Assembly (NCBI GenBank): GCA_963829725.1 | Contig: CAWHJW010000005.1 | Coordinates: forward strand, 369,976-433,975 | Source of the DNA: an uncultured Actinomycetes bacterium | Lineage (GTDB): Bacteria > Actinomycetota > Actinomycetes > Streptosporangiales > Streptosporangiaceae | Reading direction: 5' to 3' | Length of the DNA stretch: 64,000 bases | In this document: positions 1 through 64,000 of the stretch, in pieces | Numbering within the stretch: position 1 is the stretch's first letter | Layout: each line of letters begins with the position of its first letter | The notes under the pieces: generated by a model | The model's database searches: none | The model's input: only the letters and a program-made list of their open reading frames with translations | What the model was told of the DNA's origin: nothing | Program-made: the position numbers and the translations under genes

Positions 1-1202
1 CGCGCTGCCGGCCGGGACGCCGCGGTCCGGATGGCCATCACCGCCGGGATCATGTGCTCCCCGCAGCTCGGCCCGGGCGTCTTCCTGTTCCTGCTGGCCC
101 CGGACCACCTGGGCAGCTGTGTGCCGGTCCTGCTGGCCTGGCTGATCCTCGACCGCGCACCCCGCCGGTGGTACGTGCCTGCCGCCGTCGGCGCGCTGCT
201 GGCCTGGACGCTCGTGGCCGACTCGATCGTGGCGCTCACCGGGATCGTGCCCCTGGCCGCGGTCTGCGCCGCCCGGCTGTATGCCCGGGTCGTGGCCGGC
301 CGCAGCCACTGCGGTCGCAGTGGTTCGAGGGCTCGCTGCTGGCCGCCGCGGCCGGGGCGGCCGCGGCAGGCACCGCCGTGCTGCACCTGCTCCGGGCGGC
401 GGGGGGTTTCGGGCTGAACCCGGTGAGTTCGCAGCTCACCACGAGCGCCGCGCTGCCCGGCCACGTGTCCTCCACGATCGAGGGGCTCACCCTCGTCTTC
501 GGCGGCGACTTCTTCGGGCGCCCCTTCGGGGTGGCCACGGCCCTGCTGCTGCTGCACCTGGCCGGCCTGGGCCTGGCCGCCTGGGCGGTCTGCGCCGGGC
601 TGCGCCGGATAGCCGAGATCGACCTGGTGGACCAGTTGCTGATCGCGGGCGTGCTGCTGAACCTGGCCGCCTTCGCGCTGTGGACGTCCGTCACCGCGGT
701 CAGCACCACCCGGGAGATCGTCGCGGTGCTGCCGTTCGGGGCCATCCTGGCCGCCCGGCTGCTGGCCTGGCTCACCGCCGCGCGAATGCTGCCCGCCCTG
801 GCCGTCGTGGCGTGCGGCTACCTGATCAGCCTGGGCACGGTAGTGGCCCACTCCCCCGTCCCCCCGCAGGGGGACCGGCTCGCCGCCTGGCTGGCCGCGC
901 ACCACCTCCGCTACGGCGTGGGCGATTCCGCGCTGGGCAGCGTGGTCACGGTGTCCAGCGGGGAACGGGTGATCCTGCGCCCCATCCGGGTGGCCGGCGG
1001 CCTGGCGGCGGCCAGCCACTGGGAGGCGGACCAGTCCTGGTATGACCCGCAGCGGTACGACGCGACGTTCGCGGTGCTGCTCGGCCACTCGCCGTCACCC
1101 GGCGCGCTGCGGGCGACGTTCGGCCCCCCCGCCCGCACCTACCACATCGGCCCCTACACCGTGCTCACCTACCACCACAACCTCCTCTCGTTGCTGCCCT
1201 GA
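1..1202 (+). pseudogene. polytopic integral membrane protein, 5' end outside window, reading frame changes near 298
   Basis: Hydrophobic, high-GC3 coding runs in frame 1 from base 1 (..VPVLLAWLILD..IVPLAAVCAARLYARVVAG). It continues in frame 3 from about 300 (..SLLAAAAGAAAAGTAVLHLL..) to the stop at 1200-1202. GC3 collapses in frame 1 after about 300. No protein family recognised with certainty. Confidence 0.6.
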
Positions 1203-1298
1203 TCGGGCGGGGCTTCCGCGGTGGTTCCGGGGGCCGGCCCCCGGGCCAGCACAGCAGTACCGCGTCGCTGGGCATGTCAGGGGTCTTCAGACGGCACA

Positions 1299-3840
1299 AT
1301 GGCGGACATGGCACGACGCACTGCGACACCCCCGCCGCCCGAGGACTTCGAGGAAAACATCATCGACATTGATGTTGCCGAGGAGATGCGGGGCAGTTAC
1401 CTGGAGTACGCCTACTCCGTCATCTACTCCCGGGCCCTCCCGGACGCCCGGGACGGGCTGAAGCCCGTCCAGCGCCGGATCCTGTACCAGATGAACGAGA
1501 TGGGGCTGCGCCCGGACCGGGGACACGTCAAGTGCGCCCGGGTGGTGGGCGACGTGATGGGCCGCCTCCACCCGCATGGTGACAGCGCCATCTACGACGC
1601 GCTGGTCCGGCTGGCCCAGCCGTGGGCGATGCGGCTGCCGCTGGTGGACGGGCACGGTAACTTCGGCTCGATGGGCGGGGACGACTCCCCGGCCGCCATG
1701 CGGTACACCGAGGCCCGGCTGGCCTCCGCCGCGATGGAGATGGTCGCCTCGATCGACGAGGACACCGTTGACTTCCGGCCCAACTACGACGGCCAGGAGA
1801 CCGAGCCCGAGGTGCTCCCCGCGGCGCTGCCGAACCTGCTGGTCAACGGGACCGCGGGAATCGCGGTCGGGATGGCCACCAACATGGCGCCGCACAACCT
1901 CGGCGAGGTGATCGCCGCGGCGCGGCACCTGATCAGCAATCCGGACGCCGGCCTGGATGAGCTGATGCGCTTCGTGCCCGGGCCCGACCTGCCCACCGGC
2001 GGGAAGATCATCGGCCTGGACGGGATCAGGGAGGCCTACGAGACCGGCCGCGGCATCTTCCGCACCCGGGCCACCGCCCGGATCGAGAAGATAACCCCGC
2101 GGCGCGACGGCATCGTGGTCACCGAACTGCCCTACGGGGTAGGGCCGGAGAAGGTGATCGCCCGGATCAAGGACCTGGTGCAGGCCAAGAAGCTGAGCGG
2201 GATCTCCGACCTCAAGGACCTGACCGACCGGCACCGCGGCCTGCACCTGGTCATCGAGGTGCGCGGCGGGTTCCACGCCGAGGCCGTGCTGGACGAGCTG
2301 TACCGGCTGACGCCGATGGAAGACACGTTTGGCATCAACAACGTCACGCTGGTGGACGGGCAGCCCCGGGTGCTCGGCCTGCGTGAGCTGCTGCAGATCT
2401 ACATAGATCACCGGATCGAGGTGACCCGGCGGCGCAGCGAGTTCCGGCGGCGCAAGCGCGCCGACCGGCTGCACCTGGTGGACGGGCTGCTCGTCGCCCT
2501 GCTCAACATCGACGACGTGATCGCCGTCATCCGGTCCAGTGACGATTCGGCCCAGGCCAGGGAACGGCTGATGTCGGTCTTCGACCTGTCCGAGATCCAG
2601 GCCGCCTACATCCTGGACACCCCGCTGCGCCTGGCTCACCCGCTACGACCGGCTGGAACTGGAACGGGAGCGGGAGACGCTGCAGCGGGAGATGGCCGAG
2701 CTGACCGCGATCCTGGACTCCGAAGACCGGCTGCGCGGGGTGGTGTCGGCGGAGCTGGCCGGGGTGGCCGAGCGGTTCGGCACCCCGCGGCGCACCGTCC
2801 TGCTGGAAGGCAGCGGCAAGCCGACCCGGTCCGCCGCCGTCCCCCTTGAGGTGGCCGACGACCCGTGCCTGGTGCTGCTTTCCTCGGCCGGGCTGATCGC
2901 CCGCACCGCGGCCGCGCCCGCCGCCACCCTGGACTTCGACGGGGCCAGCGGTCCCGATGGCGGGCCGGGCGGTGAGGGACCGCGCGCCGCGCACGACGTG
3001 ATCGTGGCCACTGTCCCGGCCACCGCCCGGGGCAGCGTCGCGCTGGTCACCTCACAGGGCCGGCTGATCCGGATCGGCGTGCTGGAGATCCCGGCCCTGC
3101 CGCCGAGCGCGCACTCCCCCGCGCTGGCCGGCGGTGCCCCGCTGGCCGAGTTCGTCTCGCTGGACACCGGCGAGACCGTGGTCGGCCTGGCCGCCCCGGA
3201 CGGGACGGCGGGCGGCCTGGCGCTCGGCACCGCGGACGGGGTGGTCAAGCGGGTGGCCCCGGACTACCCGGCGAACGCCACCGAATTCGACGTGATCTCC
3301 CTCAAGGAGGGCGACCGGGTGGTCGGCGCGGTCCAGCTGGCCAGCGAGGATGCCGACCTGGTGTTCATCACCAGCGACGCCCAGCTGCTCCGGTTCGCCG
3401 CCGGCGCGGTGCGGCCGCAGGGCCGGGCGGCCGGCGGCATGGCCGGGATCCGGCTGGCCGCCGGGGCCAGCGTGGCCTGGTTCGGCGCGGTGCCTGACGA
3501 GGCGGCCCGTGCGGCGGCCCCGGGTGATGCCGGCGAGGCCGTGGTGGTCACGGTGGCGGGGAGCAGCGGTGCGCTGCCCGGCACCGCCGCCGCCACCGTG
3601 AAGGTCACGCCGTACCGGGAGTACCCGGCCAAGGGCCGGGCCACCGGCGGGGTCCGCTGTCACCGGTTCCTCAAGGGCGAGGACGCCCTGGTCCTCGCCT
3701 GGGCCGGGCCGGGCCCGGCCCGCGGCGCCACGGACGCGGGCGTGCCGGTCTACCTGCCCCCCGTGGAAGGCCGGCGGGACGGTTCCGGGGAGCGGGCCCG
3801 CCAGCAGCTGGCCGCGCTCGGCGGGCTAGCGCCGCGCTGA
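1299..3840 (+). pseudogene. parC: type IIA DNA topoisomerase subunit A (ParC/GyrA-like, topo IV type), one extra base at about 2631-2634
   Basis: The N-terminus carries GyrA/ParC hallmarks: EEMRGSYLEYAYSVIYSRALPDARDGLKPVQRRILY and GDVMGRLHPHGDSAIYDALVRLAQPWAMRLPLVDGHGNFGS. The translation jumps from frame 0 (DTPLR) to frame 1 (LTRYDRLELERERETLQREMAELTAIL). Removing t2632 restores TPLRRLTRYDRLE. Total length is 3n+1. Confidence 0.9.
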
Positions 3841-4158
3841 GACGCCGGGCTGGGTGACCGCCGCGGCCAGCGCGGTGAGCAGGTCGCGCGGGCCCGCGTA
3901 CGGGGGCTCCCCGAACTGCCACCAGCGGGCGATCTCGGTGCCTCCCGGCCCGGGATCGAACTCCCCCCCGCGGAAGCACCCGGCCCGGTCCAGCCCGGCC
4001 AGGTCCTGGTCGTCCGCCGCTAACGTGGCCACGAAGGCGGCGGCGTCCAGCAGTGCCGCGGCACAGCGCGCCGCCCGTACCGGGTCCTGCTGCGCGCGAG
4101 CCAGCCGCCAGGCGGCCTGCGCGCGGAGGAACTCCGCCACCAGGATCTGTATTGTCAC
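3826..4158 (-). CDS. hypothetical protein (110 aa), probably leaderless
   Basis: GTG at 4158 gives VTIQILVAEFLRAQAAWRLARAQQDP..WWQFGEPPYAGPRDLLTALAAAVTQPGVSARR with high GC3. A TACAAT -10 (4166-4171, minus strand) sits 7 nt upstream of the GTG. The CDS overlaps the parC stop by 15 bp. No family recognised. Confidence 0.55.
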   Translation of the reverse strand: MTIQILVAEFLRAQAAWRLARAQQDPVRAARCAAALLDAAAFVATLAADDQDLAGLDRAGCFRGGEFDPGPGGTEIARWWQFGEPPYAGPRDLLTALAAAVTQPGVSARR

Positions 4159-4200
4159 TCTGAGTATTGTACTCTTACAGAGAGTATTTGGGTGTGATCG
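4141..4200 (-). promoter_or_regulatory. AT-rich promoter/operator with repeated GAGTA/TACTC half-sites
   Basis: The plus strand reads cACTCtGAGTAttgTACTCttacagaGAGTAtt. It contains the inverted repeats GAGTA-ttg-TACTC and TACTCT-tacag-AGAGTA. A minus-strand TACAAT -10 is embedded in it. This is the only strongly AT-rich stretch in this neighbourhood. Confidence 0.5.
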
Positions 4201-4247
4201 CCTCGCCGTAGCGCCGCCGGCCAGCCCCCCAGGAGGGCGGGGCGGGG

Positions 4248-6444
4248 TCAGGTGTCGATGCGGGAGACGTCCAGCTCGGCGGCACCACCGATGATGAAGT
4301 CCCGGCGGGGGCCGACCTCCGAGCCCATCAGCAGGTTGAACATGCCGCTGGCGGCGGCCGCGTCCTCGATGCGGATGCGGCGCAGCGTGCGGTGCCGCGG
4401 GTCCATGGTCGTCTCGGCCAGCTGGCCGGCGTCCATCTCGCCCAGCCCCTTGTACCGCTGGATCGGCTCCTTCCAGCGCTGCCCCCGGCGCTCCAGCTCC
4501 AGCAGGGTGCGGTGCAGCTCGCTGTCGGAGTAGGTGTAGCGGTACCGGGCCTGCCCCTTGCGCGGGGCCGACAGCTCGATCCGGTGCAGCGGGGGCACCG
4601 CGGCGAACACCCGCCCGGCGTCCAGCAGCGGCCGCAGGTACCGGTGGAACAGGGTCAGCAGCAGGCACCGGATGTGCGCGCCGTCCACGTCGGCGTCGGA
4701 CATGAAGATGACCCGCTGGTACCGCGCGCAGTCCAGGTCGAACGAGGCGCCCGAGCCGGACCCGATGACCCGGATGATGTCCGCGCACTCGGCGTTCTTC
4801 AGCATGTCCGCCAGGGACGCCTTCTGCACGTTGAGGATCTTGCCGCGGATCGGCAGCAGCGCCTGGAACTCCGAGTTCCGCGCCAGCTTGGCCGTGCCCA
4901 GCGCGGAATCGCCCTCCACGATGAACAGCTCGCTGCGGTCGTCGGCGCTGCGGCAGTCCACCAGCTTCGGCGGCAGCGTCGAGGCGGCCAGGGCGTTCTT
5001 CCGGCGCTGGTTGTCCCGGTGCTCGCGGGCGGCGATCCGGGCCTTGGCCGCGGACGCCACCTTGTCGAGCACGGCCCGGCCCTGCTGCTTGGCGGCCCGG
5101 CCCCGGGACTCGAAGAAGGCGCGCAGCTCAGCCGAGACCACCTGGGCGACGATCCGGGACGCGGCCGGGGTGCCGAGGATCTCCTTCGTCTGGCCCTCGA
5201 ACTGCGGTTCCGGCAGCCGCACCCCGATCACCGCGGTCAGCCCTTCCATGGCGTCGTCCTTGGAAGCCCGGCTCGTCCCCGTTCTTGAGCAGCCGCGCGG
5301 CCCGCAGCTGGTCGTTCAGCGTCCGAACCAGGGCACGCTCGAACCCGGCCACGTGCGTCCCGCCCTTGGGGGTGGCGATCACGTTGACGAAGGAGCGGGT
5401 GACGGTGTCGTACCCGGTCCCCCACTGCACCGCCACGTCCACCAGCAGTTCCCGCTCGACCTCGGTGGGCGTCATGTGCCCCTGCTCGTCGAGCACCGGC
5501 ACCGTCTCGGTGAAGTTACCCGACCCGGTCAGCCGGAGCACGTCGGTGAGCGGCTCGCCGGGGGCCAGGTAGTCGCAGAACTCACTGATCCCGCCGTCGA
5601 ACCGGAACTCGGCCTCCCGCGGCCCGTCGGCCGGGGGCTCGTGGTCGGGGAACTCGGCCGCCACGTCCGGGCTGGCCGGCTCGCGGTGATCGGCGGCCGA
5701 CCGCTCGTCGCGGACCCGGATGGCCAGGCCCGGCACCAGGTACGCGGTCTGCCGGGCCCGCTGCACCAGTGCCTCGAAGCTCCAGCCGGCGTCCTTGGTG
5801 AACACCTGCTGGTCAGGCCAGAACCTGATCCGCGTCCCGGTGACCTTCCTGGCCACCTTCCGGACCTGCCGCAGCCCGGACCCGGCCGCGAACGGGGCGC
5901 CCGGGCCGTCGGCCGCGAACTCCCCGGGCACGCCCCGGCGGAAGCTGGCCGCCCACTCCTGCCCTTCCCGGTCCACGTGCACATCGAGCCGGGACGACAG
6001 CGCGTTCACCACCGAGGCACCCACGCCGTGCAGGCCGCCGGACGCGGTGTAAGAGCCGCCGCCGAACTTGCCGCCCGCGTGCAGCCGGGTCATCACCAGT
6101 TCCACGCCGGACAGGCCGGATTTGGGCTCGGTGTCCACCGGTATGCCGCGGCCGTTGTCGCGCACCCCGGCGGAAAGATCTTTATTCAGAACGACATCGA
6201 TCGTGGTGCAGTGCCCCGCCAGGGCCTCATCGACCGCGTTGTCGAAGATCTCCCAGAGGCAGTGCATCAGGCCACGGCTGTCAGTGGACCCGATGTACAT
6301 GCCGGGGCGCTTGCGGACCGCCTCCAGCCCTTCCAGGACGGACAGATGACGGGCCGTGTAGCCATCGGCGGCGGATCCGCGGCCGGCCTTCGCCGGGACC
6401 GCGGCCCGGGCAGGACGGGCAGTTTCGGCGCGGACGGCGGTCAC
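4248..6444 (-). pseudogene. parE: type IIA DNA topoisomerase subunit B (ParE/GyrB-like), one extra base at about 5262-5271
   Basis: GHKL ATPase motifs (LEGLEAVRKRPGMYIGS, LWEIFDNAVDEALAG, GLHGVGASVVNALS) are present, then a Toprim/C-terminal part (EGLTAVIGVRLPEPQFEGQTK, ELFIVEGDSALGTAK, IFMSDADVDGAHI, YKGLGEMD). The two halves are in different frames. The junction reads ..LLKNGDEPGF / KDDAMEGLTAV.. and the length is 3n+1. RBS GGGAGGG lies upstream of the GTG at 6444. Confidence 0.9.
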
Positions 6445-6731
6445 AAGGGCCCTCCCGGGGTCGGGGCTGCGTAGCGGACTGCTGGCAGACTAACCGCCCG
6501 CTGGGGGTGGTCCGCGTCGCCACGCCGCGGACATACCCGGCTAGCTGGGACAACGCGGCTGGGCCGGGGCCGGGCGGGCGCCCGCTCACCCCGCAGCCAA
6601 AGTTTGTCGTTCGCTGTGGGCGTAGGCGGGGGTCACACGGGAAGTGAGCCGCCTGGCAGAGTGTTGCATAGCAGGTAGGGCACAGCCAGCCGGACGACCA
6701 AGAGCCGGCGGCATGACGCGAGGGAGGCGAC

Positions 6732-6956
6732 ATGACCGGAGCTCTCGCACCAAGCAGGCCCCTGAATGCGATGGACCTGTGCGACCGGTGTGGTGCCCAG
6801 GCGTACGTACGCGTTGTGCTTCCCGATTCCGGGGAGCTGCTGTTCTGCGCCCACCACAGCCGCCAGCACGCCGAGGCTATCGCCAAGGTGGCCGTCGAGA
6901 TCCAGGATGAGACGGAGCGGCTGTCACCGGGAGGCGGAACACGGCGCGACGCCTAG
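6732..6956 (+). CDS. small conserved Cys/His (zinc-ribbon-like) protein
   Basis: 74 aa: MTGALAPSRPLNAMDLCDRCGAQAYVRVVLPDSGELLFCAHHSRQH.. with a CxxC..CxHH pattern. RBS GGGAGG lies 6 nt upstream. It sits next to the principal sigma factor gene, as in other actinomycetes. Confidence 0.75.
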   Translation: MTGALAPSRPLNAMDLCDRCGAQAYVRVVLPDSGELLFCAHHSRQHAEAIAKVAVEIQDETERLSPGGGTRRDA

Positions 6957-7089
6957 CCAGGCCCGCGACCCGCGGGCGGATGCCCCGGGCCGCCTACCTG
7001 GCCGGCCTGGTGTCGGCTCGGCAGCGTCGCCGCGCCACGCCCGGCGCTTCCCCCGGGATGTGCCTTCGCTTAAGCCCTCAAGGGACAAG

Positions 7090-7137
7090 AACTGGCTGGG
7101 GCCCCGGTCACCGCGGTGACCGGGGCCCCAGCCAGTT
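7090..7137. terminator. 48-bp perfect palindrome, bidirectional terminator candidate
   Basis: AACTGGCTGGGGCCCCGGTCACCG|CGGTGACCGGGGCCCCAGCCAGTT lies between the convergent small Cys/His gene and the sigma factor gene. Confidence 0.7.
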
Positions 7138-7156
7138 GCTGCGAGCTGCCCGCGCC

Positions 7157-8848
7157 CTAATCCAGGTAGTCGCGGAGGACCTGGGAACGGGACGGGTGGC
7201 GGAGCTTGGACATGGTCTTGGATTCGATCTGCCGGATCCGCTCCCGGGTCACCCCGTAGACCTTGCCGATCTCATCCAGTGTCTTCGGCTGCCCGTCGGT
7301 GAGCCCGAACCGCATGGAGACCACGCCGGCCTCCCGCTCGGACAGCGTGTCGAGCACCGAGTGCAGCTGCTCCTGGAGCAGGGTGAAACTGACCGCCTCG
7401 CCGGGCTGGATGGCCTCGGAGTCCTCGATCAGGTCGCCGAACTCGCTGTCGCCGTCCTCACCGAGCGGGGTGTGCAGCGAGATCGGCTCGCGGCCGTACT
7501 TCTGCACCTCGATGACCTTCTCCGGGGTCATGTCCAGCTCGGCCGCGAGCTCCTCGGGAGTTGGCTCGCGCCCCAGGTCCTGCAGCATCTGCCGCTGCAC
7601 CCGGGCCAGCTTGTTGATGACCTCGACCATGTGCACGGGGATCCGGATGGTCCGGGCCTGGTCAGCCATGGCCCGGGTGATCGCCTGCCGGATCCACCAG
7701 GTCGCGTACGTGGAGAACTTGTAGCCCTTGGTGTAGTCGAACTTCTCGACCGCGCGGATCAGGCCCAGGTTGCCCTCCTGGATCAGGTCCAGGAACAGCA
7801 TGCCCCGCCCGGTGTACCGCTTGGCCAGCGAGACGACCAGCCGCAGGTTGGCCTCGAGGAGGTGGTTCTTGGCCCGGCGGCCGTCCTCCGCGATCCACTC
7901 CATGTCCAGCCGGGCGGGCCCGTCGCCCTCCAGGCCCTCGGCCAGCTTCTCCTCGGCGAACAGCCCCGCCTCGATCCGCTTGGCCAGTTCCACCTCCTGC
8001 TCCGCGTTCAGCAGGGGGACCTTGCCGATCTGCTTGAGGTAGTCCTTGACCGGGTCGGCGGTGGCCCCGGCCGACGCCACCTGCGCGGCGGGCAGGTCGT
8101 CATCGTCGTCGCCGTAGACGAACGCCTCTTCCTCCGCGGTGCCCGGCCCCGGCGCCTTGGCCGCGGTCTCCGGAGCCGCCCCGGCCGCGGCAGCGGGCCC
8201 AGGCACGGCCACTCCGGCGACGGCATCGGCCTGGCCCGCCGCGGCCGGGCCGTCCTCAGCCTCCTCATCGGCCGCGTCGTCGTCCGTGGCCTCATCGTCG
8301 GCCTCGACGTCCACGTCGAGGCCCACGTCGACCTCGGCGACGTCGGCGACGTCGGACAGGTCAATGTCCTCCAGGTCGGCGCCCTCCAGGGCATCGTCGG
8401 ACAGATCGACGTCGCCCGGACCGACCTCACCATCCAGTTCCGCCGTGTCTGCCAGGTCTGGCACCTCGGCCAGGCCAACCGCGTCATTCCCTGAGGTAGC
8501 CAAATCGGGATCCTCACTCACGATGCCTGACACCCCCCGGCCGCCCGCTACCGCGTCGTCGCCGGGCCGGCCGGCCGCGCCGCGCGGCCCGGGCCGCCCA
8601 CCGGAATTCTTCTTGCCCCGGCGCCGCGCCGGAGCGCCGTCGCCGCGTTCCGGCGATCCCGGAACGCGCTCCCTGCCGGACGTCGCGTCCGTGTCCACGA
8701 GCGAGACCGGCCCGCCTGGCCGCGGGCCGCCGGGCTTCCCGTCCCCGGTGCGCCCTGGGGCCTGCTGCGCTGGCAACCGTCCACCCTGGCCTTCCGGCCT
8801 CGGTTGCCTCCGCGCTGCGGAACCTGCAGCGCTTGCCACCGCGGTCAC
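7157..8848 (-). CDS. rpoD: principal (group 1) RNA polymerase sigma factor, HrdB/SigA/RpoD type
   Basis: The C-terminal 330 aa are canonical: [111 protein letters not shown]. The acidic D/E-rich N-terminal region is typical of actinobacterial HrdB. The start is uncertain: ORF limit 8848, or GTG at 8521. Confidence 0.95.
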
Positions 8849-9151
8849 CCCTTCCTTCGCTGGATGGCGGCCTGCCCAGCCGCGAATGAAACCTGACGAC
8901 GCGAGCTGGCAGGCGACACAGACACCTCTCCTGCATACATGAGCGGGGAAATGGACCCTACCTCGTGTACTTCACTGCTGGGACCTTGCCGGAAACCAGG
9001 CCTGGGCCACAGCACGCTGCGACCGGGATAGGAACATCTTCCGATCACCACCTTAGGCGGAGCCAGCGGGTGGCTCGTACTGCTCCGGCGGCCGATGCGG
9101 CCGCGCGGCCGCCCGGCGCGCGGCACCTGGCCAGGTCAGCGGGGCCATGTC

Positions 9152-11353
9152 TCATGCTTTCCCCCTCCGGGCCGCGGGGATCACGCCACTGGGCGGCCGC
9201 GGGGCGGGCGCGCCGTCCTGCCGGGGCACGTGCAGCACGAGCACGGTCACGTCGTCGTCCTGCTCGTAACCGGTCAGCATCCGGTCCACCAGGTACTCCA
9301 GCAGCCGGGCCGGGTCCTCTACCATGCCCGGCCGGGCCTGTGCTGACACCGCGACCAGTTCATCCAGGCCGGTATCCAGGCCGCGCCGGCGGTTCTCCAC
9401 CAGGCCATCGGAGTACAGCACCGCGGTGGTGCCGGGCGGCAGCCGGAAGACGTACTGCTGCCGCGGGCACGCCCAGCCCAGCGGCGTGCCAGCCTCGGTG
9501 GTGTCCAGCCGCGGCGGGGCGTCCCTGGACAGCAGCAGCGGCGGCAGGTGCCCCGCGTTGCCCGCCAGGCCCTCGCCGGTGACCGGGTCGACCACCAGGT
9601 AGGCCACCGTGGTTACCTGCTCGTCGAGTTCGGTGGCGGTGAACAGCCGGTCCAGGCCGGCCAGCACCGCGGCCGGCCGCGGGTCGGTCAGCGCCAGGGC
9701 CCGCAGCGCGTTGCGTACCCGCCCCATCCCGGCCGCCGCGGTCAGGCCCTTGCCCATCACGTCCCCGGCGGCGACCGCGAGCCTGCCGTCGGGCAACCGG
9801 AACGCGTCGTACCAGTCGCCGCCGATCTCCATGTTCCGGGTCACCGGCAGGTAGCGCGCCTCCAGGATGATCCCCGGCACGCTGGGCAGCCGGTCCGGCA
9901 GCAGGCTGCGCTGCAGGGTCTCGGCGGTGGTGTGCTCCCGCTCGAACAGCGAGGCACGCTCCAGGGCCAGCGCGCACTGGCCGGCCAGGGCCTCCAGGAA
10001 GACCCGCTCCTCCTCAGTGATCTGGCGCGGCTTGGTGAAGGAGAACCGCAGCGCGCCGAGCGGCGCGCCCGCCGCCAGCAGGGGCAGCCCCACCCAGGCC
10101 CGCTCGTCGCTGTGCGCCAGGAACAGGTCCACGTTGGCTACCGCGTCGAACTGACGGCGCAGCGCATCAGGGTTCTCCACCAGCACCGGCCGCCGCGAGG
10201 TGATGGCCAGGGTCATCACGCTCGGCTCGTCCAGGGGGATGTCACCGGACGGCGCGCCCGGCACATCCGGCAGCCCCATCGGGTTGATGGTGCGCAGCCG
10301 CAGCCGCTCGGGGTCCAGCAGCGCCACCGCGGACCGCTCGGCACCGATGGCGGACCGGCCGACCTCGGTGATCACCTCGACGACCTGCAGCACGGTCAGC
10401 GCCTCGGCCAGCATCGACGTGGCCTGCTGCAGCCGCGCCGTGCGCAGCGCGGCGGCGGACAGCTGCTCGGTCAGCCGGCCGCGCATCTCCTCGGCCTCAC
10501 GCTGCCCGGTCACATCCGTGCTGGCGCCGACCCACTCAATGATCTTGCCGTCCCGCTCGATGGGCACGGCCCGGACGTCGTAGTGCCGGTACGAGCCGGT
10601 CTTTGTCCGGACCCGGTACCGGCTGTCGAAGATCTTCCCGGCGCTGACGCATTCGCGCCATTCCCGTTCCACCCGCTCGCGGTCTTCCGGGTGAATCGCG
10701 TCCAGCCAGCCATTGCCGAGGTACTCCTCCAGGCTCTGCCCGGTTATCCAGCGCCACTCGGGCGAATCCTCGGCGATGTCGCCGGCGGGTGTGGTCACCC
10801 AGACCACCTGGGCGCCGGCCTGTACCAGCGACCGGTACCGTTCCTCGCTGCGGCGGACCGCTTCCGCCGAGCTGCGCCGGTCGGTGACGTCCACGGCGAT
10901 CAGCGCGACCCCGGCGACGTTGCCGTCCGGGTCGTGCGAGGGGAACCAGGAGAAGGCCCAGTGCCGGTCGTCGCGGGCGGCCCCGTCGCCGGGGCCGCGC
11001 CCGGCGTCCCCGGCCGCCCGCCCGTCCGCGTCGCCCGGCGCCGCGGCGCCCACGCTGACCGGCAGGTTGGACTCGGACAGCGGCTGGCCCTCGGCCAGCA
11101 CGTGCCGGACGGCCGACTCGGCCCGGGCCGCCAGCGAGGCGGGCCAGACCTGCGACGGCAGCAGCCCGACGTGAGCATCCAGATCGAGCCCGTCCAGCCG
11201 GCCCAGGGCCCGGTTGATCCGCCGGAAGCGGAGGTCGGGGCCGAAGAAAGCGAAGCCGATCGGGGCCTCGCGCAGCAGTGTGGCCAGCAGTGCCGAGTCG
11301 GAAACGTCCAGCCCGGACAGCCGGGGCTGGGGCACGGAGGTATCAGTACTCAT
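9152..11353 (-). CDS. PAS-PAS-GAF-PP2C (SpoIIE/RsbU-type) protein phosphatase
   Basis: The ATG at 11353 (MSTDTSVPQ) is preferred over the upstream ORF limit. PAS-like segments (RRSEERYRSLVQAGAQVVWVT..GWLDAIHPEDRERV) are followed by a GAF-like middle. The C-terminal PP2C part reads LQRSLLPDRLP..GGDWYDAF..AAGDVMGKG..LYSDGLVE..DDDVTVLVL. Confidence 0.85.
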   Translation of the reverse strand: MSTDTSVPQPRLSGLDVSDSALLATLLREAPIGFAFFGPDLRFRRINRALGRLDGLDLDAHVGLLPSQVWPASLAARAESAVRHVLAEGQPLSESNLPVSVGAAAPGDADGRAAGDAGRGPGDGAARDDRHWAFSWFPSHDPDGNVAGVALIAVDVTDRRSSAEAVRRSEERYRSLVQAGAQVVWVTTPAGDIAEDSPEWRWITGQSLEEYLGNGWLDAIHPEDRERVEREWRECVSAGKIFDSRYRVRTKTGSYRHYDVRAVPIERDGKIIEWVGASTDVTGQREAEEMRGRLTEQLSAAALRTARLQQATSMLAEALTVLQVVEVITEVGRSAIGAERSAVALLDPERLRLRTINPMGLPDVPGAPSGDIPLDEPSVMTLAITSRRPVLVENPDALRRQFDAVANVDLFLAHSDERAWVGLPLLAAGAPLGALRFSFTKPRQITEEERVFLEALAGQCALALERASLFEREHTTAETLQRSLLPDRLPSVPGIILEARYLPVTRNMEIGGDWYDAFRLPDGRLAVAAGDVMGKGLTAAAGMGRVRNALRALALTDPRPAAVLAGLDRLFTATELDEQVTTVAYLVVDPVTGEGLAGNAGHLPPLLLSRDAPPRLDTTEAGTPLGWACPRQQYVFRLPPGTTAVLYSDGLVENRRRGLDTGLDELVAVSAQARPGMVEDPARLLEYLVDRMLTGYEQDDDVTVLVLHVPRQDGAPAPRPPSGVIPAARRGKA

Positions 11354-11850
11354 CGCCCGCACTCCAGTCCCGTTGCTTGAGCCATGCAACGGCTCCTTCC
11401 TGCTCACTGCGGACACAAGCAGGCTACGGCAACAGCGCGGCCACTGACCGCACAACCGCACCGCCACGCCAATGCGCAGAGCCGCGTCCCGGGCACCACG
11501 AACACTCACAGTGCCCACGCAGGCGGGTTTTCCACATCCTAGGCGATATCAGCCTCGGCCGCCGGGCTGATGCAGACTCGCCCGGGCAAAGAATGGAGTG
11601 GCGGCACGGGACCGCGGGGCGCGGGACGCAATCGTGACCGGCGCGCCGCGCCGGATGCGCGGAATGTCCGCGGCTGCGGGTCCCTGATGCCCGTAATATC
11701 TGCCACACGCGGAAACATGGCCACCATCCGGTCCGGACGGGGCACGGCACCGCGAGAATCTGGAAAGCTGTCCGTGTGAGCCCGCAGAGCCGACGACGAG
11801 AGCCCCCAGGCGGGCCGGGCCACCCAGGTCATGGGAAGGGACCGCGTTCG

Positions 11851-13462
11851 GTGATTCCCAGCGCCGCACCGCCCAACGCGTTGTTCGCCGAGATGCTCCG
11901 TGCTGCCCGCGAGCTGCTGGCGGTGCGCAGCCCGCTGGACGCGGAGCTCATGGTGAGCGAACTGCTCGGCACCTGGTGGGGTGAGCGGTCGCCACGCGCC
12001 GGGGGCGACGTCGAGGAGCTCGTCGGCGAGGGCCTGGTCAGTTACGCCGCCCAGCAGCGCAGCCCGGCCGCGCTCGCGCTGCTGTCCGGCATCGCCTGCC
12101 TGGGCACGCCGCGGCAGGCGATGCAGGCGGAAACGGCGGCGCTGGCCCTGATGGAACGCGGCGTGGTCCGGCCGCCGTGGGCCGAGCACGTCGGCGCCGT
12201 GACCGCTGGTGACAGCTACGTGAACTCGGACGCCTATGGGGACCGCGACGAGGTCGTCTGCGTGTTCAGCTACGCCGGCGAGGAGCCGCACGCCCTGGTC
12301 ATGGTGGTCAACTACAACGCCGAGGGGATGCTCCGGGACGGGTGGGTCACCTCGCAGGTGGACCGGTTGCTGGAGCGCTGCGCGGCGGCGGCTTGCGGCG
12401 CGGACGGCCAGCCAGGCCCGGTCCACGTTCAGCCAGGTGGACCCGCCGCAGGCGCGGCGGCTGCTGGAGACGGCCCTGGCCGTGACCGAGGCCCGGAAGA
12501 GCCCGGCACCCAGTGACTCGTTCGCGTCCTACCACGCGTTCATCAGGGCCAGGATCCGGACGCTGCCGCCGTCCCGGCCCCGCTCGGCGGCCGGCAACGG
12601 CGCCGTCACCCGTCCCGGGCCAGGGCCCTGGGAGACCGGGCACGGCTCAGGCTGGGGCGGCGCGACGGCCCGGCGGCACGCCTGGACCCGGGACCGCCGC
12701 GCCATGCCGGTGGCCGAGTTCCTCGCCTCGGATGAGGCCGAGGACCTGTCGGACACCAGGGCGGCCAGCCGCTGCGCGGACCACATCATCGACTACGGCT
12801 GTGACCATGACTTCGGGCGGCCGCTGCGGATGAGCCCGGCGAAGGTGGAAACCTTCCTGCTCGACTGGCTGCCCCGCAAGGTCCTGCTGCCGTCCGCCGA
12901 GCAGCACGCGATGCCGCATGTGCTGGCCGCCTGGGTGCGCTGGGCAGGACGGCGGCAGGGGCTGCCCGCGGAGATGATCGCCCAGACGCTGGACGCGGTG
13001 TTCGACTCGATGGGCACCTTCGCTCAGGTGTACCGGGACCCCACCTCGTTCGGCCTGGATGCCGGGCTGGTGGCCCGGCTGCTGCCCGATGACGACCTGG
13101 AGGCGCTGCCCCGGCGCGCGTTCGCCTTCCCGGTGCTGCGCGGCATGTTCGGCGGCATCGACCTGGCCGGGCTGGACCCGGCACTGGTCGCGGACCGGCG
13201 CACCCTGCTCGCCGCCGATCACCACGACGGGAACGGGCGGCCCAGCGGGCCGCTGCACATCGACCGGCATCTGGCTCTGGCCGACCGGCTATGGCGCGGT
13301 GACCCGCCGGAGCTGTGGGAGGCCGCGCAGCGGATGCTGGACCGCGGTGAGGACCGGCACGCCGTGCTGCACACCCTGATGTACGTGCTGCGCGACGCGG
13401 GCCCGGACGCCGCCAGCCTGATCGCCGCGCTCCAGGCGCTGCCGCCCGCTCCCCCGGACTGA
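11851..13462 (+). pseudogene. conserved actinobacterial hypothetical protein, one extra base at about 12385-12425
   Basis: Frame 1 (..VFSYAGEEPHALVMVVNYNAEGMLRDGWVTSQVDRLLERCAAAA) and frame 2 (..STFSQVDPPQARRLLETALAVTEARK.. to the stop at 13462) both have high GC3 and overlap. Length is 3n+1 from the GTG at 11851, which has a GGAAGGGA RBS. Function unknown. Confidence 0.6.
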
Positions 13463-13488
13463 GCACCGCGCCCGGACTGAGCACCGCG
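13453..13488. repeat. 18-bp perfect tandem duplication spanning a stop codon
   Basis: cccggactgagcaccgcg occurs twice. The first copy contains the TGA (13460-13462) of the preceding gene. Confidence 0.9.
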
Positions 13489-13572
13489 GCGGGGGCAGCC
13501 GCGGGCACGGGCCGTTGAGACGGCAGGAGTTTTCGCGGTGCCCGGTCAGGGAGCCGCGGCCGGCCGGCGGCC

Positions 13573-16077
13573 TCAGCCCTCGCCGGCGAAGGCCGCACCC
13601 AGCTCGCGGAAGGCGCCGCGCAGGTCGGCGGCCGAGACGGTGGTGAGGTCCGCGGCGCTGGCCTGATCGTCCAGGTGGGCCACCCGCACGTCGCGGGCCG
13701 CGCAGGCCCGCTCGAACAGGCTCCGGGCGAACCGGCCGTTCCCCAGCTCGTCGATCTGGCGGTGTTGTGCCGCCAGCGTGAAGATCTCCTCCAGCACCGG
13801 CAGCGCGTCCGGCTCGAAGCTGTCCCCGTGCTGCTCGGCGATGACACCGGCGATCCGGCACAGCTCACCGGGGGTGTAACTGGGGAAGCCGATCCGCACG
13901 CTGAACCGTGACCCGAGCCCGGGGTTGCTGTGCAGGAAGCGGTCCATGTCGGCCGGGTACCCGGCCAGCACGATCACCAGCCGGTCCCGGTCGTCCTCAG
14001 CCCGCTTGAGCAGCGTGGCCACCGCTTCCGAGCCGTAGGCGTCCCCGCCCGAGTAGCCGATGTTGTAGAGCGAGTAGGCCTCGTCGATGAACAGCACCCC
14101 GCCGAGCGCGGAGTCGATCAGCTTGCCCGTCTTGATCGCGGTCGAGCCGAGGTGCTCGCCGACCAGGTCGGCCCGGTGTGCCTCGATCACCTCCGGCCGG
14201 ACCAGCAGCCCCAGCGCGGTGAAGATCCGGCCGAGGATGCGGGCGACCGTGGTCTTGCCCGTCCCCGGGGGCCCGGTGAACACGAAATGCCGGACCGGGG
14301 GCTGGCTGGACAGGCCCTGCCGCTCCCGCAGCCGGGCCACCCGCAGCTGGGCCGCGATCTCGTGTACCTGGCGCTTGACCGGCTCTAGGCCAACCAGCTC
14401 ATCGAGTTCCGCGAGCGCGCTGTCCAGGGTGGGCGCCTCGGTGTAGCCGCGGAACCGTGCGGTCAGCTCGGCCCCGGCCCGCTCCAGGTCCGCCGCCTCC
14501 AGCGTGGTCAGCTCGGCGGGCGTCGGCTCGGCCCCGTCCGCCATCACCCGGACGTCCCGCGCCCGGCCCGCCTTCTCCAGGAGGTTGCGCACGAAGCGCC
14601 CGTTGCCGAGCTCGTCGGCGAGCCGGCGGCGGCCGATATCCTCCATCATCCGCCACAGGGCCGGCCGGGCGTCCGCGTCGAGCATCTCCCCGCGCTGCTC
14701 CAGGTACAGCTCGGATAGCGCCATCAGCTCGGCCGGGCTGTAGCTCGGGAACTTGACCCGGAGGCCGAACCGGGAGTTCAGCCCGGGGTTGCTGGCCAGG
14801 AAGCCCTCCATCTGCTTCTCGTAGCCGGCCAGGATGATGATGAGCTCGGACCGGTTGTCCTCGGCCCGCTTGAGCAGCGCCTGGACCGCCTCGTGGCCGA
14901 ACCGGTCCCCCTGGCCCTCACTCTCGTTCACCAGGCTGTAGGCCTCGTCGATGAACAGGACCCCGCCCATTGCACTGTTCACCAGGTCGTTCGTCTTGAT
15001 GGCGGTGGCGCCAAGGTACTCACCGACCAGGTCGGCGCGCTGCGCCTCCACCACCGCCGGGGTGTCCAGCAGCCCGAAGGCATAGAAGATCTTCGCGATG
15101 ACCCGGGCGACCGATGTCTTCCCGGTACCCGGCGGCCCGAGGAAGACGAAGTGCTGCATCGGCTTGCCGGTGTCGTAGCCGGCCATGGCCCGCCGCCGGG
15201 CGGCCTCCACCGAGGCAGTGATCTGGCGGACCTGTTCCTTGACCGATTCCAGGCCGATCATGTTCTCGAGCTCGGCCATGGCCTGGGCCACAGTGATCTC
15301 GGGCGGCTGCGGGTCAGCGCCGGCCCGCTCGCGCGCCGCCGTGGCATCCGCCGGGCGCACCGCGCCTTCCGCGGTCTGCACCACCCGGGCGGGATCCCCC
15401 GGCCGGCCGCCGCGCCCGGAGCCCGGGTACCCGGTGGTCCGGGCGCCGGGGCGGGGCGCCACGGCCGCGCTCCCAGGGCGGTGCGGCGCCGCGAGCGCGC
15501 CGCTCCGGGCCTGCTGGCGGCTGCGCGCCCGCGCCTCCTGCTGCGACTTGCCCAGCCGCCAGAGGAGCACACAGAGCGCGAGACCCCAGGCGATCGCGTC
15601 GCCGATCACCGGCCGGCTGGTCGCCAGCCACCAGGCCAGCAGGCCTGGCGGGAGCGACCAGACCATAGCCCACGCCACCGTCCGGCAGGGCACGTAGCGG
15701 CGGGAGATCGCCGGGGCGTGCGCCGCCGGGACGGCCACGCAGGGCAGGAGCGCCAGCGGGACGATCGCGGACCCGACCCGGTTGGTGACGGCGGCGACGA
15801 GGAGCACCGCCACCAGGCCCCAGACGGCGACGAAGACGGAGGCGAGCACCCGCCGGCTGCCCTGCCACGCAGCGACCGGCCCGTAACCAAGTGCAATCGC
15901 GATGACCAGGTCCCAGACCCGCGCGCCGAGGCTGAACGAGCCGACGATCAAGGCGACCAGCACGATGACCAGCAGGATCTTCACCGGCAACGGGGCTACG
16001 GCGATGGACCGGCGCACGCGCTCAAGCCCTTCCCGCGCCATTCGCCCGCCAGGTACGGACCTGTCCTCTGGCCGCAT
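13573..16077 (-). CDS. membrane-anchored protein with two tandem CbxX/SpoVK-type AAA+ ATPase domains
   Basis: The N-terminus has several hydrophobic helices (ILLVIVLVALIVGSFSL.., VFVAVWGLVAVLLVAAV..). Two modules follow, each with a Walker A (FLGPPGTGKTSVAR and FTGPPGTGKTTVAR) and a Walker B (GGVLFIDEAYSL, twice), plus LIIILAGY / LVIVLAGY and NGRFVRNL / NGRFARSL. Confidence 0.85.
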   Translation of the reverse strand: MRPEDRSVPGGRMAREGLERVRRSIAVAPLPVKILLVIVLVALIVGSFSLGARVWDLVIAIALGYGPVAAWQGSRRVLASVFVAVWGLVAVLLVAAVTNRVGSAIVPLALLPCVAVPAAHAPAISRRYVPCRTVAWAMVWSLPPGLLAWWLATSRPVIGDAIAWGLALCVLLWRLGKSQQEARARSRQQARSGALAAPHRPGSAAVAPRPGARTTGYPGSGRGGRPGDPARVVQTAEGAVRPADATAARERAGADPQPPEITVAQAMAELENMIGLESVKEQVRQITASVEAARRRAMAGYDTGKPMQHFVFLGPPGTGKTSVARVIAKIFYAFGLLDTPAVVEAQRADLVGEYLGATAIKTNDLVNSAMGGVLFIDEAYSLVNESEGQGDRFGHEAVQALLKRAEDNRSELIIILAGYEKQMEGFLASNPGLNSRFGLRVKFPSYSPAELMALSELYLEQRGEMLDADARPALWRMMEDIGRRRLADELGNGRFVRNLLEKAGRARDVRVMADGAEPTPAELTTLEAADLERAGAELTARFRGYTEAPTLDSALAELDELVGLEPVKRQVHEIAAQLRVARLRERQGLSSQPPVRHFVFTGPPGTGKTTVARILGRIFTALGLLVRPEVIEAHRADLVGEHLGSTAIKTGKLIDSALGGVLFIDEAYSLYNIGYSGGDAYGSEAVATLLKRAEDDRDRLVIVLAGYPADMDRFLHSNPGLGSRFSVRIGFPSYTPGELCRIAGVIAEQHGDSFEPDALPVLEEIFTLAAQHRQIDELGNGRFARSLFERACAARDVRVAHLDDQASAADLTTVSAADLRGAFRELGAAFAGEG

Positions 16078-16341
16078 CTTGCTCCCTCGTGCCGTTCCCT
16101 GTATAGCGCAATTACCACGCGCTTACAGCGACACACAACCAGATACCGGCAGAGAATGGCCAGGCCAGATTCTGCCACGCCGGCCCGGCGGGGGGATGAC
16201 CCCGCCGGTACTGCCCCCACGCGCCGTCGCTGACAGGGTAATCGACACACGGGCCGCGGGCGTCTCTGCGGATGATCTGGAGTTTCTGCGGGATAGCCCT
16301 GGGGCGGCTGTGCGGAATATATGCCGCACTTCGGGGACCGC

Positions 16342-17238
16342 TCAGGCTTCGAGACCGTCCACGAACGAGTAGGGCGGCCACGGGCCGTTCAGTTCGGCGC
16401 GCATCCCGGCCTGCCGGGCGGTGAGACCGTGCAGTACGGCGGTGAACCCGGCGGCCCGGTCGGGATCCAGGAGATAGGCGGCGTTCAGCGCCATCCACTC
16501 GCCACGGTCGGCGAAGTGCGGATCCTCGGCCGGCTGCCGCCGCGCGGACTCGGCCACGTCGCTCAGGGCCACGTCGATGAGGTCCGCGGCCGCCTCCGCC
16601 TCGGCCACCGCCTCCGGATCGCCCGGCCGGGCGTAGATCTGCACCCCCCACTCCACCCGGTTGCGGAACTTCTCCAGCAGCTCGGTGAATTCTCCTCGCC
16701 GGCTGCCCAGCAGGGCCCGCACGGTGGTGTCATCCGGGTGCAGCGTGGCGAGCCGGAGCGGCAGCACCGGGCCGCCCGCCGCGGCGCGCTCGATGACCCG
16801 GTGATGAGCCCGGCCGACCCGCTCGATGTTGTCCAGCCCGCCGAGCAGGCTGGCCAGCGCCTGCTCGCCGAACGTCCGGGCATCCACCGATCCGACCACC
16901 GCGGTGAGGCCGGCCGCGGTCACCGCGCGCACCGGCTCGCGGCCCACGCCGGTCATCCCGTCCAGCTGGCCGGGGCGGAGGCCGTCAGTGATGGCATAGA
17001 CCCAGATCACCTCGTCGGGCAGGGCACCCGGGGGCGGCGTGGCCAGGGCGTGGCCAGCCGCCGTGCGGCTGTTCCAGGGCCGGGCAGCCCGGTGCGTGCC
17101 CGGCCTGCGGGACGGCGGCCGGCTGGCCGGCATCCGGGCCGCAGGCAGCCTGGCCGCCGGCCGCCGGGCCGCACTCTGGCTCGTCATCATCGTCAGTGCC
17201 ATGTCACTCCTCCGCGGAGCGTCCGCCCCTGCTCGCAA
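16342..17238 (-). CDS. GvpL/GvpF family protein (orphan gas-vesicle-type protein)
   Basis: Family-typical pattern: VIWVYAITDG..MTGVGREPVRAVTAAGLTAVVGSVDARTFGE..LDNIERVGRAHHRVIERAAAGGPVLPLRLATLHPDD..EWGVQIY..AYLLD..NGPWPPYSF. The start is uncertain (17238 or ATG at 17202). Confidence 0.8.
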   Translation of the reverse strand: MRAGADAPRRSDMALTMMTSQSAARRPAARLPAARMPASRPPSRRPGTHRAARPWNSRTAAGHALATPPPGALPDEVIWVYAITDGLRPGQLDGMTGVGREPVRAVTAAGLTAVVGSVDARTFGEQALASLLGGLDNIERVGRAHHRVIERAAAGGPVLPLRLATLHPDDTTVRALLGSRRGEFTELLEKFRNRVEWGVQIYARPGDPEAVAEAEAAADLIDVALSDVAESARRQPAEDPHFADRGEWMALNAAYLLDPDRAAGFTAVLHGLTARQAGMRAELNGPWPPYSFVDGLEA

Positions 17239-17421
17239 GCGTCCAGCCTGGCCGGTGGCGGCCGGTAACGGCGGCAGAATGTCCGCTAGATCACTTATCC
17301 GTAATGTGCACCTACTAGCAGCGCCCGAGGGTCAGCCACCCCGCGGTCGGTCAGCGCCGTCACGCCCGTCAGCACGTCGTCCACCTCGGGATCCCGCCCC
17401 CGGGTGGGACCGGGCCGCCCC

Positions 17422-17450
17422 TTGACATCCCTTGAGATAACCGCTATCTA
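17422..17450 (+). promoter_or_regulatory. sigma70-like promoter with palindromic operator upstream of padR
   Basis: TTGACA (17422-17427), 17-nt spacer, TATCTA (17445-17450). The inverted repeat GATAaccgcTATC overlaps the spacer and the -10. The segment is AT-rich relative to its surroundings. Confidence 0.5.
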
Positions 17451-17481
17451 TATGGCTAGCCGTTAGAGGAGAGAGGGAGCC

Positions 17482-18009
17482 GTGCAGCAGGAAGTGGTGC
17501 TGGCGATGCTGGCCAAGGAGCCGTCGCACGGCTACCAGCTCCGCGCGCGGCTGCAGCAGGCGCTCGGACCGGCGGGGGACGCGATGAACGCCGGGCAGAT
17601 CTACGTCACGCTATCGCGGCTGGAGAAGGCCGGGCTGGTCACCTGCGAGCAGGCGGCGGGCCTGCCGGACCGCCCGGACCGCAAGGTATACGCGCTGACG
17701 GCGCCCGGGCAGCAGCGGGTCAGTACCTGGATCACCGAGGTGAGCTGGCCCGGGCCGGGCCTGGCGGAATTCCATCTCAAGCTGATCGCGGCCGCCGCGG
17801 CCAGGCTGGCCGACCCGCTGGCGATCATCGACGCGCAGCGCCGGGAACTTCTGCGCCGGCTGCGGGATGCCCAGCGCGCGGCGATGGCCGGGCCGGACCG
17901 CCCGGACGCGGCACTGCTGCTGGAGGGCATCGTGCTCCGGCTGCAGGCAGACCTGCGCTGGCTGGAAGCGTGCGAGCGGAACTGGACCGACCGGAAGGAC
18001 CGGCCATGA
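17482..18009 (+). CDS. PadR family transcriptional regulator
   Basis: N-terminal winged-helix signature VVLAMLAKEPSHGYQLRARLQQ..GQIYVTLSRLEKAGLV. RBS GGAGAGAGGGAG lies upstream. An ATGA overlap links it to the next gene. Confidence 0.85.
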   Translation: MQQEVVLAMLAKEPSHGYQLRARLQQALGPAGDAMNAGQIYVTLSRLEKAGLVTCEQAAGLPDRPDRKVYALTAPGQQRVSTWITEVSWPGPGLAEFHLKLIAAAAARLADPLAIIDAQRRELLRRLRDAQRAAMAGPDRPDAALLLEGIVLRLQADLRWLEACERNWTDRKDRP

Positions 18010-18752
18010 ACGGCATAGACGGCACGCCGGTGCTGCGCGCCCGCGGGCTGCGCAAGGACTACGGCCGGGACGCCGGCCTGGTCCGCGCGGTCGACGGGGT
18101 GGACCTGGACGTCGCGCCGGGCGAGACGCTGGCGGTGATGGGGCCGAGCGGGTGCGGGAAGTCGACGCTGCTGCACCTGCTCGGCGGGCTGGACCGGCCC
18201 ACCGCCGGGCAGATCTGGCTGGCCGGCCAGCGGGCCGACCGGCTCTCCGAAAGGGCGCTGGCCCGGCTGCGGCGCGACGCGGCCGGGTTCGTGTTCCAGG
18301 CCTTTCACCTGATGGACGAGCTGACCGCGGCAGAGAACGTCGAGCTGCCCGCGCTGCTGGCCGGGCGCTCACCGCGCGTCGCCCGGCGGCGGGCCGCGGA
18401 CCTGCTGGAACGGGTCGGGCTGGCCGACCGCGCCCGATTCCTGCCGTCAGCGCTGTCCGGGGGCCAGCGCCAGCGCGTCGCCATCGCCCGGGCGCTCGCC
18501 AACGAGCCCGCCGTGGTCCTGGCCGACGAGCCGACCGGCAACCTCGACAGCGCAGCCACCCTGGACGTGCTCCGCCTCTTCGACAGCCTGCACACGGCCG
18601 GGCAGACCCTGATCATCGTCACCCACGACTCCCGGATCGCGGCCACCGCCGACCGTCTCATCGGCATGCGCGACGGGGCCTTCGCCGACGAGACCCGGCT
18701 GACCGGCAGCACCACCGGCAGCCTCGGCGCCCTCGCCGGGCTCGAGGGCTGA
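18006..18752 (+). CDS. ABC transporter ATP-binding protein (MacB/LolD-like)
   Basis: Walker A GPSGCGKST, signature LSGGQRQRVAIARAL, Walker B VVLADEPTGNLD, H-loop IIVTHD. Confidence 0.9.
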   Translation: MNGIDGTPVLRARGLRKDYGRDAGLVRAVDGVDLDVAPGETLAVMGPSGCGKSTLLHLLGGLDRPTAGQIWLAGQRADRLSERALARLRRDAAGFVFQAFHLMDELTAAENVELPALLAGRSPRVARRRAADLLERVGLADRARFLPSALSGGQRQRVAIARALANEPAVVLADEPTGNLDSAATLDVLRLFDSLHTAGQTLIIVTHDSRIAATADRLIGMRDGAFADETRLTGSTTGSLGALAGLEG

Positions 18753-18755
18753 CCG

Positions 18756-20612
18756 GTGGGCCAGGTCCTGCTCGTCTGGCGCCTCGCGGTGAAGGACATC
18801 CGTCACCGGCCCGCCCAGGCCATCCTCCTGCTGCTCGCCATCGCCGCCGGGACCGCGACGCTGGCGCTCGGGCTCGCGCTCCAGGGCACGACGGACAACC
18901 CGTACGCGAGGACCCGCGCGGCAACGAACGGGCCGGATATCGTGACCTCCCTCCTCCCGGACGGCTCTACTGCCCCGGCGCCGGCCACCACGGCCCGCCC
19001 CGGCGGTCCGGGCGGCCCGAGTGGCCCCGGGACGCCCGATGTGGGCGGGCTGGTGTCCCTCGAGCATGCCCCGGGGGTGTCCGCGCACAGCGGGCCGTTC
19101 CCCGTGACCTGGACATTGCTCCGGACGGGTCACACGACGGGAGGCGCCGAGGTGGAAGGGCGGAGCACCGCGCCCTCGTCCGTCGACCAGCCGGAGCTGA
19201 TCCAGGGCACCTGGGTCCGGCCCGGCGGGGTGGTCGTCGAGGCCGCGTTCGCGGACGCGCTCGGCCTTCACGTCGGTGACCGGCTGAGCCTGGGCGGGAA
19301 CTCATTCGAGGTGGCCGGTACGGCGGTCACCGCTGCTGTCCCCGACTATCCGGGCACCTGCGGCTCCCCCCTCGGCTGCTTCCTGACGGGGCGCCTCAGC
19401 TCCACACGGCCCGGCCTGGTCTGGGCGACCGAAGCCGATGCCGGGCACATTGCGCGCGCGGCGGCCTCCACGCCCGTCGCTTACTTCCTGAACCTGAAGC
19501 TCAGCGATCCGGCCCGGGCGAGCGCGTTCGCCGGCCGCTACAACGCCAGTGCCGTACCAACAGCACCGTACCTGTATTCCTGGCAGAGCATCCGCGACGG
19601 GGACGCGCAGGTGATCGCCAGGATGCAGCTAGTCCTCTTCACGGGGAGCTGGCTGCTTGCCCTCCTGGCGCTCGCGAGTGTGGTGGTGCTCGTCGGCGGC
19701 CGCATGGCCGAGCAGACCCGCCGGGTGGGCCTGCTGAAGGCGGTCGGCGGCACGCCGCGGCTGGTCGCCGTCGTGCTGCTGTCCGAGCACGTGCTCGTCG
19801 GCCTGTGCGCCGCCGGGGCAGGGCTGGCTGCCGGATGGCTGGCGGCACCATTGCTCGACGGACCGGGGGCAGGCCTCCTCGGCGCCCCGAGCGCCCCGTC
19901 GCTCAGCGCCTCCACGGTCGGCCTGGTGATCGCGCTGGCGCTGGTGGTGGCCGTCGTGGCCACGTTCGTGCCGGCGATCCGGGCCGCGCGCCAGAGCACG
20001 GTCGCCGCACTCGAGGACTCGGCCCGGGCACCACGGCGCCGGGCCGCGGTGATCAGGCTGTCAGCGCACCTGCCAGCGCCGCTCCTCCTCGGCGCACGGC
20101 TGGCCATTCGCCGCCCGTGGCGGCTGCTGCTGAGCGTGTTCAGCATCGCCGTCACCGCCAGCGGCCTCGTGGCCGTGCTGATCCTGCATGCGACGGTGGG
20201 GAGCTCGTCCCTCGGTCCCCGGCTGGCCCAGGCGACCACCATCATCTCGGTCATGCTCGTCATCCTGGCCACGGTCAACGCCGTCTTGGTCGCCTGGGCG
20301 ACATCGCTGGACACACGGCACTCGGCCGCTCTCGCCCGTGCCCTCGGCAGCACGCCAGGCCAGATCACGACCGGCCTGTCCATGGCCCAGCTGCTCCCGG
20401 CCCTGGCCGGGGCGCTGCTCGGCATCCCCGGCGGGGTCGTCATCTACGACGCCGCGAGGAACGGCCCGGGCCCGATGACGATCCCGCCTGTCCTCTGGCT
20501 TGCCGCGATAGTCGCCGGGACGCTGCTGGCCGTCGCCGTGCTCACCGCCATCCCGGCCCGCATCAGCGCACGCCGGCCCGTGACTGAAGTGCTGCAGGCT
20601 GAGGCCGCGTGA
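18756..20612 (+). CDS. ABC transporter permease, FtsX-like
   Basis: GTG start 4 nt after the ATPase stop. The protein has an N-terminal TM helix, a large extracytoplasmic loop, then repeated hydrophobic FtsX-type segments (LLKAVGGTPRLVAVVLLSEHVLVGL.., ALARALGSTPGQITTGL..). Confidence 0.8.
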   Translation: MGQVLLVWRLAVKDIRHRPAQAILLLLAIAAGTATLALGLALQGTTDNPYARTRAATNGPDIVTSLLPDGSTAPAPATTARPGGPGGPSGPGTPDVGGLVSLEHAPGVSAHSGPFPVTWTLLRTGHTTGGAEVEGRSTAPSSVDQPELIQGTWVRPGGVVVEAAFADALGLHVGDRLSLGGNSFEVAGTAVTAAVPDYPGTCGSPLGCFLTGRLSSTRPGLVWATEADAGHIARAAASTPVAYFLNLKLSDPARASAFAGRYNASAVPTAPYLYSWQSIRDGDAQVIARMQLVLFTGSWLLALLALASVVVLVGGRMAEQTRRVGLLKAVGGTPRLVAVVLLSEHVLVGLCAAGAGLAAGWLAAPLLDGPGAGLLGAPSAPSLSASTVGLVIALALVVAVVATFVPAIRAARQSTVAALEDSARAPRRRAAVIRLSAHLPAPLLLGARLAIRRPWRLLLSVFSIAVTASGLVAVLILHATVGSSSLGPRLAQATTIISVMLVILATVNAVLVAWATSLDTRHSAALARALGSTPGQITTGLSMAQLLPALAGALLGIPGGVVIYDAARNGPGPMTIPPVLWLAAIVAGTLLAVAVLTAIPARISARRPVTEVLQAEAA

Positions 20613-20717
20613 CCAGATGGCCAGCCCTCATGGAGGGCCGCCGCCCGCTTGGGCAGCTGCGCGAAAACCTCCCCAGCAAACCCGCTAAAGGTCCTAGGCC
20701 GACAACACGACTTTGGC

Positions 20718-20752
20718 TGGGCTGGCCCAAGCCGTATGCTCGGGCCAGCCCA
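20718..20752. terminator. stem-loop between convergent genes
   Basis: TGGGCTGGCCC (20718-20728) pairs with GGGCCAGCCCA (20742-20752) around a 13-nt loop. It lies between the permease stop and the nrdJ stop. Confidence 0.5.
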
Positions 20753-20812
20753 CACCCTCCGCGCACAGAGCCAAACCGGCTGCTGTTACACCAGGTGCGA
20801 TACCGCTCAGTT

Positions 20813-23800
20813 TCAGCTGCAGCCACTGGTGGCTCCGCAGCCTTCGCAGACGTAGCAGCTGCCGGCCGGCCGCATCTTCGTGCCGCAGGTCAGGCAGAGC
20901 GGGGCGTCGGCGGTCCGGCCCTGCTGCGCCTCGACCAGCTCCACCGAGCTGTGCGGCTGAAGGCCGGGGCTCCCGGGGCTGCCCGGCTCTGGCTGGTCCT
21001 GGTGCCGCTCCGCGGGCCGCCGCACCGGCGCGGACTGGGCCATCTCCCCCGGGTCCTGCTCCTCCGCGAGCGCGGCCGGGTCCTCACCAGCCAGCTGGGC
21101 GGCCCGCTCGCCGGCGGCCAGGATGCCCATGTCGGCCCGGGTCTCGTAGGGCAGGTGGTCCAGCGCCAGGCGGCGGAACACGTAGTCCAGCACCGAGCTG
21201 GCGATCCGGATGTCCGGGTCGTCGGTGATGCCGGCCGGCTCGAACCGCATGTTGGTGAACTTCTCCACCCACTTCTCCAGCGGCACCCCGTACTGCAGGC
21301 TGATGGAGATGGCCATGGAGAAGGCGTCCATGACGCCGGCCAGGGTGGATCCCTGCTTGCCGAGCTTGAGGAACAGCTCGCCCACGCCGTCGTCGGGGTA
21401 CTTGGACGCCGTCATGTAGCCCTCTGCCCCGGCGACGGAGAAGCTGGTCACCGTCGCGGTGCGGTTCTTCGGCAGGCGACGGCGCACCGGGCGGATCTCG
21501 TGCGGCGAGTGGTCTGCCTCGGCGGCCGCCGCTTCCGGCTTCTTCCTCGCATCGGACAGCGGCTGGCCGACCTTGCAGTTGTCCCGGTACACCGCGAGCG
21601 CCTTGAGGCCGAGCTTCCAGCCCTGCAGGTAAATGGACTCGATGTCCTCGACCGTCGCCGATTCCGGAAGATTAACGGTCTTGCTAATGGCCCCGCTGAG
21701 TGCGGGCTGCACGGCGGCCATCATGCGCACATGACCCATGGGGCCGATCGACCGCTCGCCCATGGCGCAGTCGAATACGTCGTAGTGCTCCTGCCGCAGG
21801 CCCGGCGCATCGACGACATGCCCGTGCTCGGCAATGAACTCGACGATGGCTTCGACCTGCTCGGGCTGGTAACCCAGATTTTTCAGGGCCCGGGGCACGG
21901 TCCGGTTGACGATCTGCATCGAGCCACCGCCAACCAGCTTCTTAAATTTGACCAGAGCCAAATCCGGCTCGACCCCGGTAGTGTCACAATCCATCATCAA
22001 GCCTATGGTCCCGGTCGGCGCCAGTAGGCTCGCCTGCGCATTTCTATAACCATTCTTTTCGCCGAGCGCGAGGCATTTATCCCAAGCCTTATTGGCTTCG
22101 ACGAGGATTTCGGAATCCATTCCGCCGATGGTCTTGACCTGGCGGCTGGCCTCGGCGTGCTTGCGCATCACCCGCTTGTGCGCGGTGGCGTTGCGCTGAT
22201 AGCCGTCGTAGGGACCGACGACCGCGGCGAGTTCCGCGGACCGGCGGTAGGCGGTGCCGGTCATCAGCGAGGTGATGGCGGCGGCGATAGCCCGGCCGCC
22301 GTCGGAGTCATAGGCGTGCCCGGTCGCCATGAGCAGCGCGCCCAGGTTGGCGTAGCCGATGCCGAGCTGCCGGAAGGCCCGCGTGATCTCCCCGATCTTC
22401 TCAGTAGGGAAGTCCGCGAAGGAGATCGAGATGTCCATCGCGGTGATGATCAGCTCGGTGATCTGGCGGAACCGGTCCACCGCGAACGTGTCGTCGTCGC
22501 GCAGGAACTTCAGCAGGTTGATGCTGGCCAGATTGCAGGAGGAGTTGTCCAGGCTGAGGTACTCGCTGCACGGGTTACTGGCGGTGATCCGGCCCGACTC
22601 GGGGTTGGTGTGCCAGTCGTTGATCGTGCCGTCGTACTGGATGCCCGGGTCCGCGCACGCCCAGGCCGCCTGGGCCATCGTGCGGAACAGCGTCCGCGCG
22701 TTCAACGGTTTCCACGACCTCGCCGGTCATCCGGGCCAGCAGGTCGAACTGGCCGCCCTGTTCCACCGCGCGCATGAACTCGTCGGAGACGCGGACCGAG
22801 TTGTTCGCGTTCTGGTACTGGACGCTGGCGATGTCCTTGCCGCCGAGGTCCATGTCGAAGCCGGCGTCCCGGAGGACCCGGACCTTCTCTTCCTCGCGGG
22901 CCTTGGTCTCGACGAACTCCTCGACATCGGGGTGGTCCACGTCGAGCACGACCATCTTGGCGGCCCGGCGGGTGGCGCCCCCGGACTTGATGGTCCCGGC
23001 CGACGCGTCCGCGCCGCGCATGAACGAGACCGGGCCGCTGGCCGTGCCGCCCGAGGACAGCAGTTCCTTGCTGGACCGGATCCGGGACAGGTTGACCCCG
23101 GCGCCCGAGCCGCCCTTGAAGATCAGGCCTTCTTCCTTGTACCAGTCCAGGATCGAGTCCATCGTGTCATCGACGGCCAGGATGAAGCAGTTGTGCACCC
23201 GGAGATTCCCGGAGAGGTACTCACCGCTCTCGGTCTGGATGTCGAAGACCTCCATGGGCCCCAGCGCCTCGATGCGCTCCAGCTCCACCACATGGCGGTC
23301 CGCACCGCCGACTTCAGGCTCCACTTGCAGGAGCGAATCACCCGCGCTGAGGTCGCCTGCCGGAATGAATGCGCCGTTAGCGATATCAGCCGCCCGCCAC
23401 ACGAGGTGGTCGGCGGTGACATCGAGGGTGTAACCCGCCTTGGTGTGCAGCCGGAGCACGTCCTTCACCCCGTTGGCCTTGGTGGCCAGGATCTTGGTCA
23501 GGCCATGCGCGTCGTACACCTTCGTCCCGACCGCATTCTCTGTCACCAGCCTGCCGATGGGCACCAGCCCGGCGGGGGTGCTCACCAAGGCGTCATAGGG
23601 CTGGCAGGCTGACACCTGCTGCGGGGAGTTGGTGCCGACGTTGAACCAGACCGGGGAGTTGAAGCTGAAGATCTGGTGGGTGAGCGCGTGGCACAGCTCG
23701 TGCTCGAAGATCTCGGCGTCTTTGGGGGTGGCGAAGTAACCGTGCTCCCGGCCGGCGGCCACGTACGTGCCTACCACCCGGTTGACCAGCTGCTTGAGGC

Positions 23801-24074
23801 TCCACTCCCGCCCCGGGGTACCGACCGCACCGCGGAAGTACTTGGTGGTGACGATGTTGGCCGCGTTGACCGACCAGAAGTCGGGGAACTCGACCCCGCG
23901 CTGCTCGAAGTTGACGGTCCCGTCCCGCCAGTTGGTCATGACGACGTCGCGGCGCTCCCAGGTGACCTCGTCGTACGGGTGCACGCCCTCCCGGGTGTGG
24001 ATCCGTCCGATCGTGAGCCCCTTGCGCGAGCCCTTGCCGCCCCGCGGCGAGGTCCCGCTCACCGTCTCCGTCAT
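20813..24074 (-). pseudogene. nrdJ: class II (adenosylcobalamin-dependent) ribonucleotide reductase NrdJ, intein-containing, one extra base at about 22703
   Basis: Conserved NrdJ blocks are present: TTKYFRG, FSFNSPVWFNVGT, FILAVDDTMDSILDWYKEEGLIFKGGSGAGVNLS, ASNPCSEYLSL, LLAPTGTIGLMMDCDTTGVEPD, and the C-terminal CLTCGTKMRPAGSCYVCEGCGATSGCS. The frame breaks at ..GEVVETV / NARTLFRTMAQAAWACADPG.. and the length is 3n+1. Confidence 0.95.
23190..23606 (-). other. 139-aa mini-intein inserted in NrdJ (no homing endonuclease domain)
   Basis: The extein sequence NSPQQVSA / CFILAVDD is interrupted by CQPYDALVSTPAGLVPIG...GEYLSGNLRVHN. It has Cys1, a block B TxxH (VTADH), a terminal HN, and a +1 Cys. 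At 139 residues it is too short to hold an endonuclease. Confidence 0.85.
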
Positions 24075-24175
24075 GTCATTCCCCCTTCCGGGATCCGGCG
24101 GATCCCACGCGGGCCGGCCTGGGCCCTGCCGTCGATGTGGGTACTGCTGGCCCGGGCCGGGGGGCCCGGGCTTGC

Positions 24176-24646
24176 TCAGTGCGTCAGCGCGGCCGCATCC
24201 GGCCGCGCCGCGCGTAGCGCGACGATCTCGTCCTCGAAATCCGCCAGTGATTCGAAGCCCCGGTAGACCGAGGCGAACCGGAGGTAAGCCACCTCGTCGA
24301 GGTCGCGGAGCGGCCCGAGGATGGCCAGCCCTACGTCGTGCGACGCGACCTCACCGGACCCCCGGGCCCGGATCGTGTCCTCTACCTGCTGGGCCAGGAT
24401 GGCCAGCTGGTCCTCGGTCACCGGACGGCCCTGGCAGGCGCGGCGCACGCCGCGCACGATCTTCTCCCGGGTGAACGGCTCGGTCGTGCCGCTGCGCTTG
24501 GCCACCATCAGGATCACGGTCTCCTGGGTGGTGAAGCGGCGCCCGCACGCCGGGCAGGACCGGCGGCGGCGGATCGCGGCCCCGTCGTCCGCGGTGCGGC
24601 TGTCGATGACCCGGCTTTCCTCGTTCTTGCAGTACGGGCAGAACAT
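24176..24646 (-). CDS. nrdR: transcriptional repressor NrdR
   Basis: [34 protein letters not shown] is a zinc ribbon, followed by an ATP-cone. RBS GGAGGTGA lies 5 nt upstream of the ATG at 24646. The gene is directly upstream of nrdJ, giving an nrdRJ operon arrangement. Confidence 0.95.
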
Positions 24647-24691
24647 GCCATCACCTCCGGCGCCAGCCAGGCCGGAACCAAGCTCCGGCCA

Positions 24692-24739
24692 CCACAACTT
24701 CTACGTTAACTACAGCGATGTAACTACTATATGTTGTGG
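24692..24739. promoter_or_regulatory. AT-rich NrdR-box-like operator region upstream of nrdR
   Basis: CCACAACttctacgttaactacagcgatgtaactactatatGTTGTGG is bounded by inverted CCACAAC/GTTGTGG. The element aACTAcTATATgTTGTGg resembles the NrdR box consensus acaCwAtATaTwGtgt. It lies 45-92 nt upstream of the nrdR start. Confidence 0.5.
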
Positions 24740-24876
24740 TCACGCTAGAGCAGACCCACTGCCCTGCGCAAGCGGCGACGCGCCGCCGGCGTGAGTTTCC
24801 CGTGCGGATTTCGCGGGCCATCCGTGCCGCTGCGCGCGTCCGCCGCCGGCTGAGCAGCCGGACGGCCGGGCGGGTC

Positions 24877-25635
24877 TCAGCCCCGGGGCACCCACAGGGT
24901 CTCACCCGGCACCAGGACATTGCTGCTCAGCGCGTTGAACTGGATGATCTTCTGGGACACCACGCGGGGATCGGCCTTCGGCTCGGCCCGCAGCGCGATC
25001 GACCACAGCGAATCGCCCGGCCGGACCTTCACCGCGCGCATGCCCGCCCGGACGGCGCTGGCCGGCACGCCATGATTCGCCGCCTGCGCACCCGTCGCCG
25101 CCATCAGCAGCACCGGGGTGAGGATCGCGGCCAGGATCAGCCCGGCAGCCACCCAGAGCACACAGCGGCCCCGGCGGGTCAGCCGGACCGGCCGGCGGTC
25201 ACGGCCGCGCCGCACGCCCGGGACGTCCCGTCCCGGCACCGCACCCGCCCGTACCGCGTACCGGGCAGGCCGCGGCGGTACCTCGCGCAGTCCCGCGTCC
25301 CGCGGCATCCGGGGCCCCGGCGCAACCGGCCGGGCCATTTCCTGCCCCGGTTCCCCCGGCCCGGGGGCAATCCGCGCGCCCGCCTCCTGCGCAGCCTCGG
25401 ACGGCAGCCCGTCTTGCGGGACCCGGGGTCGCGGCACGGCCCCGGACGGCAGCACGGCTGACCCGCCCCTGGCCTGCGGGCCAGGCGAACCGGAAGACGG
25501 AATAGGCGGTACCAGGGTGAGGCGGGGCCGTCCGCGGCCACCCCCGGTCCCCCGCCGGACGCCGCGGCCGGACTGCCCGGCACGAAGCGGGTGGGTCGCT
25601 GCCCCCGGCCGCTTGCCTGCGCTCGTCACGCTCAT
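24877..25635 (-). CDS. LysM domain membrane protein (SOS-regulated type, divergent from lexA)
   Basis: C-terminal LysM motif VKVRPGDSLWSIAL..IIQFNALSSNVLVPGETLWVP, preceded by a TM helix (CVLWVAAGLILAAILTPVLLMAA). The ATG at 25635 has a GGGAGGG RBS. It is divergent from lexA, as in mycobacteria. Confidence 0.8.
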   Translation of the reverse strand: MSVTSAGKRPGAATHPLRAGQSGRGVRRGTGGGRGRPRLTLVPPIPSSGSPGPQARGGSAVLPSGAVPRPRVPQDGLPSEAAQEAGARIAPGPGEPGQEMARPVAPGPRMPRDAGLREVPPRPARYAVRAGAVPGRDVPGVRRGRDRRPVRLTRRGRCVLWVAAGLILAAILTPVLLMAATGAQAANHGVPASAVRAGMRAVKVRPGDSLWSIALRAEPKADPRVVSQKIIQFNALSSNVLVPGETLWVPRG

Positions 25636-25649
25636 GCCAGCCCTCCCAC

Positions 25650-25665
25650 TCGAATGCACATTCTA
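25650..25665. promoter_or_regulatory. SOS (LexA) box, degenerate
   Basis: TCGAATgcacATTCTA compared with the actinobacterial consensus TCGAAC-N4-GTTCGA. It lies 15 nt upstream of the LysM gene start. Confidence 0.55.
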
Positions 25666-25681
25666 TAGTACAGCAGTTCTA

Positions 25682-25697
25682 TCGATTACGCGTTCGA
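25682..25697. promoter_or_regulatory. SOS (LexA) box
   Basis: TCGATTacgcGTTCGA. Confidence 0.65.
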
Positions 25698-25752
25698 TCG
25701 AATGACTGTACGGTACCGGTGTACCGCAGGGGTGCGACACTTTTTTCGTCCA

Positions 25753-25768
25753 TCGAACAGATGTTTGA
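25753..25768. promoter_or_regulatory. SOS (LexA) box
   Basis: TCGAACagatGTTTGA, 63 nt upstream of the lexA ATG. Confidence 0.75.
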
Positions 25769-25830
25769 GATACTGGAGCGGAAGCGCTACCGTCTGCTCT
25801 GACTCAGCCACCAGATCCGGAGGTCGATCG

Positions 25831-26646
25831 ATGGACACCAACACCGGCGAGGACGGCACCGCGGTCGCGCCGGCCGGCCAGACCGCCACTCCCGAGGCGA
25901 GGCCCAAGGGCCGTCCCGGGCGGAAGCCGAAGGGGACCGTGCCGAGCGTGGTCACCGAGATCCCGGAACAACCCGACCCGGACCACGTGCTGACCTGGCG
26001 GCAGCGCAAGGTGCTGCAGGTAATCCGGGATTCCGTGCAGCGCCGCGGCTATCCGCCCTCGATGCGGGAGATTGGCGAGGCGGTCGGGCTGACCAGCACG
26101 TCGAGCGTGTCGTACCAACTGTCCACGCTGCAGAGCAAGGGTTACCTACGGCGGGACGCGGGACGGCCGCGCACGGTGGAGATCCGGCTTCCGGGACAGC
26201 CCGCGGTACGGCCCGAGGTTGAAACCGACGACGGCGCTGCGGTCGACACCTCGCTCGACATCCCGTCCCAGGAGGCGACGATGGTCCCCCTGGTCGGCCG
26301 GATCGCCGCTGGCGGGCCGATCCTCGCGGAGGAAGCCATCGAGGACATCTTCCCGCTGCCCAAGCAGATCGTCGGCGACGGAACCCTGTTCCTGCTCAAG
26401 GTGGTCGGGGACTCCATGATCAACGCCGCCATCGCGGACGGTGACTGGGTCGTGGTCCGGCAGCAGCCGGTGGCCGAGAACGGCGACATCGTCGCGGCGA
26501 TGATCGACGGTGAGGCGACGGTGAAGACGTTCAAGCGGTCGGGCGGGCATGTCTGGCTGATGCCGCACAACCCGGCCTACGCCCCGATCCCGGGTGACGA
26601 GTCGGCCATCCTCGGCCGCGTGGTGGCGGTGCTGCGCCGGGTCTGA
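25831..26646 (+). CDS. lexA: LexA repressor
   Basis: The ATG at 25831 has a GGAGG RBS. The HTH reads [40 protein letters not shown]. The cleavage site is VGRIAAGGP, with the catalytic Ser in GDSM and the Lys in ATVKTF. Confidence 0.95.
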
Positions 26647-26647
26647 G

Positions 26648-26668
26648 GCCGGGGCGGGCCGCCCCGGC
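26648..26668 (+). terminator. GC-rich hairpin after lexA
   Basis: GCCGGGGCG-ggc-CGCCCCGGC starts 2 nt after the lexA stop. There is no U-tract. Confidence 0.45.
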
Positions 26669-26721
26669 GGCCCGATCGGCCCGCGGTCCCTGCCGGTCCG
26701 GCCGCGTGTTACGGTGCCCGC

Positions 26722-29217
26722 TCAGGCTGGGACGACGTTCACCAGCTTGGGCGGCCGGACGATGACCATCCGGGCCTCCCGCCCGGCCAGCGCCCGGGCC
26801 ACCCCTGGCGTGGCCAGCGCCAGCTCACGCAGCTCGTCCTGGCCGATCCCGGGCGGCACCTCCAGCCGGTCCCGTACCTTCCCGGCCACCTGCACCACGC
26901 AGGTGACCAGGTCCTCCTCCAGCAGCACCGGGTCCGCGGCCGGCCAGCCGGCCAGCGCCACCGACGGCTGGTGGCCCAGCAGCTCCCAGCACTCCTCTGC
27001 TGTGTACGGGGCGAACAGCGACAGCAGCACGGTCAGGGTCTCCGCGGCCTCCCGCACGGCAGGGTCCCGGGCGCCCGGGCCCGAGTCGATCGCCTTCCGG
27101 GCCGCGCTGGTCAGCTCCATCAGCCGGGCCACGGCGACGTTCAGCCGGTAGGCCTCCAGCAGCCGGGTCACCTCGTCGATGGTCCGGTGGGTGACCTTCC
27201 GCAGGGCCCGGTCGCCGTCCGCCGGACCGCCGTCCCCGCCGCCAGCAGCCGCCGCGGCCACGTCGGCGGCGACCCGCCACACCCGGCCCAGGAACTTGAC
27301 CTGGGCCTCGGGCTTCATGTCCGCCCAGTCGATGTCATCCTCCGGCGGGCTGGCGAAGACCATCGTCAGCCGGATGGCGTCCACCCCGTGCGCGGCCAGC
27401 TGCTGGCCCAGATCCACCCCGTTGCCCAGGGACTTCGACATGGCCCGGCCCCGGTTGATGACCTGGCCCTGGTTCAGCAGCCTGGTGAACGGCTCACCGA
27501 AGTCCACCATCCCCATGTCCTGCAGCACCTTGACGAAGAACCGGCTGTACAGCAGGTGCAGGATGGCGTGCTCGACGCCGCCGACGTACAGGTCCACGGG
27601 CGCCCAGCGGCGCACCGCGGCCGCGTCGAACGGCCCGTGCTCATACCCGGGCGAGCAGTACCGCAGGAAGTACCAGGACGAGTCCACGAAGGTGTCCATG
27701 GTGTCGGTGTCCCGGCGGGCCGGGCCGCCGCACTTCGGGCACTCCGTGTTCACCCAGTCGGTGGCCGCCGCCAGCGGCGACACACCCTTGGGGGCCAGGT
27801 CCTGGCCGCGCAGGTCGGGCAGCACCACCGGCAGCTGGTCGTCCGGGACCGGGACCTCGCCGCATGCGGAGCAGTACAGGATCGGGATCGGCGTGCCCCA
27901 GAACCGCTGCCGGGACAGCAGCCAGTCGCGCAGCCGGTAGTTCACCGCGCCGCGCCCCTGGCCGTCCGCCTCCATCATCTCGATGATCGCGGCGATGGCC
28001 CCGGCCTTGCCCAGCCCGTCCAGCGGCCCGGAGTTGACCAGGCTCCCGTCCCCATGGGTGGCGGTCCCGGTCTCGGCCGGGTCGGGTTCCCCGGTCTCCA
28101 CCACGACCCGGACCGGCAGGCCGAACTTCCTGGCGAAGTCCAGGTCACGCTGGTCGTGCGCGGGCACCGCCATGATCGCGCCGGTGCCGTAGTCGGGCAG
28201 CACGTAGTCAGCCGCCCAGACCGGCAGCCGCTCGCCGTTCACCGGGTTGATGGCGTACCGCCCCAGGAACACGCCGGTCTTCTCCCGGTCCGCTGACTGC
28301 CGCTCGATGTCGGTCAGCTTGCGCACCTGGCCCAGGTACTCCTCCAGGGCCTCGCGGTGCTCCGGCGCGCAGATCTCCGCGGCCAGCGCCGAGTCCGCGG
28401 CCACCACGAAGAAGGTGGCCCCGTACAGCGTGTCCGGGCGGGTGGTGAATACGGTGACCGGCTCCGCGTGCCCTTCGATCTCGAACCGGACCTCGGCGCC
28501 CTCGGAGCGGCCGATCCAGTTGCGCTGCATCAGCAGCACCCGGTCCGGCCACGCGCCCTCCAGCCGGGCCATGTCGGCCAGCAGCCGCTCGGCGTACTCA
28601 GTGATCTTGAAGTACCACTGGGTCAGCAGCCGGCGCACCACCTCGGTGCCGCACCGCTCGCACCTGCCTGCGATGACCTGCTCGTTGGCCAGCACCGTCT
28701 GGTCGTGCGGGCACCAGTTGACGTACCCGTCCTTGCGGTAGGCCAGGCCGCGCTCGTGCAGCCGCAGGAACAGCCACTGGTTCCAGTGGTAGTAGGACGG
28801 GTCGCAGGTCCGCAGCCGCCGGGACCAGTCGAAGGACACGGCGTACCGGCGGAACGAGGCCGCCTGGGTCTCGATGTTGGCGTAGGTCCAGTCGGCGGGG
28901 TGGGTGTTGTTCCGGATCGCCGCGTTCTCCGCGGGCAGCCCGAACGCGTCCCAGCCGATCGGGTGCAGCACGTTGTGGCCGCGCTGGAAGTAGTAACGGG
29001 CCAGCGCGTCCGCGATGGCGTATGCCTCCGCGTGGCCCATGTGCAGGTCACCCGACGGGTACGGGAACATGTCCAGCAGGTAGGTGCGCGGGCGGCTGTC
29101 AGCGGGGTCGTCGCCGGCCCGGAACGGGTCCAGCGCCTCCCAGCGCTCCTGCCACTTCTCCTGGATGTCGCGCGGATCGTAGTGAGCTGCCCGCTCGGCA
29201 CTTTCGGCGGCTGTCAT
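26722..29217 (-). CDS. leuS: leucine--tRNA ligase
   Basis: [17 protein letters not shown] is the HIGH-type motif and [10 protein letters not shown] the KMSKS-type motif. Other typical blocks include [12 protein letters not shown] and [16 protein letters not shown]. The ORF is an uninterrupted 831 aa. Confidence 0.95.
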
Positions 29218-29257
29218 GGTTCTTCCCTCGGGACGTGAATCGGCTCTGCTCCGGCAT

Positions 29258-29283
29258 GAAAAAGCCCCCCGGTCACGAGGGGC
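29258..29283 (-). terminator. intrinsic terminator / candidate attenuator about 35 nt upstream of the leuS start
   Basis: The minus strand reads GCCCCTC-gtgacc-GGGGGGC followed by TTTTTC. U-tracts are rare in this genome. Confidence 0.6.
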
Positions 29284-29313
29284 AGCCGCGCCAACGACAG
29301 GTCAGCGGCGCGG

Positions 29314-29343
29314 CTAGGTAAGGAGCAGCCGGGCAGAACGCAT
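29314..29343 (-). CDS. candidate leaderless leader peptide MRSARLLLT
   Basis: ATG CGT TCT GCC CGG CTG CTC CTT ACC TAG. A TACCCT -10-like hexamer (29350-29355, minus strand) sits 6 nt upstream of the ATG. Three consecutive Leu codons lie directly before two hairpins and the terminator. Confidence 0.35.
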   Translation of the reverse strand: MRSARLLLT

Positions 29344-29464
29344 GATCCCAGGGTAGCGCACCGCGGCCAGCAGTGCCGCAGGGTAGCGCTCACCCGGACG
29401 ATCCCCTGGCACGAACAGCAAACCCGCTGCTTAACGAACCGATGGTGGCACTGCCCCGCCCCGG

Positions 29465-29872
29465 TCAGCCGCCTGCCGCCGCCGCGGCCAGCTTGGCCAG
29501 CGCCCCCTGCATGGCCTGGACGGGCCCGGCGACCGCCGCCGCCAGCCCGTGCCGGGCGGCGATCCAGGCCGGGTCGTTGTAGCTGAGCCAGGTCTGGCCG
29601 TCGTCGTCGGCCCAGGCGAGCACCTTGAGCGGCAGGTCGATCCCCGCGGTCTGGGCCCCTTGCATGAGCGGGGTGCCGCCGCGCGCCTGGCCGAAGATCA
29701 GCAGCTGGGTGGGGCGGAGTTCCATGCTTACCTCGGCCGCCCCGGCCGCGTGATCCACCCGCGCGAACACCTGCAGGCCGGCCGCCTCCGCCGCCTCGGC
29801 CAGCCGGTCGATCGTCTGGGGGACGGGGTAACTGCTCGGGACGGTGATCAGGCCGTCGGGCATGGTGAGCAC
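29465..29872 (-). CDS. DUF302 domain protein
   Basis: 135 aa: ..VPQTIDRLAEAAEAAGLQVFARVDHAAGAAEV..LLIFGQARGGTPLMQ..GIDLPLKVLAW.. Confidence 0.75.
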   Translation of the reverse strand: MLTMPDGLITVPSSYPVPQTIDRLAEAAEAAGLQVFARVDHAAGAAEVSMELRPTQLLIFGQARGGTPLMQGAQTAGIDLPLKVLAWADDDGQTWLSYNDPAWIAARHGLAAAVAGPVQAMQGALAKLAAAAAGG

Positions 29873-30301
29873 CTCCGTGGTCCTGCCGCCCGCCGCGCGG
29901 CCCGCGGCCGGGCGGCTGCCACACTACCGGGTGACTTTGCGCCGGCCGCGAGGCGGTTAATATCCCTGTGAAATGGGCTCAGCCGCGCATAATCCCATGT
30001 CCCGCATTCGAGTTGACCACCGCAACTGAATCTGAATAAGGTCACCTGCGTTCGCGGCGGCACCCGCACGGGCGGCCTACGCTGCCTGGGCAGGGCGCGC
30101 CTGCGTTCCCCAGCGGAGAGATGCCGGGTACGGTCCGCGCAGGTGAGAACGGGTGGCATACTCCCAGCGACGGGAGTGGCACCCGCTCGCGACAGGCACG
30201 GCCGACAGGCAAAGGCAGCGAAATCGCATCACTTCCGGAGAAACAATGGACGTTGCGGGGCGAGCATGGAGTTCCCGTGACCTGGACAGAGACAATGGCT
30301 G

Positions 30302-33300
30302 GTGGATACGACCGCGGAATCCATTGCGTTGACGCCTGAGCGTTCCGCGACCGGCGATCGCGCCGCCCCCATCGCCATCGTCGGCCTGGCCTGCCGGTTC
30401 CCGGACGCGGACGACCCCCTGGCCCTGTTCGAGAGCGCACTGGCCGGGCGGCGCGCGTTCCGCCGGATGCCGCCCGGACGGGCCGGCGGCGCGCCCGGCC
30501 GCCACCCCGGCTGGAACGGGCAGCATGGGCTCGCCGCCGGGCGCCCGCCGCGGGCTGCCCTGCTGGAGGGATGGGACTTCGACCGCGCCGGGTTCGGCAT
30601 CACCGAGCCCGCCTACCGGGCCGCCGACCCGGCCCACTGGCTCGCCCTGGAGACGGCCGGCGGCGCGCTGGCCGACGCCGGGTTCCCGGGCGGCCAGGGG
30701 CTGGCCGCCGACCGGGCCGGCGTCATCGTCGGGAACACCCTCACCGGGGAGATCGCCCGGACGGCGGCGCTGCGCAGCCAGTGGCCGTTCGTCTCCGCCG
30801 TGTTGTCCGGGGCGCTCGCCGCCCGGGACATCCCGGCCGGAGAGCGGGCCGCGGTGCTCGAGCACGCGGCCGCCGCCTTCGCCGCCCCGCTGCCCGGCGC
30901 CTCGCCCGCTACCCTGGCTGGCGCCCAGCCCGGCGCGATCGCGGACCGGATCAGCCGGCATTTCCAGTTCCGCGGCGGCGGCTACGCACTGGATAGCGCG
31001 CACGCGTCGTCACTGCTCGCCGTGGCCACCGCCTGCGCCCTGCTGGCCGCTGGCGAGCTGGATTTCGTGCTCGCCGGGGGCGTGGACATCAGCCTGGACC
31101 CGTTCGAGCTGTCCGGCCTGGCCCTGGCCGGCGTGCTGGCGGCCGGGGCCATGCGGATCTACGACGCCAGCCCGACCGGGTTCCTGCCCGGCGAAGGCTG
31201 CGGGATGGTCGCCCTGATGCGGGCGGACGACGCCATCGCGGCCGACATGCCGCGGTATGCGGACATCGCGGGCTGGGGCATCTCGTCGGCGGGCCGCTCC
31301 GGCCCCGTTTCCGCCGACGCGGGCACCCAGCTGCTGGCGCTGCAGCGCGCCTACCAGCGGGCCCAGGTCGATCCGGCGGATATCCAGCTCATCGAGGGCG
31401 ATGGCCGCGGCACCGCCGACGCTGACCTGGCCGAGCTGACCGCGCTGAGCGCGATCCGGTCCGGGGCCACGGCCGCGGCGGCGCTGGGCTCCGTCAAGGC
31501 CAACATCGGTCATGCCAAGGCGGCCGCGGGGGCGGCTGGGCTGATCAAGGCGGCTCTGGCGGTCAACGCCGGCGTAATCCCGCCGACGACCGGGTGCGGT
31601 CACCCGCACCCGGTACTGACGGATGAGGACGCGGTGCTCCGGGTGCCCCGCTCGGCTGAGCCGTGGCCGGCCGGCCATCGCCTCGCGGCGGTGACCGCCA
31701 CGGATCCGGCCGGCGCCGCGGTGCACGTGGTGCTGCGCCGGGAGCGGAATCAGGGCAGCGGCCCAGGCGCCGGGCTGTCGCTGCAGCGCCCGTCGCCGCT
31801 CGCCACCTGGTCGGTTCCGCGGGTGCCCCGGGCCGAGGTTTTCGCGTTCAGCGGTCCGGACCGGGAGGCGGTGGCCGCCGCGCTGCGCACGGTGGCCGGG
31901 GTGGCGCCGGGCCTGTCGGACAGCGAGCTGAGCGATCTCGCCTGCCAGCTCGGCCGCACGCCGGAGCCCGGGGCGGCCCGGGTGGCGCTGGTGGCCGCCA
32001 CCCAGGAAGAACTGGCCCGGCTGTGCGCGGAAGCGGCGGCGCTGCTGCCCGGCCTGGAGCCGGGCCGGCTGGCCGCCCGCCCCGGGCTGTTCGCCGCCGA
32101 CCGGGCGGCCGGCCGGGTGGTGCTGCTGTTCCCGGGAGAAGCGGTGGTCACCGCGGGGGGCCACGACTCGCCGGGGCGCGTGTCGCCACCCGCGCTGGTG
32201 CAGGCGTCGCTGGCCGCCCTGCGCTGGCTGGGCACGCTCGGCCTGCGCGCAGCGGCGGGGGTGGGCGTGGGCGTGGGCGAGATCACCGCGCTCACCTGGT
32301 CCGGCAGCCTGGCTGAAGCCGATGCGGCCACCCTGATCGCGGAGCGGGCGGCGGTGCTGAGCGCGGCGGCCGACCTGCGCACGGCGCTGATCTGCGTGAC
32401 CGCGGACGAGGAGGCCGTGCGCGCGCTACCCGCCGCGGCCGGCCTGGCCATTGCCGGGCATTATGGGCCACGCTGCCACATCCTGGGCGGGGCCGAGGAG
32501 GCCGTCGCCAGCCTTGCCCGGCAGGCGGCGCAGGCCGGGATCCAGGCCCGCCTGCTGGACCTGCCTTACGCGCTGCACTCCCCCGCGATGACCGACCTGG
32601 CCGCACCGCTGCGGGCCGCGGCGGCCCGAGCCCGGTTCGCTGCCCCGGCCCGGCGGGTGATCTCCACGGTGACCGCCAGTGAGGTCACCTCCGGCACCGA
32701 CCTGCCCGCGCTGCTGGCCAGCCAGCTCACCTCGCCGGTGCGGCTGGCCGCGGCGCTCAGCGTGGCGGCGGCCGGCGCCGACCTGCTGCTCGACACCGGC
32801 CCGGGCCAGGCGCTGGCCACCCTGGCCGCGGGCTGCTGTGCGGTGCCGGCGGTCAGTCTCGGCGGCGGCCCGGACAGCGCCGCGGCGCCGGGCGCCACGG
32901 CGGCGCTGTTCGCGGCCGGCGCGATCGGGACCCTGGCCCCGCTGCTGGCCGGGCGCCCGTCGCGCCCCTTCGACATCGCCCGCACGCCGCGCTTCCTGAC
33001 CAACCCGTGCGCCGTGGTGACGGCGGAGCCGGCCACCACCGGCCACCGGCCAGCGGGCCGGGCCACGGCGGACGCGCCTCCGGACGGCGCGCCGGGATCG
33101 TGGCTGCCGGACCCCGGCCCGGCGGCACCGCGGCGGCGGACCGGGTCCCGGGTGCGGCCGGGCGCCGCCGGCCTGGCTGCGGCAGGGCCTGATGGGGCGG
33201 CCGGTGCCGGGACCGGCGGCCCCGGCACCGCCGCCACCGGCGAGCAGGTCCCGGGCGTCGCACCCTGGGTCCGGTGCTTCGCCGAGGAACTCCGACCGCT

Positions 33301-35936
33301 GCCGCTGCCCCCCGCCCCCGCCGACGAGGAACCGTGGCGGTTGCATGCCACCACGCGCCAGCCGTTCGGTCGGATGGCAGCGGAGGTGTTCGAGGACGAT
33401 CCGGCCGCCGATAGCGTGCTCGCGGTGATCGGCGACCTGGCCGATCCGGACGGGACCGGGACGCTGCTGGCGGCCGCGCGGGAAGCGGCCGGGGCCGGCA
33501 GTTTCGTGGTGATCACCCCGGCGGCCGGCCTGGAGGGCTTCTGCGCCGGGCTGCATGCGGAGCATCCGTCGCTCGGCCTGACCCTGATCCGCACCGCGGA
33601 CAGCATGAGCGGGCTGATCGCCGCGCAGCGTTTCGCCGCGACCGAGCCCGGCCAGTTCCGGCAGGTGGTGCTGGATGCCAGCGGCGGGCCGCAGCGGCCC
33701 GTCATGGGGGTGGCCGGCCTCCCCGCCGCGCCCGCGCCGGACGGCTTGCCCGGCCCAGCCCCCGGCCGCGCCGACGTGGTGCTGATCACCGGCGGGCAGC
33801 CTGGGAACCTGCTGGCGGCTGCGGGCGTGCTGGCCGGGTCCGGAGCCCGGCTCGCCCTGATCGGGCCGCCCGACCCGGATGAGCCCGCGGCCATGGACCT
33901 GGCGCTGGCCGGCCTCCGGGACGGCGGCGCCGAGGTCAGCTACCTGCAGGCCGACCTCACCGACCCCGACGAAGCCGACGCGGCCGTGGCCAGCGTGGAG
34001 CAGCGGGTCGGCCCGGTGACCGTGGTCTGCTACGCGGCAGGCACCGGGCCGGCCAGCGCATGTTCCGGCCTGTCCGCCCCGGACCTGCGGGCCCGGATGT
34101 CGCGCCAGGCCGACGGGCTGCGCAGTGTGCTGGGCAGCGTGAACGCGGCCCGGCTGCGGCTGCTGCTGACCGCGGGCAGCGCGGCCGCGCGCTACGGCAC
34201 CGCGGGCCAGTGCGGGCCTGCGCTGCTCGCGGGGGCACTGGCCGAGCAGGCCCGGCGGCTCGAGCCCAGCCTGCCCGGCTGCCGGATCCTGCACGCCGAC
34301 TGGGACCCGGACCTGGCCGCACCGGATGAGGTGGGCCGGCTGCTGCTGGGCAGCGTGGCCAGCCAGCAGGCACCGGCCCGGGTGGCCATCCACGGGCGGC
34401 TGGGCCCGGGCGTGGCCGGCACCCCGGGTCCCGGGACCGGGCTGGTGGGCGGGGGGCGCTTCCTGGAGCACGCCCGAGTGCACTACCCGGGCGTGGAACT
34501 GGTGGCCAGAGGCCGGCCTCTCGCTGGGCTCGGATCCCTACCTGGCCGACTACCTGCTCGACGGCCTCGCGGCCCTGCCCCCGGCGATTGGACTGGAGGC
34601 GATGGCACAGGCGGCCTCCGCCCTCGCGGGGCGGCCGCTCCGGCGGCTGGCCGGGGCGATCATGGAGGTGCCGGTCCTGCTCCCGCCCGGCGGGACGGAC
34701 ACCACGTTGCGGGTGTGCGCCCTGCGGGCCGGCGGCACGGTGGAGACCGTGCTGCGGTACTCCGGCAGCGGCTTCCATCTCGATCACTTCCGCGCCGTGT
34801 TCCCGCTGGAGGACGCGCCCGGGCCAGCCAGCCCCGGTCTGCGGGGTGAGCCGACCGCCCGGACGGGCCTGACCGTGACCGCCCCGGGCGGCGTCGTGGA
34901 CGGCACCGACCTGTACGGGCGGATCTGCTTCCAGGCTGGCTCGTTCCGCCGGGTGGCGTTCCTGCCCGAGGTCACCGCCCGTTCCTGCCGCGCCCTGGTG
35001 CGCGGGGCTGACGACCGGCCCTGGTTCAGCGGGCCGGCCACCGTCCGTGGCCCGCTCATCCTGGGCAGCCCCGGCCTGAACGACGCCCTCATGCACGTGC
35101 TGCAAGCCTGCGTCCCGCACCGCCGGGTCCTCCCAGCCGGCTTTGAGTCGCTCACAGCCGCCGGCGAGGAGGTGCGCGGCGCGGTGAGCGTCGAGGCCGG
35201 ACAGCGGGCCGACGGCGGGTGGGACGTGATTGCGCTGGACGCGACCGGGCACCCGGTGCTGGCCGTGACCCGGCTGCGGCTGCGGGACATGGGACCGCTC
35301 GAGCAGCACGCCCCCTGGCACCCGACCCTGCTGGCCGCGGCCCTGGAGGCGCACGGCACCGAACTCGGGCTCCACCCGTCGCTCCGGGCCACGGTGCGCT
35401 GCGGCCAGCCGCCGGCCACCGGGAGCCACCTGGCCGCCCCGGACCCGGCGGCCGCCGCCGACGGCCTGCCGTGGCTGGATCAGGCCGTGGGCACCGGGGC
35501 GCTCGCCGGTTACGAGCTGACGGTACGGGCCGGCCAGCCGATCGCCTGTTACTGGGAGGCGACTGGCAACGGCACGGCCACACTCACCAGCCCCGGGAAT
35601 CTGGCCAGCCCAGAGACACTGGCGAGCCCCGAGGATCTGGCCAGGCAGTTGCGTGACCGGGGCAGCGGCGACCCGGCGGCCGTGAGCACCCGGGTGCGCG
35701 CCATCACCGCGTGCCTGACCGCCGCGGGCTGGTCCGGCCGGACCCCGCTGCAGCTGGACGACGCGCACGACGGCGAATGGATCCGGGTGCGGGCCGGGAG
35801 CATCACCGTGGCCGCGGTGGCCGCGCGGATCGACGGGGTATCCCAGCCAGTCGTGATCGCCCTGGCCACCTGGCCGGGAACGGCGCACGACCCGGCTGAC
35901 CCGGGGATGCTGGCGCAGGGCGCGCCGGGACGCTAG
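30302..35936 (+). pseudogene. iterative type I PKS homologue (enediyne PKSE / PUFA-synthase-like KS-AT-KR-DH-C-terminal domain) with substituted catalytic motifs, one extra base at 34508
   Basis: The KS-like N-terminus reads IAIVGLACRFPDADDP..LAGRRAFRRMP..GNTLTGE..GGGYALDSAHASSLLAVATAC..FLPGEGCGMVAL..IEGDGRGT..GSVKANIGHAKAAAG. The AT-like part reads LLFPGE..GVGVGVGEITAL..YALHSPAM. The KR-like part reads VVLITGGQPGN. The DH-like part reads DPYLADYLLDGLAALPP. The frame changes at ..HYPGVELVA / EAGLSLGSDPY.. and the length is 3n+1. It starts at the GTG at 30302. Confidence 0.8.
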
Positions 35937-35970
35937 CGCCGGGGGGGCAACGCCGTCCCGGCGCGGTGAA

Positions 35971-36132
35971 TCACAGCTTGGTCAGCTTGGTGTACGGAGC
36001 AGCGATCCGCTCCTGCTGGGTACCGAAGTCAACCAGCACACCAGTCTCGTCGGCACTGATGACCCGGCCGAGGCCGTAACGGTCATGGGTTACCTGGTCC
36101 TGCACGGCGAACTGCTTCACCGGGCGGATCAT
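35971..36132 (-). CDS. small Tudor-like protein resembling the PcrA/UvrD C-terminal domain (DUF3553-like)
   Basis: 53 aa: MIRPVKQFAVQDQVTHDRYGLGRVISADETGVLVDFGTQQERIAAPYTKLTKL. Confidence 0.6.
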   Translation of the reverse strand: MIRPVKQFAVQDQVTHDRYGLGRVISADETGVLVDFGTQQERIAAPYTKLTKL

Positions 36133-36295
36133 GGGGGGCTTGTTGAACGGGCTTCCGGGCAGGGGGCGCCGGGTCGCGGCATGATCGATTCTCACCCTCT
36201 CAGTATGCGCCAGGCCGCCCGGGCCCCGCGGCCACACGCGGCAGACGGCCGTAACGAAACGGACGCACTCCAGGCAAACCACGCCAGCTCAGGGG

Positions 36296-37777
36296 TCAGG
36301 CGGGCAGCCGTTCCGGGCCCGCCTGGGGTCCGGCCCGGCTGGCTCGCCAGGCCGCCTCCGCCTCGCCCATCGGGGTAGCCGGCGGACCCTGCATGAACGG
36401 CCAGATCTCCTCGGCGATGCCACGCCAGTCCGCGGTCGCGGCCAGTTCGCCCAGGATCGCGAACAGGCCCAGGTTGATCCGCTGCAGGATGACGTAGGAC
36501 CGGGGCACGCTCACGTACGCCGCCAGCGGGCTGCGCAGGTCGAAGAACCGCCGTACCACCGCCGAGGCGTAGTCCCCGGTCATGGTCACCGGGCCCGGCC
36601 GGCGGACCGTGTCGTAGAACACGGCCATGTGCTCAACGACGGTCTCGGTGCTCAGCGGCGTGTCAGGGCGCAGGAACCCGGCCTGGATCATGCTGGACCG
36701 GAACGCCTCCGGGTCATCCTCCACGCACAGGTAGCGCACCATGTCCATCAGCGGCTGCAGCTCGCCGGGGCTGAAGTGCTTGACCAGCCCGAAGTCGAGG
36801 AACGTCACCCGGCCGCCCCCATGGAACAGGTAGTTGCCGGGGTGCGGGTCACCGTTGAACGCCTGCGCCTCATACAGGCTCCGGAAGGTGAACCGGTAGA
36901 TGGTCTCCGCGGCCAGGTCCCGCTCGTGCTGGGACCAGCTGGCCAGCTCAGCGAACCGGGCGCCGTCGGCCAGGTCGGTGGTCACCACCCGCCGGGTGCA
37001 CAGCTCGCCGACGATGTCCGGGATGTGCACGGTCGGGTGGCCCCGGTAATGGTCGGCGAACAGCTGCTGGTTGCGGGCTTCCCGGCGGTAGTCCAGTTCT
37101 TCCAGCACGCGCTCCCGCAGCTCGCCGAGCAGCTCGTCCACGTCCTGGCTGGGCGCGGTGATCCGCAGCATGCGCCGCAGCAGGGCGACGTTCTGCAGGT
37201 CCGCGGCAATGGTCTCGGCGATGCCGGGGTACTGGACCTTGACGGCGACGGCCCGGCCGTCCCGGGTGATCGCCCGGTGCACCTGCCCGATCGAGGCGGC
37301 CGCGATGGGCTCCCCGTCCCACCGCGCGAACACCTCCTCGGGCGGGCGGCCGAACTCCTCGGTGATGACGCCCGCGGCCAGCTCGGCGGTCATCGGCGGC
37401 ACGCTGTCCTGCAGCCGGCTCAGCGTCCGGCGGACCGCCGGGGACAGGCCGTCGTCCACGTAACTGGCCATCTGGCCGATCTTCATCAAGACGCCCTTCA
37501 TGGCGCCCAGGGTGGTGGCGACGTCCTCGGCGGTCTGCAGCGCGAGGTCGTTGCGCAGCTGCTGGCGGTGCTCGCCGGCCAGGATGAACAGCCGCGGCGC
37601 GTTGCCCGCGTAGCGGACCCCGCCGCGCACCGCGAGCCGCACCGCGGCGCCGCCCCGGGACATCCGGAGCCGCAGCGGGCGGCCGTGGCCCGGCACCCGC
37701 CAGCCCAGCCGCCGGCCGAGCAGGACGAGGCCGGCCAGCGAGGCCCCGATGGTGAACCCGGTGACCAGCTTTCTCAC
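36296..37777 (-). CDS. ABC1/UbiB/AarF family atypical kinase
   Basis: ..MKIGQMASYVDDGLSP..EPIAAASIGQVHRAIT.DGRAVAVKVQYPGIAETI..VVTTDL..FNGDPHPGNYLF..VTFLDFG.. Confidence 0.85.
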   Translation of the reverse strand: MRKLVTGFTIGASLAGLVLLGRRLGWRVPGHGRPLRLRMSRGGAAVRLAVRGGVRYAGNAPRLFILAGEHRQQLRNDLALQTAEDVATTLGAMKGVLMKIGQMASYVDDGLSPAVRRTLSRLQDSVPPMTAELAAGVITEEFGRPPEEVFARWDGEPIAAASIGQVHRAITRDGRAVAVKVQYPGIAETIAADLQNVALLRRMLRITAPSQDVDELLGELRERVLEELDYRREARNQQLFADHYRGHPTVHIPDIVGELCTRRVVTTDLADGARFAELASWSQHERDLAAETIYRFTFRSLYEAQAFNGDPHPGNYLFHGGGRVTFLDFGLVKHFSPGELQPLMDMVRYLCVEDDPEAFRSSMIQAGFLRPDTPLSTETVVEHMAVFYDTVRRPGPVTMTGDYASAVVRRFFDLRSPLAAYVSVPRSYVILQRINLGLFAILGELAATADWRGIAEEIWPFMQGPPATPMGEAEAAWRASRAGPQAGPERLPA

Positions 37778-38784
37778 GGGCGCCGCGCCGCGCGCGCCCG
37801 CAAGGCGATCCGCTGCCGGGCTTCCAGCACGCCCGGCTCGCCCATGAACACGGTGTCCAGCACGCCGAGCGCCTGGCGGATCTCGGCCCGCCGGGCGTCG
37901 GTCAGCGGCGGCACCTCGTACCCGTACATCTCGCGGGCCCAGTCAGGCAGCGTGCCGAGCGCGGCGTGCCGCACGTCCTGCCAGATCTCGGCGATGTCGG
38001 CCTCCAGGCCGGGCGGGTCGAGCAGGTAGTCCATGGATTCCCGGGCCGCCGGGGTGCAGCGCAACTCGGGCCTTACCGCGCGCAGGTAGGCATCGAGGGC
38101 CGGAACGCTGTCCGGGACGCGGTCGCGGGGCACCCCGACGAGTTCCGCCGCAGTCACTTGTTCCGCGACAAATTGCCCGCTCTCCTCAGCTGACAATGCC
38201 GTCCCGAACTGTGCGGCGGCGGCGAGGCCAGAATCGATGAAGGTGGCGTGCACGTAGAGCAGCAGGGCCGGGTCGCTGGCCGCGTACGGCTGGCCGGTCA
38301 CCGTGTCCACCCCGGTGACATGGTCGTGGATGCGCCGCACCCGGCCCGCGGCCCGCTCGGCGGCGGCCCGCTCGGCGAAGCTGACCGTGGCCAGGTAGGC
38401 GGAGGTGGCGGCCAGGCGGCCGACGGGATCCCGGCGCCAGTTGCTGTGCTGGTCCACCCCGGCCATGGCTAGCGGGTGCAGCGCCTGCAGCAGCAGCGCG
38501 CGCAGGCCGGCCACCGGCGAGGACAGGTCCGTGCTCACCCGCCAGGTGACGCTGCCGGGGCCGAAAAAACCCTCGTCCGCCGGGGCGTCCGGGATGCTGG
38601 CCGCATAGGCGGCGGCCGACCGGGCGACCAGGTCGGCCGCGGCCGCGTACGGGTCCGCGGTCACCGGGCTGGCCTGGTCATCGTGGCATGCAGGGTCATC
38701 GTGGCATGCAGATGCGGGGTCCTCATACCAGCCAAAATACCCAGCCACGGCGGGACCAAGGCCGGCCCGGACCTGGTACCGCAC
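37774..38784 (-). CDS. MpaB/DUF2236 family oxygenase-like protein
   Basis: ..FFGPGSVTWRVSTDLSSPVAGLRALLLQALHPLAMAGVDQHSNWRRDPVGRLAATSAYL..RVRRIHDHVTG.. A 4-bp overlap links it to the downstream kinase gene. Confidence 0.75.
   Translation of the reverse strand: MRYQVRAGLGPAVAGYFGWYEDPASACHDDPACHDDQASPVTADPYAAAADLVARSAAAYAASIPDAPADEGFFGPGSVTWRVSTDLSSPVAGLRALLLQALHPLAMAGVDQHSNWRRDPVGRLAATSAYLATVSFAERAAAERAAGRVRRIHDHVTGVDTVTGQPYAASDPALLLYVHATFIDSGLAAAAQFGTALSAEESGQFVAEQVTAAELVGVPRDRVPDSVPALDAYLRAVRPELRCTPAARESMDYLLDPPGLEADIAEIWQDVRHAALGTLPDWAREMYGYEVPPLTDARRAEIRQALGVLDTVFMGEPGVLEARQRIALRARAARRP
38676..38711. repeat. 18-bp perfect in-frame tandem duplication in the MpaB-like gene
   Basis: ggtcatcgtggcatgcag occurs twice. 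It is translated as ACHDDP-ACHDDQ in the N-terminus. Confidence 0.9.
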
Positions 38785-38893
38785 CGTGCTGGCTCAAACT
38801 GAGAACCGCCCGGCTGGTGAGCAGGGGTACGGATGATGCAACGGCCTGCACCACGTGCCGCACTGGTGCCACCGTCCTGCGAAGGAGCAGCCG

Positions 38894-39547
38894 ATGACAA
38901 CGCTCAACGCCTCCGATGAGACCGGCCACCTAGCGAACCCGCCCGCTCCCGCCCCGGCGCCGTCCCCGTCACTAGGCGGTGACCCGACCATGCTGGGGCT
39001 GCCCACGTTCATCGTCGGGTCCGTCGCCCTCGGGCTGGTCCTGGTGGGGATGGTGCCGGCCACTGCGGTCGGTGCCTCGCTGCCGATCATCCTGGCGGCC
39101 ACCGCGGCCGGCCTGTTCCTGTCCACGATCTGGGCCGCAGCGCTCGGGCAGAGCGCCGTGGCGTGCATCTTCGGCGTGTTCGCCGGCTTCTGGCTGAGCT
39201 ACGCGGTGCTGGTGCTTGGCCTCACGCACAACTGGTTCGGCGTCACCCTGCTCGCGGTGAAATCCACCCAGGAGCTGTTCCTGACCTCCTGGCTCGTCAT
39301 CATCGTGGTCCTCACCCTGTTCACGCTGCGCCTGCCGCTCGCCTTCACGGTGATCCTGGGGCTGGTCGACGTGGCCCTGCTGCTGGTCCTGCTGGGTACC
39401 GCCAACGGGTCTACCGGCCTGCTGAAGACCGGCGGCTACGTGGTCCTGCTGTTCGCCGCCGTGGGCGTGTACGTCTTCTACGGTTCGGCCGCGCAGGCCA
39501 CCGGCGGTAAGGCGATCCCGCTGGGCAAGCCACTGCTGGGCGGCTGA
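38894..39547 (+). CDS. GPR1/FUN34/YaaH (SatP-like) family acetate/succinate channel
   Basis: The ATG at 38894 has a GAAGGAG RBS. DPTMLGLPTFIVGSVALGL is followed by six hydrophobic helices (..FGVFAGFWLSYAVLVLGL..). Confidence 0.75.
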   Translation: MTTLNASDETGHLANPPAPAPAPSPSLGGDPTMLGLPTFIVGSVALGLVLVGMVPATAVGASLPIILAATAAGLFLSTIWAAALGQSAVACIFGVFAGFWLSYAVLVLGLTHNWFGVTLLAVKSTQELFLTSWLVIIVVLTLFTLRLPLAFTVILGLVDVALLLVLLGTANGSTGLLKTGGYVVLLFAAVGVYVFYGSAAQATGGKAIPLGKPLLGG

Positions 39548-39800
39548 GCCTTACCGTCATACCGGCCGACGGCCGAGGAGGGGCCCGGGCCCGCGCAGAG
39601 GCCCGGGCCCGCCGTGCGGCTCTGCTTCCCGCCGCCGAGGCGGGAAGCAGAGCCGGGCGGGCGCGAAATCTGCCGGGCTGCACGGTGGCTCAGCGGAGCG
39701 CTTCCTGCAACTCGGCAAAATCGTGGGTGACGATGATGTAAGGCTGCGCGAATGTCCCGGGCGGCTAGCTCATCGCTGGGCTTGAGCCGGGCGGAGGTCG

Positions 39801-40079
39801 GTGCTAAGGACCGCTCTGACCAGCGCTCCACCCACCGGGAAAGGGTCGCCGTCTGGGGTCAGCATTGCGTTCATCCCATCGCCTTTGGTGCGCTTCCGGA
39901 CGAGGACTGCTCAACTTCTTTTGGCGCGGAACTGCGGCTTTGGCGCGGAACTGCGGCGCTGGCGTACCGCGGCGGCGTTCAGCTGGGCCAGCGCCTCGGC
40001 CTATGCTCGCGCATTCAGCCCGGACCATTGGGCGGACTTCACGGCCGGGATCAAGGCAGCGGACTACGGCCTGCGCTGA
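39801..40079 (+). pseudogene. remnant of an XRE-type helix-turn-helix regulator (N-terminal fragment only)
   Basis: ..FGAELRRWRTAAAFSWASASAYARAFSPDHWADFTAGIKAADYGLR* resembles the N-terminal HTH of Streptomyces-type XRE regulators but stops after about 50 aa. GC3 is low, and a 19-bp tandem duplication lies at its 5' end. Confidence 0.3.
39921..39958. repeat. 19-bp tandem duplication (18/19 identical)
   Basis: ttggcgcggaactgcggct followed by ttggcgcggaactgcggcg. The length is not a multiple of 3, so it shifts the frame. Confidence 0.9.
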
Positions 40080-40155
40080 CTTCCCACGTACGCAGCAGAG
40101 AGCTCCGGTCCCACCCGTGGCCGGGGCAGTTGCCCGGGTCAGGCAGCATGGAGAG

Positions 40156-41043
40156 GTGACATACGCGGTTGCCGGCGCAGGCCACCCCCCTCCCGACGCA
40201 GGCCACCCCCCTCCCGGCACGGGCCGCCCCTCGGCCGGGCACCTGGCCGAGCTGGCGGGCTTGCTGTCCGGCGGTGGCGTGCTCGTGCTGAGCGGCGCCG
40301 GCCTGTCCACCGAATCCGGGATTCCCGACTACCGGGGGCCAACGGGCCTGGCCCGCCGTGCCCAGCCAATGACCTATCAGGCGTTCACCGGCTCGGCGGC
40401 GGCCCGGCAGCGTTACTGGGCGCGCAGCCACCTGGGCTGGCGGCATATCGCGGCCGCCGCGCCGAACCGCGGTCACCACGCGGTTGCCGGGCTGCAGCGC
40501 CGCGGACTGCTCGCCGGGATCATCACCCAGAACGTGGACGGCCTGCACCAGGCGGCCGGCGCCCGCGACGTCATCGAACTGCACGGCAACCTCAGCCGGG
40601 TAGCCTGCCTCGGCTGCGGCCAGCGCACCGCGCGCGCCGCCCTGGACCTGCGGCTGCGCGCCGCGAACGCCGCCTGGGACGCCACGGTCAGCCAGCTGAA
40701 CCCGGACGGCGACGCGACCCTGGCCGACGAGGCGGAACACCGGTTCCAGGTGGTGGACTGCCTGCGCTGCGGCGGCCTGCTCAAACCGGACGTGGTGTTC
40801 TTCGGCGAGAACGTGCCGCCGCCCCGGGTGGCCGACTGCTACCGGCTGGTCGAGGCGGCCAGGGCGCTGCTCGTCCTGGGTTCCTCGCTCACCGTGATGT
40901 CCGGGTACCGGTTCGTCCGGCGGGCGGCCGCCGTGGGCCTGCCGGTGGCGATCATCAACCAGGGCCCGACCCGGGGTGACGGGGACGCGCTGCTCACCGT
41001 GGACGCGCCACTGGGTGCCATGCTGAGCGCGCTCGCGGGGTAG
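40156..41043 (+). CDS. Sir2 family NAD-dependent protein deacylase (sirtuin)
   Basis: LSGAGLSTESGIPDYRG, TQNVDGLH, ELHGN, and a Zn ribbon (CLGCG..CLRCGGLLKPDVVFFGE). The start is uncertain: GTG at 40156 is in frame, and the ORF is open from 39865. Confidence 0.85.
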   Translation: MTYAVAGAGHPPPDAGHPPPGTGRPSAGHLAELAGLLSGGGVLVLSGAGLSTESGIPDYRGPTGLARRAQPMTYQAFTGSAAARQRYWARSHLGWRHIAAAAPNRGHHAVAGLQRRGLLAGIITQNVDGLHQAAGARDVIELHGNLSRVACLGCGQRTARAALDLRLRAANAAWDATVSQLNPDGDATLADEAEHRFQVVDCLRCGGLLKPDVVFFGENVPPPRVADCYRLVEAARALLVLGSSLTVMSGYRFVRRAAAVGLPVAIINQGPTRGDGDALLTVDAPLGAMLSALAG

Positions 41044-41070
41044 CTCCCGCCTGGACTGTCCGGCTCACTC

Positions 41071-41160
41071 CGGCCCCGGATCAGCCCGGCCCGGATCAGC
41101 CCGGCCCGGCTCAGCCCGGCCCGGCTCAGTTCGGCCCGGCTCAGTTCGGCCCGGCTCAGT
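41071..41160. repeat. 15-bp tandem repeat array, 6 copies in three sequence variants
   Basis: cggccccggatcagc / ccggcccggatcagc / ccggcccggctcagc / ccggcccggctcagt / tcggcccggctcagt x2. The array lies between convergent genes. The last copy supplies the stop codon of the LON-domain gene. Confidence 0.9.
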
Positions 41161-41824
41161 TCGGGTTGTACGGCGAGTTCCGCAGGTCGGGAGCGGGCGT
41201 GGCGGTGAGCGAGCGGAGCAAGGTGACCTCGCGGGTCAGCATCGCCCGCTCGCTGATGAGCCGGTGCAGCGCATCCGGCTCGGCCAGCAGCGCCTGCCGG
41301 GCCGGCAGTTCCAGGATCATCGACGAGGCGACCAGGTAGGACAGCCCGACCGGCTCGTCCGGCAGCTCTGGCACGTTCACCTGGACCGATTCCCGGATGC
41401 CCAGCGCCTCGATGTACCGGCGGAACGCCGCCTGCACCGAGCGGGCGGCGAGGGCCGCCGCGGACTCCTCGCCGGTCTCCTCGCCCAGCAGGTCCACCTC
41501 GCCCGTGAGATAGGGCTGTGAGTCGTCCAGGCTGGCCAGCCGGAACCGCTGGGTGCCCACGGTCACCAGGTCGTACCGGCCGTCCTCGTGCTCGGCGACC
41601 CGGCGGAACGTGGCGGTGCAGCCCACGTCGTACAGCGCGGAAATGCCGTCGATCCCGGTCTCCCGGCCCTTGCGGATGGCGATGACCCCGAACTGCCGCG
41701 GCTCGGGCTCGTCCAGCAGGTCCTGGACGAGCTGCCGGTACCGGTCCTCGAAGATGTGCAGCGGCAGCAGCAGGCCGGGGTAAAGGACGGTGCCGAGCGG
41801 GAACAGCGGCACCGTCTGCGTCAT
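41156..41824 (-). CDS. LON peptidase substrate-binding (N-terminal) domain protein
   Basis: MTQTVPLFPLGTVLYPGLLLPLHIFEDRYRQLV..FGVIAIRKG.. Confidence 0.85.
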   Translation of the reverse strand: MTQTVPLFPLGTVLYPGLLLPLHIFEDRYRQLVQDLLDEPEPRQFGVIAIRKGRETGIDGISALYDVGCTATFRRVAEHEDGRYDLVTVGTQRFRLASLDDSQPYLTGEVDLLGEETGEESAAALAARSVQAAFRRYIEALGIRESVQVNVPELPDEPVGLSYLVASSMILELPARQALLAEPDALHRLISERAMLTREVTLLRSLTATPAPDLRNSPYNPN

Positions 41825-42011
41825 GACCTGAGACTATGCGGGCTGTGATCAGCGGGCCAGCCCGGGGCCCGGCTCGGCAAGGAGCCAAAGGGCCTGCCGG
41901 CCAGGGACCTCGGCCCGTGCCGTGCCCGGCCGCGGCCGGGCACGGTGAGAGCAAGCGCTGCGCGGCGGCCGTGCCGCGGGCATCCGAGGCCGATGCGTAC
42001 CGGAGGCTGAC

Positions 42012-42441
42012 ATGGCAGCACATCCGATCGATCACGCTGGGCTGGAAACTCTGCCGTTCGACGCCTGCCTGGACCTGCTCGCGTCCGTTCCGCTGGGCCG
42101 GGCTCGCCTTCTCCTGCGACGGTGAAGTGGTGGTGCTCCCGGTGAACCATGTCATGGACGGCCAGGACATCGTCTTCCGCGCCACCCAGGGCTCCAAGCT
42201 CACCGCGGCCGAGCAGCAGGACCTGGTCTCCTTCGAGGCCGACCACTACGACGAGGGGACCCGTTACGGCTGGAGCGTCCTGGTCACCGGCCGCGCCAGC
42301 GTCGTCTACGACGAGGCCGAGAGCCGGCGGCTCGGCGACCTGGGGCTGGAACCCTGGGTGAGCGGGGTGCCGCGCCCGTTCTGGATCCGGATCCGCCCGA
42401 CCTCGGTGTCCGGGCGCCGGACTCCGGAACCCGCCAGCTGA
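42012..42441 (+). pseudogene. pyridoxamine 5'-phosphate oxidase family (PPOX/F420-type) protein, one extra base at about 42093-42097
   Basis: The ATG at 42012 (GGAGG RBS) gives MAAHPIDHAGLETLPFDACLDLLASVPLGR. The sequence then continues in the +1 frame as LAFSCDGEVVVLPVNHVMDGQDIVFRATQGSKL..WSVLVTGRASVV.. and the length is 3n+1. Confidence 0.75.
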
Positions 42442-42748
42442 CCGCCGTCCGGCGGCACCGCCGCCGCCACGCGGCCTTATGCTGGCCAGCACCGGCTACC
42501 TGGTAGATGGCCCGGCCATGGCGAAGTTCAGCTGCGCCCGGCTGAGTCCCGCCGGATACTGGCAGCCACGCCCGGCCGGAAAGGCGAAGACCCTCTTTCC
42601 CGGCGGAATTACATATTTCAGGACCAGAGCCATTATGGGTTGTCCCGCTGGTTCGCCGGGCAACGGGATGGCCAGGCTTCCGCTCCCCCGGCCGGCTGTG
42701 CGACCATGGACCGAACGCCGTTCGGCTCCTTGCGGAAGGTGGTCACTC

Positions 42749-44068
42749 GTGCCCGCAGGCGGCCCTTCCCGCGGTGGCCCGGCCACCCGCATCCCGGCCA
42801 CCGCAGCCACGGCCGGGCCGGCGCCGGCCGCCCCTGCGGTGAACCTGTCCGACGACGCGTTCTGGGCGCTGCCCCTCACTGACCGGCACGCGGCCTTCGC
42901 GGCGCTGCGGCGCCTGCCCCGGCCGCCGTTCTTCGCCGAGCCGGCGGTGCCGTTCGCCGATCCAGGCCGGGGCTATTATGCGCTGGTCCGGCACGCTGAC
43001 GTGGCCGAGGCCAGCCGGAACCCGGCGGTGTTCTCCTCGGGGAAGGGCGCGACCAGCGTCGTCAACCTGCCAGTGGAATTCAACGAGTACTTCGGCTCCA
43101 TGATCAACGTGGACGATCCCCGGCACGCCCGGCTGCGCCGGATCGTGTCCCGGGCGTTCACCCCCCGCATGATCAGGAAATTCGAGGACGACGTGTGCAG
43201 GGTGGCCGCCGCGGTCGTGGACGGCCTGCTGGCAGACGGCCCGGGTGACTACGTCGAGCAGGTCGCCGCCCGCATCCCGCTCACCGTGATCTGCCAGATG
43301 ATGGGGATCCCGGAGAGCAGCCATGACATGGTGCTGCGCGACACCAACATCATCCTGTCCGGCTCGGACCCCGATTTCCTCAGTGAGGATGCGGACGAGG
43401 CAGTGGGCCAGTTGCTCGGGGCCGGCCAGGAACTGGCCGAACTGGTCACCGAGCTCCGCGAGGCCCGGCTGCGGGAGCCCGCCGACGACCTGATTACCGC
43501 GCTGGCGCTGGCCAACATCGACGGGGAGCAGCTGACCAGCGCCGAGCTCGCCTCGTTCTTCGTGCTGCTGGTGGTGGCCGGCAACGAGACCACCCGCACC
43601 GCCCTCTCGCACGCGCTGGTCCTGCTCACCGAGAACCCGGCGCAGCGGGCACTGCTCCGGGCCGATTTCGAAGCCAGGATCGGCGGCGCGGTCGAGGAGG
43701 TGGTCCGGATGGCCTCCCCGGTCATGTTCATGCGGCGCACGCTGGCCTGTGACTACTCGATGAACGGGCAGGACTACCACCGCGGTGACAAGGTGGCGCT
43801 GTTCTACTGGTCGGCCAACTACGACGAGGACCTGTTCCCCGACGGGGAGGTCTTCGACATCACCCGCGCGCCGAACCCGCACCTCGGTTTCGGTGCCGCG
43901 GGCCCGCACTTCTGCCTGGGCGCGCACCTGGCCCGGCGGGAGATCACCGTCACGCTCCGCGAGCTTCTGAGCCGCGTCCCGGACATCAGCGCGGCCGCGC
44001 CCCCGGACCGGCTCCGGTCCAGCTTCATCAACGGCATCAAGCGCCTGGACTGCACCTTCACCAGCTGA
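42749..44068 (+). CDS. cytochrome P450
   Basis: I-helix VVAGNETT, EVVR (ExxR), and heme loop FGAAGPHFCLGAHLAR. The GTG at 42749 with a GGAAGG RBS is preferred over the far-upstream ORF limit at 42479. Confidence 0.85.
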   Translation: MPAGGPSRGGPATRIPATAATAGPAPAAPAVNLSDDAFWALPLTDRHAAFAALRRLPRPPFFAEPAVPFADPGRGYYALVRHADVAEASRNPAVFSSGKGATSVVNLPVEFNEYFGSMINVDDPRHARLRRIVSRAFTPRMIRKFEDDVCRVAAAVVDGLLADGPGDYVEQVAARIPLTVICQMMGIPESSHDMVLRDTNIILSGSDPDFLSEDADEAVGQLLGAGQELAELVTELREARLREPADDLITALALANIDGEQLTSAELASFFVLLVVAGNETTRTALSHALVLLTENPAQRALLRADFEARIGGAVEEVVRMASPVMFMRRTLACDYSMNGQDYHRGDKVALFYWSANYDEDLFPDGEVFDITRAPNPHLGFGAAGPHFCLGAHLARREITVTLRELLSRVPDISAAAPPDRLRSSFINGIKRLDCTFTS

Positions 44069-44310
44069 ACGGCCGGCCCGGGGCACTCACCTCCCCCGGT
44101 CCAGGGCCGCATAGCCACCCGGCCTTGCCTCAATCTGGTAACGAAACGTAATTGATTGATGGCGGAGTGTATAACTAGAACCCCCTGGCTTACCGGGGGC
44201 TGCGCGTCATGGGGGTGTTACCTGCCCTGCCTGGCCGCCGGGCTCGCCCGTGAGGGTCCCGGCAGGCTGGCGGCACGGCAGGACGGCGCAGGACGCGAGA
44301 GCCGAGGGGG

Positions 44311-44366
44311 ACCTTCGTCCATTGGGCGGCGCTACTCGGGGGCGTGGCGCCGCCCAGGACGAAGGT
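44311..44366 (-). terminator. long composite hairpin immediately after the pterin dehydratase stop
   Basis: The minus strand reads ACCTTCGTCC-TGGGCGGCGC-[CACGCCCCCGAGTA]-GCGCCGCCCA-at-GGACGAAGGT, giving about 19 bp of stem and a C-rich loop. Confidence 0.6.
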
Positions 44367-44370
44367 GCAG

Positions 44371-44649
44371 TCAGGCCAGCGCGCTGATCTTCCTGGCCAG
44401 CGCGAAGTCCGCCGCGGTCAGGCCGCCCGCCGAGTGGGTGGACAGGGTCAGCGTCACCCGGTTCCACTGGATCAGCAGGTCAGGATGGTGGTTGACCTGC
44501 TCAGCCAGGTACCCCACCGCACCCGCGTAGAGCATCGCGGCCCGGAAGTCGGCCAGCTTGACGGTGGCAGAGATGGCGTCCCCGTCCCGGGTCCAGCCCG
44601 GCAGGGTGGCGAGTTCGGCATCGACGTCGGCGTCGGAGAGCAGTTCCAT
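44371..44649 (-). CDS. 4a-hydroxytetrahydrobiopterin dehydratase (pterin-4-alpha-carbinolamine dehydratase)
   Basis: 92 aa: MELLSDADVDAELATLPGWTRDGDAI..FRAAMLYAGAVGYLAEQVNHHPDLLIQWNRVTLTLSTHSAGGLT..D..LA..I. Confidence 0.85.
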   Translation of the reverse strand: MELLSDADVDAELATLPGWTRDGDAISATVKLADFRAAMLYAGAVGYLAEQVNHHPDLLIQWNRVTLTLSTHSAGGLTAADFALARKISALA

Positions 44650-44671
44650 GTCCGCCGAGCCTAACGGCGCC

Positions 44672-45691
44672 TCAGGGCACCCACCAGAGCCGGGATGGCG
44701 CCGTGCTGCACGAGCCGACATCGACCGCGGTGCCCACGGTGGTCGAGGCCCCGGGGTCACGCAGGCAGCGCGCGGACCCGGCATTGCGCAGCTCGCCGTT
44801 GCCCTGCGCGGCCCACTGCTGTGCGCTGCTGCCGTCGCAGGCGCTCAGCACCACGCTGGCGTTCCCGGCCGCCGAGGCGACTGCCAGGCAGTACCTGCCA
44901 TCCCGGATGGTCTGCCCGGATATGCCCCATTGCTGGCGCCGGGTACCGCTGCCGCACGCGGTGGTGACGGCGTCCGCACCCTGGGCGTACTTGACCCGGG
45001 ACAGGCAGACGCCGGGGACCCCGCTCGGGACCGTGCCGACGTGCAGGCTGCTCACGGCCGCCTGCGCGCCGGCCAGGTAGTGGCTGTAGACCCCGCTGGT
45101 GTAAGTCGCCCACGGGGTGAAGCTCTGGCCATCGCGGCTGATGACATAGCCGCCGTCCGCGTTGCACCGCGAGCTGAAGGCACAGGTATCGGGAATGTTG
45201 GCCCAGGCCTGGTTGCTGATCTGCCACAGCCCGCGGTCGTAGGTGCCCGTGCAGCTCACCGGCGGGTAGTAGCCGTCCTGCCCCGACGTGCTGCAGTAGT
45301 AGACGGTCGCCCGCCCCGCCGACTCGGCCATGCAGATGGCACTGGCCACCACCAGGCTCCCGTTCCGCGCGTTGTTGGCCCAGCCCGCCGCGGTCGCGTA
45401 GCGGACGCAGGTCTGCGCGGCCGCGGCCGCCTGCGCACGGGTCAGGATCCGGCCGAACGCACCCCGCGGGTTGACCGACGCGGGCCGCATCCGGGGCGGC
45501 GCCTGGCCGGTGCGGCCCGCTAGCTGCGGCCCGTGCTGCCCGCCCACCTGGGCCAGGGCGGCGTGGCGGCCAGGCGGCACGCCCGGGTGCTGGCTGGACG
45601 CGGTGGCCGCGAAGCCGGCCCAGGCGATGACCACGGCGACGGCCGCCGCGCATCCGCAGCACAGCATGGTGCGGAAGATGCGGGTGGTCAT
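44672..45691 (-). CDS. secreted lysozyme-like / transglycosylase domain protein with C-terminal ricin-type beta-trefoil lectin domain
   Basis: Signal or TM segment MTTRIFRTMLCCGCAAAVAVVIAWAGFAATA. Lysozyme-like core AICMAESAGRA..YDRGLWQISNQAW. C-terminal QxW repeats (RRQQWGI, SAQQWAA, PSRLWWV). Confidence 0.75.
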   Translation of the reverse strand: MTTRIFRTMLCCGCAAAVAVVIAWAGFAATASSQHPGVPPGRHAALAQVGGQHGPQLAGRTGQAPPRMRPASVNPRGAFGRILTRAQAAAAAQTCVRYATAAGWANNARNGSLVVASAICMAESAGRATVYYCSTSGQDGYYPPVSCTGTYDRGLWQISNQAWANIPDTCAFSSRCNADGGYVISRDGQSFTPWATYTSGVYSHYLAGAQAAVSSLHVGTVPSGVPGVCLSRVKYAQGADAVTTACGSGTRRQQWGISGQTIRDGRYCLAVASAAGNASVVLSACDGSSAQQWAAQGNGELRNAGSARCLRDPGASTTVGTAVDVGSCSTAPSRLWWVP

Positions 45692-46060
45692 GATCGGATC
45701 CCCTCGGACAGGGCGGGAGAGGCTCCCGCCAACCGAGCCCGGCGGTCCTGGCCGGGCCGTGGGGTTCACCTACTGACTACATAAAGACATCGGGGCAATA
45801 CGTTATGTGACTACACGACCCGTACCTACCCGGCTCAATTCCTGCTGAACGTCCCGGGCCGGAATCCTGGCCGCCCCGTCATCAATGTGGCCGCAGGCCA
45901 CAGATCTGCCTGCGGTGCGATCGCCCCCTGACCGGGGGCCGAGCCGGTAAGCTGAGCGGGCCACACCACCTGGTGCAGCGCCGCCTCAGGCGGCCCGGCC
46001 TGGTCCGCCCCGGCCCGGCCCGCACCGGCCAGCTGCCGGACCGGTCCTGGAGTGCCCCCG

Positions 46061-47203
46061 ATGATCACGCCTCACCCCGCGAAGCCGCGGGAGACCCCGC
46101 TGCGCCGCGTGCACGAGCGCCTCGGCGCGACGATGACCGATTTCGCCGGCTGGCTGATGCCACTGCGCTACCGCAGCGAGACCGCGGAGCACCTGGCCGT
46201 CCGGGCCAGCGCCGGGCTGTTCGACCTGTCCCATATGGGCGAGATCGCCGTCCGCGGGCCGGGGGCGGCCGGCGCCCTGGACTACGCCCTGACCGGCGAT
46301 GCGTCCGCGATACCGCCCGGGCGGGCCCGGTACACCATGATCTGCGCGGCCGACGGCGGCATCCTCGACGACCTCATCGTCTACCGGCTCGCCGGTGAGG
46401 AGTTCCTGGTCGTGGCGAACGCCGCCAACACGCCGGTGGTGCTCACCGCGCTGCGCGACCGGGCCGCCGGGCACGACGCCCAGGTGGCCGACGACACCGA
46501 CGGCTACGCGCTGATCGCCCTGCAGGGGCCGGCCGCGGCCGCCATCCTGGCCCCGCTCGCCTCCGCCGGCCTGGATGGCCTGCGGTACTACGCCAGCCAG
46601 CCTGCCCGGGTGGCCGGCCATCAGGTGCTGCTGGCCCGGACCGGCTACACCGGGGAGGACGGCTTCGAGCTGTTCGCCGCGCCCGCGGACGCGGAGCCGC
46701 TGTGGGCCGCGCTGAGCAGCGCCGGGGCCGGGGCGGGGCTGGTCCCGGCGGGCCTGGCCGCCCGGGACACCCTGCGGCTGGAAGCCGGCATGCCGCTGTA
46801 CGGCAACGAACTCGGGCCCGATGTGACCCCGTACCAGGCCGGCCTGGGGCGGGTGGTCAAGCTCGGCAAGCCCGGCGATTTCGTCGGCCGCGCGGCGCTG
46901 GCCGCGGCGGCCGCGGAGGCACCCCGCCAGGTGCTGGCCGGGCTGCGCGCCGAGACCCGCCGGGTGCCCCGGCACGGATACACCGTGCTGTGGGACGGCC
47001 AGCCGTGCGGGACGGTGACCAGCGGCGCGCCCTCCCCCACCCTGGGCGTGCCCATCGCCATGGCCTACCTCGACGCCGGGGTGGCCGGCCAGGCCGCGGA
47101 TGCGGAGCAGGGACGGCTCGCTACCGACATCCGGGGACGCGCCGAGCCGGCCCGGCTGACCCCGCTGCCCTTCTACCATCGGGACAGCCGTCCGCCACGA
47201 TGA
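46061..47203 (+). CDS. gcvT: glycine cleavage system aminomethyltransferase GcvT
   Basis: ..TPLRRVHERLGATMTDFAGWLMPLRY..GLFDLSHMGEI..ARTGYTGEDGFEL..RDTLRLEAGMPLYGNEL.. Confidence 0.92.
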   Translation: MITPHPAKPRETPLRRVHERLGATMTDFAGWLMPLRYRSETAEHLAVRASAGLFDLSHMGEIAVRGPGAAGALDYALTGDASAIPPGRARYTMICAADGGILDDLIVYRLAGEEFLVVANAANTPVVLTALRDRAAGHDAQVADDTDGYALIALQGPAAAAILAPLASAGLDGLRYYASQPARVAGHQVLLARTGYTGEDGFELFAAPADAEPLWAALSSAGAGAGLVPAGLAARDTLRLEAGMPLYGNELGPDVTPYQAGLGRVVKLGKPGDFVGRAALAAAAAEAPRQVLAGLRAETRRVPRHGYTVLWDGQPCGTVTSGAPSPTLGVPIAMAYLDAGVAGQAADAEQGRLATDIRGRAEPARLTPLPFYHRDSRPPR

Positions 47204-47261
47204 CCTCCGGCCGGGCCCTGGCCCGCCCGGGACGAGCAGATCCGCACAGGAGAGCGACCAG

Positions 47262-47648
47262 ATGACCGTTCCAGAGAATCTGCAGTACACCGCGGAACAC
47301 GAGTGGGTGGCCATCGAGGGCAGCGTGGCCTCGGTCGGCATCACGGACTTCGCCCAGCAGGCACTGGGCGACGTGGTCTACGTCTCGGTGCCCGCAGCGG
47401 GCGAGACGGTGACAGCGAGCGAGCCGTGCGGTGAGGTGGAGTCCACCAAGTCGGTATCCGACCTCTACTCGCCAGTGGACGGTGAGGTGATCGAGGCCAA
47501 CCCGGAAATCGAGGACGACCCGGGGCTGGTCAACACCGACCCGTACGGGGCGGGCTGGCTGCTCCGGATCCGGGTGGCGCAGGACGCCGAGCCGGCCGGG
47601 CTGCTCACCGCCGAGGAGTACGACGCGCTGACCAAAGAGCCCGAGTGA
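47262..47648 (+). CDS. gcvH: glycine cleavage system H protein
   Basis: YTAEHEWV..GITDFAQQALGDVVYV..EVESTKSVSDLYSPVDGEV (lipoyl-lysine motif). Confidence 0.92.
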   Translation: MTVPENLQYTAEHEWVAIEGSVASVGITDFAQQALGDVVYVSVPAAGETVTASEPCGEVESTKSVSDLYSPVDGEVIEANPEIEDDPGLVNTDPYGAGWLLRIRVAQDAEPAGLLTAEEYDALTKEPE

Positions 47649-48878
47649 GTCATCCGGCCCGCGCCGGGGACCCTCCGGGCCTGGATGGCCTGCGGCGCTA
47701 CAACGCCGCCACCGCGCACCTGGAGCCGCCGTTCGCGGTGGTCGACCTGGCCGCGCTGCGGGCCAACGCCGCGGACATGGCCCGCCGGGCGGCCGGCAAG
47801 CCGATCCGGCTGGCCAGCAAGTCGGTGCGGTGCCGCGCGGTGCTCGCCGACGCCCTGGCCCTGGACGGCTTCCAGGGCATCCTGGCCTTCACCCTGCCGG
47901 AGGCGCTCTGGCTGGCCGACCAGGGCAGCTGTGACGACATCGTGGTCGCCTACCCGACCGCGGACCGCGCGGCCCTGGCCCGGCTGGCCAGCTACCCGGC
48001 GGCGGCCGCGGCGATCACGGTGATGGTGGACAGCCCCGACCACCTGGACCTCATCGAGAAGGCCATCGCGGCCGTGCCCGATCCCGCCCCGGTTCAGGTG
48101 TGCATCGACATCGACACGTCCTACCTGGCGCTGGGCGGACTGGTCCGGGCGGGGGCGCGCCGCTCGCCGGTCCGCACCCCGGCCGACGCGGCAGCACTGG
48201 CCCGGGACATCCTGGCGCGGCCCGGGCTCCGGCTGGCCGGCCTGATGGCGTACGAGGCACAGATCGCCGGCGTGGGTGACAAGCCAGGCGGACGGCCGTT
48301 GTACGCACGGGCCGTTCGGCTGATGCAGGGCCGGTCGGCGGCCGAACTCGCCGCGCGGCGCGCGGCCATCGCCGACGCGGTGCGCTCAGTGAGCCCGCTG
48401 CGGTTCGTCAACGGCGGCGGCACCGGCTCCATCGAGCGGACCGCTGCCGAGGCCGCGGTGACCGAGATCGGTGCCGGGTCCGGGCTGTACCAGCCGTGGC
48501 TGTTCGACAGTTACCGCGCCTTCTCCGGCCGGCCGGCCGCGCTGTTCGCGCTGCCGGTGGCCCGGCGGCCCGGGCCGGGGGTGGCGACCGTGGCGGGCGG
48601 CGGCTACGTGGCCTCCGGGCCGGCTCGACCGGAGCCGGCTCCCGCAGCCGTACCTGCCACCCGGACTGCGGCTGGACCGCCAGGAGGGGGCGGGTGAGGT
48701 GCAGACCCCGCTGCTGGGCCGGGCGGCGGACGGGCTGCGGGTCGGCGACCGGGTCTGGTTCCGGCACGCCAAGGCCGGTGAACTGTGCGAGCGGTTCAAC
48801 GAGCTTCATCTCATCGACGGCACTGCGGTCACCGGGACCGTGCCGACCTACCGCGGCGAGGGCCAGTCGTTCGGCTGA
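47645..48878 (+). pseudogene. PLP-dependent alanine-racemase-fold enzyme (D-serine dehydratase-like / amino acid aldolase-deaminase family), one extra base at about 48610-48625
   Basis: GTGA overlap with the gcvH stop. PFAVVDLAALRANAADMARRAAGKPIRLASKSVRC is the PLP-Lys region, followed by ..GLMAYEAQIAG..FVNGGGTGS.. The sequence shifts from ..GGGYVASGP to LDRSRLPQPYLPPGLRLDRQEGAGEVQTPL..HAKAGELCERF.. and the length is 3n+1. Confidence 0.7.
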
Positions 48879-48885
48879 GTGGCCG

Positions 48886-49155
48886 CTAACGCCGGCGGCG
48901 GCGCAGGAAGGCCACGGCGCCGAGGACGACCACCCCGGCAGCCACGGCGGCCGCGGCGCCGGCCACCCCGCGCTGGACCTCGGGCCGCTGGGCCTGCTCA
49001 CGGGCCCGCTCCACCGCGCGGCGGGTGAGGTTGGCCGGGCTGGCCCGCTCGGTCAGCGCGTCGATGGTGCGCGCCAGGTTCTGCCGGGTGCGCTCGATCT
49101 CCCGGAGCAGCCCATCCGGATCGCGAACCGCGACCGTGCCGTTCGCCTCGGCCAT
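48886..49155 (-). CDS. DUF3618 domain protein with C-terminal TM anchor
   Basis: ..DPDGLLREIERTRQNLARTIDALTERASP.. followed by GVAGAAAAVAAGVVVLGAVAFLRRRRR. Confidence 0.7.
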   Translation of the reverse strand: MAEANGTVAVRDPDGLLREIERTRQNLARTIDALTERASPANLTRRAVERAREQAQRPEVQRGVAGAAAAVAAGVVVLGAVAFLRRRRR

Positions 49156-49286
49156 TGTCTGTTTCTCCTTTCGGCACGCAACGTGTCGTCAGTCTCCCAG
49201 GCGCCTGGCCGCTGCGCACGGCCGGCCAGCCGGCGTGCCGCAATTGTGCTCTCCTGACCGGCCGCCCGCGCCCGTTCCCGGACACG

Positions 49287-50704
49287 TCAGCCGCCGCGGA
49301 GGGTTGCGCAGAGCCGGGCCACGGCGGTGCTGAACGCGTGGCTCGGCGGGGTGGCGTAGCCGAGCACCAGCGCCGGGACGTGCTGGCCGCCCGGGGCGGC
49401 GGCGTAGGCACTCAGGCCCTCGATGGCCAGCCCGCGGGCCGCGGCGTCCGCGACCAGGTCCTCCTCACGCTGCCCGGCGGGCAGGTGCACGAGCACGTGC
49501 AGGCCGGCGGCGATACCCGTGACCCGCGCCTGGGGCGCTTCGCGGCGCAGCGCGGCGATCAGCATGTCGCGGCGGCGCCGGTAGGCGAGCCGGGCCTGCC
49601 GCACGTGCCGGTCATAGGCGCCGCTGGTGATGAACTCGGCCAGGGTCAGCTGATCGAGGCTGCTGCTGAACCGGCGTGCCTGGCTCTTCGCGGCCACCAC
49701 GTCGTCCGCCAGCCACGCCGGCAGGACGAGCCAGCCGAGGCGCAGGCCCGGGGCCAGGCTCTTGCTGGCGGTGCCGGCGTAGGCGACGGACTCGGGGGCG
49801 AGTGCCTGCAGTGCGCCCACGGCCTGGCGGTCGTAGCGGAACTCTCCGTCGTAGTCGTCCTCGATGACCAGCGCGCGGGCCCGGGCGGCCCAGCCGGTGA
49901 CCTGACGGCGGCGCCGCGGTTCCAGCGGCACGCCGAGCGGGAACTGGTGAGCCGGGGTCAGCAGCACCCCGTCCGAGCCGCCCAGCGAATCGACCACCGC
50001 GCCGCCGTCATCCACCGGCAGGGCGGTGACCCGCAGCCCTTTCGCCCCGGCGAGCTGCCCGTGCTGCGGCTGCCCGTAGCCCTCCACGGCCAGCCGCTGT
50101 GCACCGCGGCTGCACAGCACCTCGGACAGCAGCTCCAGGGCCTGGGCGAACCCGGAGCACACCAGCACGCGGTCCGGGGTAACCGTCACCCCGCGGGCGC
50201 GGGACAGGTAGCCGGCCAGCGCCGCACGCAGCTGCGGCAGGCCCCGCGGGTCACCGTAGCCGAGGGCGGTCACGGGAGCCGAGGTGAGCGCACGGCGGGC
50301 GGCGGCCAGCCAGGCCGGCCGGGGGAACGCGGCCAGGTCGGGCAGGCCCGGCCGCAGGTCATACCGGACCGTGCGGTCCGCGGTGACCGCGGGAGCGGCG
50401 GCATTCCCCGGCGGCGGGGCAGCGCCCCGGGCGACCCAGGTGCCCGCGCCCTGCCGGGCCGCCAGCCAGCCCTCGGCGATCAGCTGGCCGTACGCGTCGG
50501 CCACGGTGTTGCGGGACAGGCCCAGGTCGGCGGCGAGCTGCCGGGACGCCGGGAGCCTGGTCCCGGGGGCCAGCCGCCCGCTGCGGACAGCCTCACGCAG
50601 CGCGGACTCCAGCCCGGCGCGGAGCCGGCGGCGGCCAGCCCGAGGTACAGGTCCAGGCCAGAATTGGCCCACGAATTTGTCATCAAATTGGAGCTTACTT
50701 GCAT
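49287..50704 (-). pseudogene. MocR/PdxR-type GntR-family regulator fused to an aminotransferase-like domain, one base missing at about 50636-50650
   Basis: The wHTH reads LESALREAVRSGRLAPGTRLPASRQLAADLGLSRNTVADAYGQLIAEGWL. The class I aminotransferase-like body reads LLTPAHQFPLG..YAGTASKSLAPGLRLGW. The N-terminal ..NSWANSGLDLYLGL is in another frame, and the length is 3n+2. Confidence 0.75.
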
Positions 50705-50761
50705 GCCATCTAGCTCCTAGCGTGGACCTCAGCACCCCGCGAAACCAGGAGGGACATCCCC

Positions 50762-51253
50762 ATGACCGAGACGCAGACCAGGCCGCAGATCCCGGCACGG
50801 CTCGACTTCGACACCCAGGCGGCGGTCTTCTCCCGCGCCATGAACCACCTCGATCAGGCCGCCACCAGGCAACTCGATCAGGCCGGAATCGACCACCAGC
50901 TGCGCGAGCTGGTCCGGATCCGGGTCTCACAGCTGAACGGCTGCGCCTACTGCATCGACATGCACACCAAGGACGCGCGCGCCGCCGGGGAGAGCGAGCA
51001 GCGGCTGTACGCGCTGCCCGCCTGGCGCGAGGCACCGTACTTCACCAGCCGCGAACGGGCCGCGCTGGCCTTTACCGAGGCCGTCACCCTGCTCGCGGAC
51101 ACCCACGTCCCGGCGGAGGCCTACCAGAGCGCCGCCGCGGTATTCACCGGCGCGGAGATGGCCGCACTGGTCGCCCTGATCGTCACCATCAACGCCTGGA
51201 ACGCCATCGGCGTAGCCACCCGGACCTGGATCCCCGGCTCCTACGAGCCATGA
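50762..51253 (+). CDS. carboxymuconolactone decarboxylase (AhpD-like) family protein
   Basis: ..LRELVRIRVSQLNGCAYCIDMHTKDA..WREAPYFTSRERAALAFTEA.. It is divergent from the MocR-type regulator. Confidence 0.8.
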   Translation: MTETQTRPQIPARLDFDTQAAVFSRAMNHLDQAATRQLDQAGIDHQLRELVRIRVSQLNGCAYCIDMHTKDARAAGESEQRLYALPAWREAPYFTSRERAALAFTEAVTLLADTHVPAEAYQSAAAVFTGAEMAALVALIVTINAWNAIGVATRTWIPGSYEP

Positions 51254-51356
51254 ACCTGCCTGCCGCAGGCCTCCGCACGCTGGCCGCCGACCAAGGCTAC
51301 CCGCGAGTAGGGGCGGCGACGTAGGGTCATGGGCAATCGGCGGAAGGGACCTGGGC

Positions 51357-52562
51357 ATGGCGGCACCAGTCATCGATGATCTTGAATTGCCGGTATTCGA
51401 CTACACCGACCCGGACCTGGTCGGCGAGGTCTACCACCAGCGGCTGGCCGCGATCCGGGCGCAGGGCTGGCTGGCCCGCTCCCCGCTCACCTACGTGGTC
51501 CTGGACCGCGAGTCCGGCGAGTTCTTCCTGCGCACCCGGGACGCGGCCTTCCCCGGCCGCGAGATCGCCGACCTGTTCGGGATCACCGGCGGCCGACTGC
51601 GCGAGCAGATCGACGTCAACATCCTCAACCAGACCGGCGGCCGGCACCGGCGGCTGCGCGGCCTGATCAGCCCGGCGTTCACCCCGCGCGCCGCGGACCG
51701 CTGGCGGCCGGCCATGCGGGGCTTCCTGGCCGGCCTGTGGGCTGATCTCGGCGGCGCGGCCGGGTGCGAGTTCGTGTCCGCGTTCGCCAAGCCCTACCCG
51801 TCGCTGACCATCGCCGCCGTGCTCGGCGCGCCGCCCGAGGACGCGCCGCGGCTGCACGAGTGGTCCGGCTGGGTGCAGCGGCAATTCGACATCAAGGCAC
51901 TGGCCACCGAGCCGGACCGGATCGAGAAGGCCGTCGGCGAACTGTACGACTACGTCGAGGCCCTGCTGCAGCGCCGCCGTCGCGAGCCCGCCGGGGACCT
52001 GATCAGCGCGCTGCTGGCGGCCGAGGACGAGGGCGAGAGACTGACCCACGCCGAGTGCGTCAACCTGGTGCTGAACGTGGTGGCCGGCGGGGTGGACACC
52101 ACTCAGGCGCAGTTGTCGCACGCGATGCGCCTGTTCGCCACGCACCCCGCCCAGTGGGCCGCGCTGGCCGCCGATCCCGGCCGGGTGCCCGCCGCCGTGC
52201 AGGAGGTGCTGCGGTTCGAGCCGATCACCCCGTTCACCGCCCGGATCGCCGTCGCCGACCTGACCCACCGCGGCGTGAGGTTCCCGGCCGGCACGATCGT
52301 GGCGATCTGCGCGGAACGGGCCAACCGCGACGCCGAGGGGGGCGAGCAGTTCGATATCGGCCGGGAGACCGCCGCCCGGCTGCTGACCTTCGGAGCCGGA
52401 CCGCACTTCTGCCTGGGCTCGAACCTGGCCCGCGCGGAACTGGAGGAGGCCCTGGCCTTCCTGGTCCCCCGGATGCCCGGGCTGCGCCTGGCCGCCGAGC
52501 CCCGCCTGGGCGGCGTGGAGGGCATCTACGGCATCGACTCCCTCCCCCTCGCCTGGACCTAG
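51357..52562 (+). CDS. cytochrome P450
   Basis: ..VVAGGVDTT.., EVLRFEP (ExxR), and heme loop FGAGPHFCLGSNLARAE. Confidence 0.88.
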   Translation: MAAPVIDDLELPVFDYTDPDLVGEVYHQRLAAIRAQGWLARSPLTYVVLDRESGEFFLRTRDAAFPGREIADLFGITGGRLREQIDVNILNQTGGRHRRLRGLISPAFTPRAADRWRPAMRGFLAGLWADLGGAAGCEFVSAFAKPYPSLTIAAVLGAPPEDAPRLHEWSGWVQRQFDIKALATEPDRIEKAVGELYDYVEALLQRRRREPAGDLISALLAAEDEGERLTHAECVNLVLNVVAGGVDTTQAQLSHAMRLFATHPAQWAALAADPGRVPAAVQEVLRFEPITPFTARIAVADLTHRGVRFPAGTIVAICAERANRDAEGGEQFDIGRETAARLLTFGAGPHFCLGSNLARAELEEALAFLVPRMPGLRLAAEPRLGGVEGIYGIDSLPLAWT

Positions 52563-52766
52563 TCGCGCCGCTGCCACGGCCCCGGAGATGCCAGTGGTCC
52601 CCGGCGCGCCGGGCGCCGGGGACCACCAGGCAGGCCGTCAGCTGTGGGCGGCCAGGTGCCCGGCGGCGGATAACCATGAGCGCCGTACAACTTCCCGCCA
52701 ATCCGGGGGAAAATCCGCACCTTTAACCGATGGGGCTGGCGCCGCGGGTCACGTAGGGTGCCTGGC

Positions 52767-53468
52767 ATGGAGATCAGGGCAGTCATCTTCGACTGGGGCG
52801 GGACGCTCACTCCCTGGCACACCGTGGATCACGATGCGCTGTGGCGCAGCGTGTGCGGGCTGCACTTCGACGGCGGCCGGGCGGAGGAGCTGGCCGCCGC
52901 CATCCTGGCCGCCGAGCGGTCGCTGTGGGAGCTGGCCGAGACCGCGCACCGCAGCGGCACCCTGGAGGAGGTGTTCCAGCGGGCTGGGGTGACCCCCACC
53001 GACGCCCTGCTGGCCAGTTACTTCGAGGCCTGGGACCCGCACACGTTCACCGACCCCGACGTGATCGGCGTGCTGGGTGAGCTCCGGGCCCGCGGCATCA
53101 AGGCCGGGGTGCTGTCCAACACGCTGTGGCCGCGCAGCGCCCACGAGCGGGTGTTCCGCCGGGACGACGTGCTCGGCCTGTTCGACGGCGCCGTGTTCAG
53201 CAGCGAGATCCCGTGGGCCAAGCCGCACCCGGAGGCGTTCCGCGCCGCGATGGCCGCGGTCGGCGTGGACGACCCGGCCGCCTGCGTTTTCGTGGGCGAC
53301 CGCCCGTACGACGACATTCACGGGGCCAAGAGCGCGGGCATGCGCGCCGTGCTGATCCCGCACAGTGAGGTACCGCCGTTCGACGGCGCGGCCCCGGACG
53401 CGGTGATCACCCGGCTGGCCGAGCTCCCGGCCGTCCTCGACGCCTGGCTGGCCGACCCGGCGTCCTGA
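52767..53468 (+). CDS. HAD superfamily hydrolase
   Basis: Motif I is VIFDWGGTL. Motif II is GVLSNT. Motifs III/IV are KPHPEAF..VFVGDRPYDDIHGA. Confidence 0.85.
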   Translation: MEIRAVIFDWGGTLTPWHTVDHDALWRSVCGLHFDGGRAEELAAAILAAERSLWELAETAHRSGTLEEVFQRAGVTPTDALLASYFEAWDPHTFTDPDVIGVLGELRARGIKAGVLSNTLWPRSAHERVFRRDDVLGLFDGAVFSSEIPWAKPHPEAFRAAMAAVGVDDPAACVFVGDRPYDDIHGAKSAGMRAVLIPHSEVPPFDGAAPDAVITRLAELPAVLDAWLADPAS

Positions 53469-53469
53469 C

Positions 53470-53818
53470 TCAGCGGGGCGGCTCCGGGTCGCTGATCCGC
53501 TGGTCGGCGACGACCGGCCAGGGCCGCGCCGAGCCGAAGGGCGTGATCGTCCCGCGCTCGTAGCCGGTGACCTCGTGGGCCACGTCCGCGGCCGGCATGG
53601 AGAGCCGGCTGACGCCGAGATCGCGCTGCGGGCCAGTCCGGCTGCTGGCCGCCGAGGTCACGCTGCGGCAGTTCCAGCACCAGCGCCGCCAGCGGCTCAG
53701 CCACGGCGTCCAGGTCGGCGGCGCGCAGCAGCCGGCGGCGCCGCCGGTCGGCGTGCACCGCCGCCTGCTGCGCCATGGTCCCGCTGGGCAGGAACACCGC
53801 GGCCGGCTTGCCGAGCAG
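53470..53818 (-). pseudogene. frame-broken remnant: PLP-aldolase-like GTM segment followed by a YbaK/ProX-like aminoacyl-tRNA deacylase C-terminal segment
   Basis: Directly after the PHP stop, and in the same frame, the sequence reads LLGKPAAVFLPSGTMAQQAAV..LAALVLELPQRDLGGQ. From about 53640 another frame reads DLGVSRLSMPAADVAHEVTGYERGTITPFGSARPWPVVADQRI. There is no credible start codon and no full-length domain. Confidence 0.3.
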
Positions 53819-54640
53819 CTAGAGCCGCCAGAAGTCCAGCGGGTCCCGGCCGGGCCGGAACCCGGCGGCGGCCGCGACGCCGGCCGCGTCCCGGAAGCGC
53901 GCGCCGACCTGCCCGGGCAGGTGCGCGTCACTGCCGAACGACAGGGCGCGGCCGCCCGCCTCGCGCCACCACCGGAGCAGGCCGGCCGAGGCGAGCGGGC
54001 TGGCCGTGTTGACCTCCAGCACCCGGCCGGACCGGGCGAGCGCCGCCAGCACGGCCCGGTACTCCTCCTCGAACGCGCCCTCGGCGTACTCCCCCGCCGC
54101 GGCCGGCCAGTACCTGCGGGGGAAGTCCAGGTGGGCGAGGACCTCGAACAGGCCGCTGCCCTCGATCAGCGCGAGTACCTCGGTGAAGTACCGGCGCATC
54201 ACCGGGCGGGCCGACCGGCCGTCCAGCAGCGAGCTGGCGTACACCAGGCGCCCCCCGCTGGGCAGCGTATGCACCGAGCCCAGTACCCGGTCGAACTGGC
54301 CGGACCCCAGCACCGCGGTGGCGCTGCCGGCGAACAGGTGCGGCTCGCCCGCCTCCACGCCGGACAGGATCCGCAGCGCCGGGTACCGGTCCCGGCACTC
54401 GCCCAGGCTAGCGAGGTACCCGGGGACGTCGAGCGGGCGGATCCGGTGCTGGGTGTTGGGCGCGACGCCGGCCACCCGCAGCGCGTCGCCGGGGCCGGCC
54501 GTGGTGAAGTCGAGGTGCTCGGTGAACGCCACCGATCCGATGCCCAGTTCGATGGCCCGCTCGCAGGCGGCAGCCATCGACGCACCCGGGCCGGTGTCGT
54601 GGGACCACTGCGAGTGAACGTGATTGTCCGGCGGGGGCAC
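53819..54640 (-). CDS. PHP domain (histidinol-phosphatase-like) metal-dependent phosphoesterase
   Basis: DNHVHSQWSHD..AFTEHLDF.. and later VLAHLD, SFGSDAH. The GTG at 54640 is preferred because the ORF limit at 54691 would overlap the tRNA. Confidence 0.8.
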   Translation of the reverse strand: MPPPDNHVHSQWSHDTGPGASMAAACERAIELGIGSVAFTEHLDFTTAGPGDALRVAGVAPNTQHRIRPLDVPGYLASLGECRDRYPALRILSGVEAGEPHLFAGSATAVLGSGQFDRVLGSVHTLPSGGRLVYASSLLDGRSARPVMRRYFTEVLALIEGSGLFEVLAHLDFPRRYWPAAAGEYAEGAFEEEYRAVLAALARSGRVLEVNTASPLASAGLLRWWREAGGRALSFGSDAHLPGQVGARFRDAAGVAAAAGFRPGRDPLDFWRL

Positions 54641-54663
54641 CCAGGAACGCCCGCGGTGCCCGG

Positions 54664-54739
54664 TGGTGGGGCCGATGGGATTTGAACCCATACTGCCAGG
54701 ATCCTAAGTCCTGTGCCTCTGCCATTGGGCTACGGCCCC
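54664..54739 (-). tRNA. 76-nt tRNA, anticodon UAG (Leu/CUA by anticodon), short variable loop, encoded CCA
   Basis: GGGGCCG-TA-GCCCAATGGCAGAGGC-A-CAGGA-CTTAGGA-TCCTG-GCAGT-ATGGG-TTCAAAT-CCCAT-CGGCCCC-A-CCA. The 7-bp acceptor, 5-bp anticodon stem and 5-bp T stem are perfect. U33, G37, GG in the D loop and TTC in the T loop are present. Confidence 0.85.
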
Positions 54740-54783
54740 GGGCGCCCCGCGCCTGCACGGCGGGGGAGGTCAGCTGGCTCGTG

Positions 54784-55254
54784 TCAGGCCGCGAGGTCCT
54801 TGCGCAGCCGCTCCACGTGACCGGTCGCCTTCACGTTGTAGTAGGCCCGCTCCACCGTGCCGTCCGCGGCAATCACGAAGGTGGACCGGATCACCCCGGT
54901 GGTCTTCTTGCCATACATCATCTTCTCGCCATAGGCCCCGTAGGCCTGCATCACCTCGCGGCCGGGATCGGCGAGCAAAGTGAAATTCAGCGATTCCTTA
55001 TCCCGGAATTTGGACAGCTTTTCCGGGCTATCCGGAGAGATACCGAGCACGGTCAGGCCGGCCCCGCCGAGCGCACCGAGGTTGTCCCGGAAATCGCAGG
55101 CTTGCTTGGTGCACCCCGGTGTCATCGCCGCCGGGTAGAAGTAAACGATCACCCGCTGGCCGCGCAGTGAGGACAGGCTCACCGTCTTGCCGTCCGCATC
55201 TGCCAGCGAAAACTCCGGCGCCAGATCGCCTGGCGCCAGCTTGTGCTCGATCAC
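54784..55254 (-). CDS. bcp: thioredoxin-dependent thiol peroxidase (Bcp peroxiredoxin)
   Basis: ..APEFSL.DADGKTVSLSSLRGQRVIVYFYPAAMTPGCTKQACDFRD.. The GTG at 55254 has a GGAGGGA RBS. Confidence 0.9.
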   Translation of the reverse strand: MIEHKLAPGDLAPEFSLADADGKTVSLSSLRGQRVIVYFYPAAMTPGCTKQACDFRDNLGALGGAGLTVLGISPDSPEKLSKFRDKESLNFTLLADPGREVMQAYGAYGEKMMYGKKTTGVIRSTFVIAADGTVERAYYNVKATGHVERLRKDLAA

Positions 55255-55453
55255 GCGCGCTCCCTCCGGAAAGGACGACCCCACGTTACCGGGCGCGCCG
55301 CGCTGACGCGGCCGGATGTTACGACCCCCTTACGCGGATTGCGAGGCACCGGTAGCCCGGGCCGGCCGCCGCGTAATGTCCCCGCCGGGTGGCGGGGGAT
55401 TGCTCGTGAATGCGTGTGATGTACGGCAATCGCCAACCCAAGGAGGAGCTAGC

Positions 55454-56545
55454 GTGTTCCCGCAGTTGAAGGCCCGCCGGGCGGGCGTTCCCCCCGAGGG
55501 GACAACCCCGGCCTGGCCCGCACAGGCCACCCGCTCCGGCGTGCCGGCCAGGGCAGTCCGCCCGCTGAGCTTCGCCGCCGTGGCGGTTGCCGCCGCAGTG
55601 ACCGTGGCCGGGTGTAAGCCCGGCACCCTCAGCAGCGCGTCGGGCTCGCAGTTCGGCGCTACCTCGTCGTCCCTGACGTCCCAGGCCCTGCAGCTGGCCG
55701 CGCAGCAGACCCAGCAGGTCAACTCGCTCAGCGCCGGACTGCAGATCCAGGCCACCGGCGGGCTCAACGCCAGCATGGTCGGCAACCTGAACGAGGTACT
55801 CAGCCCCACCCCGATGATCTCGGTCAGCGGGAACGCCGGCTCGCTGGGCAACGTGCGCATCATCCTGGACAACGGGACCGCCTACCTGCGCAGCCCGTTG
55901 GTGCGGCACGCCTACGGCAAGCCGTGGATCATGGGCTCCTACGCCGGCATGAGCAGCAGCTCCGGCCTCAACCTCGGCTCGCTGCTCGGGCTGCTGCAGG
56001 CCAGCAACCCGATGACGCAGACCCAGCTGCTGCGCTACGGCACGAACCTGCGTGTGATGGGGCACGCCTCGTGGGACGGCGCGCGCAGCACCGAGTACGG
56101 CGGCCACTACATGCTGTCGTCCCTGCTGCGCCAGCTCAGCTCCAGCTCGGGCATGCGCCCGATGGTGGCTTCGTGGATGAACAGCGGCATCCAGATGACC
56201 CGGTTCCGGGTCTGGACGGACTCCAGCCACATGGTGCGCAAGCTGGTGCTGATCGAGGTGGCCGGCAACACCACGATCACCATCACGCTGACGGTGAACT
56301 CGTTCAACCAGCCGATGCGGATCAACACCCCGCCGCGCGCCATGGTGATCATCCTGCCCGGCACGACCACCACCACGCCGACCACCACCCCGACCGTGCC
56401 GCCGACCCTGACGCCGACGGCCCGGCCGACGATCACGACCGTGCCCACCCCGATGGCCACCGTCCCGGCGACCAGTACCCCCATCCCGGGTGCCACCAGC
56501 ACCCCGGCCGCGGCCGCCCCGTCCGGCATGCCCACCCACTGGTGA
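55454..56545 (+). CDS. lipoprotein with Thr/Pro-rich C-terminal tail
   Basis: The GTG at 55454 has an AAGGAGGA RBS. The signal peptide ends in the lipobox VTVAG|C. The C-terminal tail reads PGTTTTTPTTTPTVPPTLTPTARPTITTVPTP. Confidence 0.75.
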   Translation: MFPQLKARRAGVPPEGTTPAWPAQATRSGVPARAVRPLSFAAVAVAAAVTVAGCKPGTLSSASGSQFGATSSSLTSQALQLAAQQTQQVNSLSAGLQIQATGGLNASMVGNLNEVLSPTPMISVSGNAGSLGNVRIILDNGTAYLRSPLVRHAYGKPWIMGSYAGMSSSSGLNLGSLLGLLQASNPMTQTQLLRYGTNLRVMGHASWDGARSTEYGGHYMLSSLLRQLSSSSGMRPMVASWMNSGIQMTRFRVWTDSSHMVRKLVLIEVAGNTTITITLTVNSFNQPMRINTPPRAMVIILPGTTTTTPTTTPTVPPTLTPTARPTITTVPTPMATVPATSTPIPGATSTPAAAAPSGMPTHW

Positions 56546-56569
56546 GCTAGCCGAGCGGGCTAACCGCAC

Positions 56570-56622
56570 GCGAAAGGCCCGCCGGACCCGGGATCGCTAC
56601 CCGGGAACGGCGGGCCTTTCGC
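56570..56622. terminator. bidirectional terminator hairpin
   Basis: GCGAAAGGCCCGCCG (56570-56584) pairs with CGGCGGGCCTTTCGC (56608-56622). There is an inner CCCGGG..CCCGGG palindrome. It lies between convergent genes. Confidence 0.7.
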
Positions 56623-56641
56623 CGTGCTCAGCCCGGGGTAC

Positions 56642-57259
56642 TCAGTCGCCGAGCAGCGCGGCGATGACCGGGGCGAGGGCGCGGAGCGCCCGGGCCCGGT
56701 GGCTGATCCGGTCCTTGTCCGCGGGGGTCATCTCCGCCGTGGTGAGCACGGCGCCATCCGGGACGAAGATGGGGTCGTAGCCGAAGCCGTTAAGGCCGCG
56801 GGGCCCGGCGGCCAGCGAGCCCTCCACCAGGCCCTCGGTGACGTGCTCCGGGCCGGACGGCAGGACGAGCGCGGCGGCGCAGGCGAAGTGCGCCCCCCGG
56901 CGGCCGGGCGGCACGTCGGACATCTGCCCGAGGACCAGACGCAGGTTGGCCTCATCGTCGCCGTGCCGCCCGGACCAGCGGGCGGACAGCACGCCGGGCA
57001 TGCCGTTCAGCGCGTCCACGCACAGGCCGGAGTCGTCGGCGACCGCGGGGCGCCCGGTGAAGGCGGCCACCGCCCGGGCCTTGAGCAGCGCGTTCTCGGC
57101 GAAGGAGAGCCCGGTCTCGGCGACGTCGGGCATGTCCGGGTACTCCTCCAGGTCTCCCGCATCCACCGGGACATGACCGGCTTCCAGGATCCGGCGCAGC
57201 TCGACGAGCTTCTCCGGGTTCCTGGTGGCCAGGATGAGCTTGCTCCCCATCCTGGTCAC
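56642..57259 (-). CDS. rdgB: non-canonical purine NTP pyrophosphatase (RdgB/HAM1)
   Basis: KLILATRNPEKLVEL..E.G.SF.ENALLKA..ADDSGLCVDALNGMPGV.SAR..GFGYDPIF.. Confidence 0.9.
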   Translation of the reverse strand: MTRMGSKLILATRNPEKLVELRRILEAGHVPVDAGDLEEYPDMPDVAETGLSFAENALLKARAVAAFTGRPAVADDSGLCVDALNGMPGVLSARWSGRHGDDEANLRLVLGQMSDVPPGRRGAHFACAAALVLPSGPEHVTEGLVEGSLAAGPRGLNGFGYDPIFVPDGAVLTTAEMTPADKDRISHRARALRALAPVIAALLGD

Positions 57260-57299
57260 CGCCCCGCGGGCGCGGGCCGCGTGCGCACCGGCCCGGCGC

Positions 57300-58034
57300 T
57301 CACCGGCCGGGGACTTCCCGGGCGAGCGCGTCCCGCTGGATCCGGGTCAGCTCGGCGCAGCCGGCCACCCCCAGGTCGAGCAGGCTGGTCAGCAGGTCCC
57401 GGCCGAACGGCTCACGCTCGGCGGTGCCCTGGATTTCGACGAACTGGCCGTCGCCGGTGCACACCACGTTCATGTCCGTCTGCGCGGCGGAGTCCTCCTC
57501 GTAGCACAGGTCCAGCCGGGGCTGGCCGTCCACGATGCCGACGCTCACCGCGGCGACCGAGCCGACCAGGGGATCGCCCTTGCAGCGCTTGCGGCCCCGT
57601 AGCCAGGCGACCGCGTCGGCCAGCGCGACGTAGCCGCCGGTGATCGCGGCGGTCCGGGTACCGCCATCGGCCTGCAGCACGTCACAGTCGATGACGATGG
57701 TGTTCTCCCCCAGGGCCTTGGCGTCCACGCAGGCCCGCAGGGACCGGCCGACCAGCCGGGAGATCTCCTGGGTGCGGCCGCCGAGACGGCCCTTGACCGA
57801 TTCCCGGTCGCCGCGCGTGTTGGTGGCCCGGGGCAGCATGGCGTACTCGGCCGTGACCCAGCCGAGCCCGCTGCCGCGGCGCCAGCGGGGCACGTCCTCG
57901 GTGGCACTCGCGGCGCACAGCACCCGGGTGGACCCGAACTCGACAAGCACCGAGCCTTCCGCGTGGTCCAGCCAGCCGCGGGTCATCTTTATCTCGCGCA
58001 GCTGGTCGTCGCTGCGCCCATCGGGTCGGGACAT
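57300..58034 (-). CDS. rph: ribonuclease PH
   Basis: [73 protein letters not shown].. Confidence 0.95.
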
Positions 58035-58107
58035 GCCCGACAGCCTATGGCAGCCGCCGGCCAGGCGAGGCGCACCAGAGGCGTGTCCCTCGGGCTAACT
58101 AACACCG

Positions 58108-59046
58108 CTAGCTGGCCGCGCGGTCGTGCGCGCCGCCGGAGATCCACTGGTAGACCCGGCCGACCCCGCCGGCCAGTTCCGTGCTCGGCCACCAGCCAAG
58201 ATCCCGTTCGGCGCGGCTGGCGGCCAGCGCGCTGCGCAGCAGCTCACCGGGACGGGGCGGGCCGAACCGAGGCGACAGGGGCTGCTCCGCCACGCCGGAG
58301 ATGATGTCCACCAGGTCGAGGACGCTGACCTCCACCCCGGTCCCGATGTTCCAGGTCCCGGGGCGGCCGGCGTCGGCGGCGGCCAGGAAGGCGCTCACCG
58401 CGTCGGCCACGTAGACGTAATCGCGGGTCTGGCTCCCGTCCCCGTACACCGTGGGGCGCTGCCCGGCCAGGGCGGCCCCGCAGAAGATGGGGATCACGCC
58501 GGACTCGCCGCCAGGATCCTGCCGCGGCCCGTACACGTTGGCCAGCCGGAGGATGGAGTGCCGGGTGCCGTGCAGCCGGTTGTACAGCCCGATGTACTGC
58601 TCGGCGCAGTACTTGGCGATGCCGTACGGGGACTCCGGCAGCGGCAGCACGTCCTCGCGGGACGGGATCGCGGCGTTCCGGCCGTACAGCGCCCCGCCGG
58701 AGGAGGCGAACAGCACCCGGGCCCCGGTGGCCCGGGCCGCCTCCAGCACGTTCACCGTGCCGACCACGTTGACCTCAGCGTCCCGGGCGGGGGCATCCAC
58801 CGACGAGCGGACATCGATCTGCGCGGCCAGGTGGCAGATCAGCTCCGGCCGGGCGTGGCGGACCAGCCGGGCCAGCGCGCCCGCGTCGGCGATGCTCACC
58901 TTGCGCAGTTCGGCGTGATCGTCGAGCCGCCCGGCCCGGCCGGCCGAGAGGTCGTCGGCCACGATCACGTCATCGCCCCGGGCCAGCAGTCCGTCGGTGA
59001 GGTGAGAGCCGATGAAGCCGGCGCCGCCGGTCACGAGTACCCGCAT
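58108..59046 (-). CDS. NAD-dependent epimerase/dehydratase (UDP-glucose 4-epimerase-like SDR)
   Basis: MRVLVTGGAGFIGSHL..SSGGALYG..YGIAKY (YxxxK). Confidence 0.85.
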   Translation of the reverse strand: MRVLVTGGAGFIGSHLTDGLLARGDDVIVADDLSAGRAGRLDDHAELRKVSIADAGALARLVRHARPELICHLAAQIDVRSSVDAPARDAEVNVVGTVNVLEAARATGARVLFASSGGALYGRNAAIPSREDVLPLPESPYGIAKYCAEQYIGLYNRLHGTRHSILRLANVYGPRQDPGGESGVIPIFCGAALAGQRPTVYGDGSQTRDYVYVADAVSAFLAAADAGRPGTWNIGTGVEVSVLDLVDIISGVAEQPLSPRFGPPRPGELLRSALAASRAERDLGWWPSTELAGGVGRVYQWISGGAHDRAAS

Positions 59047-59084
59047 GCTTGCTCATCCTAGGCGCTGCCCCGCCCCGGCCCGGC

Positions 59085-59834
59085 TCAGCCGAGATCCAGC
59101 TCCAGCCCGGAGCGGGCCAGGGTGAGCGGGCCGCGGTAGGAGCCTGCCGCCTCGGCCTGGCTGCGCTCCCGGTCGTTCCACGGCACCAGGTGGGTGAGCA
59201 TCAGGTGCCCGGCACCGGCCCGGGCGGCGTGCTCGCCCGCCTGCCGGGCCGTCAGGTGCAGGCCTTCCGGCAGGTCCGGCCCGGCGGCGAAGGAGGCCTC
59301 GCACAGCAGCAGGTCCACGTCGCGGGCCAGGCCGACCAGGGCATCGGACACGCCGGTGTCGGCGGAGTAGGCGAGCGCCCGGCCGCCCGCCTCGATCCGG
59401 AAGCCGAACGTCTCCACCGGGTGGTTCACGTGCGCGACCGTGACCCGGAGCGGCCCGATGTCACGGGTGCCCGGTTCCAGGGTGGTGAAGCCGAAGGCCG
59501 CGCTCATCCCGGGATGCTCATCCATGTCGTAGGCGTGGGCCATCCGGCGCGCCGTGCCGGCCGGGCCGTACACCGGGATCTGCGGGGCCGGCCCGTCCGG
59601 CCGGTAGGTCCGCGCCACCCAGTAGCCGCACAGGTCCAGGCAGTGGTCGGCGTGCAGGTGGCTCAGGCAGACCGCGTCGATGCCGTCCAGGCTGGCGTGG
59701 CGCTGCAGCGGCCCGAGGGCCCCGCTGCCCAGATCGATCAGGAGCCGGAAGCCCTGTTCCTCGATGAGGTAGCAGGACGCCGGGCTGTCCGGCCCGGGAA
59801 AGGACCCGGAGCAGCCGACGACGGTGAGCCGCAC
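59085..59834 (-). CDS. MBL-fold metallo-hydrolase
   Basis: MRLTVVGCSGSFPG..DLGSG..LSHLHADHCLDL.. Confidence 0.85.
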   Translation of the reverse strand: MRLTVVGCSGSFPGPDSPASCYLIEEQGFRLLIDLGSGALGPLQRHASLDGIDAVCLSHLHADHCLDLCGYWVARTYRPDGPAPQIPVYGPAGTARRMAHAYDMDEHPGMSAAFGFTTLEPGTRDIGPLRVTVAHVNHPVETFGFRIEAGGRALAYSADTGVSDALVGLARDVDLLLCEASFAAGPDLPEGLHLTARQAGEHAARAGAGHLMLTHLVPWNDRERSQAEAAGSYRGPLTLARSGLELDLG

Positions 59835-59838
59835 CGGC

Positions 59839-61912
<2,074 letters not shown>

Positions 61913-61994
61913 TCCAGGTCAACGGTCAGTGTGCGGGGCCGTCCCAGGCGCCGGTAACGGCCGTCACCGGGTGCCAACGGCATGCCGCGCACGA

Positions 61995-62426
61995 TCATTC
62001 CGGGACCGGCTCACCCGCTACGGCGGTGATCCGGACTTCTTCTTCGGTGACGGTCCCGTCCACGATGCGGAACGAGCGGAACTCCACGTCATCCGGGTCG
62101 CGGGTGGACACCAGGACATAATGGGCGCCCGGCTCGTTCGCGTAGGCGATGTCGGTCCGGGACGGGTAGGCCTCGGTGGCCGTGTGCGAATGGTAAATGA
62201 CCACCGGCTCCTCGTCCCGGTCGTCCATCTCCCGCCAGACCCGGAGCAGCTCCATCGAGTCGAACTCGTAGAACGTCGGCGAACGCTGGGCGTTCAGCAT
62301 GGGGATGAACCGCTCCGGGCGGTCGGTGCCGGCCGGGCCCGCGATCACCCCGCACGCCTCGTCGGGATGGTCGGCCCGGGCATGCGCCACGATCTTGTCC
62401 CGCAGCGCGGAATGGAGCGTCAGCAT
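61995..62426 (-). CDS. mec: JAMM/MPN+ metalloprotease Mec
   Basis: ADHPDEACGVIAG and the JAMM motif IYHSHTATEAYPSRTD. The ATG at 62426 is preferred over the ORF limit at 62543. Confidence 0.88.
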   Translation of the reverse strand: MLTLHSALRDKIVAHARADHPDEACGVIAGPAGTDRPERFIPMLNAQRSPTFYEFDSMELLRVWREMDDRDEEPVVIYHSHTATEAYPSRTDIAYANEPGAHYVLVSTRDPDDVEFRSFRIVDGTVTEEEVRITAVAGEPVPE

Positions 62427-62485
62427 GGCTCCGAGCGTAGCCGCACCACCCCGGTGGCCAGCGGGGCGGCGTGGCCGGGCCCGGC

Positions 62486-63100
62486 TCACCACAGCGCGCG
62501 CACCAGGGTTTCCTGGAGGTAGGTAAGCCAGTCGTAGACCCACAGGTAGGCCGACCGGGGGTCGGCCGGATCCAGGTCCGCGGTCCGCTGGTCGTAGTCA
62601 TCGGTGATGGACAGCCGCACCCCGAGGGCCAGCCGCACATCGTTGAGCGCACGGAGCCAGGTCTGGGCGTCCTCCCCGGACAGCTCCACCCGGCCGCCCT
62701 CGGGCGGCAGCGTGTCCAGCACGGTGCGGGCCGCCGCTACCTTCCCGGAGCGCAGGTCCGGCTCGGTGAACCGGCGGAACTCCCCCGCCGCCTCGGTGTC
62801 TTCGGCGTATGCGTCCGGCAGCAGCCGGGCCAGCACGGGATCCTCCGGCGGCGTGTCCGGGCCCGCGCCGAGCAGGCCGGACAGGTCATCCAGCGGGTTG
62901 CCGGTCCCGCCCGGCCCGGCGGCGGGCGGGCGCGCCGGGTCCGCCTCCCCGGCGACCAGTTCGGCCACCTGGCTGACCAGGGCCCGGATGACGCCGGCCT
63001 GGGACGGCTCGAAACGAGCGGCCACCCGGCCCTTCCTCAGCGTCCGGAAGCCGTCCACCTCACCTGTCTCCCCTGACCCGGCCGTGGCGGGATCGCTCAC
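62486..63100 (-). CDS. DUF2017 domain protein
   Basis: The GTG at 63100 forms a GTGA overlap with the clpS stop. ..[54 protein letters not shown].. This is the conserved clpS neighbour in actinobacteria. Confidence 0.75.
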
Positions 63101-63387
63101 TTGTCGTGACTCACGGTGGCCCACAGGCCGTAGCCGTGCAGGACCTCCACGTCGCGCTCCATGGATTCCCTGGTGCCGGCGGAGACCACGGCCTTGCCCT
63201 TGCGGTGCACGTCGAGCATGAGTTTCTCAGCCTTGCGCCGCGAGTACCCGAAGACCTGCTGGAATACGTAGGTCACGTAGGACATGAGGTTGACCGGGTC
63301 GTTCCACACGATGGTGACCCACGGCGTGTCGGGGACGACTTCCTGCCTTGTCTCCGGCCGCTTGACTTCTGCTGGTGCCACGCTCAC
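63097..63387 (-). CDS. clpS: ATP-dependent Clp protease adaptor ClpS
   Basis: ..[47 protein letters not shown].. Confidence 0.93.
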
Positions 63388-63493
63388 CGGCGCTCACCTC
63401 CCTCGGTGCTGACTGCTAGTCTCTCAGCCCGGCGGCCCGGGGATGCCATCCGGCTGACACCGCCGGGCAGTGGCATCCGTAGTCTTGCTGCTC

Positions 63494-64000
63494 GTGACGC
63501 CTCAGACCGCCGACGCCAGCACGGCGCTGCTCACCGACCGCTACGAGCTGACCATGCTGACCGCCGCGCTGCATAGTGGGGCCGCCGGGCGGCGCGCGGT
63601 GTTCGAGGTGTTCGCCCGCGCCCTGCCCAATGGGCGGCGCTACGGGGTGGTGGCCGGCACCGGCCGGTTCCTGGACGCGCTGGAGCACTTCACGTTCGGC
63701 CGCCGCGAGCTGGCGTTCCTGCGCGAGGCCGGGATCGTGGACGAGCCGGCCCTGCGCTACCTGGAGTCCTTCCGGTTCAGCGGGGACATCTGGGGCTACG
63801 GGGAAGGGGACTGCTACTTCCCCGGGTCACCGATCCTGGTGGTGGAAGCCCCGTTCGCCGAGGCTGTCGTGCTGGAGACGCTCGCGCTGGCCATCCTCAA
63901 CCACGACTCCGCCATCGCGTCGGCCGCGTCCCGGATGGTGACCGCCGCGGACGGCCGGCCGCTGATCGAGATGGGCTCGCGGCGCACCCATGAGATGGCC
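63494..64000 (+). CDS. pncB: nicotinate phosphoribosyltransferase, 3' end outside window
   Basis: The frame opens at the GTG at 63494: VTPQTADASTALLTDRYELTMLTAALHSGAAGRRAVFEVFARALPNGRRYGVVAGTGRFLDALEHFTFG..IEMGSRRTHEMA. It is absent from the ORF track because it has no stop within the window. Confidence 0.88.
   Translation, partial: MTPQTADASTALLTDRYELTMLTAALHSGAAGRRAVFEVFARALPNGRRYGVVAGTGRFLDALEHFTFGRRELAFLREAGIVDEPALRYLESFRFSGDIWGYGEGDCYFPGSPILVVEAPFAEAVVLETLALAILNHDSAIASAASRMVTAADGRPLIEMGSRRTHEMA

Follow-up and report, generated by a model that had tools for sequence, protein, structure and literature searches.

The window analysed here is a stretch of 64,000 nucleotides (64 kb) from an uncultured actinobacterium, and all positions given without a prefix refer to it. 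On its minus strand lies leuS (26722–29217), which encodes a leucyl-tRNA synthetase (LeuRS) of 831 amino acids with 80–85% identity to LeuRS of Streptosporangiales and Trebonia-like organisms, and which is the gene proposed to be regulated. The upstream neighbour is a DUF302 gene on the same strand (29465–29872; Pfam PF03625, E = 2.8e-19) that ends in a TGA at 29467–29465 and falls outside the element described here. The interval between this gene and the leuS ATG (29217–29215) is 247 nt, and the element occupies its minus strand.

Read in the direction of leuS, the interval contains two exact copies of the 11-mer GCGCTACCCTG, at 29379–29389 and 29349–29359, and exactly two occurrences were found, in agreement with the original prediction for this locus. 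The proximal copy carries a -10-like hexamer, TACCCT (29355–29350), whose TAnnnT position is conserved, and 6 nt separate it from the ATG (29343–29341) of a mini-ORF (29314–29343). This reads ATG CGT TCT GCC CGG CTG CTC CTT ACC TAG and encodes MRSARLLLT, with its three Leu codons, CTG CTC CTT, at 29328–29320; the hexamer and the mini-ORF were both read on the minus strand as predicted. The constant presence of a start codon (ATG or GTG), length changes in whole codons and likeness to LeuL2 (see below) point to a leuL-like leader peptide.

The mini-ORF runs into hairpin 1 (29284–29315), a GC-rich stem of 9–10 bp supported by folding and covariation, whose arms AGCCGCGCC and GGCGCGGCT occupy 29315–29307 and 29292–29284. 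Pairing begins with the AG of the mini-ORF stop codon, so that the predicted 9-bp hairpin with a 5' arm overlapping the stop is present. Hairpin 1 abuts, with only 0–1 unpaired nt between, an intrinsic terminator (29259–29283) with the sequence GCCCCTCG-TGAC-CGGGGGGC followed by T5; its stem covers 29283–29264 and the T-run 29263–29259. This assignment rests on covariation and on a terminator scan, which gave three overlapping calls against 0.4 expected in shuffles.

The terminator is close to leuS, as had been proposed, with the T-run ending 41 nt rather than about 35 nt before the ATG. That this leaves little room for a further promoter was also borne out, since the 41-nt spacer has no TA dinucleotide and hence no TANNNT -10 candidate. 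A simple promoter scan of the leader, of a kind not designed for actinobacterial promoters and uninformative in this GC-rich organism, gave no sigma-70 consensus. Within the spacer, the segment CCGGAGCAGAGCCG (29241–29254) is complementary to CGGCUGCUCC in the mini-ORF and pairs in the minimum free energy (MFE) fold, making a long-range helix possible. The leuS Shine-Dalgarno sequence (SD), GAGGGAAG (29222–29229), could be read directly, and relatives have a purine-rich SD at the same place. The MFE of the window leader was -65.1 kcal/mol (z = -2.8 against shuffles). An Rfam scan of the leader region returned no family match up to E = 10, only sub-threshold chance matches; an anti-hemB match was rejected, as it scored 23 bits against a gathering score of 49.5.

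Conservation of the leader upstream of leuS

To place the element in a wider context we compared it with two sets of relatives. A scan with the LeuRS N-terminus, with one genome per species, gave 80 actinobacterial loci, the closest of which came from Streptosporangiaceae and Trebonia-like MAGs (80–85% amino-acid identity). Searching metagenomes with a degenerate 23-mer yielded a further 120 loci (114 distinct leaders), and 109 of them could be followed to a leuS start. The same arrangement was found upstream of leuS in many relatives, both by eye and with a regular expression, and the Leu codons, hairpin 1 and the terminator were conserved there, as the original prediction had required of an alignment of relatives.

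We aligned 63 leaders and derived from them a covariance model, which had a single match in the 64-kb window (29253–29357; 100 bits, E = 9e-29). In 31 of the 80 species it gave one match directly upstream of leuS, 0–300 nt away, and it added Propionibacteriales (Microlunatus and Nigerium, with the peptides MHRQELLT and MQCVALLT) and further Micrococcales. The sole additional strong match (L013:6597-6695) encodes VRLVLLLR and precedes a second, divergent leuS paralog, whose N-terminus is 40% identical to the window LeuRS (E = 6e-23). Since even this match lies in front of a leuS, the element is specific to that gene. The second leuS of L013, an uncultured Actinomycetota MAG, begins some 3.7 kb downstream of where the first one starts (L013:6597-7134); its leader has kept hairpin 1 and has no obvious terminator.

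The gene upstream of the leader differs between lineages. It is a cyclopropane-fatty-acid-synthase-like (CMAS) methyltransferase in L005 and a glycerol kinase in L027, and the neighbour lies on the opposite strand in L007, L008, L042 (PAP2), L053 and L060 (AlkZ-like). Because the neighbour varies and is often divergent, the terminator can be assigned to leuS. On this comparison of sequences, what is conserved across actinobacterial orders is a single unit made up of the predicted promoter, start codon, Leu run, hairpin and terminator.

To judge the mini-ORF independently of its coding sense, 32 covariance-model matches were examined without imposing a reading frame. In 30 of them a start codon (25 ATG, 5 GTG) follows TAnnnT, at 6 nt in 28 and at 7 nt in 2; the resulting ORFs have 8–16 codons, and 25 of the 30 contain at least two consecutive Leu codons. 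The 109 metagenome leaders behaved similarly, with a spacing of 6 nt in 102 and 7 nt in 7, and with 79 ATG and 30 GTG starts. In the 63-leader alignment, differences in mini-ORF length between lineages are whole codons. The TAnnnT–start spacing is the signature expected of a leaderless transcript, and it suggests that in this organism the 5' end would lie at the start codon. Codon 2 (29338–29340, minus strand) is CGT in most leaders, and CGT makes up 3.6% of Arg codons in the window genes; the codon may be constrained by its place near the 5' end of a leaderless mRNA, or it may be a second rare codon.

The peptides of relatives include MRAVRLLLT (L002), VRTVRLLLT, MRPVRLLLS, MRPGTLLLSGPRRP, MRTRLLLGPPR and MHVQLLLPEPR, together with MRAILLLS (Arthrobacter), MNAHRLLLPGPR (Frankiaceae), MRTFLLLDRPR (Nocardioidaceae) and VTTVVGLLLTRPR (Pseudonocardiaceae). 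There are exceptions: some relatives have only two Leu codons, the Leu run has been lost in L008, and L074 lacks an obvious terminator.

The duplicated 11-mer did not share in this conservation. Its distal copy lies 30 nt upstream of the conserved one, and a second exact copy within 100 nt has a chance of about 1.5e-4 (estimated from base composition). However, only 2 of the 109 related leaders have a similar upstream sequence and the other 107 have nothing comparable, contrary to the proposal that the duplication is part of the element. A conserved operator or tandem promoter was therefore rejected. The distal copy is a lineage-specific duplicate of the -10 region, and may be a second, tandem promoter giving a leadered transcript.

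Helices, spacing and leucine codons

The RNAalifold consensus of the 63 leaders contained exactly two helices, hairpin 1 and the terminator. Together these had 97.9% of cells paired and 10 of 17 pairs compensatory, which was reached in 0 of 500 shuffles, and no slid register came near it. Compensatory pairs made up 6 of 10 in hairpin 1 and 4 of 7 in the terminator, the latter with 98% of cells paired.

The position of the Leu codons relative to these helices is strikingly fixed. Counted back from the first consensus pair of hairpin 1, the last Leu codon begins at 8 nt in 57/57 leaders and the first Leu codon at 14 nt in 56/57. The gap between hairpin 1 and the terminator is 1–2 unpaired nt in all 57; in 48 the stop codon overlaps the hairpin base, and in the remainder it falls inside the hairpin. 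Hairpin 1 itself is of variable length (23–48 nt). When the third Leu codon occupies the A site, the hairpin base is at about +11 from the P site. Given this rigid spacing, a ribosome whose A site is at a Leu codon would leave hairpin 1 intact. One at the stop codon, by the same geometry, would have to have unwound it, and such an arrangement is that of a leader-peptide attenuator.

The choice of Leu codons was equally distinctive. In the covariance-model set the leaders use CTT 35 times, CTC 23 times, CTG 20 times and CTA once. Among Leu codons of the window genes, CTT accounts for 1.3–1.9% and CTG for 72–75%; in the 34 other high-GC3 ORFs of the window the values are CTG 72%, CTC 23% and CTT 1.9%. 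In the window leuS, all 77 of 77 Leu codons are CTG (P ~7e-12 against the local background), and a similar skew is seen in relatives (L005, 62/64; L007, 65/66; L008, 66/67; L010, 54/55). At least 85% CTG was found in 12 of 29 high-GC leuS genes with a leader versus 1 of 29 without one (Fisher p = 0.001, not corrected for phylogeny), and CTG usage differed between the two groups (Mann-Whitney 8e-7, likewise not phylogeny-corrected). Rare CUU and CUC in a leader ahead of a purged leuS fit the idea that attenuator leaders carry codons sensitive to starvation and that the genes induced by them avoid the same codons.

ARAGORN placed a tRNA-Leu(UAG) gene in the window, at 54664–54739 on the minus strand. 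It also called a tRNA-Pro(AGG) at 38577–38669 (plus strand), which at 93 nt is unusually long and overlaps a high-GC3 ORF (37774–38793); this call may be spurious.

Relation to known leaders and the search for alternative pairing

Attenuation of leuS has been considered before in Streptomyces. For S. coelicolor and S. avermitilis, leuS was predicted to be preceded by 'classical attenuators' (Seliverstov et al, 2005; PMC1262725), and in S. lividans TK24 RNA-seq identified, ahead of leuS, the leaderless leader peptide LeuL2, MRAVRLLLSEPR, with a hairpin and then a uridine stretch after its ORF (Droste et al, 2021; PMC8079986). The window leader likewise has a short ORF with three consecutive Leu codons directly upstream of leuS, with a hairpin and a U stretch after it. 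MRSARLLLT shares 6 of its first 9 residues with MRAVRLLLSEPR, and the peptides MRAVRLLLT, MHVQLLLPEPR and MNAHRLLLPGPR of relatives bridge the two. By sequence, the window leader plainly belongs to the same family as the Streptomyces leuL2-leuS attenuator, and it is of a kind already described. It differs in coming from a different order and in being cut to 9 codons by the UAG at the base of hairpin 1. Since the ancestral in-frame TGA persists four codons on (TAG CCG CGC CGC TGA), the 9-codon form is a truncated 12-codon form. The transcription start at the beginning of the leader was mapped in S. lividans (PMC8079986), whereas in the window the leaderless state is predicted from the TAnnnT spacing. 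A second difference concerns the switch: the earlier prediction drew an antiterminator hairpin (PMC1262725), whereas in the leader family of the window hairpin 1 does not overlap the terminator.

Looser parallels exist elsewhere. T-box leaders (leuS and ileS in Firmicutes; translational, ileS in Actinobacteria) are also cis-acting leaders of synthetase genes that respond to tRNA charging. However, a T-box binds the tRNA directly, through its specifier loop and T-box motif, whereas sensing in the window leader would go through the ribosome; the Rfam scan detected no T-box (RF00230) stem I specifier loop or antiterminator motif up to E = 10. In the enterobacterial attenuators (the leu leader, RF00512; pheST; trp) a ribosome likewise reads a run of cognate codons, rare ones included, before an intrinsic terminator, and the E. 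coli leu leader uses the rare CUA. In contrast to these, the window ORF is predicted to be leaderless, is much shorter and has no 1:2, 2:3 and 3:4 pairings, and the RF00512 covariance model had no match in the window leader, so the likeness is functional only. In mycobacteria, translation of specific codons in leaderless short ORFs (the polycysteine ORFs and the whiB7 uORF) tunes the downstream gene, as proposed here. The amino acids and targets are different, and the Cys ORFs are reported to have no obvious terminators (PMC1262725).

We looked for a structure that might compete with the terminator. Folds were computed for the nascent RNA up to the U-tract with the ribosome masked at successive positions, and the terminator persisted in the MFE fold with the ribosome absent, on Leu1, on Leu3 and on the stop codon. 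Inspection revealed no competing partner for either terminator arm, the four arms being C-rich, G-rich, C-rich and G-rich in turn, and the classical 2:3 versus 3:4 switch is missing, as hairpin 1 and the terminator do not overlap. The constrained folds thus gave no clean antiterminator, just as none had been found by eye in the original prediction. Since there is no alternative pairing, the link from stalling to read-through is one that we infer.

Pairing across the terminator was a further possibility. In the MFE fold of the window leader, CCGGCUGCUCC of the ORF is paired with GGAGCAGAGCCG, which comes directly after the terminator, and a 5' segment, AUGCGUUCU, with the region of the leuS start. 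Several relatives have complementarities of their own: CGGGACCC/GGGUCCCG in L007, GCCAGGCUG/CAGCCUGGU in L011, CGGCUGC/GCAGCCG in L156 and CGCCUGC/GCAGGCG in L155. A subgroup has UGCACC/GGUGCA, and GUCCGGCU/AGCCGGAC, about 26 nt before the leuS ATG, is common; in L088 the partner halves GCAG and CCGGAC flank an inserted hairpin. Ranking by contiguous helix favoured the cognate partner of the ORF. However, RNAduplex pairing of the ORF with the post-terminator segment was close to that of shuffles (z near -0.6), the variable part of the ORF gave a mean percentile of 0.43 against non-cognate ORFs (p = 0.058), a contiguity test for GCAG plus the complement of codon 5 was negative (p = 0.39), and some leaders (L101, L187) lack the partner segment. 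Long-range pairing of the ORF with the post-terminator segment is thus possible, and the folding results are suggestive only.

Two related ideas were discarded. Sequestration of the leuS SD or start by the ORF was rejected, as masking the ORF opened nothing consistently (23 leaders, p = 0.66). A second uORF beginning at an AUG, GUG or UUG just past the U-tract, with the 3' arm of the terminator as its SD, was rejected because its frames and stops are inconsistent in relatives.

Other features of the post-terminator region were recorded. The motif CCGGAC(C)GAU lies about 26–28 nt upstream of the leuS ATG, before the SD, in 47 of 62 distinct sequences of the Trebonia-like clade, among them L003, L081, L088 and many others; its equivalent in the window is GAGCCG (29241–29246). 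It occurs mostly where the mini-ORF holds CCGG or CGGCU and is missing where that codon differs. In an Actinophytocola MAG (L074:1245-1364), the leader encoding VTTVVGLLLTRPR has kept hairpin 1 and has no recognisable terminator; CCUGCUCC is instead paired with GGAGCAGG, which lies some 60 nt further downstream. This leader may be a variant that acts on RNA structure instead of termination.

Proposed control of leuS by the leader

The results presented above suggest that the element is a leucine leader-peptide attenuator of leuS, orthologous to Streptomyces leuL2-leuS, in an actinobacterium of the Streptosporangiales/Trebonia-like group, and we consider this identification likely. It is carried by the anatomy of the leader, its conservation, the covariation of its helices, its exclusive linkage to leuS, the rigid spacing, the rare codons and the homology to a leader that RNA-seq had mapped as leaderless and attenuated. 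The original prediction of a mini-ORF attenuator of leuS is supported by this comparative evidence, except that it spoke of a 'translational attenuator' where a ribosome-mediated transcription attenuator is the appropriate term.

Where transcription starts in this organism, which way the response runs and, most of all, how stalling leads to read-through are points that we infer, as follows. Transcription would start at or beside the ATG, 6 nt past TACCCT, so that the 5' end of the RNA is the start of the 9-codon ORF. A 70S ribosome would translate MRSARLLL, and the Leu codons, including CUC and the rare CUU, would report the supply of charged tRNA-Leu. With Leu-tRNA plentiful, the ribosome would unwind hairpin 1 to reach the UAG and then be released; the adjacent terminator would form, and most transcripts would end at about 85 nt. 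With Leu-tRNA scarce, the ribosome would wait on the Leu codons with hairpin 1 intact directly ahead of it, termination would be reduced, RNA polymerase would enter leuS and more LeuRS would be made. In the literature searched, we found no experimental dissection of this mechanism or of leucine-dependent read-through for the leuS leader.

Several other explanations were weighed against this one. The hairpin and T-run might do nothing more than terminate the DUF302 transcript, with the mini-ORF a chance frame; the terminator does lie downstream of DUF302 on the same strand, and this was the fallback offered in the original prediction. It is contradicted by the way the unit stays with leuS whatever its neighbour: it is kept behind CMAS methyltransferase, glycerol kinase, AlkZ-like or PAP2 genes, with the neighbour on the opposite strand in at least five lineages, it recurs before the second leuS paralog, and the position of the start codon and the Leu run are conserved. 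We regard this explanation as having next to no chance of being correct. Hardly better placed is the suggestion that the ~85-nt RNA or hairpin 1 serves as a trans-acting sRNA or a protein operator, for example in LeuRS autoregulation, with no codon sensor. The near-invariance of the stem base (GCCGC/GCGGC) and of the CCCCUC/GAGGGG arms beyond what pairing needs would be in keeping with such a role, but part of it is due to the metagenome search pattern, there is no Rfam family, tRNA-like or T-box signal, and the conserved start codon, frame and Leu codons would be left unexplained; we therefore think it very improbable.

Codon sensing could also operate with a different outcome. Under a reversed, pyrBI-like logic, a ribosome keeping pace would open hairpin 1 and suppress termination, so that leuS expression falls when Leu-tRNA is scarce. 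The classical logic has no available antiterminator, and ORFs of 12–16 codons stop 7–22 nt inside hairpin 1, which would bring the terminating ribosome near the terminator. However, in 48/57 leaders the stop falls at the hairpin base, leaving over 30 nt to the terminator, and rare Leu codons enriched in the leader and purged from leuS fit a starvation sensor. Known synthetase controls, moreover, respond positively to uncharged tRNA, and we consider the reversal improbable. A somewhat better case, albeit still an unlikely one, can be made for control of translation or RNA structure in the manner of ermC, in which codons 3–8 of the mini-ORF, with their anti-SD-like CUCCUU, pair with a segment that follows the terminator and precedes the leuS SD. 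Such pairing would be broken by a stalled ribosome, with an effect on leuS translation or mRNA stability, and the terminator would set no more than a basal level. The MFE pairing in the window (z = -2.8), the lineage-specific complementarities and the retention of such a helix in L074 without a terminator are consistent with this. Against it, the tests of cognate versus shuffled or non-cognate partners were weak (p = 0.058 and p = 0.39), masking the ORF failed to open the leuS initiation region in the 23 leaders (p = 0.66), and L101 and L187 have no partner segment.

Returning to the leucine attenuator, we can offer a tentative hypothesis, to which we give a rather low probability, for how it might dispense with an antiterminator: the stalled ribosome would sterically block the terminator, and the leader would act as an isoacceptor-specific sensor. 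With hairpin 1 looped out and the third Leu codon in the A site, the RNA path that leads from the P site to where the first U run ends measures 36–39 nt in 80% of leaders, with a median of 38. An RNA path of 36–39 nt is within the range reported for contact between ribosome and RNA polymerase. Hairpin 1 would then be a looped-out spacer of variable length that holds the waiting ribosome near the polymerase at the U-tract; its unwinding would free about 30 nt of slack, contact would be lost and termination would follow. As to the sensor, the leader is rich in CUU and CUC, read by tRNA-Leu(GAG), and leuS is purged of them, so that LeuRS could still be made when this tRNA is uncharged.

These results indicate that the leuS leader is an old and widespread actinobacterial device and no peculiarity of Streptomyces, and they provide a correct annotation of the leuS 5' region for a poorly studied actinobacterial lineage. 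Comparison of more than 100 distinct leaders exposes the rigid spacing, the preference for rare codons, the avoidance of these codons in leuS and the lack of a classical antiterminator, and it makes the question of how a stalled ribosome suppresses the terminator directly testable.

Follow-up and report, generated by a model that had tools for sequence, protein, structure and literature searches.

The pseudo-PKSE gene and its reading frame

The locus described here lies within a stretch of 64 kb of DNA that was analyzed over its whole length (hereafter, the window), and it carries a gene on the + strand, termed pseudo-PKSE (30302..35936), whose 1,877-amino-acid product has the layout KS-AT-KR-DH-C-terminal. 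Pfam recognized the N- and C-terminal halves of the KS (E-values of 3e-38 and 4e-26, respectively), the AT (7e-15), the KR (5e-11) and, in the DH region, PS-DH (3e-7) and PKS_DH_N (3e-4). Genes of the clade to which it belongs are labeled "enediyne polyketide synthase" in the JGI annotation.

Two open reading frames span the locus, both on the + strand (30302-34849 and 34326-35936), and removal of a single base, the a at position 34508, joins them into 1,877 codons with a GC3 of 0.92 all along; an earlier note made from the sequence had likewise described 1,877 open codons with strong GC3. That note had also ascribed the only interruption of the frame to an indel of a type common in this assembly. 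In line with this, an independent ENA assembly encoding the same protein (P0004, 100% identical) is uninterrupted over the junction (...HYPGVELVAEAGLSLGSDPYL...), and the reading frames of ParC and ParE in the window are broken likewise. Because the independent assembly reads through, the extra a (34508..34508, +) was considered an assembly error. With regard to the start codon, TTG at 30329 may be the real one instead of GTG at 30302.

Active-site residues of the ketosynthase- and acyltransferase-like domains

Both the ketosynthase-like domain (aa 22-430; 30365..31591, +) and the acyltransferase-like domain (aa 630-824; 32189..32773, +) were delimited by Pfam, by alignment to PDB structures and by family columns. 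When aligned to solved PKS structures, DSAHASSL was placed over the Cys motif of the KS, EGDGRGT over EAHGTGT and KANIGH over KTNIGH, which upheld the motif register proposed previously. Thus, the position of the KS cysteine is occupied by His234 (CAC, 31001-31003) and that of the first histidine by Asp367 (GAT, 31400-31402), while the second histidine is kept (His404, 31511-31513), so that the Cys-His-His triad reads His234, Asp367, His404. In the AT, the elbow that the earlier note had read as GVGVGVGE was also placed correctly, with GVGVGE lying over GHSLGE of the solved enzymes; GHSxG has become GVGVG, and the serine nucleophile is replaced by Gly657 (32270-32272). This position is Ser in all 25 intact PKSEs and Gly in 99 of the 101 members of the clade described below. 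Arg682 and the His of ALHS are kept in this domain, for which the nearest solved structure was the AT of DynE8 (4amn, E 7e-41).

The ACP is deleted and catalytic motifs of the KR, DH and C-terminal domains are substituted

Alignment with intact PKSEs revealed that the ACP domain is wholly absent, including the phosphopantetheine serine of DLHLxSL, and that its place is taken by a variable linker rich in Pro, Ala and Gly (aa ~905-985; 33014..33256, +). The segment lost from pseudo-PKSE matches the CalE8 ACP (2L9F) at an E-value of 3e-7.

The ketoreductase-like domain (aa 1160-1304; 33779..34213, +) was defined by Pfam, by alignment and by its lost invariant positions. Its NADPH-binding glycine loop GGGKGIG reads GGQPGNL, and ECHYALANG reads QCGPALLAG, with Tyr replaced by Pro and Asn by Ala; furthermore, the catalytic Lys is replaced by Gln. 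These alignments agree with the loop TGGQPGNLL and the loss of the catalytic Tyr put forward earlier, and the same holds for the His-to-Tyr change claimed for the dehydratase-like double hot-dog domain (aa ~1385-1665; 34454..35297, +; Pfam and family columns). Here, HxxxGxxxxP reads YLLDGLAALP, the catalytic His being Tyr1417 (TAC, 34551-34553), and the catalytic Asp is kept (Asp1594). The three codons that had been assigned to His234, Asp367 and Tyr1417 were all exact. Finally, the C-terminal domain (35298..35933, +) is, by alignment, a homologue of the PPTase-type domain found in intact PKSEs. Within it, the Mg-binding D..E motif has changed from ACDWE to ACYWE (ACDxE in intact PKSEs) and the W..E..K motif from VWTALECLSKIG to RAITACLTAAGW (WxxxExLxK in intact PKSEs), which bears out the reported loss of WxxKExxxK. 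An AF2 model of this domain had a pLDDT of 78.5 and matched no solved fold in the PDB.

Taken domain by domain, no alignment restored a Cys/His/His triad, an AT serine or a KR tyrosine. The statement that every catalytic residue is substituted therefore has to be narrowed, given that nearly all the residues checked are lost, but His404 of the KS and Asp1594 of the DH are kept.

Genomic neighborhood and upstream region

The setting of the gene is that of a housekeeping chromosomal core and not of a biosynthetic cluster. No enediyne cassette gene (UNBL/DUF1702, UNBV, hot-dog thioesterase) was found in the whole 64 kb window, which extends the previous remark that no such partners flank the gene. 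Cassette neighbors were present at 17-19 of 20 intact PKSE loci compared to none of 22 loci of the clade, and genes for an ACP, an AT or a thioesterase were likewise missing from both the window and the 22 orthologous loci. The gene had been called stand-alone; this is correct with regard to cassette partners, but in distant orthologues a CYP124/125-like cytochrome P450 gene follows immediately after it, in the same orientation. In the window, this syntenic partner (42839..44068, +) is separated from pseudo-PKSE by six genes, and its adjacency may be without functional meaning, since the whole region is syntenic.

Two conserved blocks precede the coding sequence. An AT-rich, promoter-like block (29953..30055, +) harbors TTGACC (30013-30018) and TAAGGT (30037-30042) separated by an 18-nt spacer; a generic sigma-70 scan made no call on it. 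The second is a leader block (30215..30339, +) with a Shine-Dalgarno-like purine run and a 14-codon uORF, which extends from ATG at 30295 to TGA at 30337-30339 and overlaps the main start region; no Rfam family matched this block. Together, the conservation of both elements suggests that expression is regulated.

A clade of syntenic orthologues

The 101 homologues that lack the AT serine all group in a single clade, sister to the intact actinobacterial PKSEs. At each of the 23 GTDB loci without this serine, all from MAGs of uncultured actinomycetes, the gene adjoins leuS, and this was the case at no intact PKSE locus. Within this lineage of soil actinomycetes, which are uncultured, pseudo-PKSE has been inherited vertically and is a positional orthologue located next to leuS. 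Full-length proteins (~1,760-2,270 aa) were returned for about 90 of the 101 clade members and shortened ones for about 11; orthologues keep approximately 1,900 codons in frame at identities down to ~40%. The gene is no isolated oddity, in that it belongs to a large, monophyletic and syntenic orthologue family.

The carrier domain and the AT serine are missing in every member of the clade, the DH histidine is present in about half of them, and one sub-branch has lost part of the AT. The residues at the KS triad positions were HDH (40 sequences), HHN (11), QHN (11), SHH (10), CNH (9) and CHH (8), with GCN and further combinations also found among positional orthologues. Such differences are expected if the chemistry at this site no longer matters, and several independent losses of the KS nucleophile appear to have taken place within the clade. 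In the HDH subclade (n = 43), to which pseudo-PKSE belongs, His234, Asp367 and His404 are near-invariant, with all three kept in 40 sequences and an Arg at the first site in one member. There, 26% of the KS columns are as invariant as the triad sites, at pairwise KS identities down to 58%.

Selection on the protein sequence

Values of dN/dS, calculated by NG86 and only approximate for genes at 92% GC3, were 0.32 for the whole gene in comparison with one orthologue (L001) and 0.32-0.44 across comparisons. In the comparison with L001, the KS showed the lowest value of all domains (0.20; 0.20-0.29 across comparisons), followed by the AT (0.27), DH (0.32), C-terminal (0.33) and KR (0.36) parts, with the linker well above these (0.62; 0.6-0.7 across comparisons). 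Seven neighboring genes gave 0.12-0.22. The protein sequence is therefore under purifying selection, and the constraint is real but relaxed, dN/dS being about two-fold that of the neighbors. Overall, conservation is highest in the KS, pseudo-KR/KR and DH, and constraint is weakest on the AT and the C-terminal part. Orthologues were not riddled with stops or frameshifts, nor did dN/dS approach 1, so that decay is not indicated. The earlier note had argued for selection on a non-catalytic or repurposed function rather than for decay, a proposal now supported by the intact orthologues, by dN/dS and by the failure of any alignment to rescue the active sites.

Comparison with known systems

Pseudo-PKSE resembles the PKSEs SgcE, CalE8 and DynE8 in length and in the order KS-AT-[ACP]-KR-DH-C-terminal, of which five of the six domains are represented and the ACP is missing, and it shares 40-41% identity with intact actinobacterial PKSEs over 98% of its protein. 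In contrast to them, it lacks the ACP, KS Cys, AT Ser, KR loop with its Lys, Tyr and Asn, DH His and PPTase-type motifs, as well as UNBL, UNBV and thioesterase neighbors, and its site next to leuS belongs to the chromosomal core. PfaA-type PUFA synthases are related iterative KS-AT...KR-DH proteins; pseudo-PKSE has neither their tandem ACPs nor pfa operon partners, and it scored 217.9 bits against TIGR02813 (omega_3_PfaA, cut-off 1,010.1). Its score against NCBIfam NF045894 (PKS_plus_SDR) was similarly below the cut-off (285 versus 1,740 bits).

KS folds without a nucleophile also occur in KSQ loading domains and chain-length factors, in which Cys is replaced by Gln, and in KS0 domains of trans-AT PKSs; the QHN members of the clade have Gln at this very position. 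In those systems, however, only one domain is dead and the rest of the synthase is active and has carrier proteins, whereas in pseudo-PKSE all the domains are dead and no carrier is left. A retained fold, lost catalytic residues and purifying selection are shared with pseudoenzymes in general, e.g., bacterial pseudokinases, of which kinases and proteases provide well-known cases. A literature search retrieved no description of a whole six-domain megasynthase as a pseudoenzyme and no paper on pseudo-PKSE.

Interpretation and alternative explanations

Based on these sequence comparisons, the gene is probably a domesticated, catalytically dead and non-catalytic descendant of an iterative enediyne-type PKSE. 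The PKSE domain order is retained, with KS, AT, KR, DH and C-terminal domains still recognizable, but the ACP is missing, and so are the Cys of the KS, the Ser of the AT, the cofactor loop and the Lys, Tyr and Asn of the KR, the His of the DH and the motifs of the PPTase type. Because the ACP and these catalytic residues are missing, an acyl chain cannot be loaded, carried, condensed or reduced, and the protein would act non-catalytically, through its fold. Since conservation is strongest in the KS, pseudo-KR/KR and DH parts and weakest in the AT and C-terminal ones, the protein is likely to serve as a dimeric scaffold or to bind a hydrophobic or acyl ligand. A connection with lipid metabolism, possible but weak, is suggested by the CYP124/125-like P450 and the ABC1/UbiB-like neighbors. 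Purifying selection and the conserved promoter-like block and leader lend indirect support to a functional pseudoenzyme. Altogether, the gene looks like a repurposed pseudoenzyme, and neither like a gene for antibiotic synthesis nor like a pseudogene in decay.

Other explanations were weighed against this one. In the HDH subclade, the KS site might have been rebuilt as a conserved His-Asp-His center that binds a metal, such as a 2-His-1-carboxylate-like site, or that has new catalytic activity, such as that of a hydrolase or a decarboxylase. The protein would then be a neo-enzyme or a ligand sensor of a type not known from any megasynthase, and no inert scaffold. The three triad positions are adjacent in space in KS folds, and their retention in 40 of 43 sequences despite KS identities down to 58%, within the most constrained domain (dN/dS of 0.20), is consistent with this idea. 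However, sister subclades carry HHN, QHN, SHH, CNH, GCN and others, so that no common chemistry is conserved; in the HDH subclade itself, the invariance is unexceptional given the 26% of equally invariant KS columns, and the first site is occupied by Arg in one sequence. We therefore regard this alternative as unlikely, although it is the foremost of those considered. Somewhat less probable still is that the protein heterodimerizes, as a partner or regulator, with an active PKSE encoded elsewhere in the genome, in the manner of the chain-length factor of type II PKSs. Partner or regulator roles are a frequent fate of pseudoenzymes, and the dimer-forming KS is the best conserved domain, but the gene lies in a housekeeping core outside biosynthetic clusters and, as weak evidence, no intact PKSE of the same MAGs was found among the 80 loci retained out of 594 relatives.

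We also consider it very improbable that the protein is still a PKS served by an ACP, an AT and a PPTase acting in trans from elsewhere. Other PKS classes do include trans-AT and discrete-ACP systems, eight CHH sequences of the clade keep Cys/His/His in the KS, and around half of the clade keeps the DH His; nevertheless, in pseudo-PKSE the KS nucleophile itself and the cofactor loop and catalytic residues of the KR are gone, and the window and the 22 orthologous loci are devoid of any ACP, AT, thioesterase or cassette gene. Least credible is a decaying remnant of an enediyne cluster, kept open only because stops are rare in DNA of 78% GC. The frame break at 34508 in the assembly of the window, the loss of all activities, the elevated dN/dS relative to the neighbors and the ~11 shortened homologues would fit decay. 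On the other hand, the break is missing from the independent assembly and other essential genes are split likewise, ~90 orthologues are intact over ~1,900 codons at identities down to ~40%, dN/dS values of 0.2-0.4 (up to 0.6-0.7 only in the linker) are not near 1, and the upstream blocks, like the synteny, are conserved. In view of the intact orthologues, the dN/dS values and the artefactual nature of the break, this explanation was judged refuted.

Implications for surveys of biosynthetic potential

If pseudo-PKSE is indeed a non-catalytic descendant of a PKSE, the PKS fold would have a use beyond polyketide making, and the clade would represent a natural experiment showing in what order a synthase loses its activities. 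In KS-tag surveys, enediyne KS sequences from soil are assigned to Actinobacteria (PMC10308959). Members of this clade may thus be tallied as a potential for enediyne biosynthesis that they do not have, and they could be filtered out by the absence of an ACP, by Gly at the position of the AT serine and by the leuS neighbor. As a separate observation, the near-invariance of His234, Asp367 and His404 in the HDH subclade leaves room for new chemistry.

Reading frame and active-site register of the pseudo-PKSE

The pseudo-PKSE (30302-35936, plus strand), a KS-AT-KR-DH protein with a C-terminal domain, was covered by two overlapping same-strand ORFs (30302-34849 and 34326-35936), with a +1 frame shift between them within a few bases of 34508. 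Deletion of base 34508 restored a single 1,877-codon ORF, whose GC3 was 0.90-0.94 across all 600-nt slices. A 100% identical protein fragment from an independent ENA assembly (P0004) ran unbroken over this junction (...HYPGVELVAEAGLSLGSDPYLADYLLDG...), and therefore the frameshift is an assembly error. Single-base indels, again assembly errors, also split ParC (topoisomerase IV/gyrase A-like, 1203-3840) and ParE (topoisomerase IV/gyrase B-like, 4248-6489), each into two overlapping same-strand ORFs; the splitting of such essential genes fits the view, put forward in the earlier note from the sequence alone, that indels occur throughout this assembly.

Pfam placed the N- and C-terminal KS halves at aa 22-430, the AT at aa 630-824 and the KR at aa 1160-1304, and also matched PS-DH and PKS_DH_N, while every NCBIfam match lay far under its cut-off (e.g., PfaA, 218 bits vs 1,010; PKS_plus_SDR, 285 bits vs 1,740). 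The KS and AT register was set by residue-level alignment to solved PKS structures, the closest solved AT belonging to the enediyne synthase DynE8 (E 7e-41). Here, DSAHASSL lay over the KS Cys motif, EGDGRGT over EAHGTGT and KANIGH over KTNIGH, and in the AT, GVGVGE lay over GHSLGE. The remaining domains were aligned with intact enediyne polyketide synthases (PKSEs) from cultured Amycolatopsis, Streptomyces, Nonomuraea and others, as well as with acidobacterial and proteobacterial examples. In the KR, the loop GGGKGIG was replaced by GGQPGNL, FGSVIGRYGLAGECHYALANG by AGSAAARYGTAGQCGPALLAG (Tyr to Pro, Asn to Ala) and the catalytic Lys by Gln. The DH had Tyr1417 in place of the His of HxxxGxxxxP and retained Asp1594, and in the C-terminal domain ACDxE read ACYWE and WxxxExLxK read RAITACLTA. 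Both alignments upheld the motif register of the earlier note, and the three codons named in it matched exactly. Its proposal that every locatable catalytic residue is substituted held for the KS Cys and first His, the AT Ser, the KR residues and the DH His, but not for the second KS His or the DH Asp.

A major point beyond those substitutions was the absence of the ACP. Intact PKSEs harbor this domain between the AT and the KR (motif ...LLSDLHLxSL...), and their ACP segment matched the solved CalE8 ACP 2L9F (E 3e-7), whereas in the pseudo-PKSE and all close relatives its place is taken by a linker rich in Pro, Ala and Gly that varies in both length and sequence. As for the C-terminal domain, it may be called PPTase-like on the basis of its alignment to PKSEs and of the published assignment of the PKSE counterpart, which is reportedly a PPTase (Zhang et al. 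2008, PNAS). An AF2 model of this domain (pLDDT 78.5) gave no PDB fold matches at E <= 0.001; for the intact PKSE C-terminus, a sequence search of the PDB returned no PPTase, and the Pfam matches to 4PPT_N and ACPS were both sub-threshold.

Phylogeny of PKSE relatives without the AT Ser

A search of 5.8 billion proteins retrieved more than 5,000 relatives, many of them labeled 'enediyne polyketide synthase' by JGI, with the best full-length ones showing 81%, 72% and ~59% identity to the pseudo-PKSE. Among the best 120 of these, the KS Cys position was occupied by His in dozens and by Gln, Ser, Gly or Arg elsewhere. In a neighbour-joining tree (1,394 columns, without support values), all 101 sequences devoid of the AT Ser, which was replaced by Gly in 99 of them, fell into a single clade containing no Ser-bearing sequence, with intact actinobacterial PKSEs as its sister. 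Within this clade, the KS triad read HDH in 40 sequences, HHN in 11, QHN in 11, SHH in 10, CNH in 9 and CHH in 8, with several singletons besides, and at the DH His position 43 members had His and 57 had Tyr. In the simplest scenario, the ACP and the AT Ser were lost once, early on, and the remaining catalytic positions then drifted independently in individual lineages.

Among the matches listed, clade members were mostly intact proteins of ~1,760-2,270 aa; about 11 were truncated, plausibly by contig ends or long-read indels. No cultured clade members were found among the GTDB representatives. L017, a locus of Streptomyces sp. NPDC052101 considered as such because of an 'MG' in its AT column, was rejected, since its PKSE is intact, has the ACP motif and clusters with the true PKSEs. 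In the literature covered, i.e., outside subscription journals, no publication describing inactive PKSEs as a family was found.

Selection and conservation of individual domains

The dN/dS ratio, calculated by the Nei-Gojobori method against the L001 orthologue (87% amino acid identity) and approximate at 92% GC3, was 0.32 for the whole gene, with values of 0.20 for the KS, 0.27 for the AT, 0.36 for the KR, 0.32 for the DH, 0.33 for the C-terminal domain and 0.62 for the linker replacing the ACP. More distant orthologues yielded 0.38-0.44 overall and 0.24-0.29 for the KS, and seven neighbouring genes of the same genome pair yielded 0.12-0.22. These ratios indicate that the pseudo-PKSE is under purifying selection, around two-fold more relaxed than that on housekeeping genes; the linker appears to evolve almost neutrally and acts as an internal control.

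Column conservation within the clade was highest in the KS (0.73), DH (0.67), pseudo-KR (0.63) and KR (0.60), and lowest in the AT (0.48), C-terminal domain (0.46) and linker (0.18). Positions invariant in intact PKSEs and lost in the clade included Cys234, Thr229 and Phe273 in the KS; Gln613, Ser657, Asn721 and His759 in the AT; and Asn1249, Lys1269, Tyr1306 and Asn1310 in the KR. Moreover, the AT was partly gapped in about half of the clade (e.g., the homologues P0047-P0066 and their relatives, at query aa ~696-759), and many of these members had no Pfam AT match, which suggests that the AT is dispensable for the present role of the protein.

Genomic context of the degenerate loci

The enediyne cassette was sought by comparing the flanking ORFs of an intact PKSE from Streptomyces abikoensis (L036) with 20 intact loci, 22 loci of clade members (degenerate loci) and the window. 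Three L036 neighbours, identified by Pfam as DUF1702 (UNBL), FG-GAP/UnbV_ASPIC (UNBV) and a 4HBT_2 hot-dog thioesterase, were present at 17-19 of the intact loci, whereas all three were missing from every degenerate locus and from the window. The window thus lacks the minimal enediyne cassette, as had been noticed from the sequence alone.

In a GTDB scan with one genome per species, the catalytic residues and the window's neighbouring genes were mapped by tblastn. Across the loci kept, leuS adjoined all 23 degenerate loci and nrdR lay inside the 10-kb flank at 22 of them, and no leuS/nrdR context was present at intact PKSE loci. The MAGs bearing degenerate loci were labeled uncultured Actinomycetes, uncultured Actinomycetota or Streptosporangiaceae. 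According to precomputed gene calls, the order was NrdJ-NrdR-LysM-LexA-LeuRS(-) / pseudo-PKSE(+). Downstream of distant orthologues (HHN, CNH and SHH triads), a P450 gene followed on the same strand, ~80-170 bp off or past one inserted gene (L084, 15836-17146; L085, 16424-17681; L086, 17577-18842). This syntenic P450 was CYP124/CYP125-like, matching mycobacterial lipid and sterol omega-hydroxylases at E 1e-106; its counterpart in the window is at 42839-44068. In the window's subclade, ~6 kb had been inserted between both genes, comprising a 74-aa gene, ABC1/UbiB-like, MpaB/Lcp-like, YaaH and SIR2 genes, and a Lon N-domain gene. The remaining window consisted of housekeeping genes (ParC/ParE, principal sigma factor, SpoIIE-type phosphatase, NrdJ/NrdR, LexA and LeuRS).

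Several features of these neighbours were also recorded. The ABC1/UbiB-like atypical kinase (36296-37777) and MpaB/Lcp-type oxygenase-domain (37774-38793) genes, both on the minus strand, overlap by 4 bp and therefore probably form an operon; the ABC1 protein gave a sub-threshold NCBIfam match to 'macrolide-binding ATPase MABP-1' (207 bits vs a cut-off of 800). The small ~74-aa protein (35971-36195, minus strand), called 'Tudor-like' in the earlier note, is encoded convergently with the pseudo-PKSE, is 80-97% identical within the subclade and had no Pfam or NCBIfam matches. ARAGORN predicted a 93-nt tRNA-Pro(agg) within the MpaB-like coding region (38577-38669, plus strand) which, without Rfam support, is probably a false positive; a tRNA-Leu(tag) at 54664-54739 (minus strand) was supported by both tools. 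NrdJ (class II ribonucleotide reductase) carried one to two inteins with LAGLIDADG domains at two orthologous loci (L002, 1-3037; L086, 1-3920), and no intein domain was detected in the window's tested NrdJ ORF fragment (20813-22726). A second, more distant P450 gene (51216-52562, plus strand), ~31-35% identical to the syntenic one, is preceded and overlapped by a same-strand ORF (50714-51253), which may be another indel split.

Possible role of the pseudo-PKSE

Because it has neither carrier nor loading or condensing nucleophile, and also lacks the KR cofactor site and catalytic residues, the dehydratase His and the PPTase motifs, the pseudo-PKSE is predicted to be incapable of acting as a polyketide synthase. 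The loss of the condensing nucleophile and of the KR cofactor site and catalytic residues likewise contradicts a synthase complemented in trans. A decaying pseudogene is contradicted by the mostly full-length clade members and by the dN/dS of the gene and its KS, in agreement with the earlier note, and the comparative data instead indicate a conserved, vertically inherited and selected protein.

The function of such a protein would lie in the fold itself, which would serve as a scaffold or bind a ligand. The main alternative, a new active site formed by His-Asp-His in the KS pocket, is at best tentative: sister orthologues have unrelated residues at those positions, and invariance of the three residues was dropped as sole proof, since 26% of KS columns show the same degree of invariance. 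It is the neighbouring genes that hint at a possible tie to lipid metabolism.

Conserved blocks upstream of the pseudo-PKSE

The ~440-nt intergenic region 5' of the pseudo-PKSE contained two blocks whose nucleotide sequence hardly varied among nine orthologous loci, over comparisons in which the dS of the gene was 0.2-0.75. A profile search recovered both blocks in ten loci, with a weak match in L005. Block 1 (29953-30055) contains TTGACC-N18-TAAGGT, which appears promoter-like given the actinobacterial consensus TTGACN / TANNNT, and was not called by a generic sigma-70 scan. Block 2 (30215-30339), the leader, has a purine-rich SD-like run and, at its end, an ATG opening a 14-codon uORF, MAGGYDRGIHCVDA*, whose TGA overlaps the main start region and whose length was kept in 9 of 10 loci. 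Since substitutions in the leader showed no third-position bias in either frame, the conserved sequence may act as an RNA or operator element instead of encoding a peptide; at gathering and lenient thresholds alike, the leader matched no Rfam families. The annotated start, GTG 30302, falls within this leader, and the ATG at which orthologues start aligns with position 30332, which reads ACG in the window; therefore, the true start may be TTG 30329.

Follow-up and report, generated by a model that had tools for sequence, protein, structure and literature searches.

The gene at 54664-54739 on the minus strand of the window, the 64,000-nt stretch of an uncultured Streptosporangiaceae genome analysed here, is very probably a working tRNA-Leu(UAG) with type I architecture, characterised by a short variable loop. 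Type I tRNA-Leu is an already known kind of tRNA; what is newer is the breadth of the family to which the gene belongs and an exchange of type I and type II genes at the bcp locus. The initial annotation had described a tRNA of class I shape bearing a Leu anticodon and offered three readings of it: an unusual Leu acceptor recognised through A73 and tertiary-structure elements, a tRNA of another identity that had gained a Leu anticodon and would reassign or mistranslate CUA, and an inactive relic. The family, the covariance model and the identity elements described below favour the first of these and point to a leucine acceptor. The features of the locus were as follows.

54664..54739, minus strand: tRNA-Leu(UAG), type I (class I shaped), 76 nt with encoded CCA (ARAGORN, Rfam, covariance model R1, identical gene on contigs L001 and L002)
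54714..54730, minus strand: D arm G10-A26, a 3-pair stem GCC/GGC with a C13-A22 mismatch and the loop AAUGGCAG containing G18G19 (Rfam alignment)
54704..54706, minus strand: anticodon UAG (plus-strand cta) with U33 and G37 on either side (sequence; ARAGORN puts the anticodon at position 34)
54692..54696, minus strand: variable loop GCAGU, 5 nt, positions 44-48, in which U48 can pair with A15 (Levitt pair; sequence)
54664..54666, minus strand: encoded 3' CCA (sequence)
54784..55254, minus strand: bcp (thiol peroxidase, 156 aa), 44 nt upstream of the tRNA (ORF; Pfam AhpC-TSA/Redoxin on the identical gene in L002)
53819..54691, minus strand: PHP-family phosphatase ORF, downstream of the tRNA (ORF; Pfam PHP on L001 and L002)

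ARAGORN called the gene as tRNA-Leu(tag) and Rfam matched RF00005 over its full length at 54667-54739 (63.3 bits, E=2.2e-11), with C13-A22 in the D stem as the sole non-standard pair of the alignment. Read directly, the tRNA is GGGGCCG-UA-GCCC-AAUGGCAG-AGGC-A-CAGGA-CUUAGGA-UCCUG-GCAGU-AUGGG-UUCAAAU-CCCAU-CGGCCCC-A-CCA. The perfect acceptor, anticodon and T stems reported earlier, together with UAG, U33, G37, the 5-nt GCAGT loop, A73 and the encoded CCA, were all recovered by ARAGORN, Rfam and inspection of the sequence, on the minus strand. Canonical class II tRNA-Leu carries a long variable arm (a stem-loop of more than 10 nt), and the variable region here was 5 nt. The tertiary elements related to LeuRS recognition (U8:A14, A15-U48, G18G19-U55C56 and U54-A58) were all present along with A73. 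In a minimum free energy (MFE) fold of the tRNA alone, the cloverleaf's D and anticodon arms did not form, and comparative structure was therefore used. The scan around the gene for sigma-70-like promoters and intrinsic terminators, which does not cover actinobacterial promoter types, found neither.

An identical tRNA was located on two independent contigs (L001 and L002) of one ENA metagenome, each with an identical RNase PH. Since the U33-UAG-G37 loop was also invariant in 11 orthologues, the UAG anticodon is not a sequencing error, and the suggestion that re-sequencing might return a different anticodon was not borne out. The encoded CCA differed in this respect, as orthologues carried CGU, CCU, CUC, CUU, CGA or CCG after A73 instead. 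Its presence in the window tRNA is probably incidental and, as the 3' CCA is not conserved, most relatives must depend on the CCA-adding enzyme.

The premise of the initial annotation that bacterial tRNA-Leu is class II was too absolute. In S. coelicolor one type I tRNA-Leu (CAA; A44C45A46G47C48) occurs with four type II tRNAs, UAG among these, and the single ScoLeuRS leucylates both types with kcat/Km values of 6.25 (type I CAA) and 14.2 s-1 uM-1 (type II) (Fan, Huang, Ji and Wang, NAR 2019; PMC6614811). The same study reported that the type I tRNALeu(CAA) gene could not be deleted, that U8:A14 matters for charging of the Streptomyces type I tRNA and that a variable loop of at least 5 nt with nucleotide 48 is required. 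It also listed A73, A14, A15-U48, G18G19-U55C56 and U54-A58 as the elements used by E. coli LeuRS, found that the LeuRS of E. coli and of S. purpurogeneiscleroticus cannot charge type I tRNA-Leu, and reported S. azureus to be without a type I tRNA-Leu. The window tRNA shares with the S. coelicolor type I tRNALeu(CAA) the xCAGx 5-nt loop, U8:A14, G18G19, A73, the T loop and a D arm GCCC...AGGC with C13-A22. It differs in its anticodon and acceptor stem, having UAG (CUN box, G37) and GGGGCCG where the S. coelicolor tRNA has CAA (UUR box, A37) and GCCCCGG. The hosts also differ (Streptosporangiaceae and Streptomyces), and the biochemistry was obtained for the S. coelicolor tRNA.

Short tRNA-Leu with the UAG anticodon has also been described, and this too runs against the class II premise. 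A short-variable-loop tRNALeu(TAG) occurs in Mycobacterium tRNA clusters alongside the normal long copy (Behra et al., BMC Evol Biol 2019; PMC6582537). In GenBank, actinophage genes of 75-76 nt are already annotated as tRNA-Leu(tag), and 80 phage records matched the window tRNA. Copies in Rhodococcus phage Francesca, Streptomyces phage Riptide and Thermobifida phage P318 were 80-88% identical to it and scored 77-84 bits on the covariance model R1 described below. The Mycobacterium and phage tRNAs have the anticodon and short loop of the window tRNA but sit on mobile elements, in arrays or in phage genomes, while the window gene is solitary and chromosomal at a conserved core locus. A 2024 study of M. 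tuberculosis described long variable loops only in tRNALeu-2, -3 and -5, implying that the other two are short, and the Streptomyces type I tRNA is absent from a 2023 review of tRNA identity. Animal mitochondrial type I tRNA-Leu resembles the window tRNA by description in being without the long variable arm and is charged by LeuRS, as would be expected of the window tRNA, but it is part of an organellar system that has a separate LeuRS, and ScoLeuRS does not charge human mitochondrial tRNALeu(UUR) (PMC6614811).

An anticodon-blind search was undertaken with a family pattern that fixed the D loop AR(N)UGGYAG up to C25-A26, the 5-nt variable loop xCAGx and the T loop, and left free the anticodon and positions 11-13, 22-24, 44, 48 and 73. 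No matches to the pattern were expected by chance in the window. The genome scan, in which each GTDB species was represented by one genome, returned at least 119 loci. Among the matches listed, the loci were mostly from Actinomycetota including Streptomyces, Micromonospora, Bifidobacterium, Corynebacterium, Gordonia, Nanopelagicales and Acidimicrobiia, with a few from Planctomycetota, Chloroflexota, Myxococcota, Cyanobacteria, Acidobacteriota, Bacteroidota and Glaciecola. All 121 genomic matches listed (117 from genome-scan loci and four in loci L001-L004) had a Leu anticodon, namely UAA in 58, CAA in 32, UAG in 25, CAG in four and GAG in two. At least 127 viral matches were present, and of the 127 listed every one had a Leu anticodon and 126 had A73. 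Non-Leu anticodons on the family body were thus 0 of 248 among the matches listed (121 genomic and 127 viral). Because the body in the matches listed is common to the UUR and CUN boxes and never occurs with a non-Leu anticodon, these matches argue for a Leu identity that is independent of the anticodon, the opposite of what a body borrowed from another isotype would give.

Positions left free by the pattern were also conserved across the 206 unique family sequences, with A73 in 205 and C13-A22 in 200. The 15-48 pair was A-U in 191 sequences and a covarying G15-C48 in nine, and the 11-24 pair covaried as CG, UA, AU or GU. A Streptomyces member of the family (L069) had the variable loop ACAGC, exactly as in the S. 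coelicolor type I tRNA. The short-armed tRNA-Leu family appears far more widespread than a single biochemical study suggests: among the matches listed every Leu anticodon was represented, and the sources included many phages as well as many orders of actinobacteria and a few further phyla.

Several loci carried more than one member of the family. Actinomycetospora sp. NBRC 106378 (L033, L037) had one type I tRNA-Leu gene with UAG at the bcp locus and a second, with CAA, at another site, so more than one isoacceptor per lineage can be type I. Dense chromosomal arrays with tens of tRNAs within a few kb were seen in L028 (Actinoplanes), L031 (Byssovorax), L032 (Amycolatopsis), L042, L047, L049 (Micromonospora tulbaghiae), L059 and L080, and these arrays held several type I tRNA-Leu genes with differing anticodons. 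In the Byssovorax array, type I genes were located beside type II Leu genes.

A covariance model (R1) was built from 71 unique genomic family members with UAA or CAA anticodons only, Streptomyces ones included and UAG ones numbering zero. The window tRNA scored 83.7 bits on R1 (E about 3e-22) and the UAG orthologues linked to bcp scored 79.6-87.9 bits. When R1 was run on 100 loci containing many other tRNAs and large arrays, loci that had been fetched by a pattern designed from the window tRNA with its anticodon left free, all matches of at least 63 bits were short tRNA-Leu. The best non-Leu tRNAs reached 60.5 (Ile), 58.7 (Asn), 56.5 (Arg) and 51.5 (Trp) bits, which placed the window tRNA 23 bits over the top non-Leu tRNA, and type II Leu tRNAs scored 37-60 bits. 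ARAGORN and an isotype model built for this family, a comparison of the kind proposed in the initial annotation, accordingly agreed on Leu.

The D arm had been described as resembling those of Gly, Gln and Trp tRNAs. This held as a raw likeness, since in an edit-distance comparison with 1,535 ARAGORN tRNAs the generic class I D arms of the GCUCAAUGGCAGAGC type were only 2 edits away and the type II Leu median was 8. It did not hold as a pointer to those identities, as we regard the C13-A22 pair with the AAUGGCAG loop as the signature of the type I Leu family in the sequences compared. The alternative description of the D arm as canonical tRNA-Leu-like was dropped because edit distance did not place the window tRNA nearer type II Leu. 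D-arm distance was therefore non-discriminating, and the argument for Leu identity is carried by the C13-A22 and loop signature and by the covariance model.

Structural constraint was assessed in 11 distinct UAG orthologues from Streptosporangiaceae MAGs, Sphaerisporangium, Micromonospora, Actinopolyspora, Actinomycetospora and Pseudonocardia. Standard pairing occurred in all 220 pair cells. Both sides had changed in 11 of the 20 pairs, including all five anticodon-stem pairs, giving 29 doubly changed cells. None of 500 shuffles reached this level of pairing and compensation, and slid registers of the alignment were just 30-52% paired. U33-U34-A35-G36-G37 was identical in all 11 sequences.

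The tRNA is located in a core chromosomal neighbourhood and not in a mobile element. rdgB and rph lie within a few kb of it, HAD and P450 genes are further neighbours, and no integrase or HNH gene adjoins the tRNA in the window. leuS was absent from the window, and in L001 and L002 no aminoacyl-tRNA synthetase domain was found within 10 kb of the tRNA. The longest PHP ORF runs 28 nt into the 3' end of the tRNA; judged from the position of the N-terminal DNHVHS motif, its true start is probably a GTG near 54640.

A side observation concerned the region beyond the PHP gene. In L001 (14217-15861), an intact beta-eliminating lyase and a 156-aa protein with a YbaK-type tRNA trans-editing domain lie between the PHP and HAD genes. 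In the window at 53491-53619 and 53765-53818 (minus strand), and likewise in L002, there were fragments corresponding to YbaK-like residues 74-116 (86% identity) and to 18 lyase residues. These fragments are a deletion scar two genes from the tRNA.

The comparison of orthologous loci around bcp that the initial annotation had proposed was informative. No exact-protein match was found for the longest bcp ORF, and a first homologue search with bcp returned close Streptosporangiaceae relatives alone (83-96% identity). In 17 further loci bcp adjoined a type I tRNA-Leu(UAG) at a distance of 15-630 nt, with both genes on the same strand except in Actinomycetospora. These loci came from Streptosporangiaceae, Sphaerisporangium, Micromonospora, Pseudonocardia and Actinomycetospora, representing at least three actinobacterial orders. 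Taken with the R1 scores, they indicate that the short form is essentially the normal architecture of tRNA-Leu(UAG) in the clade, contrary to the identity mismatch that had been raised.

Streptomyces loci were reached with a Streptomyces-like Bcp query, which yielded orthologues 90-95% identical to it. Six loci, S. azureus included, had bcp, then a tRNA-Leu(UAG) on the same strand, then rdgB and rph. In five of the six (L245, L247, L248, L250 and L251) the tRNA was 85-86 nt and type II. It resembled the window tRNA in its anticodon loop (UUUAGGU or CUUAGGA), A73, G/C-rich acceptor stem and T arm, as well as in its bcp, rdgB and rph neighbourhood, but differed in having a variable arm of about 15 nt and another D stem, and scored just 37-42 bits on R1. 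The sixth locus (L249, 7982-8056) had a divergent 75-nt type I-like tRNA-Leu(UAG) in the bcp slot with 59 bits on R1, which suggests repeated replacement at the locus. HNH_3 endonuclease genes were found between bcp and the tRNA in Streptomyces loci, and one also had an ABC transporter block.

As the window gene is the positional counterpart of the Streptomyces type II tRNA-Leu(UAG) in the bcp-rdgB-rph neighbourhood, it would most likely be a housekeeping CUA reader and not an accessory copy. Positional orthology is likewise the evidence from which it may be the sole decoder of CUA. A wider proposal, to which we give even chances, is that the ancestral type II gene of the bcp locus gave way to a type I tRNA in Streptosporangiaceae, Micromonospora and Pseudonocardiaceae, and that CUA has no other reader there. 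In its broadest form, the proposal treats type I tRNA-Leu as one phylum-wide family with all Leu anticodons, which phages and HNH-associated tRNA arrays also carry and may have spread. If so, actinobacterial LeuRS would in general accept tRNAs of either class, which extends well past the "some Streptomyces" described so far. The swap of type I and type II between lineages at the bcp locus offers a system for LeuRS/tRNA class co-evolution.

The codon targeted by this tRNA is rare, as had been stated earlier. A GC3-based gene call for the window gave 40 genes with 13,748 codons, of which 13 were CUA (0.95 per 1000) and one, rarer still, was UUA. The CUA at residue 145 of RNase PH aligned with Leu in eight of eight orthologues. 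In the reverse test, in which CUA codons in orthologues from genomes with a type I UAG tRNA were aligned to the window, the window residue was Leu in eight of nine and Val in one. The CUA in NrdJ aligned with Val in PDB 7b9p. Judged by motif, remaining CUA sites include PadR and LexA positions where Leu would be typical, and the PDB alignment obtained with LexA did not reach its N-terminal CUA site. Judged from the aligned residues, reassignment of CUA to a dissimilar amino acid is ruled out, with the proviso that the sites are few and that such a comparison is blind to low-level mistranslation.

Among the remaining explanations, it is possible but rather unlikely that the gene is a genuine type I tRNA-Leu(UAG) that is accessory or redundant, perhaps acquired from a phage or tRNA array, with a type II UAG copy elsewhere in the genome. 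The abundance of type I tRNA-Leu genes in actinophages, viral contigs and chromosomal tRNA arrays is compatible with such an origin, as are the HNH endonuclease genes between bcp and the tRNA in Streptomyces loci and the coexistence in Mycobacterium of a cluster-borne short tRNALeu(TAG) with the normal long one (PMC6582537). The window gene, however, is single, lies outside arrays at a core locus that is syntenic in at least three actinobacterial orders, and is adjoined by neither integrase nor HNH genes. It also fills the slot of the Streptomyces type II tRNA-Leu(UAG), so replacement is likelier than addition.

We consider it very improbable that the gene is a tRNA of another identity whose anticodon became that of Leu, with CUA thereby reassigned or deliberately mistranslated in the manner of tRNAProX. 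Textbook rules make a Leu anticodon unusual on a class I body, the D arm has a superficial likeness to generic class I D arms and a YbaK-type trans-editing gene lies two genes off in the related contig L001, but the window counterpart of that gene is only a deletion remnant. Each of the 248 listed tRNAs with the same body has a Leu anticodon, UUR and CUN boxes alike, the margin of 23 bits over the best non-Leu tRNA was obtained on a Leu-only model, and CUA falls at conserved Leu or aliphatic sites. Nor does the gene share the hallmarks of tRNAProX, which in Streptomyces and Kitasatospora combines C1:G72, A33, A34 and A15:A48 with an adjacent proSx and inserts Pro at Ala, Asn or Thr codons (PMC10404621). 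Both tRNAs are actinobacterial and appear at first sight to be mismatched in shape and anticodon, but the window tRNA has G1:C72, U33, U34 and A15:U48 with no synthetase gene within 10 kb, and shows none of the tRNAProX features. There is even less reason to credit the third reading, an inactive relic or pseudogene, which we give almost no weight. The rarity of CUA could make selection weak, and the empty promoter and terminator scan is in keeping with a relic, although actinobacterial promoter types lie outside its scope. Against this, the cloverleaf is intact with all universal tertiary nucleotides present, the 11 orthologues keep 100% of their pairs through 29 doubly changed cells with an invariant anticodon loop, and conserved genes use CUA codons. 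A working type I tRNA-Leu(UAG) is thus the preferred reading, and an actinobacterial tRNA that combines class I shape with a Leu anticodon gives no evidence that a codon is reassigned or mistranslated in a programmed way. Annotation pipelines and readers should not mark such tRNAs as isotype mismatches.

For a working tRNA-Leu(UAG), the following route is proposed. The tRNA would be transcribed downstream of bcp, possibly jointly with it, and processed to 76 nt. LeuRS would charge it with leucine without reading the anticodon, recognising the tertiary core (U8:A14, A15-U48, the G18G19/U55C56 elbow and U54-A58), the variable loop of at least 5 nt and the acceptor end. G37 following G36 is a standard TrmD substrate for m1G37 methylation, and the window tRNA would be expected to carry this modification. 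The mature tRNA would read the rare CUA codon as leucine and possibly also CUG by U:G wobble.

Other observations in the window and related loci included a split nrdJ gene, encoding a B12-dependent ribonucleotide reductase, at 20813-24074 on the minus strand. Its two ORFs, at 22575-24074 and 20813-22705, lie in different frames and share about 130 nt, and the downstream ORF covers only residues 432-925 of 7b9p. A frameshift, an assembly indel or a pseudogene could account for the split. A 93-nt "tRNA-Pro(agg)" called by ARAGORN at 38577-38669 (plus strand) had no Rfam match, falls within the high-GC3 ORF at 37774-38784 of the opposite strand and is almost certainly a false positive. In Thermobifida phage P318 (L244 2497-2570; MK240575.1 about 15700-15773), an unannotated type I tRNA-Leu(UAG) with 77.9 bits on R1 is located directly upstream of the small terminase gene.
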